In this document: positions 1 to 17,535 of the stretch, one piece after another
Layout of the letters: the number at the start of each line of letters is the position of its first letter
Numbering within the stretch: position 1 is the first letter of the stretch
Assembly (NCBI RefSeq): GCF_000172995.2
Contig: NC_014737.1
Coordinates: forward strand, 1 to 17,535
Reading direction: 5' to 3'
DNA from: Halogeometricum borinquense DSM 11551
Lineage (GTDB): Archaea; Halobacteriota; Halobacteria; Halobacteriales; Haloferacaceae
Length of the DNA stretch: 17,535 bases
Notes under the pieces: generated by a model
Told to the model about the DNA's origin: nothing
Seen by the model: only the letters and a program-made list of their open reading frames with translations
The model's database searches: none
Program-made: the position numbers and the translations under genes

Positions 1-49
1 TTTTCGAACTGAACCGGGTCCGAGATTTTCAGTCGGCTGAGAGGATATT

Positions 50-144
50 CGCGCGCGCGTAGCACAGGACTGGTAGGGAGTTATCCCGGGGGGAGGGTGT
101 TATAGCGCGCGCATTTCGCGCATATACGCGCGTTAGGTGTTATA
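50..144. repeat. Non-coding patch with three alternating pyrimidine/purine (CG/TA) tracts and a 9-bp direct repeat GGTGTTATA
   Basis: Read directly. CGCGCGCGCGTA (50-61), GCGCGCGCAT (105-114) and CGCGCATATACGCGCGT (117-133) strictly alternate Py/Pu. GGTGTTATA occurs at 96-104 and 136-144. No credible ORF covers the region. Confidence 0.6.
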
Positions 145-203
145 CTACTGGAATACTGGAGAATAGCGGTCAGAGAGAGCCACTTCTCTCACAGAACAGA
201 CAG

Positions 204-266
204 TTTTTCGCTCGATTTTCTTTTTCTTCTTCTTTCTTTTCTCGCTGACTCGCTCTTTCTCTCGTC
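204..266 (+). repeat. Polypyrimidine (T/C) tract with a 28-nt pure pyrimidine core at 216-243
   Basis: Read directly: TTTTCTTTTTCTTCTTCTTTCTTTTCTC at 216-243, flanked by further T/C-rich sequence. It stands out against the GC-rich background. A small hairpin GAGAGA/TCTCTC (173-178/185-190) and a T5 run (204-208) lie just upstream. Confidence 0.7.
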
Positions 267-484
267 GAGGACGGACGCGCTCGCTGGTCGCGCGTGCAGC
301 TGGCGCTCGCGGTCGCGCTGCTCGCCCAGCCGCTCGGGCACGATCACGTCGGCGCGGGTGAGCGCGGACGTCCAGGAGGGCGGGCACGCCCGCGATTGCC
401 GCGCCGGCGAGCACACGCACGCTCTTCGTGGACGCGTCGCTCGGGAGCGAACGTGTACACACGGACGGGCGCGAAAAGGCGCGC

Positions 485-1663
485 TCAGGCGTACGAGACC
501 TTCAGCGTCATGTCGATGGGCGACGGGATGTGAGCCGCCTTCACTGGCGGGTACTGGAACTCCGACTCGCTGAAGGGCATGAACATCCCGACGTCGCGGG
601 AGGACATGATGTCGTCCTCCATCGGCACGCGCCGGAAGCCGACGACGTCGCCCGAGTTCGTCGGGTTCGCGGTGCCGTTCATCGTCACGCGCCAGCGGAT
701 CTTCCGGCGGATCATCGAGTGGATGTCGGCCTCGCTGTGCCCGAACGCGAAGATGGAGTGGCCGTACTTCCGCGCGTCCACCCAGCAGTCCTTGAGGAGT
801 TCGACCTTCTGGTAGTGAGCGTACTCGTCGTTCCGTGCGGCCTCGGGCGCGATGTCGCCGATCTCGTCGAACATGATGGACGACCAGTGGTGCGGCCCTT
901 CGGCGATGCGGGCGTGCATCCAGCCGAACCACCAGTGGTTGAGCGGGTCGTCCTCGCTGAACTCCAGGCCGTCGTACTGCTTCTCCTGGTCGTTCTCGTA
1001 GATTTCCTGAAGCCGGCGCATCTTCGGGTCTGGGTAGACGACGTGGAACTGACCGGGCTTCAGGAGGTCGTGGTTGAGGTGGACAGGGTCGCGGTACCGG
1101 ACGACCTCGCGGACGATCTCCTCCAGGTCCACCTCGAACCCTTCCTGCGTCGGGTCCTTCGGCACGAACCGCGCCTCGATGTCCACGCCCTTGGGCAGGC
1201 AGACCCGCGCCCAGGGCGCGAACGGCAGCCACTCCGAGCGCGACGTCGAGGCGCGCCAGATGACCTTCTCGTTGTTCGCCTCCATCAGGCGCACGGCCAG
1301 CCAGAGAGCGAGGTTCGACTTCCCCGAACCCGGCGGGCCGACAGCCAGCCAGTCGGTACCGCCGACCGACAGCTGGTGATCGTCCGGGTCCCAGTCGTGG
1401 AAGATGATGTTCGGCAGGAGCTTCTTCCGCAGCTTCCGCTCCCCGGCTTCGGCGTAGGCCTTCCCCTCTGCCTCTTCCTCGGTGTAGGTGGCGTCCCACT
1501 CCATCTTCGGGATGCCGAACGCCCGCTTGATGTCCCAGAAGTCGTCGTGACACCGCTGGTCGCCGGTGTACTGCTTCGACGTCGTGTGCGGGTCGGGGAA
1601 CTCCGCCAGGATCTCTTCCTTGCGCTTCGTCTCGGTGGTGTCGGTGGGGTTCTGTGTGCTCAT
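485..1663 (-). CDS. P-loop NTPase of unassigned family; last gene of the four-gene operon
   Basis: 392-aa acidic ORF with high GC3. The ATG at 1663 overlaps the upstream stop (ATGA). Walker A GPPGSGKS is at nt 1316-1339. A Walker B-like SSIMFDEIGD is at about nt 863-877, roughly 150 aa downstream. No TM segment or second recognisable domain. Confidence 0.85.
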   Translation of the reverse strand: MSTQNPTDTTETKRKEEILAEFPDPHTTSKQYTGDQRCHDDFWDIKRAFGIPKMEWDATYTEEEAEGKAYAEAGERKLRKKLLPNIIFHDWDPDDHQLSVGGTDWLAVGPPGSGKSNLALWLAVRLMEANNEKVIWRASTSRSEWLPFAPWARVCLPKGVDIEARFVPKDPTQEGFEVDLEEIVREVVRYRDPVHLNHDLLKPGQFHVVYPDPKMRRLQEIYENDQEKQYDGLEFSEDDPLNHWWFGWMHARIAEGPHHWSSIMFDEIGDIAPEAARNDEYAHYQKVELLKDCWVDARKYGHSIFAFGHSEADIHSMIRRKIRWRVTMNGTANPTNSGDVVGFRRVPMEDDIMSSRDVGMFMPFSESEFQYPPVKAAHIPSPIDMTLKVSYA

Positions 1664-2463
1664 ACGCTGATGTGGTCGCCAACGTCGCCGTTCTCGTCTT
1701 CCTCTTCCTCACTCGTCTCCTCGCCGGCGCGGTCCACGAGCTTGCGTACGCCCGCGTTGAAGGCCGGGAGCAACTGCACCGCGACGAGGCTCTTCCGGAA
1801 CCACGCGCTCCCCTTCCCGTCGTTGAGACTGTACTCCATCGACGGGTCACTCAGGAGGTTGTCCCGAGAGACCCGGTCGCTCATCCGCAGGCCCGTGATG
1901 ACGTCGCGGTCGATCTGGCCGTACGACGCGCCGATCAGGCCGCGGACCCAGTCGAGGAGCTCCTCCTCGTCCTCGAAGCCCCCGAGGACGTCCTCGATGG
2001 TCTCCCGCTGGCGTTCGTGCAGCTCCTCCAGCGCAGGGCGCAACGCCACCGGGTCGGTCGCCCGCGTCACTGGCCGGTCCTCGGGGCGGACGTACTCGTT
2101 CGCGTTCTTCCGTAGCTTCCGGTAGGACTGCCTGAACGCCGGAAGGAGGAACGTCTCCTCGAACCCCAGACGGAACCTCTTCGCGGTCTGGAGGTCGGTC
2201 GGTTCGTCGAGGAGCGTGTTGTGCCGGTCGGGGCCGACGATGAGGCACGCCTTCGAGTTGCTCTCGACGAACGCATCGGTGAGGTCCTCGTCGGGGAAGC
2301 AACCGAGCGTCGCCACCGAGACCTCCTGAAGCCAGAACAGCAGATCCTCGGACGACTCGAAGCCGTCCCGGAGGCGGGTGACGAGGTCGTCGTGGTCGGC
2401 CTCCAGCTTGCTCAGCGCCGGGCGCGACGTCGAGGCGATCTCCCGGTCGGTGTCGGAACTCAT
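1660..2463 (-). CDS. Acidic hypothetical protein, paralog A (internally duplicated ~125-aa module)
   Basis: 267-aa ORF. Its start overlaps the upstream stop and its stop overlaps the NTPase start. It is a clear paralog of 2460-3248, sharing RPAL..LE..HDDLV..LR.GF, LGC, ELLDW, GQID, LLPAFNAGVRKLV and the C-terminus EEEED..GDHI[S/D]V. Internal repeat: RPAL at aa 14 and 142; LLPAF at aa 106 and 231. Confidence 0.8.
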   Translation of the reverse strand: MSSDTDREIASTSRPALSKLEADHDDLVTRLRDGFESSEDLLFWLQEVSVATLGCFPDEDLTDAFVESNSKACLIVGPDRHNTLLDEPTDLQTAKRFRLGFEETFLLPAFRQSYRKLRKNANEYVRPEDRPVTRATDPVALRPALEELHERQRETIEDVLGGFEDEEELLDWVRGLIGASYGQIDRDVITGLRMSDRVSRDNLLSDPSMEYSLNDGKGSAWFRKSLVAVQLLPAFNAGVRKLVDRAGEETSEEEEDENGDVGDHISV

Positions 2464-3248
2464 ACGTCGATGTGGTCTCCCGCGCTCTGGTCGTCCTCTT
2501 CCTCTTCGACGGTGTCCTCGCCAGCCTTCCCAACGAGCTTGCGTACGCCCGCGTTGAACGCCGGCAGCAGGAACTCGAAGGCGAACAACTGGCGGGTCTT
2601 CCGGGCCGCGCTGGGGTCCTCGAACTCGTCGAGGAGCACCTCCTGCGTGACGCGGCTCTCCTTGAAGGCGCGCACCTGGAACTCCGAGTCGATCTGGCCG
2701 AACGTCGCGCCGTTCAGGTCGCGGAGCCAGTCCAAGAGCTCAGGCTTCCCGCCTTCGATACCGTCGAGGAGTTGAGACAGCGTCTCCTTCTGCCGCTCCT
2801 CCAGGTGATCCAGCGCCGGGCGCATCGCTATGAACTGCTCGTCGGCGACGGTGACGGTGTCGTCCTTGTCGTCACCGAAATACTCGCCGGCGCTCCCCCT
2901 GAGCTTCCGGAACGCCGACCGCGTCGCCGGGAGAACGTAGGTCGCCTCCACCAGCAGACGGAACTCTTCGGCGGCCTCCAGGCTCACCGTGTCGTGCCCG
3001 TACCTCTCGCGCTCAGGCGACGTGATCAGCGTGGACCAGAGGACGCGCTCGTTCCCGAACTGCTGGTAGAGGCCGTCGTCGAGGCACCCGAGCGTCCGCA
3101 TGGAGAGCCGCTGGCACCAGAAGATGACCTCGTCCAGTGAGTCGAACCCCGCGCGGAGTTCAGCAACGAGATCGTCGTGCTCCTCCTCCAGCCGGCGCAG
3201 CGCAGGCCGACCGAAGTCCTTCCGACTGGGCGCGCTCTCGCTGCTCAT
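2460..3248 (-). CDS. Acidic hypothetical protein, paralog B (internally duplicated ~125-aa module)
   Basis: 262-aa ORF with ATGA overlaps at both ends. It has the same motif set as paralog A. RPAL is at aa 14 and 143; VLPATRSAFRKLR and LLPAFNAGVRKLV end the two halves. The C-terminus is EEEEDDQSAGDHIDV. Confidence 0.8.
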   Translation of the reverse strand: MSSESAPSRKDFGRPALRRLEEEHDDLVAELRAGFDSLDEVIFWCQRLSMRTLGCLDDGLYQQFGNERVLWSTLITSPERERYGHDTVSLEAAEEFRLLVEATYVLPATRSAFRKLRGSAGEYFGDDKDDTVTVADEQFIAMRPALDHLEERQKETLSQLLDGIEGGKPELLDWLRDLNGATFGQIDSEFQVRAFKESRVTQEVLLDEFEDPSAARKTRQLFAFEFLLPAFNAGVRKLVGKAGEDTVEEEEDDQSAGDHIDV

Positions 3249-4420
3249 CGGCCACCCTCCAGTTCGGTCAGCAGCGCGTCCAGCCGCTCCGAGTCGTACT
3301 TGTCCGGCGTGAAGTCCATCGCCTCCAGGAGGCCGTCGAAGCCCTCGGGGCGCTCCCAGCCAGCCGCTGCGAGGACGGCGTCCCAGAGCGTGACGAACTC
3401 CTTCAGTTGGTCGTCCTCGTCGATAGCGAACTCGTCACCGGCGTTCTCGTAGTAGGTCTGGATGATGACCGGGTTCGGCATCAGTTCCTGGACGTCGTGG
3501 AACTCCTCGAACCCGATGTCGGTCTTGTCGATGTCGTCCCGCAGCGCCCACACCAGCACCTTCGAGAGGTCCTCGTAGAGCTGGTCGAAGTTCATCGGGA
3601 TGGACTGCGGGATCGGCGTCGCCATCATCGACCCCTCGATGAGCGGGCTCACCCGACGCTGGTGCTCGGGGAGGTCCATGTCCTCGTCGAACTCGGGGAT
3701 ATCCTCTTCGGGCGCATCCTGCGCGCGCAGGTTCTCCGCGCGGTCGCGCATCATCGCCTCGAAGGCCGCCTCGCCCGGGTTCTCGCGGTCCGGGTCGAAG
3801 TACGGGCTGTCCATCATCATCTCGTCGGTGAGCCCGTAATCCTTCTCGCGGGCGAGGACGCTCTGCTCCTCCAGCGAGAGCTTCTCACCTTCCTCGTAGC
3901 GCTCCTCCAGTTCCTCCGACGTCGTCCGGCTCTCGACCTCGACGTCGAAGGTGACGTCCACCTCGACGTGGTCTCCGTGGCCGCGGGCGAACTCCTTCTC
4001 GGCGTCCTCGATGGCGCGCTCCAGGACGTTCCCGAAGCCACGCTCCAGGCCAACCGACTTCAGTCCGAGGTAGACGAACTTGAAGAGCCGGCGCAGCGCG
4101 ACGCTGGAGGTGCCGTTCACCCAGCCATCGCGCACCTTCTCGAAGACCGGGCGACGTTCGTCCTCGGGAAGCTTCGCCAGGTAGTCGAAGTCGAGGATTG
4201 CGTTGTAGACCCGTTCACGGATGCGTGAGCGCCGCTTCCGGGCGGTCTGTTCGGTGAGGTCCAGCGAGCCCTCGGGGTGGGTGAGGTACTCGCGGTCAGC
4301 GGTCGTGAGGATGCCGCGGGGCCGATCCAGTTCTTCCTCCAGGCGCGACTGTGCGTCTCGGTCGCCCGCGTCCTCCGGTGGTTCTGTCATACTCATTTTG
4401 GTGTGACGCCCTTCCGTCAC
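3245..4420 (-). CDS. Acidic hypothetical protein with an N-terminal putative DNA-binding motif; first gene of the operon
   Basis: 391-aa ORF with high GC3. The N-terminal ILTTADREYLTHPEG...ARKRRSRIRERVYNAILDFDYL resembles a motif I recall at the N-termini of haloarchaeal putative regulators (recollection only). GTG at 4420 gives the longest ORF; ATGs at 4396 and 4390 are alternative starts. A TATA-like TTATAAAA on the minus strand (4440-4447) sits 20-27 nt upstream of 4420. Confidence 0.8.
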   Translation of the reverse strand: MTEGRHTKMSMTEPPEDAGDRDAQSRLEEELDRPRGILTTADREYLTHPEGSLDLTEQTARKRRSRIRERVYNAILDFDYLAKLPEDERRPVFEKVRDGWVNGTSSVALRRLFKFVYLGLKSVGLERGFGNVLERAIEDAEKEFARGHGDHVEVDVTFDVEVESRTTSEELEERYEEGEKLSLEEQSVLAREKDYGLTDEMMMDSPYFDPDRENPGEAAFEAMMRDRAENLRAQDAPEEDIPEFDEDMDLPEHQRRVSPLIEGSMMATPIPQSIPMNFDQLYEDLSKVLVWALRDDIDKTDIGFEEFHDVQELMPNPVIIQTYYENAGDEFAIDEDDQLKEFVTLWDAVLAAAGWERPEGFDGLLEAMDFTPDKYDSERLDALLTELEGGR

Positions 4421-4439
4421 AATAGTATTTCTCCCGTAC

Positions 4440-4447
4440 TTTTATAA
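4440..4447. promoter_or_regulatory. Palindrome-like TATA box TTTTATAA in a divergent intergenic region
   Basis: An AT-rich octamer in a GC-rich context. It is positioned correctly for the minus-strand operon start (4420/4396). It could also fire rightward, with a TSS near 4470-4475. Confidence 0.4.
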
Positions 4448-4524
4448 TATGGGGGTACGATAGGCGAGAGTAGAGGTGAACTCGACGGACTCACGGCTAC
4501 GAAGGTAACTTCGCCAGAAAGGCG

Positions 4525-4687
4525 CGAGGGAAGGTGTCCTGGCAGACTGCTTCCCTCGAACCAAACGCGACTGGGTGAGAGTCGCGGTGGTGAACTCGGG
4601 ACGGACCTACGGCGTGGTCTTGGTCCTACCGAGAACGTGGAGGCCCGCAGGCTTAAAACTGCGGGCTTCTGTGACGATATTCGTCAC
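4525..4687 (+). other. Hairpin-rich non-coding leader or candidate sRNA upstream of 4811
   Basis: Four consecutive perfect stems, read directly: CGAGGGAAG/CTTCCCTCG (4525-4533/4550-4558); CGCGACT/AGTCGCG (4566-4572/4580-4586); GCCCGCAG/CTGCGGGC (4643-4650/4659-4666); GTGACGA-TAT-TCGTCAC (4671-4687). The ORFs here (4575-4814 +, 4607-4933 -) are basic and not coding-like. Confidence 0.35.
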
Positions 4688-4810
4688 GTTCACGGTTCCT
4701 TTCTCATCCGGTCGGAGGAACGCCCCGCGCCTGGAAGACTGGGCATCCACCGACCACACGATGCAAACCCGATCTAACGTACACGAACGGCCCGAAGGCG
4801 GTGATTCGGC

Positions 4811-5074
4811 GTGAGCGTGCGCCGGCTCACCGTAGACGAAGCCGCGCAGCGCAACTGGGACGACCCGGAGGCTCTCGAAGAGCTCCACGTCCGCCGTGGG
4901 TGGGCTCCCGCCGACATCGCGCGGAAGTTCCAAACCGACGCGGCCACCGTCCGAGAAGAACTGAAGCGCCAGAACCTCTTCCAGAAGGACCAGTCGCTCC
5001 CCCCGAAGCAGGGGTTGGCCCGGAAACTCTGGGAGATGGGCACCGACCCGGATGCGGGTGGTGAGAAAGCGTGA
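4811..5074 (+). CDS. Small putative helix-turn-helix protein
   Basis: 87-aa ORF with a GTG start and high GC3. The segment WAPADIARKFQTDAATVREELKR looks like an HTH. Its stop overlaps the next gene's start (GTGA). Confidence 0.65.
   Translation: MSVRRLTVDEAAQRNWDDPEALEELHVRRGWAPADIARKFQTDAATVREELKRQNLFQKDQSLPPKQGLARKLWEMGTDPDAGGEKA
5047..5058 (+). repeat. Copy 1 of the 12-mer CCCGGATGCGGG
   Basis: Exact match inside the 3' end of CDS 4811-5074 (codons D-P-D-A-G). The extended 15-mer CCCGGATGCGGGTGG is the exact reverse complement of 12120-12134. Confidence 0.9.
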
Positions 5075-5313
5075 GCGCCGGAACCTCTCCGAGCGGGTCC
5101 GTCGCGGAGATCGTCGAGGACCTCGGCGGCACCGACACCGTCACCGTGGACCTCCCCGGCGTCGTCGTCGAGGCCGTGGACGCCGCCTGCTGCGCTGCTC
5201 TCGGCTGCCGCGTCAGCGAACCGCTCTCCCGAGTCACCATCGACGGGTTCGGCACTCGCGTCCTCTGTCCCGATCACGTGGAACACCTCATCGAACGCGA
5301 GGTCGAAGCATGA
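5071..5313 (+). CDS. Small acidic Cys-containing protein (possible metal-binding)
   Basis: 80-aa ORF with a GTG start, preceded by GGTGGTGA (5057-5064) at 6-nt spacing. Cysteine pattern: CC..LGC ... CPDH. Confidence 0.6.
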   Translation: MSAGTSPSGSVAEIVEDLGGTDTVTVDLPGVVVEAVDAACCAALGCRVSEPLSRVTIDGFGTRVLCPDHVEHLIEREVEA

Positions 5314-5336
5314 GGTTCAGGCGCGGACACCCTACG

Positions 5337-5343
5337 TTTATAA
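5337..5343 (+). promoter_or_regulatory. TATA-like box TTTATAA
   Basis: The only AT-rich heptamer in the 5314-5629 gap. It would place a TSS near 5368-5372, about 260 nt upstream of the 5630 start. Confidence 0.35.
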
Positions 5344-5405
5344 CGACTGCGCGGAAAGACACGCGAAAAGCAAGGCTAACCAATCAGCGCCTGACAGAAG
5401 CCGGT

Positions 5406-5527
5406 TCGGGGTGGTCGGTTCCACCCCGAAGGTTGGACACCTACGGCTTCTGTCGGCACCGACGTAAACTTACCGCCTCGCCCTTAGAGGCGGGTCTGCG
5501 TCTCGGTGCTGGCGTCGTTGTACGACG
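5406..5527 (+). other. Hairpin-rich non-coding leader or candidate sRNA upstream of 5630
   Basis: Perfect stems, read directly: TCGGGGTGG/CCACCCCGA (5406-5414/5421-5429); GTCGG-CA-CCGAC (5452-5463); CCGCCTC/GAGGCGG (5473-5479/5487-5493); CGTCGT-TGT-ACGACG (5513-5527). It shares CCTACGGC and GGCTTCTGT-plus-palindrome with the 4421-4810 leader. Confidence 0.35.
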
Positions 5528-5629
5528 TCGGGTGCTCGCCGAAACGACACCCATCATGAACGACACCAGCGACGACCACCACGACGAACAGGCCAACGAC
5601 CGAGCACCAGCCGCACGGGTGAGCTACTG

Positions 5630-6943
5630 ATGGCAGGCGACGAGGTGCCGGACGTCGAAGCAGGGACCGAGGAACTCCTCGACGAGGCCGAAGAGATCGA
5701 CAGCGACGACGGGATGACCGCTCGGATGCGCCGGGAGAACCAACTCCTCGGGCGTGCCGTGGACTACGTGGCCGCCTGGAGCGAGGACGGCGCGATCTCC
5801 AGCGCGAACGCGAACGCGCTCGCCGATGCGCTCGCCAGCGAACTCGCGCACTACACGAAGACCGACATCAAGGACGAGTTCACCGACGTCTTCGTGGACG
5901 ACGGGAGCGGGGCGAACGGCATCCCGTTCGACGAACTCATCGAGCAGCGCCTCCAGGAGGTGAAGGTCGTCTCCACGACCGACGCGAAGCAGGGCCTCGT
6001 CTGGCGCTGGCACTTCAGCGACGGCGTGCAGCTGGAGACCGAGAAGTCGAAGGACGAAGGGCGGAAGCACTACGACTGGACCGCCTGGAAGGAGGACTAC
6101 TTCGAGGCGCTCATCAGCCTCGGGAAGGGCGAGCGCATCGCCCCGCCCTCCCGTGAGCGCCGGGACAGCAACGACTGGAAGGAGTTCCTCAGCGAGATCC
6201 TCCTCGACCGGGCCGAGACTGTTGAGCACGTCGGCCCGCGCACCGAAGCGGTCGAACATCTCCGCGACTACGTGAACCGCCAGACGGCGTACGCCGACGT
6301 GAAGGATATGCGCGACCGGCAGGGGATCTGGATGGACGCACCACCAGCCGACGACGACGGCGAAGCCGCCACCGACGGCGGTGGACCGTCCCAGATCCGC
6401 GTCCCCACCCAGGCCGTGAAGCGCATCTGCGACCAGGCGGGCATCGAGACCCGTGCGCTCCAGATCGAACTGGACGCCCGCAGCGAGACTCTACCCGACG
6501 TCGCCGGCGTCTCCGACTACGAGTACGTGGACGGCCAGCGCGTCTCCTTCTGGTGCCTCGACGCCGGCTTCGCCGAACCCGCCGAGTTCGTCGAGGAGCC
6601 CGAGAGCCCCGCCGAACAGGCGGCGCGGGAGCAGGAGGAAGAGGCCGAAGAGGCCCAGACCGACGTCGGCGCGGTGGATGACAAGGACGACTCGGACGGC
6701 ACCGAGAGCGAACAGGAGACCGACGACGTCACCGAGGACGGCGACGAGGGCGACGAGGACGCCCACGACGGCCCCGCCACGTCCGACGAGACCGAGAGCG
6801 CAGAGGACGACGTGGACGGCCACACGGAGGACGAGAGGCCGCCTGAGGACGCACCGGACGACGGACCAGCGAACGACTTCGAGTCGGGGATCACCGGCGG
6901 CTTCGGGATCGACCCGGACGACGACGACGAGGGAGGTGAGTGA
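5630..6943 (+). CDS. Hypothetical protein with an extremely acidic, low-complexity C-terminal tail; first large gene of the replication operon
   Basis: 437-aa ORF. The ATG overlaps the stop of a 24-codon upstream mini-ORF (TGATG). GGGTGA lies 7 nt upstream. About the last 120 aa are almost entirely D/E/T/G/P/A. No recognisable catalytic motif. Confidence 0.85.
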   Translation: MAGDEVPDVEAGTEELLDEAEEIDSDDGMTARMRRENQLLGRAVDYVAAWSEDGAISSANANALADALASELAHYTKTDIKDEFTDVFVDDGSGANGIPFDELIEQRLQEVKVVSTTDAKQGLVWRWHFSDGVQLETEKSKDEGRKHYDWTAWKEDYFEALISLGKGERIAPPSRERRDSNDWKEFLSEILLDRAETVEHVGPRTEAVEHLRDYVNRQTAYADVKDMRDRQGIWMDAPPADDDGEAATDGGGPSQIRVPTQAVKRICDQAGIETRALQIELDARSETLPDVAGVSDYEYVDGQRVSFWCLDAGFAEPAEFVEEPESPAEQAAREQEEEAEEAQTDVGAVDDKDDSDGTESEQETDDVTEDGDEGDEDAHDGPATSDETESAEDDVDGHTEDERPPEDAPDDGPANDFESGITGGFGIDPDDDDEGGE

Positions 6944-6945
6944 GC

Positions 6946-8832
6946 ATGCCGATGGACCTTGAGGACATCGAAATCACGGGAATCGAGGATGTTCCAGTCA
7001 CCGAATCGCTCGCCTACCACGGCCCGCCGGGTACCGGGAAGACGTCGAAGTCGGCGGCCCGGGTAGCGAAGCTCATCCAGGACCACGACTACGGCATCGA
7101 GGACGTCGCCTGGGTGACCTACAGACGCTCGCTCGCCCGCGACACGCTCGCACGGCTGGCGTCCTGGGACATCATCGACCCGTCCGAGCTGGAGAACCCG
7201 AGCGACGGGGCCACCCGCTACATCGGCACCGCACACGCGGTCGCCAACCGCTGCGCTTCCATCGGCGAGGGTGTCGTCGAACCGTGGCACCGCTCCGACT
7301 TCTGCGAGAAGCGAGGGATGCAGTTCTGGACGTCGGAACCCTGGGAGGACAGCGCCGGGAAGCTCCTCTTCCGGGTTCTCGACTACCTCGCCAACGCGAA
7401 CACCACGCCCGAGGACAAGGCCGCGCTGCGCGAGTGCCCGCACACCGACGATCTCCGCGACCACTGGCAGGGCGACATCGTCGAGGCGTGGTACGAGTGG
7501 GAGGACTACAAGGGCCAGATGAACATCATCGACTTCCACGAGATGCTGAAGCGCCCGCTCCAGGAGGGCGAGTCTCCCGGACGGCCCATCCTCGTCATCG
7601 ACGAGTACCACGACGTCACCGCTCTGATGGACGCTCTCTTCCGGTCCTGGATGGAGGACGCAGAGATCGTCATCGTCGCCGGCGACCCGCACCAGGTGGT
7701 GAACGCCTACGACGGGGCCAGCCCGGCTTTCTTCGAGGACCTCGACCTCCCGACCGTCCTCCTGGACACTACCTACCGCGTCCCCGAAGAGCACTGGGCG
7801 CTCGCCACGCGCATGCTCGCCGACGCCCACACTCCGCCTGCGGTCACCCGCGACGGACGAGGGCGTGTGAACGACATCAACAGCCCGCGCTTCGAACACT
7901 CCGAAGAGAACGGCTGGGTGAACCTGCCGGGCCGCGACACGCCGGGGTCGCCGGGCTGGATCTGCGAGAAGTTCGGGCGTGAGGAGACGCTGTTCCTCAC
8001 CCGGACGCGGATGCAGGCCGACGGCGTCGGGGCAGCCCTCGAAGCCGCCGGCATCCCGTATCGCTCGCAGCCGGAGCTCCACGGCTGGAACACCGAGGAG
8101 ACCGACATCCGTCTCGCCGTCCACAACGCGCTTCAGAAGATCGAAGGGTACAGCCCGGCGAACTTCCGCTACGGCGGAAACAAGGCCTTCGGCGAGTACA
8201 CGGGGAACAACAAGAACCCCGCCGACATCTCGCTGAAGAACAGCGAGGCCGCGGCCCTCCTGGAGGCGACGTCGGCGCACGACCTCGACATCACCCGGTC
8301 CGATGCGAACGACCTCGTCGAGGAACTGCGCGACGACGAGGACGGCCACCTTACCCTCCGGGAGTTCGACGACTACGTCACGAAGTCGTTCTGGGAGCGC
8401 TACACCGCCGGCGCAGGATCGGTGAACCGGCTGAACAAGGGACCGTTCGGGTCCGGGTCGTCCGGCGAGCGCGAACTCCGGGCACTCCGGGCCGCGCTGA
8501 ACCGGCAGGACGGCCCGATCAGCCCCGACTCGATCAGCTGCCACGCCATCACCATCCACGCCTCGAAGGGGATGGAGGCCGACGACGTCGTCGTCTACGA
8601 CGGCATCAGCAACCGCATCCTCCGAGAGATCCAGGTGAACGACGAGTCCCGGCGGAACGAGTACCGCACGTGGTACGTCGCGCTCTCGCGGGCGAAGAAG
8701 CGCCTGCACGTGATGCGCGACGGGTTCGCCTGGACGAACAGCATCATCCCCGAGAACCTCCAGGCCGCGGCCCGCGAGGCCTACCAGGAAGGCCACGTGG
8801 ACGGCGATCTCCCCGGAGGTGAGACGGCGTGA
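6946..8832 (+). CDS. Superfamily 1 (UvrD/Rep/PcrA-like) DNA helicase
   Basis: Motifs read in order: I GPPGTGKT (nt 7021-7044); II LVIDEYHD; III VAGDPHQ; IV TTYRVP; V ITIHASKGMEADDVVV; VI WYVALSRAKKRL. The longest ORF starts at GTG 6940. GGAGGTGA (6932-6939) followed by 6 nt favours ATG 6946. Confidence 0.9.
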   Translation: MPMDLEDIEITGIEDVPVTESLAYHGPPGTGKTSKSAARVAKLIQDHDYGIEDVAWVTYRRSLARDTLARLASWDIIDPSELENPSDGATRYIGTAHAVANRCASIGEGVVEPWHRSDFCEKRGMQFWTSEPWEDSAGKLLFRVLDYLANANTTPEDKAALRECPHTDDLRDHWQGDIVEAWYEWEDYKGQMNIIDFHEMLKRPLQEGESPGRPILVIDEYHDVTALMDALFRSWMEDAEIVIVAGDPHQVVNAYDGASPAFFEDLDLPTVLLDTTYRVPEEHWALATRMLADAHTPPAVTRDGRGRVNDINSPRFEHSEENGWVNLPGRDTPGSPGWICEKFGREETLFLTRTRMQADGVGAALEAAGIPYRSQPELHGWNTEETDIRLAVHNALQKIEGYSPANFRYGGNKAFGEYTGNNKNPADISLKNSEAAALLEATSAHDLDITRSDANDLVEELRDDEDGHLTLREFDDYVTKSFWERYTAGAGSVNRLNKGPFGSGSSGERELRALRAALNRQDGPISPDSISCHAITIHASKGMEADDVVVYDGISNRILREIQVNDESRRNEYRTWYVALSRAKKRLHVMRDGFAWTNSIIPENLQAAAREAYQEGHVDGDLPGGETA

Positions 8833-10118
8833 GCACCGGCGCGTTCACGGTGCCGATGGAGACGTCGAGGCGCTACATCCCCGAGGAGATGAAGGAGTTC
8901 GACCACTGGGTCCTCTGGTCACCCGAGTTCGGGAAGCAGATCATGGCCCCGTGGGTGACCGGGCACTGCTACCCGGCCAGCTGGGGCGAGCAGGAGACCG
9001 AGCGTCCCGAGACGACCTTCGAGAAGGCGAAGATGCTCGCCGACCTCCCGACCGAGGAGGTCCACCGGACGTACCCGTTCCCGCCGAAGGACGGCGAGGA
9101 GGAGCCACACGTCCCGGAGCGCATCATCCCGACGTTCCTGCTGCTTCACGACCCACCGGAGCCACCGCTGATGCAGGTGGACTTCGACGACGTCCGGGAC
9201 CCCGCATCCGGGTGTGTCTCCGAGGAGGTCGAGGAGATCGTCGAACGCCTCGATGCGTTCACCGAGGTCTCGCAGTCTGGCGAGGGGCTCCACGTCTTCG
9301 TGAGGGCAGAACTCCCCGGCGGTCTCGGGAAGTTCATCGCCGAACTGGACGACGTCGGCGAGATAGAGATGTACGACCACGGGCGCGTCGTCGGCGCGAC
9401 CTGGAGGCACGTCGAGGGGACGCCGACCGACGTCCCCGAGCGGCAGGACGTCGTCGAGGACCTCATTAAGACCTACGAGAGCGAGGAGTACCGCCAGCGC
9501 CGGCTCCGCTCCTCGTCCGAGGATGCGTCGGAGACCGACTGGAACAGCGACGTCTCCGGGATCGAGGCCGCCATCCGGAACCGAGAGAACGACAGCTCCA
9601 GCAGCGGGCGGTCACCGTACTTCGACATCGACATCCGGTCCATCGCCGACACCGGCGACTTCTCGCGCTATCGACGAGAGACGCCGGGCGACGAGTGGCA
9701 GGGACCGCACCCGGCTCACGGGCCGATGCACAGCGACCCCGAGGAGTGTACGAACTTCGGGGTGGAACCGAGCGGGAACACCTGGTTCTGCTTCGCGCAC
9801 AACGCGGGAGGTCGCGCGATAGAGCTGGCCGCGGTCCTCGCCGACGAGGTGGACGTCAGCTGCGCCGACATCCCGAAGCGCGGTGCCGGCCAGGGCTGGC
9901 TGGGAGATCGTCCGGTGAAGATGCTGAAGACCTGCCTCTGGCTCCGTGATCACGCCGGCGTCCCCGACGACACGAAGCCACCCCACGCCGCGCTGCTGGG
10001 CGTGGCCGACGTCGAGGACCTCTACGTCCGTGACCGCGACCGCGGCATCCTCGGTGAGAAGAACGCCGAGCTGTGCCGGCGAGTCTTCGACGAGATGACG
10101 CTGGACTACTTCGAGTAG
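8829..10118 (+). CDS. Archaeo-eukaryotic primase superfamily primase-polymerase (PrimPol) with a C-terminal zinc-finger-like motif
   Basis: AEP motifs: QVDFDD (nt 9180-9191), SGEGLHVFV, IEMYDHGR. The C-terminal HPAHGPMH...CTNFGV...WFCFAHNAGGRAIELAA resembles a primase CHC2-type zinc finger. The GTG start overlaps the helicase stop (GTGA), and GGAGGTGA (8815-8822) lies 6 nt upstream. Confidence 0.9.
   Translation: MSTGAFTVPMETSRRYIPEEMKEFDHWVLWSPEFGKQIMAPWVTGHCYPASWGEQETERPETTFEKAKMLADLPTEEVHRTYPFPPKDGEEEPHVPERIIPTFLLLHDPPEPPLMQVDFDDVRDPASGCVSEEVEEIVERLDAFTEVSQSGEGLHVFVRAELPGGLGKFIAELDDVGEIEMYDHGRVVGATWRHVEGTPTDVPERQDVVEDLIKTYESEEYRQRRLRSSSEDASETDWNSDVSGIEAAIRNRENDSSSSGRSPYFDIDIRSIADTGDFSRYRRETPGDEWQGPHPAHGPMHSDPEECTNFGVEPSGNTWFCFAHNAGGRAIELAAVLADEVDVSCADIPKRGAGQGWLGDRPVKMLKTCLWLRDHAGVPDDTKPPHAALLGVADVEDLYVRDRDRGILGEKNAELCRRVFDEMTLDYFE
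9201..9212 (-). repeat. Copy 2 of the 12-mer (reverse complement CCCGCATCCGGG)
   Basis: Exact match inside the PrimPol CDS, just after the DFDD motif. Confidence 0.9.
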
Positions 10119-10227
10119 GCCAGCCCCTCCGCCCCCCGATCTTCTTCTGACCGACGTCGCCGATCTCCTCCAGGAGCAACTGCGCCTTCTCATCGACCCC
10201 CGTCTGTCCGACCTCTCTACTGTATAA

Positions 10228-10375
10228 GGGTGATTCGACCCCCCTTGCCATCTCAGTTTACCCGAAGTAAACCGCGCTTGCAGTCCTATTACTTAACTAC
10301 TGGGGTCAGTCGGGGGGTTCTGCGAGGAGAGTTTTCGACAGGTAATCTGAGATGGCAACCCGGGTCGAGTGACCC
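10228..10375. mobile_element. MITE-like element or long hairpin: 29-bp imperfect terminal inverted repeats around a 90-bp core
   Basis: Left arm GGGTGATTCGACCCCCCTTGCCATCTCAG (10228-10256). Right arm CTGAGATGGCAACCCGGGTCGAGTGACCC (10347-10375). They are 24/29 complementary, and the inner 12 bp are perfect. TAA lies on both flanks (10225-10227, 10376-10378). There is no ORF inside. Confidence 0.45.
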
Positions 10376-10419
10376 TAATATAGTCATGCCACTTCTGAAC
10401 CACCTCGATCTCGACCTAC

Positions 10420-10431
10420 CCCGGATGCGGG
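10420..10431 (+). repeat. Copy 3 of the 12-mer CCCGGATGCGGG
   Basis: Exact match, intergenic, about 180 nt upstream of recombinase gene 1. It shares CCCGGATGCGGGGG..TCG with copy 5. Confidence 0.9.
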
Positions 10432-10454
10432 GGGTCGAGGATGCCGGGTTTCGA
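10423..10454 (+). repeat. Two tandem imperfect 16-bp repeats (GGATGCGGGGGGTCGA / GGATGCCGGGTTTCGA)
   Basis: Read directly. The first unit overlaps copy 3 of the 12-mer and sits inside a nested hairpin CTCGACC...GGTCGAG (10410-10416/10433-10439). Confidence 0.5.
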
Positions 10455-10596
10455 GGGGTGTGGAGCCTGAGCCGCCTGAATCGGTGATTTACCGACTCAT
10501 GCCGATAGCTGGATTAGTGACATGAGACGTTTCGACGGAACGGCTGAGCCGTCCGAAATTAGCCTCTTCAGAGGTTCCCGGGTAACTTTCCCAGCG

Positions 10597-10602
10597 TTTA
10601 TA
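10597..10602 (+). promoter_or_regulatory. TATA box TTTATA for recombinase gene 1
   Basis: It lies 25-30 nt upstream of the in-frame ATG at 10627, which is leaderless geometry. It is only 13-18 nt upstream of ATG 10615. Confidence 0.45.
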
Positions 10603-10614
10603 CTGACATGACTC

Positions 10615-11295
10615 ATGTCAATATCTATGGGAACTGGCCATTTCAACAAGGACCGCATCACCCACCTCGAACGGTACCGGCCACTGGAACCCGACCAGAT
10701 CCCCACCTGGAAGGAAGCCGCCAAGGATGGGAAGCCCATCGAGGAACTGCTCGGACTCACCCTCCTCCACACAGGGATTCGCCGGACGACGATGGCGCAC
10801 ATGACAGAAGCCTGGCTGAACCTCGACGACGAAGAGAACCCGCACGTGAAGATCCCGCCTCGTCAAGAGTGTACGCTCGGTCGCGGGAAGCAGGGAAGCG
10901 GTGGCGACACGAAGAACACCGGACAGCCCTGCTACAACTGCCGCGAGAAACGCCCCGGCTACTGGAAGCCGAAGTCCCACCACGGCGTCCGCCCCATCCC
11001 GATCCGTGAGGAAGACGTCGAAGAGATCCTCCGGAACTACTTCTCGGTCCACGACACCGTAGGAGGCCGGGAGAAGGTGAACTACTACGTTGAGAAAATC
11101 TCCGACCGCGCCGATCTCGGACGCGAGGTCACACCCCACGACCTCCGGAACACGTACGGAACGAGACTGGCGCGGAAAGGCTTCACACCCCACGAAATCA
11201 TGCATCTGATGGGTCACTCCTCCATCGGCATCGCTCGATTCTACATCAAGATGAGCGGTACCCGCCTCGGGCTGGCCTACGACGAAAAATGGTAG
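10615..11295 (+). CDS. Tyrosine recombinase/integrase (short form with a Cys-containing insertion)
   Basis: Catalytic signature: HTGIRRTT (Arg I), WKPKSHHGVRPIP (Lys hairpin), HDLRNTYG (H-x-x-R), GHSSIGIARFY (His/Tyr). Cys insertion: C..x..CYNC. The TATA spacing suggests the true start may be ATG 10627. Confidence 0.9.
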   Translation: MSISMGTGHFNKDRITHLERYRPLEPDQIPTWKEAAKDGKPIEELLGLTLLHTGIRRTTMAHMTEAWLNLDDEENPHVKIPPRQECTLGRGKQGSGGDTKNTGQPCYNCREKRPGYWKPKSHHGVRPIPIREEDVEEILRNYFSVHDTVGGREKVNYYVEKISDRADLGREVTPHDLRNTYGTRLARKGFTPHEIMHLMGHSSIGIARFYIKMSGTRLGLAYDEKW

Positions 11296-12107
11296 AGGAG
11301 AAGACGCTCACCGACTACAACGGACGACCGCTCGCCGACGCCAGCCAGCCCCTCGACCAGGAGCAGCTGGCCGCGTGGCGGGAGGCCGCCCTGGAAGCCG
11401 ACGGCGTGAAGCGCCTCGCCGGACTGCTGTCGCCGTACACGGGCTTGCGGAACTCCACGGTCGCGCACCTGCGCCCCAGCTGGGTCGTCTACAAGACGAA
11501 GATTCCCGAAATCGTGGTTCCCAGCGAAGCCCCGTGCAACCTCGGGAACGGTGACGACGCCTGCTACCGGTGTCAAGTGAACCGAGACGGCACCTGGAAG
11601 CCGGAGAGTCCCCACGGCGCACGTCGCGTTCCGGTTCCCGACGAGGACGTCGTCGAGGCGCTCAGGGACTACTTCGCGCTCTACGACAAGCTCCGCACCG
11701 AGCAACGGCTCCGCACCTACCTGAAGGACCTCGTCAAGGACGCCAGCCTCCAGCGCGACGTGAACGCGCACGCTCTTCGACACACCTACGGAACGATTCT
11801 CGCCCGGAAGGGCTTCGAGATCGAGACGATGCGCCAGGCGATGGGGTACTCGATGGACGAAGACAACGGGCGCTTCGCGGTTCGTCGATACATCCAGTTC
11901 GTCGATGAACGCGAAGAGGAGAGGTACGCCTGTGGGGCTGACCGAGCGCAGGGTGGCACCTGTGAGATGCCGGTAGACACGCCCGACGCGCGCTGTTACG
12001 TCCACGACGACCGCGTCATCACCTGTTCGGCGACGAACCGGTACGGCGAACCCTGCCACCGGATCGTCGATCAACTCACCCAGCGCTGCGCGTTCCATCA
12101 AGACTGA
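11289..12107 (+). CDS. Tyrosine recombinase/integrase paralog with a C-terminal tandem CCCH extension
   Basis: It overlaps the upstream gene by 7 nt. Motifs: YTGLRNST, WKPESPHGARRVPVP, HALRHTYG, GYS...RRYIQF. Same Cys insertion (C..x..CYRC). It adds two C-x9-C-x10-C-x2-H units at nt 11931-12098. Confidence 0.9.
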   Translation: MVEEKTLTDYNGRPLADASQPLDQEQLAAWREAALEADGVKRLAGLLSPYTGLRNSTVAHLRPSWVVYKTKIPEIVVPSEAPCNLGNGDDACYRCQVNRDGTWKPESPHGARRVPVPDEDVVEALRDYFALYDKLRTEQRLRTYLKDLVKDASLQRDVNAHALRHTYGTILARKGFEIETMRQAMGYSMDEDNGRFAVRRYIQFVDEREEERYACGADRAQGGTCEMPVDTPDARCYVHDDRVITCSATNRYGEPCHRIVDQLTQRCAFHQD

Positions 12108-12122
12108 CCTTCTGAGCCTCCA

Positions 12123-12134
12123 CCCGCATCCGGG
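12123..12134 (-). repeat. Copy 4 of the 12-mer (reverse complement)
   Basis: Exact match, intergenic. It lies 16 nt after the recombinase-2 stop and 25 nt left of unit A. Confidence 0.9.
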
Positions 12135-12159
12135 CGAGGACTGAACTGGGTTCGAGAAC

Positions 12160-12212
12160 CGACCGTCCTAAACAACATCGGGGCGGTGAATAGGAAAGTG
12201 TTGTTTAGGGCG
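12160..12212. repeat. Palindromic unit A (14-bp stem, 21-nt loop); direct copy of unit B
   Basis: CGACCGTCCTAAACAACAT (12160-12178) and AAAGTGTTGTTTAGG (12195-12209) are identical to unit B. The arms CGTCCTAAACAACA / TGTTGTTTAGGGCG pair with one G-T wobble. It lies between the convergent stops at 12107 and 12228. Confidence 0.75.
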
Positions 12213-12227
12213 TGAAGAGAAATCGGC

Positions 12228-12824
12228 TCACTTCCCGAGGTACTTCGTTCGAACCTTGTCGCCCTCGCGCCACTTCGCATAGCGGTAGGGACCGTGAGGA
12301 CAGCCATCGCAACCGGGTCCACACGGCACTTTCATCTTGTAGACGTTCACCGAGACGCCGTCTGGAACCTCGTCCAGGTCGTCGCCATCAACATCTTCCT
12401 CGACGTCGTCCACCTCGCCCTCCGCTGGCGGTTCCTCCAGCTGCTCTCTCGCTTCGGCTTCGAGGAACGCAGCACGCTCTTCGGCCCAGTCGGCGAGGTC
12501 GCGGAGCCGATCTGCGCCCTGCCGTTCAACGGCCTCGACCACGTACTTCGGAAGAGACGCCGGCGGACGCGGCTCGGTGCTGGGCGCATCCTCCACGCCA
12601 CCGGGGTCGTCGCGCGGCACGATTTCCTCGACGTTGGTGAACTGAAGACGTCGAACGACGAGGTCCTCTTCCTCAACGTCCAACGGTCCGAAACCCAGGA
12701 ACCGGTGGTCGTCTTCGAGTTCTACGACGCGCCAGCGTTCTCCTTCGACTTGGAACCCATCGTAGAGGACGATGTCGCCGGGCTGGAGCCGGTCGCGGAT
12801 GATGTTTCGTTCTCGGATGCTCAC
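12228..12824 (-). CDS. Acidic hypothetical protein with a C-terminal Cys-rich PHGPY zinc-ribbon-like motif
   Basis: 198-aa ORF. GTG at 12824 is the only possible start, because an in-frame stop lies 3 codons upstream. GGTGAT lies 5 nt upstream. The C-terminus is VPCGPGCDGCPHGPYRYAKWREGDKVRTKYLGK. GC3 is high. Confidence 0.8.
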   Translation of the reverse strand: MSIRERNIIRDRLQPGDIVLYDGFQVEGERWRVVELEDDHRFLGFGPLDVEEEDLVVRRLQFTNVEEIVPRDDPGGVEDAPSTEPRPPASLPKYVVEAVERQGADRLRDLADWAEERAAFLEAEAREQLEEPPAEGEVDDVEEDVDGDDLDEVPDGVSVNVYKMKVPCGPGCDGCPHGPYRYAKWREGDKVRTKYLGK

Positions 12825-12893
12825 GGTGCATCACCGGTAGTGATTCGTTCGGGGTGCAGTGGGTGGTCGTGCATGGTGATCTGGACGGAGTGG

Positions 12894-12947
12894 CGACCGT
12901 CCTAAACAACATTCCAACCTCTATTGCCAAAAGTGTTGTTTAGGACG
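12894..12947. repeat. Palindromic unit B (perfect 14-bp stem, 22-nt loop); direct copy of unit A
   Basis: CGACCGTCCTAAACAACAT (12894-12912) and AAAGTGTTGTTTAGG (12930-12944). The arms CGTCCTAAACAACA (12898-12911) / TGTTGTTTAGGACG (12934-12947) are perfectly complementary. The loop sequence differs from unit A. Confidence 0.75.
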
Positions 12948-12958
12948 CAGAGAAGCCA

Positions 12959-12970
12959 CCCGGATGCGGG
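12959..12970 (+). repeat. Copy 5 of the 12-mer CCCGGATGCGGG
   Basis: Exact match, intergenic, 11 nt right of unit B. Confidence 0.9.
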
Positions 12971-13001
12971 GGTCGGTTCGCGGTCCATCGTACCCCAGCG
13001 G

Positions 13002-13006
13002 TTTAA
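13002..13006 (+). promoter_or_regulatory. TATA-like TTTAA upstream of 13032
   Basis: It lies 26-30 nt upstream of ATG 13032, consistent with a leaderless transcript. Confidence 0.35.
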
Positions 13007-13031
13007 CCGGGTTCCTCACCTCGATGACAGT

Positions 13032-13430
13032 ATGACCGTGGAAGAGACGCTGAAACAGCGATTCACGGGACTCCCTTCCGACCAGAACGCGGTGGACGCG
13101 TCGTGCTGCAAGCGCTGTCGAGAATACGGCTCCCTCGAAGAGATGGAGTTCGACGAGAACGAGCGCGTCTACGCGACCGTCGCCTGGAAGAAGAACCTGC
13201 GCGGTGAGGCCAGCTGGGAACTCATCGGCCTCTTCCACCAGGACCACGGCGACGTCGCCGATCTCCCCGAGGACCCGCGCCGGCCCTGCGCAGTTCTGGA
13301 GGTGACACTCGAACCGAGCAACGCGCTCCCCCGCTTCGGCCAGATCGACGGCGCGGCGTTCACGCTCGGGCAGGTGGACGTCCTCGACACCGCCGGCGTC
13401 GTCGCCCGGAAAACGGTTGCTGCTGACTAA
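13032..13430 (+). CDS. Acidic hypothetical protein
   Basis: 132-aa ORF from ATG 13032. The track's 12924 start adds a basic, non-coding-like extension that would cover unit B. GC3 is high and the protein is acidic. It overlaps the convergent gene's stop by 4 nt. Confidence 0.65.
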   Translation: MTVEETLKQRFTGLPSDQNAVDASCCKRCREYGSLEEMEFDENERVYATVAWKKNLRGEASWELIGLFHQDHGDVADLPEDPRRPCAVLEVTLEPSNALPRFGQIDGAAFTLGQVDVLDTAGVVARKTVAAD

Positions 13431-13846
13431 CCCTGTTCTTCGAACCACTGCGGAGCGCCCGTGTACTCGCTCCAGCAGCGCTTGTGACACGGCTCCCCTC
13501 GGGCGTTCGGTATCGCTCGGTCGAAATCGACCTGCTTTCCACAGAGGTCACACTCAGCGCTGTGCCCGTGCATCCGAGCGTCGTTCGAGAGCCCCTTTGT
13601 CTCGATGTACAGCTCGTGCAGCGCCCGCGGAGTGAGCCGGACCAGCACCTTCTCGCGGTCGTCCGGGTTCCGCTTCTCTGGCGTGTACGTGAGCACCCAG
13701 TCCTGGCCGGGTTCTCCGTCACCGGCTGGCCCGAGGGAGATCGTCTGCGCGAGTTCGTCCGGAACGTAGTGCCACTCGTTGTCTCTGAACCTCGGGTAGT
13801 GTCCCTCCGGGCGTGGGTTCTCCGGATCAACGTCGTCTTCGGTCAT
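13427..13846 (-). CDS. Hypothetical protein with a C-terminal zinc-finger-like motif
   Basis: 139-aa ORF. Its ATG overlaps the upstream stop (ATGA). Motif: HGHSAECDLCGK...CHKRCW. Confidence 0.7.
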   Translation of the reverse strand: MTEDDVDPENPRPEGHYPRFRDNEWHYVPDELAQTISLGPAGDGEPGQDWVLTYTPEKRNPDDREKVLVRLTPRALHELYIETKGLSNDARMHGHSAECDLCGKQVDFDRAIPNARGEPCHKRCWSEYTGAPQWFEEQG

Positions 13847-14058
13847 GCGCTCTCACCGTCCTCGGGCCAGTGCCAGACGACGTCGCCGTCGTCGAGGGAG
13901 AGGACGCCGTCGCGTTCCGCGCGCTCGTAGGCGGCCATGAGCGGGGTAAACCCTACGCGCTTGCCCGTTCGCGCGGTGAATACGCGGGAGTAGGCGCGCA
14001 GGAGCCGCCACCGACGCCACCGCGTCCGGAGCTGGTGTAGGTACCTGTACATCGTCAC
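13843..14058 (-). CDS. Small protein with an Arg-rich basic N-terminus (possible recombination directionality factor or DNA binder)
   Basis: 71-aa ORF, translationally coupled on both sides (4-nt overlaps with the recombinase and with the downstream gene). The N-terminus YRYLHQLRTRWRRWRLLRAY is atypically basic for this acidic proteome. Confidence 0.55.
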   Translation of the reverse strand: MTMYRYLHQLRTRWRRWRLLRAYSRVFTARTGKRVGFTPLMAAYERAERDGVLSLDDGDVVWHWPEDGESA

Positions 14059-14684
14059 ACCAGGTGGGAGTAGATTCGGTCCGTCGTCTCCCTGGACGAA
14101 TGGCGCAGGTGGCGCTGCACGTCTTCCAGACGACCGCCCTGTTCGACGATGATGCGGTAGGCCACCGAGTGTCGGAAGGTGTGCGGGGTGACGTCCTCGG
14201 GGCTGGGTTCACTGTCCTCGGTGGCGACGCTCTTCACCTGTGGCGTCACGTCGGCGGCCTGTGCGGCTCGCTTCACGACGCGCTGAACGCTGCGGGGTGT
14301 CGCCCGGTCTGACTCTCGGGACGGGAACAGCGCCCCGTTCTCGGGCTCCTTCCACCGCCCTGTGAGATACTGCTTCAGAGTGTCGCGGGCACTGTAGACG
14401 TCGCCGAAGTCGTCGAGGTAGACGGTCGCGTCGCCCGGACGGCCCTTCTGCTTGTGACTCGGTAGGTAGATGTGAGGCCGTTCGGCGTCCAGGTGGAGGT
14501 CGCCGACGTCGAGATCGACCAGTTCGCTCACCCGGAGACCGGTGTCGGCGAGCACGGTGATCATGGCGTAGTTGCGCTGCTGGAGGTACGTCGGGAACGT
14601 CTCGCTGAGGCAGACGCTTCGAACTCGTTTCACTTGGTCGGGCTTCATCCAGGACTTCGCCTGGGTGGTCTCGGTGGTGCTCAT
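14055..14684 (-). CDS. Tyrosine recombinase/integrase (catalytic-domain-sized, 209 aa)
   Basis: Motifs: ADTGLRVSEL (Arg I), HTFRHSVA (H-x-x-R), LRHSSRETTDRIYSHL (His/Tyr). Confidence 0.9.
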   Translation of the reverse strand: MSTTETTQAKSWMKPDQVKRVRSVCLSETFPTYLQQRNYAMITVLADTGLRVSELVDLDVGDLHLDAERPHIYLPSHKQKGRPGDATVYLDDFGDVYSARDTLKQYLTGRWKEPENGALFPSRESDRATPRSVQRVVKRAAQAADVTPQVKSVATEDSEPSPEDVTPHTFRHSVAYRIIVEQGGRLEDVQRHLRHSSRETTDRIYSHLV

Positions 14685-14738
14685 CTGAGTGTCGTTTTCT
14701 TTCGTGGTGGGTGTTCCGCGAAGGGTCGCGGAGGATTC

Positions 14739-14747
14739 TTTTATAAA
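14739..14747. promoter_or_regulatory. Palindromic TATA element TTTTATAAA
   Basis: An AT-rich nonamer 55-63 nt upstream of the recombinase ATG at 14684. It lies in the divergent gap between the recombinase and the TA pair. Confidence 0.35.
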
Positions 14748-14768
14748 CTGTACGGGGGCCGGTTGTGA

Positions 14769-14803
14769 CGAGTGTCGTATTCTATGTTATTCTGCGACAC
14801 TCG
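14769..14803. promoter_or_regulatory. Operator-like perfect 9-bp inverted repeat CGAGTGTCG-N17-CGACACTCG
   Basis: Read directly at 14769-14777 and 14795-14803. The spacer TATTCTATGTTATTCTG is AT-rich. It lies upstream of the TA promoter (TATAT at 14840-14844). Confidence 0.45.
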
Positions 14804-14872
14804 CCTGACTTATTGGCAGGGGGTACGGTCCGGTAACTGTATATGCTTTCGCTACACAATTTCAACACAGCC

Positions 14873-15148
14873 ATGTCCGAGGCCGACACCCCACCCGACA
14901 AGACCACCGTGAACATCCGCATCACCGAGACCTTCCTCGCCGACGTCGATGGGGCGTGGGAGGACCTCGGGTACAACAGTCGCAGTGAGTTCATCCGCGA
15001 CGTCCTCCGCGACGCCGTGAAACACCCCGACTTCAACCGCGCCGACCTGAAGGCGATGCTCGCCGGTGAGGTGGACATCCAGGAAGGCCGCACACACACC
15101 AGCGACGAGGTGAAGGCCGAGTACGGCCTCGACGGCGAGGACGAGTGA
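14873..15148 (+). CDS. Ribbon-helix-helix (CopG/RelB-like) antitoxin
   Basis: TTVNIRITETFLADVDGAWEDLGYNSRSEFIRDVLRDAV fits a strand-helix-helix pattern. TATAT (14840-14844) lies about 30 nt upstream of ATG 14873. The track's 14843 start lies inside the TATA. The toxin gene follows after 3 nt. Confidence 0.8.
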   Translation: MSEADTPPDKTTVNIRITETFLADVDGAWEDLGYNSRSEFIRDVLRDAVKHPDFNRADLKAMLAGEVDIQEGRTHTSDEVKAEYGLDGEDE

Positions 15149-15151
15149 TCG

Positions 15152-15436
15152 ATGAGCGACGACTGGCGCTGGGAGCTCACCGACACTGCTGAGCGGCAGT
15201 TCGGGAGCCTCGACGAGTACGCGCGTGAGCGCATCGCCTCGAAGTTGGACGAGATCGTCGATGATCAGTGGCGCGAACCGAGCGACTACCTGGAGCCGCT
15301 TCAGGGTGCGCCTCACCAGAAACTCCGCATCGGCCCGTTCCGTCTCGGCTGTCGGGCAGACCGTGACAAGAAGATCCTCTACGTCCTCCGAATCCGGAAA
15401 CGGGGCGGTGATGCCTATCGCGGAGACGACGACTAA
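15152..15436 (+). CDS. relE: RelE/ParE-superfamily toxin
   Basis: 94 aa. It carries the typical KLRIGPFRLGCRADRDKKILYVLRIRKRGGDAY C-terminal core and lies immediately downstream of an RHH gene. Confidence 0.75.
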   Translation: MSDDWRWELTDTAERQFGSLDEYARERIASKLDEIVDDQWREPSDYLEPLQGAPHQKLRIGPFRLGCRADRDKKILYVLRIRKRGGDAYRGDDD

Positions 15437-15972
15437 GCCGACTCGCCCGTGTAGACGTAGTCGTCGCCGTCCATCTCCACGCCGGGCAGCTGCGTGAGCG
15501 TGTTGAAGTCACGGCCCTGCGACTCGTTCTTCTTCACCCAGTTCCCCCAGAACGACCCGAACGACGCGTAGGCGACGTCGAGGCCGCACTCCTCGACGAG
15601 GTCCTCCAGGTCGCCCTTCGACACGCGCTCGCCCGGGTGGTCGCGCAGGTGCTCGTAGAACGCCAGCACGGTCTCCACACGAGCCTCGTACTTCGACCCG
15701 CTTCCCGACAGGTCCAGAGACCGGAGTACGTCTTCGGCGTCCTCCTGCACGCTCTCTTGGGGCGACTCAGCGGCTTCCTGTTCCGGCGGGGGTGATGGAG
15801 CGTCTCGACGCTCCGTGCGCGAGTGTGGACTCTCAGGCGGCTCCTGTGAGGCCGACTGGTCGCCCTCCTCGATGAGCCGCCAGATGACGTCTTCGTAACT
15901 GTCTCCACGTTCTTTGCGCTCGTGCAGTTCATCGGCCAGTTCGTCACTGACCTGGATCGTCGTTCGTCCCAT
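15433..15972 (-). CDS. RHH-domain protein with a C-terminal domain of unknown function
   Basis: The N-terminus MGRTTIQVSDELADELHERKERGDSYEDVIWRLIEEG is RHH-like. A minus-strand TTTATG (about 15996-16003) sits 24-31 nt upstream of ATG 15972, which is leaderless geometry. The longest ORF starts at 15999. Confidence 0.75.
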   Translation of the reverse strand: MGRTTIQVSDELADELHERKERGDSYEDVIWRLIEEGDQSASQEPPESPHSRTERRDAPSPPPEQEAAESPQESVQEDAEDVLRSLDLSGSGSKYEARVETVLAFYEHLRDHPGERVSKGDLEDLVEECGLDVAYASFGSFWGNWVKKNESQGRDFNTLTQLPGVEMDGDDYVYTGESA

Positions 15973-15989
15973 ATCGTTCGTTGTGTCTG

Positions 15990-16054
15990 CTATGGTCATA
16001 AAGACCCTATGAGCCTATGTTCTCTACAGTAACATAGTTCTATGGTTGCCATAG
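15990..16054. promoter_or_regulatory. Cluster of CTATG/CATAG repeats (operator-like) in a divergent promoter region
   Basis: CTATG occurs at 15990, 16007, 16015 and 16040. CATAG occurs at 16033 and 16050. This includes the perfect palindrome CTATGG-TTG-CCATAG (16040-16054). The TATA-like TTTATTA (16056-16062) is adjacent. Confidence 0.5.
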
Positions 16055-16165
16055 ATTTATTATGCCGCAGTATAGACTACGTGGTAAGCACGGAAACTGG
16101 CCGTCCTCAGAAGGATGGCCGGGGGCGCTGGAACGCCCTCGACCGTGCTGGTAAGGAAACCAGCA

Positions 16166-16594
16166 ATGTCAGCAAACGACTGCAACGGCCATAACGGCCA
16201 CGATACGGACGACTGTACAGCCACCGAACCGAACTGGGAGAGCGTCGCTCGGAGCGCGCTCGCCGAGTTGTTCTTCACCCGGAAGCTCGAACTCCAGAAC
16301 AGCCTCGGGACCATCGAGGCGCGCCTGGGTCGGTTCAGCGACGATGACCTCACGGCGGAGCACATCAGGCAGTTCCGGAACGACTTCTACGACCTCCAGC
16401 GCCTCGTCGAGGAGGACATCGTCCCGCTCGTGGACGGCGTGGAGCCGTACGAGCAGGCGACGATGAACCTCACGGCGGGACAGAAGGCTAAGGCTCTCGA
16501 TCTCCGCTGGGAGGACGTCCGCGACCTCCCGCGGAAGAGTGAGATCGAGGACGAGGAAGAAGAGGAGACGGAGGGTGACGATGCGGACGAGTGA
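16166..16594 (+). CDS. Acidic hypothetical protein
   Basis: 142 aa from ATG 16166. The track's 16115 start adds a Gly/Ala/Pro-rich extension. GC3 is high and the C-terminus is acidic. Confidence 0.65.
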   Translation: MSANDCNGHNGHDTDDCTATEPNWESVARSALAELFFTRKLELQNSLGTIEARLGRFSDDDLTAEHIRQFRNDFYDLQRLVEEDIVPLVDGVEPYEQATMNLTAGQKAKALDLRWEDVRDLPRKSEIEDEEEEETEGDDADE

Positions 16595-16715
16595 CGCCCG
16601 CGTGACCGCTCGCATGCGCCGGACCGAGAGCGGCGAAGTCCTCCGCGAGTACATCGTGGACGGCGTCGCCTACGGTTCAATCGATGCGGTGAAGACGGCT
16701 CTCGGGGGTGCCTAA
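16581..16715 (+). CDS. Possible 44-aa small protein (not in the ORF track)
   Basis: ATG 16581 to TAA 16713-16715 translates to MRTSDARVTARMRRTESGEVLREYIVDGVAYGSIDAVKTALGGA. Third codon positions are mostly G/C. GAGGGTGA lies just upstream. It overlaps the previous gene's end by 14 nt. Confidence 0.35.
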   Translation: MRTSDARVTARMRRTESGEVLREYIVDGVAYGSIDAVKTALGGA

Positions 16716-16719
16716 CTCC

Positions 16720-16938
16720 ATGCAGGAACACTGGAGCCGGAGAGGCTACCTCGGTAGCGTCGCAGGTCTCGCGGGCGCGCTGGCAGGCGTCTCGAACAGC
16801 GACCGAGACCGTGAGGAGGACGACGCCGACGCCCAGACCCCAGGGCTTCAGACGATCACGCTCCGCATCCCGAAGGAGGTAGCCGACGATCTCGACGTCG
16901 AGGCCGGCGACAGCGTCCTCTACCAGGGCACGAACTGA
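16720..16938 (+). CDS. Small protein with a twin-arginine (Tat) signal-like N-terminus and an AbrB/SpoVT-like C-terminal segment
   Basis: From ATG 16720: MQEHWSRRGYLGSVAGLAGALAG, where an RR motif is followed by a hydrophobic stretch. The C-terminal ITLRIPKEVADDLDVEAGDSVLY resembles an AbrB-type swapped-hairpin strand pair. Confidence 0.55.
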   Translation: MQEHWSRRGYLGSVAGLAGALAGVSNSDRDREEDDADAQTPGLQTITLRIPKEVADDLDVEAGDSVLYQGTN

Positions 16939-16985
16939 CTATCGAACACCCTTCTCTCAAGTAGCACACCACCAACATCGAATCC

Positions 16986-17246
16986 ATGTCCGACGACGAC
17001 ACCGCCGAGATCACCGTCACGTACCGACCCGACGACCAGCGCGCTGAGGTCCGCTGCGACTACCCCGGCGACGACCCGGAGGACCGCGACGACCGCGTTC
17101 GCCAGCTCTTCGAGGCGGTCTACGAAGCGGCTTCGGACGAACTGGAGGACGAGGGCCTGCACGTCATCGCCGGTGGCGAGGTGACCGACGCCGAGAACGC
17201 CGTCGCGCACTCCTTCGGCACCGACGACGACGTCCCGACGATCTGA
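16986..17246 (+). CDS. Small, very acidic hypothetical protein
   Basis: 86-aa ORF with an ATG start, high GC3 and high D/E content. No recognisable motif. Confidence 0.6.
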   Translation: MSDDDTAEITVTYRPDDQRAEVRCDYPGDDPEDRDDRVRQLFEAVYEAASDELEDEGLHVIAGGEVTDAENAVAHSFGTDDDVPTI

Positions 17247-17535
17247 CCGACACCGACCACCCCTCTTTTCGAGCGCCTCGACGAGACGGTTAGACGAACT
17301 GAGAGGTTTGAGTTCCATATAGTCGCATTTGGTTTACGAGGGTTCGCGCTATTTTTCGAATTTCGGCGGCGCTACCCCACTAAGCCCGTTCTGGAAGGGT
17401 GTTCCGACCCCGTCAGGGGTGGGGGTAAGACGTCGAAGACCGGCTTCCACCACCCTCCATTTCCACCCCTGCTTCAGCTACTCTGTTGAGGACCTCGATC
17501 TCGCTGATTTTCTTTTTCGACCCCGGTGGTCCGGC

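Follow-up and report, generated by a model that had tools for sequence, protein, structure and literature searches.

The ATPase family that comprises ORF375 of PAV1, tn2-8p of pTN2 and p12-10p of pP12-1 is confined to viruses, plasmids and integrated elements of archaea. It was described in 2010, when homologs on haloarchaeal pNG plasmids were already noted (Soler 2010, PMC2926602), and again in 2013, when an ORF137-ORF375 cassette common to PAV1 and the pTN2-family plasmids was reported and the role of ORF375/tn2-8p was called "obscure" (Krupovic 2013, PMC3543421). pR1SE-like plasmids (apHPVs), which are also haloarchaeal mobile elements, encode in cluster 2 a HerA/VirB4/B204-like ATPase (ORF25) that follows a relative-less protein (ORF24) and closes a block of membrane or structural genes; a role of this ATPase in bringing plasmid DNA into vesicles has been suggested (Lucking 2023, PMC10818511). 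Here, we analyzed a stretch of 17,535 nucleotides from Halogeometricum borinquense DSM 11551 (the window) and found that it contains a plasmid-type version of a conserved archaeal mobilome cassette. The core of this operon is an NTPase with a predicted FtsK-HerA fold whose gene shows translational coupling to that of a dedicated two-repeat partner, which evolves fast. The features of the locus are as follows:

3245..4420, minus strand: gene 1, 391 aa, GTG start, N-terminal DUF8102 domain
2460..3248, minus strand: gene 2, 262 aa, all-alpha partner, of a family named g23 here
1660..2463, minus strand: gene 3, 267 aa, second, divergent copy of the g23 family
485..1663, minus strand: gene 4, 392 aa, P-loop NTPase of the PAV1 ORF375/pTN2 tn2-8p family
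4440..4447, minus strand: TATA-box-like TTATAAAA, read from sequence; the GTG start of gene 1 lies 19 nt downstream
4421..4810, no strand: divergent intergenic control region with a direct repeat and two hairpins
4811..10118, plus strand: divergent replication-type operon of five genes, from an HTH-like ORF through a primase-polymerase
4811-5074, plus strand: HTH-like ORF of 87 aa, first gene of the replication-type operon
within 4811..10118, plus strand: ORFs of 192 and 437 aa of the replication-type operon
6940-8832, plus strand: SF1 UvrD-like helicase (Pfam UvrD domains, ~4e-10; phrog_1967, 1e-39)
8829-10118, plus strand: primase-polymerase (primase PHROGs, 2e-17)

All three junctions between genes 1 to 4 consist of the minus-strand tetranucleotide ATGA (3245-3248, 2460-2463 and 1660-1663), exactly where the initial annotation had placed them. 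ATGA overlaps are widespread in prokaryotic operons and unremarkable alone. Also borne out was the earlier description of the genes as co-expressed, located on a mobile element and oriented divergently from a replication operon with helicase and primase-polymerase genes. The TATA-box-like TTATAAAA is a putative promoter of the operon, from which a leaderless or short-leader transcript would arise; it is also conserved in locus L048, whose intergenic region is near-identical. The intergenic region contains a direct repeat of ~24 nt (copies at 4475-4497 and 4589-4613) and hairpins at 4525-4558 and 4640-4669, and may function as an operator or iteron. The window helicase and tn2-1p, the helicase of pTN2, share 26% identity (E 1e-13), while BLAST detected no similarity between the window primase-polymerase and PolpTN2. 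Overall, the window element carries genes for integrases, the SF1 helicase and the primase-polymerase; membrane or virion genes are absent, as are the apHPV core genes.

Gene 4 had been regarded as an orphan; however, it is at the sequence level a member of the PAV1 ORF375/pTN2 tn2-8p ATPase family (phmmer, 1.4e-15). In a tblastn search against 50,697 virus records, its sole match was PAV1 ORF375 (9e-10), and the gene 4 family HMM matched PAV1 ORF375 at 6e-22 and the ATPases of pTN2, pP12-1 and pIRI48 at ~1e-15. The pNG plasmid proteins listed as homologs in 2010 were found again with the gene 4 family, and phrog_22963 was matched at 3e-17. No relatives were found in IMG/VR. As in PAV1 and pTN2, the ATPase gene is preceded by a small non-enzymatic gene (ORF137/tn2-7p there) and, as in pTN2-type plasmids, it co-occurs with an SF1 helicase. 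The window differs from the PAV1/pTN2 cassette by an extra second partner copy and the DUF8102 gene. Moreover, hhalign revealed no similarity of the haloarchaeal partner (~260 aa, two repeats) to ORF137/tn2-7p or ORF180b/tn2-6p (probability <1%, with thin profiles). Similarly, at the sequence-profile level, gene 4 is not homologous to ORF25 of pHTUR05 (hhalign probability 0.4%), nor are genes 2 and 3 homologous to its ORF24 (0.1%), and the apHPV proteins differ in size from those of the window (~780 aa for ORF25 and ~560 aa for ORF24).

The AF2 model of gene 4 (pLDDT 90, pTM 0.89) predicts an FtsK-HerA fold. The top Foldseek matches all belong to the FtsK-HerA superfamily (HerA, STIV2 B204, Zot, EccC, TrwK/VirB4, FtsK and viral A32-like ATPases), and further matches include PH1 and corticovirus ATPases. 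The TM-scores are moderate (0.35-0.41 when query-normalised, 0.6-0.67 on the small B204 target) and thus indicate the fold class only and not function. In the case of B204, the Foldseek probability was 1.0 with an E of ~1e-6 and a TM-score of 0.60-0.67 normalised to B204. While the family has been called ABC-related in the literature and in RefSeq, we rejected an ABC fold based on the match of the model to FtsK-HerA members. The core fold is common to gene 4, STIV2 B204 and the A32-like/FtsK-type packaging NTPases of viruses that contain a membrane, and archaeal HerA; all of these proteins contain both Walker motifs, with a conserved R-K located beyond the strand that follows Walker B. In gene 4, R298 within ARKYG is invariant in the ATPase-family alignment and is a candidate arginine finger. 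Gene 4 is set apart from B204 and HerA by an additional N-terminal helical domain of ~100 aa and by a beta-rich insertion that lies between the two Walker motifs; sequence homology to B204 or HerA was not found, and the best E in a PDB profile search was 0.12. The spacing of 154 aa between Walker A (GPPGSGKS, 109-116) and Walker B (IMFDE, 263-267) agrees with the initial annotation; however, it is not the oddity it was taken for but normal for the FtsK-HerA/VirB4/Zot fold class.

Genes 2 and 3 are paralogs, as previously noted (44% identity; BLASTP E 1e-53), and represent a previously undescribed all-alpha two-repeat family. Each of the two proteins consists of an internal duplication of a unit of ~125 aa (hhalign of the N half versus the C half, probability 99.3%, E 2e-20), which the initial annotation had missed. 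The AF2 model of gene 2 is all-helical (pLDDT 80, pTM 0.78), and the protein ends in an acidic tail and GDHIDV. The g23 family is compact and uniform in length, comprises 225 clusters at E<=1e-3 among 1.84 billion representatives, and contains no invariant residues of the catalytic type. Gene 2 is 57% identical to the sole partner gene of the provirus-type locus L004, and the nearest match of gene 3 is the sole partner gene of the trio locus L051 (39% identity); the two window genes are old, divergent tandem copies. Sequence divergence is much more rapid in the partner than in the ATPase (~30% versus 81% identity between the window and L003).

Gene 1 consists of a DUF8102 domain of ~170 aa at the N-terminus followed by an acidic, variable C-terminal half. 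The domain was assigned from precomputed Pfam matches to PF26404 in the close homologs P0134 and P0135. The basic segment ADREYL...RKRRSRIRERVYNAILDFDYL pointed out previously is present and forms the invariant core of this domain (D-R-x-R-G, D-R, R-I-R-x-R, D); because this motif is basic and invariant, gene 1 is a putative DNA-binding or regulatory protein. Gene 1 and the first gene (466 aa) of L003 share 32% identity over 185 aa (E 2e-20), and the domain HMM matched only the window-type loci (the window, L048, L003 and L051) and one cellular gene in L047. No PDB relative was found by sequence for gene 1, and no PDB structure with a Foldseek E <0.5 was found for the gene 2 model.

The conservation of the neighborhood is concentrated in the core pair. 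The gene immediately upstream of the ATPase gene is g23-like in 33 of the 35 genome loci and in 64 of the 69 metagenome loci that could be tested, which makes 97/104 testable haloarchaeal loci, and the partner/ATPase stop-start overlap is kept in frame, as ATGA or GTGA, in 29 of 36 related loci. By contrast, the full quartet that the initial annotation had put forward as the unit is rare, with three loci and one trio (L051), and the window-type form, which combines a DUF8102 protein with one or two copies of the partner and the ATPase and lacks membrane genes, was found in only four plasmid-like loci. The partner is absent from some ATPase subclades (the L002/L011 type, L055-58 and pNG100). 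In ~90% of related loci, a virion-like run of membrane-protein genes ends with the pair, and the closest structural relatives of gene 4 are viral genome-packaging NTPases and DNA translocases; on both counts, the initial decision to set packaging and morphogenesis aside is at least overstated. The block in the provirus-type loci comprises signal-peptide and multi-TM proteins, the pair and then a membrane protein of 900-1200 aa. These integrated elements also carry an integrase and a Rep-Arvir/DUF7845 initiator (PF25227, 3.6e-96), to which PAV1 ORF528 is related (5.6e-7); SNJ2, the lemon-shaped virus LSV-48N and PAV1 (ORF528) all use Rep-Arvir as their initiator (PMC13107129). Loci with the membrane block and Rep-Arvir look like proviruses. 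No jelly-roll capsid gene is present in the window or related loci.

We infer, with a probability of roughly 0.45, that the operon encodes a DNA packaging or export motor together with adaptor proteins, which has been retained by a plasmid. Support for this reading comes from the family membership and fold of gene 4, the dedicated partner, the virion-like surroundings of most relatives, and the precedents set by the PAV1/pTN2 cassette and by ORF25 of the pR1SE-like plasmids. According to this model, the NTPase would assemble into an ATPase ring and move or load the DNA of the element, the helical partners would serve as adaptors between this motor and either its cargo or a docking site on a membrane or particle, and the DUF8102 protein would recognise DNA or have a regulatory function. 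Among the provirus-type relatives, the pair may load DNA into budding, lemon-shaped-virus-like particles; in plasmid-type elements, it may allow the plasmid to be exported or packaged, possibly in the particles or vesicles of a co-resident helper. The null result in IMG/VR, the partner-less subclades and the moderate TM-scores were counted against the packaging or export reading. Also, the ATPase is kept in plasmids without particle genes (the window, pTN2 and the pNG plasmids), and a particle-independent role could equally explain its presence there.

It is less probable that the ATPase powers the assembly or egress of membrane proteins of a particle or vesicle, like filamentous-phage pI/Zot or a secretion ATPase, rather than moving DNA, with the partners as chaperones. 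Zot (PF05707) is the only Pfam match of gene 4, albeit weak, under the gathering score (E 0.0017) and spanning the Walker B-to-sensor region; Foldseek also matched inovirus Zot models and the N-terminal domain of Zot (2r2a); and the provirus-type loci place the pair inside the membrane-protein block. However, the scores of HerA and B204 are better than that of Zot, there would be nothing to assemble in the plasmid-type loci, which lack membrane proteins, and the window element is not a filamentous phage. Gene 4 lacks the C-terminal TM domain of pI/Zot and, in agreement with the initial annotation, none of the four proteins has a TM segment (the Kyte-Doolittle mean never exceeded 1.2 in 19-residue windows); neither the ATPase nor its partners have a membrane anchor.

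Equally doubtful is a particle-independent accessory role in replication or maintenance, either as a helicase-like or loader ATPase or as an FtsK-type resolution or segregation motor. FtsK-type proteins function in chromosome resolution and segregation, the cassette adjoins genes for an SF1 helicase and primase-type proteins in the window, L003, L048 and pTN2 without virion genes, and weak PHROG matches were to DnaB- and DnaC-like families (E 0.04-0.05). Yet the adjoining replication modules are interchangeable (UvrD with primase-polymerase, MCM, Rep-Arvir or Orc1), while the partner gene and the upstream membrane-protein module are the constant neighbors of the ATPase. Moreover, L003 and L051 have their own ParA beside the operon, and the Walker A motif of gene 4 is not of the deviant ParA type. 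The initial view that the operon is not a ParA or restriction-modification module is upheld, and it is not a MADS module either. Partition is less likely than packaging or export, as is defence. Mobile elements frequently bear defence cargo; nevertheless, an anti-virus or anti-plasmid defence or exclusion module with a HerA-like ATPase (cf. Sir2-HerA, DUF4297-HerA and MADS), although suggested by a PADLOC mad8 match (6.7e-8) and the HerA defence complexes 8xav, 8zit, 8uae and 8j4u among the Foldseek matches, is very improbable, as profile and structure searches revealed no nuclease, Sir2, methylase or other effector domain in the four proteins, the mad profiles are built from HHpred/PDB alignments so that the mad8 match reflects fold only, the seven other MADS genes are absent, and near-universal, position-fixed synteny within one element family marks core genes, unlike shuffled defence cargo.

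Altogether, the ATPase family was already known, and our findings add the helical partner family and its near-constant pairing with the ATPase.

The four minus-strand genes studied here lie in DNA with a GC content of 62-68% that encodes acidic proteins, as in Halobacteria. The operon and its surroundings are organized as follows.

3245-4420, minus strand: gene 1, GTG start, 391 aa (DUF8102 protein)
2460-3248, minus strand: gene 2, 262 aa (partner family)
1660-2463, minus strand: gene 3, 267 aa (partner family)
485-1663, minus strand: gene 4, 392 aa (P-loop NTPase)
19 nt upstream of the gene 1 start, minus strand: TTATAAAA box, putative promoter element
Opposite the operon, plus strand: HTH-like ORF, two unknown ORFs, SF1 UvrD-like helicase, and primase-polymerase

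On the coding strand, ATGA is present at every junction of genes 1-4; genes 2 and 3 are tandem paralogs (44% identity, E 1e-53); the Walker motifs of gene 4, GPPGSGKS and IMFDE, occupy residues 109-116 and 263-267; and a TM-like stretch is absent from all four proteins. Thus, the initial annotation described the operon correctly, from its ORFs and the exact coordinates of the ATGA overlaps to the paralogy, the Walker motifs, and the lack of TM segments. The position of the TTATAAAA box would be consistent with a leaderless haloarchaeal transcript of the operon. Beyond the primase-polymerase, the window has three integrase-like genes and one VapB-like gene. For two adjacent paralogous ORFs (10615-11295 and 11289-12107, plus strand), the match to the tyrosine-integrase domain is confined to its C-terminal catalytic part, and the second ORF has an additional primase-zinc-finger-like match; the third integrase (14055-14684, minus strand) is short (209 aa) and groups with the integrases of provirus-type loci, i.e., related loci with membrane-protein genes. 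The presence of three integrase-like genes within 17.5 kb suggests inter-element recombination or a split integrase. The N-terminal segment of a 188-aa ORF (15433-15999, minus strand) resembles VapB antitoxins and DUF7557 (E 7e-6 and 1e-4). The divergent intergenic region (4421-4810) contains a ~24-nt direct repeat (4475-4497 and 4589-4613) and hairpins at 4525-4558 and 4640-4669, which may be operators or iterons; this region is near-identical in locus L048, a near-identical relative of the window, despite the different replication module there. Downstream of the ATPase gene, the non-coding nucleotides 1-260 contain an A-rich run as well as short GC palindromes, and TATAACACC occurs there twice; this stretch at the window edge is a candidate origin or terminator region. 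Searches of the window for tRNAs, Rfam families, and terminal overlaps were all negative.

Gene 4 had been considered an orphan NTPase; we found that it is a sequence-level member of the family that includes the ATPases PAV1 ORF375, pTN2 tn2-8p, and pP12-1 p12-10p. Using tblastn against 50,697 virus records, Pyrococcus abyssi virus 1 (PAV1) was the sole virus matched by gene 4, with ORF375 aligning at 27.5% identity over 236 aa (9e-10). The similarity to this family was also detected by phmmer (1.4e-15), gene 4 matched phrog_22963 in PHROGs (3e-17), and the family HMM matched ORF375 at 6e-22 and the ATPases of the pTN2 family of thermococcal plasmids at ~1e-15; altogether, three thermococcal plasmid homologs and the homologs on the Haloarcula marismortui pNG plasmids were recovered. 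The published family comprises tn2-8p, p12-10p, ORF375, Methanococcus voltae provirus proteins, and the H. marismortui pNG ORFs, and was described as a family of Walker ATPases specific to viruses and plasmids, "related to ABC transporters," and with a function that "remains obscure"; a small gene, ORF137/tn2-7p, was noted to lie upstream in tandem (PMC2926602, PMC3543421). At 90% identity, the relatives of gene 4 fall into at least 273 clusters, which come almost entirely from Halobacteria and hypersaline metagenomes, and they sit on plasmids and integrated elements; similarly, with its integrase-like genes, SF1 helicase, and primase-polymerase, the setting of gene 4 is that of a mobile element. 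A scan of IMG/VR with the ATPase profile gave no relatives, and searches of Pfam, NCBIfam, and PDB sequences with gene 4 gave nothing significant beyond one sub-threshold Zot match. One ATPase subclade (L002, L011, L055-L058, and L063) consists of proteins of 404-418 aa with an N-terminal extension and lacks a partner gene, i.e., a gene of the gene 2/3 family. In L002, a PKD-domain protein precedes the ATPase in the place of the partner, and the possibility that the 331-aa protein upstream of this ATPase is a diverged partner was rejected. The pNG100-type ATPase (L049) has 515 aa and a C-terminal extension, with no detectable partner upstream.

The AlphaFold2 model of gene 4, based on a 45-sequence alignment, is of high confidence (pLDDT 90, pTM 0.89). 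Using Foldseek, the model had 78 PDB matches at E≤1e-3, of which the best 50 were all HerA, STIV2/STIV B204, the Zot N-terminal domain, EccC, or TrwK/VirB4, with no ABC, SMC, or Rad50 structure among these 50. The genome-packaging NTPase B204 of STIV2/STIV matched with a TM score of 0.60-0.67 on the target. In a viral structure library, the model matched A32-like packaging ATPases and the putative packaging ATPase of PH1, as well as a corticovirus NTPase, phage FtsK-like proteins, and Zot. The family consensus has no LSGGQ/SGG-type signature, and no ABC Pfam family matched gene 4 at E≤1. RefSeq currently names the pTN2 and pIRI48 homologs ABC-type ATPase. Because the structural matches are of the HerA/B204/Zot/VirB4 type, while ABC/SMC structures are absent from the best 50 and the consensus has no LSGGQ-type signature, we reject an ABC identity and conclude that the gene 4 family, as judged from the predicted structure, is of the FtsK-HerA class. 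The spacing of ~150 aa between Walker A and Walker B, which had been regarded as unusual, is ordinary within this class. In the 45-sequence alignment, G109, G112, G114, K115, D266, and E267 are invariant, as is R298 in ARKYG, which is followed by the nearly invariant K299 and lies after the strand following Walker B, where it would be expected; R298 is therefore a candidate arginine finger.

Comparison of profiles for the N- and C-terminal halves of the proteins of genes 2 and 3 gave a probability of 99.3% (E 2e-20), demonstrating that a ~125-aa unit is duplicated within each protein. The AlphaFold2 model of gene 2 (pLDDT 80, pTM 0.78) comprises two all-alpha modules plus an acidic tail that is disordered; it had no structural neighbor in the PDB below E 0.5 in Foldseek, where the best match was at E 0.5, and partner proteins had no match among PDB sequences. 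The family is compact: an exhaustive HMMER search of 1.84 billion representatives gave 225 clusters at E≤1e-3, of which 211 remain at E≤1e-10, the members are nearly all 240-310 aa, and none of the residues invariant in the family is of a catalytic type. With profiles of four sequences, hhalign detected no similarity of the repeat unit to PAV1 ORF137/tn2-7p or to ORF180b/tn2-6p, which precede the ATPase in the ORF180b-ORF137-ORF375 cassette (probability <1%). Divergence of the partner is far more rapid than that of the ATPase, with 81% identity between the ATPases of the window and L003 but ~30% between their partner copies. The single partner in the provirus-type locus L004 has 57% identity with gene 2, and the closest match of gene 3 is the partner copy in L051, indicating that the two copies are old and divergent. 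All partner proteins have a C-terminal acidic linker followed by a short hydrophobic peptide that may be a docking tail; in plasmid-type copies the peptide reads GDHI(S/D/G/E)V, and in the others it is ESLKA or ELGA.

We compared 35 loci from haloarchaeal genomes and 80 from metagenomes, of which 69 had room to test for an upstream gene. The partner gene is immediately upstream of the ATPase gene in 33 of the 35 genome loci and 64 of the 69 testable metagenome loci (97/104 in total), and in 29 of 36 loci, an ATG or GTG in the ATPase reading frame overlaps with the stop codon of the partner. Conservation of the entire quartet was much narrower: while the pair is strongly syntenic, two partners together with DUF8102 and the ATPase were found only in the window, L048, and L003, and L051 has DUF8102, one partner, and the ATPase. 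The assignment of gene 1 to DUF8102 (PF26404) derives from the precomputed annotation of homologs with 95% and 79% identity; searches with gene 1 gave only noise among PDB sequences and nothing in metagenome scans. Outside window-type loci, DUF8102 occurs in a cellular context, and it was never found in provirus-type loci. Based on its invariant basic motif, we infer that the gene 1 protein is a DNA-recognition or regulatory subunit.

In ~30 genome loci, the pair ends a conserved same-strand module that begins with a ~500-aa protein with a signal peptide and a C-terminal anchor, continues with a series of proteins of 90-230 aa with 1-4 TM segments and a ~570-aa protein with 4-6 TM segments, and then reaches the partner and the ATPase; in most cases, a 900-1200-aa membrane protein comes next. 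The opposite strand encodes a 550-660-aa protein matching DUF7845 (PF25227, 3.6e-96) and phrog_3288 (1e-127), with an integrase nearby. A recent study demonstrated that DUF7845 proteins (Rep-Arvir) initiate rolling-circle replication, and they are present in SNJ2, the lemon-shaped virus LSV-48N, and PAV1 (ORF528) (PMC13107129). PAV1 ORF528 matches a haloarchaeal DUF7845 protein at 5.6e-7; thus, based on the ATPase and Rep-Arvir matches, provirus-type loci have two genes and a similar layout in common with PAV1. These ~30 loci look like proviruses, and their possible identity with the lemon-shaped LSV-48N/"Almyrocitroviridae" viruses is suggested by the shared Rep-Arvir initiator. In some loci, MCM replaces Rep-Arvir, arguing that the replication module is exchangeable, while the membrane module, partner, and ATPase travel together. 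The integrated elements (L016, L026, and ~30 other genome loci) are ~12-15 kb and constitute a large, apparently unannotated family, each with the membrane-protein module, partner, ATPase, 900-1200-aa membrane protein, Rep-Arvir, and integrase; Halomontanus rarus has three copies (L028, L029, and L042). A complete haloarchaeal provirus-type locus on a contig labelled Rhizobium sp. S152 (L035, NZ_JAUDRZ010000015.1) has the gene families and gene order of the Halobaculum litoreum loci L032 and L033 and is probably contamination of that assembly. The structural-module proteins of provirus-type loci have no Pfam or PHROG match, and no structural protein was identified in the window using the same databases.

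In window-type elements, the partner(s) and the ATPase are retained and the DUF8102 protein is added, the membrane module is missing, and the replication genes encode an SF1 helicase and a primase-polymerase. Their relationship to provirus-type elements mirrors that of pTN2 to PAV1 in Thermococcales, and the window helicase matches the pTN2 helicase (26% identity, E 1e-13). An independent precedent is provided by pR1SE-like plasmids, in which a HerA/VirB4/B204-like ATPase follows a protein of unknown fold and was proposed to recruit plasmid DNA into vesicles (PMC10818511); however, the ATPases are unrelated in sequence. No sequence link to these plasmid-vesicle elements (apHPV), the core of which comprises ORF6-9, ORF17, ORF21, and ORF23-25, was found: the window families gave hhalign probabilities below 1% against ORF25 and ORF24 of pHTUR05, and neither an S8 protease nor large structural ORFs occur in the window. 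With the viral packaging module of an A32-like ATPase and a jelly-roll capsid protein, the cassette has only the ATPase fold in common.

We favor the reading that the ATPase would be a ring motor that handles element DNA for packaging or export, with the helical partners as adaptors and the DUF8102 protein as a DNA-recognition or regulatory subunit; the plasmid could be exported via the cassette, perhaps within vesicles or particles that a helper element produces. While the family membership, fold, partner coupling, and context of the cassette come directly from our comparisons, every functional step in this reading is inferred. It is also possible that the cassette is an assembly or egress ATPase as in the case of Zot/pI; however, the gene 4 protein has no membrane anchor, and in plasmid-type loci there is nothing to assemble. 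Because plasmids without particle genes retain the cassette, a replication or maintenance function is possible as well, but the replication genes beside it are interchangeable, and in L003 and L051 a separate ParA adjoins the operon. ParA/ParB partition systems consist of an ATPase with a deviant Walker A motif (KGGxGK[ST]) and a centromere-binding protein; with the GPPGSGKS motif, no ParA, CbiA, or AAA_31 match, and the separate ParA in these two loci, we rejected a ParA-type system. MADS is an eight-gene operon (mad1-8) that includes a methyltransferase, a specificity subunit, and a kinase. Using PADLOC, gene 4 matched only mad8 (6.7e-8), at the fold level since the mad profiles were built from PDB alignments, and genes 1-3 and the neighboring genes gave nothing except generic UvrD/GajB matches on the helicase. 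A defence module is unlikely, as the cassette has no effector domain, the remaining MADS genes are absent, and the position of the pair is fixed within one element family, as is typical of core genes.

To our knowledge, there is no packaging ATPase for PAV1-like viruses and haloarchaeal lemon-shaped or pleomorphic membrane viruses. Extending the ring-motor reading, the ORF375-type ATPase and its helical partner could be the missing genome-loading motor of these viruses, and the window plasmid and pTN2, which have only the motor cassette and a DNA-binding protein, would then be satellites that put their own DNA in the particles or vesicles of a co-resident helper virus; we consider this extension unlikely.

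Altogether, the idea of an uncharacterised system holds in that the operon is real and functionally uncharacterised; it is, though, a variant of a cassette noted in the literature rather than a categorically new system. New are the assignment of the FtsK-HerA fold, i.e., that of DNA pumps or packaging ATPases, in place of the ABC label; the definition of a translationally coupled partner family with an internal repeat, which makes it possible to name this family and search for it; how extensive and strong the synteny of the pair is; and its occurrence in >100 haloarchaeal loci with two architectures, provirus-like and plasmid-like. Few genes connect archaeal spindle-shaped viruses, small plasmids, and integrated elements, ranging from Thermococcales and methanogens to Halobacteria; the ORF375-type ATPase is among them, and its role has been "obscure" since 2007-2013. 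Our hypothesis of how the DNA of plasmids and of capsid-less or lemon-shaped elements may exit the cell is testable in genetically tractable haloarchaea; if it is wrong, the cassette would still be a useful marker of a large unannotated family of haloarchaeal integrated elements.

Follow-up and report, generated by a model that had tools for sequence, protein, structure and literature searches.

A 12-bp word, CCCGGATGCGGG, occurs in five exact copies, on both strands, in the 17,535-bp stretch of DNA analysed here (the window), a complete circular plasmid that is probably pHBOR05 of Halogeometricum borinquense. The copies form the centres of short dyad-symmetric sites, are positioned at module borders and co-occur with a pair of tyrosine recombinase genes, int1 and int2, whose products both retain intact catalytic motifs. 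The reading that we tentatively favour, and regard as plausible though short of probable, is that the sites are common-core crossover sites of Int1 and Int2 allowing rare exchange of modules.

Distribution and structure of the sites

The exact copies lie at 5047-5058 (S1, + strand), 9201-9212 (S2, -), 10420-10431 (S3, +), 12123-12134 (S4, -) and 12959-12970 (S5, +), as the first-pass annotation had reported, and its judgement that five copies are far above chance was borne out: dinucleotide-preserving shuffles of the window contained a mean of 0.01 copies, with five reached in none of 200. A sixth copy with one mismatch, CCCGGAGGCGGG, is present at 2367-2378 (+) within a 267-aa gene, and the same variant occupies site 3 of a related locus, L002. 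No occurrence of the word was found in around 950 kb of mobile-element DNA from related haloarchaeal loci, of which 195 kb exceeded 60% GC, whereas codon-driven 12-mers taken from the window each occurred 6-21 times in the same loci; CCCGGATGCGGG is therefore not a general haloarchaeal or codon-driven word. No control 11-mer combined five dispersed copies with absence from background DNA and a non-coding context, the other five-copy control words being a (GGC)n-like word of low complexity from a bacterial locus, part of a clustered iteron array, or a word in coding-like contexts.

Three copies frame the recombinase region, as had been noted earlier, and in the larger picture all five partition the whole plasmid, at spacings of 0.8-9.6 kb, into a primase-helicase replicon, the int1/int2 pair, a small cassette and the remainder. 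The description of S3, S4 and S5 as intergenic is correct, S1 and S2 being inside genes. S1 (arms CGACCCG to the left and CGGGTGG to the right) falls within the final nine codons of the gene for an 87-aa protein (4811-5074) and precedes the start of an 80-aa gene by 13 nt; S2 is in frame in the 429-aa Rep gene, at codons 125-128 (P-A-S-G). S3 extends over 10402-10457 (+), the 12-mer sitting in the middle of an imperfect palindrome of greater length, TCGACCTACCCCG GATG CGGGGGGTCGA, 195 nt upstream of int1; it is the sole copy with full-length arms. S4 marks the left end of the cassette, 16 nt past the int2 stop codon, and S5 its right end, 62 nt upstream of a 132-aa gene. The claimed bracketing of int1-int2 (10627-12107) by S3 and S4, and of the adjacent cassette, which holds a DUF6788 gene, by S4 and S5, was confirmed. 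Neighbouring sites are inversely oriented (+ - + - +) except at the S5 to S1 junction, which is direct because the number of sites on the circle is odd.

The gene content of these modules is as follows. The 222-aa Int1 (10627-11295, +) has R52, K114/116, H171-x-x-R174, H197 and Y206 and carries a Cys-rich insertion; its 272-aa paralogue Int2 (11289-12107, +) has R54, K104, H161-x-x-R164, Y187 in place of His, and Y201, together with a zinc-finger-like Cys/His C-terminal tail. Both match Pfam PF00589. Among solved structures, Int1 is best matched by the integrase of Tn1549 (6EMY/6EMZ; E=3e-7), the match covering the catalytic HxxR-GH-Y segment. The cassette (12135-12958, -) carries the DUF6788 gene (12228-12824, minus strand) between subterminal palindromes, GTCCTAAACAACA-N21-23-TGTTGTTTAGG[AG]C, at 12165-12211 and 12899-12946. 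Between S1 and S3 lies a conserved replicon block (5627-10384, +) encoding a 437-aa protein, an SF1 (UvrD-like) helicase (6946-8832) and Rep (8829-10118), the last primase-polymerase-like by its DxD and SGxGxH motifs, and ending in a large imperfect inverted repeat (10219-10384). A third recombinase operon (13427-14684, -) faces int1-int2 in convergent orientation from the other side of the variable cassette region; it comprises int3 (14055-14684), a 69-aa gene and the gene of a DUF8161 zinc-finger protein (13427-13846). The plasmid's RHH and AbrB-like proteins, its 87-aa helix-turn-helix-like protein and its 132-aa protein are as private to it as the motif: p87, p132, RHH91 and others had no relatives in any of the loci compared.

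Each site is a dyad of about 22 bp with the 12-mer at its centre, both flanks running on as CGGG(G)n-T[GC]G. This was assessed over 12 half-sites: T follows the G-run in 11 (p=2e-5), T[GC]G can be read in 8 (p=1e-6) and, by a hand tally, 57 of 72 arm positions are G or T (p=7e-7). The dyad symmetry reaches approximately 5-7 nt past the 12-mer around an asymmetric centre, G-GATG-C; the arms are short, with G-runs of varying length, and attain 11-13 nt in S3 only. All five copies are identical across 12 bp and differ in their flanks, as in tyrosine-recombinase sites with an identical crossover region, and conservation peaks at the central 4-6 bp and is weakest in the arms. Such a conserved centre with less conserved arms fits a crossover region, for which the lambda core (15 bp) and the dif spacer (6 bp) are precedents (PMC8371274), and not an operator.

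Flank comparison upheld the longer matches proposed earlier for S1 and S4 (CCCGGATGCGGGTGG) and for S2 and S5 (CACCCGGATGCGGGG); S3 and S5 do share CCCGGATGCGGGGG, but the TCG said to follow it sits at an offset one base different. The mini-hairpin proposed for the motif has its 4-bp stem, but pairing of the flanks beyond it is significant for S3 only (p=0.01) and not for S1, S2, S4 or S5, and a hairpin structure common to the sites found no support.

Sites and boundaries in related elements

L002 is the sole close relative with the same Int1/Int2 pair (92-94% amino-acid identity), and this 90%-identical locus has sites at both orthologous positions, their stems intact and both centres flipped. 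No exact copy is present in L013, L014, L017 or the metagenome locus L097, which share other modules and do not have the Int pair, and the equivalents of S1 and S2 in relatives without the pair drift at the background rate. The conservation in related elements by which the first-pass annotation proposed to judge the motif is thus found in L002, with flipped centres, and lost in relatives lacking Int1/Int2. Around the more distant Int1/Int2 pairs of L003, L034 and L036, no shared core could be detected.

Four of the five sites coincide with, or lie close to, a shift in homology to or divergence from the relatives compared. Homology with L097 starts at 5044, 3 nt before S1, where the boundary is also a gene boundary. 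Near S2, divergence from L013 has its maximum-likelihood change point at 9197, within 4 nt of the site (permutation p=0.0135), although the interval is wide (9158-9431). Identity to L002 is 44/45 (98%) to the left of S3 as against 156/196 (around 80%) to its right (Fisher p=0.0017); three replicon relatives break at 10384, which is 36 nt left of S3 and outside the site. At S4, the stretch homologous to L002 runs 6 nt past the site, to 12140, beyond which L002 has a different gene. S1 and S3 enclose a replicon block that recurs in other plasmids, and the cargo between int2 and the DUF8161 gene differs among the window, L002, L034 and L036.

No recombination product was seen. Four independent assemblies of the plasmid (GCA_000337855.1, SRR017590, SRR017591 and ERR481281) are collinear, with identities of 99.97-100%, and in the Logan assemblies the circle closes unbroken at the sites. 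Any recombination is therefore rare.

Proposed crossover sites and competing explanations

The first-pass annotation had proposed that the motif might be a core or accessory site of a recombinase, be bound by a regulator or serve in a centromere-like way, or be a target of restriction or defence. The module borders, the bracketing of the Int pair, the co-occurrence in L002 and the conserved centre favour the first of these roles over the other two, and we infer that Int1 and Int2 bind and cut at the sites. Each site of about 22 bp would comprise two inverted G/T-rich arms, CGGG(G)n-T[GC]G, about the asymmetric centre. S3 would be the primary site, since it has full arms and lies just upstream of int1, the remaining sites having the core and short arms only; the identity of the centres, with arms free to vary, would arise because partner sites must match over the crossover region. 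Rare recombination between inverted sites would invert a module, while between direct sites one or two modules could be excised and re-inserted, S3xS5 giving a 2,539-bp circle and S1xS3 a 5,373-bp replicon circle. Accumulating in the course of evolution, such rare exchanges would produce the mosaic observed among related plasmids.

Several observations sit awkwardly with sites for Int1 and Int2. The conserved arms are very short for a tyrosine recombinase, and variation of 0-3 bp in G-run length ill suits rigid recognition of double-stranded DNA. S1 and S2 would not be freely usable, because S1xS2 inversion would disrupt both the Rep gene and the 87-aa gene. Ordinary conservative recombination cannot produce the flip of the L002 centres, for which something further has to be assumed. 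As a further step, the near-palindromic core may permit synapsis in either alignment, with a mismatch tolerance like that of Tn916 and CTnDOT; segregation of the heteroduplex would then leave inserted modules between inverted cores in either order, (+,-) or (-,+), and this, we propose, could explain the flipped centres.

The explanation that best survives beside Int1/Int2 crossover, though we consider it unlikely, is that the sites are bound by a plasmid-specific dimeric protein acting in regulation, silencing or partition. Any of the private proteins (87-aa, 132-aa, RHH, AbrB-like) could be the binder, including the 87-aa protein, whose gene itself contains S1, and a zinc-finger protein is a further candidate; several of these small putative DNA-binding proteins (p87, p132, RHH91) are as private as the motif. 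The dyad symmetry, the length of about 22 bp, the collinearity of all assemblies and the position of S5, about 35 nt upstream of a TATA-like box of the 132-aa gene, would all suit such a role. However, an invariant centre with degenerate arms is the reverse of most operators, S2 is deep inside a coding region, S1 at the end of one and S4 downstream of convergent genes, none of these being promoter positions, and the sites persist in L002, which at that position has neither the 132-aa nor the DUF6788 gene. The mosaic boundaries at four sites are left unexplained, and centromere sites, in the partition variant, are normally clustered. Palindromic operators of dimeric regulators are found at promoters and have arms better conserved than their centre; the present sites do not fit that class, a promoter-like TATA being present near S5 only and the arms being less conserved.

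Very unlikely, in our estimation, is that the sites are substrates of a host recombinase, mimicking the chromosomal dif or att site of H. borinquense, with the plasmid Ints irrelevant. Alternating orientations and module-border positions are indeed seen in pdif plasmids (PMC13141974), and absence of the motif from relatives in other hosts, such as Natrinema, fits host specificity. Archaeal dif sites, however, have two 11-nt inverted repeats about a 6-nt spacer (PMC8371274), compared with some 7 recognisable nt per arm here; moreover, S3 and S4 tightly surround the plasmid's own recombinase pair, and pair and sites are retained together in L002.

It is highly improbable that the word is a host-wide repeat (REP-like or uptake-signal-like) or a product of composition or codon usage with no plasmid-specific role. 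Private four-copy 11-mers are not rare, being present in 6 of 44 other control loci (each at least 8 kb), and S1 and S2 are coding, in protein contexts (DPDAG and DPASG) partly common to relatives. Against this stand the absence from related mobile-element DNA, a composition-based expectation of only about 1.9 copies per 3.9-Mb genome at 60% GC, the intergenic position of three copies, the extra dyad symmetry of the arms and the coincidence of the sites with module borders. Least probable of all are single-strand hairpin signals on alternating strands, for instance for priming or loading of Rep and the SF1 helicase (cf. RSF1010 ssiA/ssiB): the encoded primase-polymerase-like Rep and helicase, the 4-bp G:C stem, the strand alternation and the strong S3 hairpin just past the putative origin would suit them, but four of the five extended stems are non-significant, a mutated S2 is the sole copy in the 5.9 kb of L013, whose Rep is 96% identical, L017 and L014 contain no copy at all, and the conserved non-coding part of the replicon block contains none.

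Relation to known recombination systems

Lambda-type sites share a common core of 15 bp, in which inverted core-binding arms flank an overlap of 6-8 bp. The plasmid sites are similar in that direct copies, S3 and S5, flank an int-containing unit, and in their identical core, inverted degenerate arms and a fuller site, S3, adjoining the int genes (PMC8371274). They differ in being five on one small replicon, rather than an attP with a chromosomal attB, in their nearly palindromic core and in the presence of two paralogous recombinases instead of one; arm-type sites and a directionality factor were not identified here.

Sites of shufflons and of phiCh1 cluster in gene 3' ends, vary a surface or tail protein and invert often, giving heterogeneous assemblies. 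Like the shufflon (Rci/sfx) and phiCh1 Int1 systems, the plasmid has a recombinase gene between inverted repeats and multiple alternating sites; unlike them, its sites are spread round the molecule with no variable coding ends. Frequent inversion of the shufflon kind was not observed, the four assemblies being collinear and closed, and the sites are 0.8-9.6 kb apart. Inversion by Int1 of the haloarchaeal virus phiCh1 is nevertheless a precedent in haloalkaliphilic archaeal elements, as cited in PMC8371274 from Rossler et al. 2004.

Integron attC sites are imperfect hairpins of 57-141 bp, recognised as folded single strands by an IntI-type integrase, with one cassette orientation. The plasmid sites do not fit this class, extended stems being non-significant in four of five sites and the flanking cores inverted; integron-integrase NCBIfam models score 19-24 bits against cut-offs of 265-435. 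REP/BIME palindromes have tens to hundreds of chromosomal copies, all extragenic; two copies of the present motif are intragenic, and the related DNA of about 950 kb contains none. Among conjugative transposons (Tn916, Tn1549, CTnDOT), the resemblance of Int1 to Tn1549 Int is confined to about 45 residues of the universal catalytic motif and the transposon architecture is absent; heteroduplex overlaps resolved by replication, as in those elements, would explain the L002 flip, and by this analogy the plasmid recombinases may tolerate overlap heterology.

The arrangement is analogous to Xer/pdif modules without belonging to that family. In Acinetobacter pdif plasmids neighbouring sites are inverse, modules including the replication backbone are bounded by inverted sites, and module pairs between direct sites can be excised; the dif modules are self-contained, some with toxin-antitoxin or hypothetical genes, and it is in entire modules that related plasmids differ, crossovers being centred at the sites (PMC13141974). 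The present plasmid likewise has several copies of one short site with inverse neighbours. Membership was rejected on site structure: pdif sites are 28 bp long, resemble the chromosomal dif and have a 6-bp spacer between XerC and XerD arms that differ from each other, whereas the plasmid sites conserve a near-palindrome of 12 bp and have short G/T-rich arms of one and the same type. Two sites are intragenic, the host is archaeal, and the candidate recombinases, Int1 and Int2, are plasmid-encoded between two of the sites, where pdif uses those of the host chromosome. Rearrangement of pdif modules was demonstrated by PCR; here the observations are comparative breakpoints at or near S1-S4.

A more specific form of Int1/Int2 crossover, which we consider quite unlikely, would be a plasmid-autonomous archaeal counterpart of dif-module shuffling, in which a heteromeric pair of minimal recombinases, Int1 and Int2, each bearing a Cys-rich insertion and lacking a classical N-terminal core-binding domain, acts non-directionally on the near-palindromic 12-bp core, synapsis occurring in either alignment and mismatches being resolved by replication. 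If true, such non-directional shuffling would account both for the alternating orientation of the sites in the window and for the concerted flip of the centres in L002.

Frequency and form of the repeated 12-mer

The 12-mer CCCGGATGCGGG, of which CCCGSMKSCGGG is a variant form, occurs exactly five times in the window, at 5047 (+; S1), 9201 (-; S2), 10420 (+; S3), 12123 (-; S4) and 12959 (+; S5); a sixth copy at 2367 (+), CCCGGAGGCGGG, has one mismatch. Dinucleotide-preserving shuffles contained 0.01 copies on average and none of 200 reached five, so that exact count and shuffles together uphold the statement of the first-pass annotation that five exact copies lie far above chance. The flank identities it listed were correct for copies 1/4 and 2/5 and approximately so for copies 3/5. 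No copy of the 12-mer was present in 62 kb of Haloarcula and Natrinema plasmids, in 259 kb surrounding Rep homologues in 16 genomes or in 610 kb surrounding DUF8161 homologues (80 metagenome loci). Across the background as a whole (~950 kb) its count was zero; for comparison, codon-driven 12-mers of the window recur there 6-21 times. Together with a compositional expectation of ~1.9 copies per 3.9-Mb genome at 60% GC, this makes it unlikely that the 12-mer is a host-wide word. The generic arrangement CCCG-N4-CGGG is found eight times in the window against 0.78 times per 17.5 kb elsewhere, and outside the window its GATG loop was seen only in L002, a close relative with the same recombinase pair.

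As a control, 44 other loci, each at least 8 kb long, were scanned for private repeated 11-mers. Private four-copy words were present in six of them, the inspected cases looking codon-driven. The other words with five copies were a clustered iteron array, a (GGC)n-type word of low complexity from a bacterial locus, and one in coding-like contexts; none in the 44 loci joined five dispersed copies, absence from the background and non-coding context. As a sequence feature the 12-mer is genuine, sharply defined and non-random. One private 11-mer, CACGATCGCGG, lies in L017, a Natrinema plasmid contig with a 76% identical Rep and no detected integrase, with exact copies at 1139, 2532, 4191 and 5342, two more with one mismatch and none in the 950-kb background. 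It was rejected as a parallel case because comparable words occur in 6/44 control loci, and it may be codon-driven.

As a duplex, the site is dyad-symmetric and exceeds 12 bp. Read outward from the centre, half-sites consist of CGGG(G)0-3 followed by T in 11 of 12 cases (p=2e-5), T[GC]G is present in 8/12 (p=1e-6), and G or T occupies 57 of the 72 arm positions (p=7e-7; counted by hand from the half-sites), giving the idealised site CACCACCCG-GATG-CGGGTGGTG. The asymmetric centre is invariant; the arms are less well conserved and reach 11-13 nt at S3 only (TCGACCTACCCCG / CGGGGGGTCGA). The mini-hairpin proposed in the first pass is extended by its flanks at S3 alone: flank pairing, evaluated with DNA energy parameters, was significant there (p=0.01) and at the S3 orthologue in L002, and was non-significant at S1, S2, S4 and S5 in both flank-shuffle and natural-flank controls. 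An extended hairpin or attC-like structure was rejected, these controls being non-significant except at S3. Immediately right of S3, the 29 nt at 10440-10468 are 83% complementary to 11178-11206, in the 3' part of int1.

A start codon or leaderless promoter was also discarded: the motif ATG at S1 opens an ORF (5052-5630) that is Arg-rich and out of frame by GC3, the other copies open ORFs of only 17-23 codons, and there is no TATA box at -27. No tRNA was found, Rfam gave no match at threshold, and T-run terminators are absent at the sites.

Distribution of the sites on the plasmid

The same sequence is available as a closed contig in the NCBI assembly (AOHT01000054.1; 17,624 bp with an 89-bp terminal overlap) and as 17,565-bp contigs in the Logan assemblies SRR017590, SRR017591 and ERR481281, the terminal overlap of the SRR017591 contig being 30 bp. 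These four assemblies start at different points yet are collinear with the window and 99.97-100% identical to it; the window is therefore a complete circular replicon of 17,535 bp. Accessions with the prefix AOHT belong to Halogeometricum borinquense (PMC3783009), a species with five plasmids (PMC3035229) of which the smallest, pHBOR05, lacks an orc/cdc6 gene (PMC3528665), and we infer that the window is pHBOR05.

The sites partition the circle into four kinds of segment and alternate in orientation (+ - + - +), with S1, S3 and S5 as direct repeats. The segment S1-S3 (5,373 bp) holds the entire replicon and, internally, the inverted S2; S3-S4 (1.7 kb) holds int1 and int2 (10627-11295 and 11289-12107) with their own TATA box; S4-S5 (0.85 kb) holds the DUF6788 gene (12228-12824, -); and S5-S1 (9.6 kb) comprises the rest of the plasmid. 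The first-pass observation that copies 3, 4 and 5 bracket the recombinase genes and the adjacent cassette is thus borne out. Since S1 and S2 lie inside genes, they would be usable only in gene-preserving events, or may be relics of past joins.

The S5-S1 segment includes a 132-aa gene (13032-13430), a convergent operon (14684-13427) of int3, a 69-aa protein and a DUF8161 zinc-finger protein, toxin-antitoxin-like genes, a minus-strand operon (485-4420) encoding among others a Zot-like ATPase and a DUF8102 protein, and an 87-aa helix-turn-helix-like gene (4811-5074) whose 3' end contains S1; an 80-aa Cys-rich gene (5071-5313) follows to the right of S1. Within the minus-strand operon, upstream of the Zot-like P-loop ATPase, the genes at 1660-2463 and 2460-3248 (267 and 262 aa) are adjacent paralogues with 54-79 nt stretches at 77-87% identity. 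The 69-aa/DUF8161 gene pair (13427-14058) is 70-88% conserved in hundreds of haloarchaeal contigs. In the window and in pNG400 it comes after a tyrosine integrase, and in locus L119 (region 3446-4738) after a serine recombinase (Resolvase domain); it may be a recombinase accessory or directionality module.

A 437-aa protein, an SF1 helicase (6946-8832) and the 429-aa Rep (8829-10118) make up the replicon. No Pfam or NCBIfam model matches the Rep, yet there are more than 116 homologues, always accompanied by the other two components. Its family consensus combines two archaeo-eukaryotic primase-like (primase-polymerase) motifs, VDFDD and SGEGLHVF, with a C-terminal HPxHG...C...C motif. The three proteins appear to constitute an uncurated haloarchaeal plasmid replicon family. 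The conserved block is terminated by a large imperfect inverted repeat (10219-10384), with 65-nt arms of 74% complementarity around a centre of 36 nt, a candidate for the origin of replication or for a structured RNA. The non-coding DNA at 5333-5532, which separates the 80-aa gene from the 437-aa gene, is 76-77% conserved at the nucleotide level in the unrelated elements L034, L038 and L048 and contains the hairpin GGGGTGG-TCGGTTC-CACCCC. Within this DNA, 5415-5440 matches the complement of 9746-9771, which lies in the Rep gene, at 88% over 26 nt; a trans-antisense copy-control RNA may be specified here.

The ends of the S4-S5 cassette are composite inverted repeats, in which the 12-mer is joined by a palindrome, GTCCTAAACAACA-N21-23-TGTTGTTTAGG[AG]C, whose two copies (12165-12211 and 12899-12946) are confined to the ends of the DUF6788 cassette. 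A conserved regulator may use these palindromes as operators. Similar inverted pairs, ATTAACCAACA / TGTTGGTTAA, occur in Halorubrum and Natrinema loci (L021, L022). A transposon-like cassette with a target duplication was considered for the S4-S5 ends and rejected, as they show no consistent duplication.

The recombinase pair and related elements

Int1 (222 aa) and Int2 (272 aa) are paralogues. Both retain the Box I Arg, β-hairpin Lys, HxxR and terminal Tyr, the second His being replaced by Tyr in Int2. A Cys-rich insertion, C-x(10-18)-CxxC, separates the first two of these residues in both proteins, and neither has a long (classical core-binding) N-terminal domain. At its C terminus Int2 adds a zinc-finger-like Cys/His tail, for which matches to zf-primase and HGGxSTG are sub-threshold. 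The best solved-structure matches, Tn1549 Int and archaeal XerA, cover only the catalytic segment. Int2 is rare, a search of 5.8 billion proteins finding just two homologues. In our view Int1 and Int2 represent a new type of small tyrosine recombinase that acts as a pair or at least is encoded as one.

The 2.4-kb contig L002 carries the same Int pair and is 90.6% identical to 10375-12140. The site is present at both orthologous positions (S3 and S4) with intact stems: the S3 centre is CCTC, the flipped form plus one change, and S4 is the exact 12-mer in the orientation opposite to that of the window. Conservation in homologous elements, on which the first-pass annotation had made its proposals depend, is therefore seen in L002, where the same Int pair is present, with flipped centres; it does not extend to L013, L014 and L017, which share the replicon block (87%, 79% and 76% nucleotide identity, respectively) and have neither the Int pair nor an exact 12-mer. 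The equivalent of S2 is CCCTCATCCGGG in L013 and TCTGCATCTGGA in L014, and the position encodes PETG in more distant Reps, indicating drift at background rate where the Int pair is absent.

Several boundaries of homology fall at or near the sites. Left of S3, window and L002 are identical at 44 of 45 positions, against 156/196 in the non-coding DNA to its right (Fisher p=0.0017); right of S4, L002 has an unrelated 138-aa gene, homology returning only in the DUF8161 gene. Homology to L013, L014 and L017 stops at 10384, the end of the large inverted repeat and 36 nt before S3. Divergence from L013 rises about threefold within Rep, with a maximum-likelihood change point at 9197, 4 nt from S2 (permutation p=0.0135), within a wide support interval of 9158-9431. 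L097, a locus with the 80-aa gene in common, is homologous from 5044, 3 nt before S1, where it reads CCTGAATGCGGG, and its upstream genes are unrelated. The end of contig L011 at 12970 was rejected as an S5 junction: the sample is of low coverage and its other contigs are 100% identical fragments spanning S1, so this end is probably a coverage break.

Tandem Int pairs at 29-44% identity are found in L003, L034 and L036. In L034 and L036 (43% and 29%) the pair is convergent with the int3-DUF8161 operon, with differing toxin-antitoxin cassettes between. L036 has CCCGTATGCGGGTGG directly after the DUF8161 stop codon, with nothing comparable in L034. An analogous core flanking these three distant pairs was looked for and none was found. 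Downstream of the pair in L003, a 1.1-kb non-coding region (3150-4000) contains ~230-bp direct repeats and several GGGGG-N-CCCCC palindromes, which may be iterons or recombination sites of that lineage.

Putative recombination sites and their rivals

The preferred reading, a tentative but quite possible one on comparative and circumstantial evidence, is that the 12-mer represents the common core of putative Int1/Int2 recombination sites bounding the plasmid modules. A requirement for matching overlaps in partner sites would account for the invariant centre; in lambda the core measures 15 bp and the overlap 7 bp, and in dif a 6-nt spacer separates arms of 11 nt (PMC8371274). The arms are dyad-symmetric, with one full site adjoining the int genes. 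Where the Int pair is found the sites are found too, and where it is missing they decay. Lastly, four of the five sites coincide with mosaic boundaries.

The principal rival, an operator for a private DNA-binding protein, accommodates the symmetry and privacy of the sites and does not fit their conservation pattern, their positions or the breakpoints. Less probably, the sites could be Xer-like sites of the host. A role as single-strand hairpins at which the primase-polymerase Rep primes is disfavoured because L013 has a 96% identical Rep without sites and because the stems at S1, S2, S4 and S5 are non-significant. A Rep-binding iteron was rejected on the same L013 Rep, and a binding site of the DUF8161 protein or Int3 since that module occurs in more than 80 loci (610 kb) without the motif.

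If the 12-mer is indeed a recombination core, the agreement of four collinear closed assemblies excludes inversion at the high frequency typical of shufflons, and whatever activity there is must be rare or regulated. Among described systems, the nearest is that of the Acinetobacter plasmids with pdif sites and dif modules, in which inversely oriented sites bound every module including the backbone, module pairs between direct sites are excisable and single modules are thought to move through cointegrates (PMC13141974). The present plasmid falls outside the pdif family: its site is not of the bipartite 28-bp XerC/XerD kind, and the plasmid itself carries the likely enzymes.

The flip from (+)int(-) to (-)int(+), both flanks being kept, cannot be produced by ordinary conservative recombination. 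Given near-symmetric arms and centre (G-AT-G vs C-AT-C), sites could synapse in either alignment, whereupon the overlap in each product would be heteroduplex, mismatched at two positions, and its replication would leave the inserted segment flanked by inverted cores of one polarity or the other. Such a route would yield exactly the two states observed, in the window and in L002. Integrases of the Tn916/CTnDOT type tolerate overlap heterology. This non-directional mechanism could, more doubtfully than the core assignment, explain the L002 flip; alternatives are independent substitutions or an inversion of the loop by template switching, the latter being plausible at the S3 hairpin.

The usual explanation for module exchange among archaeal plasmids and viruses is that integrated copies undergo homologous recombination (PMC8371274). 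For haloarchaeal mosaicism, a short defined site served by its own pair of recombinases would offer a concrete mechanism that can be tested. It would also be a natural parallel to the Acinetobacter dif-module system, which spreads resistance genes and is still poorly understood. A core of 12-22 bp with two small high-salt recombinases might serve as a genetic tool for haloarchaea. Non-directional, heterology-tolerant behaviour is so far, to our knowledge, confined to engineered symmetric lox, vox and rox sites, and the plasmid would, if that reading is true, provide a natural case of it.
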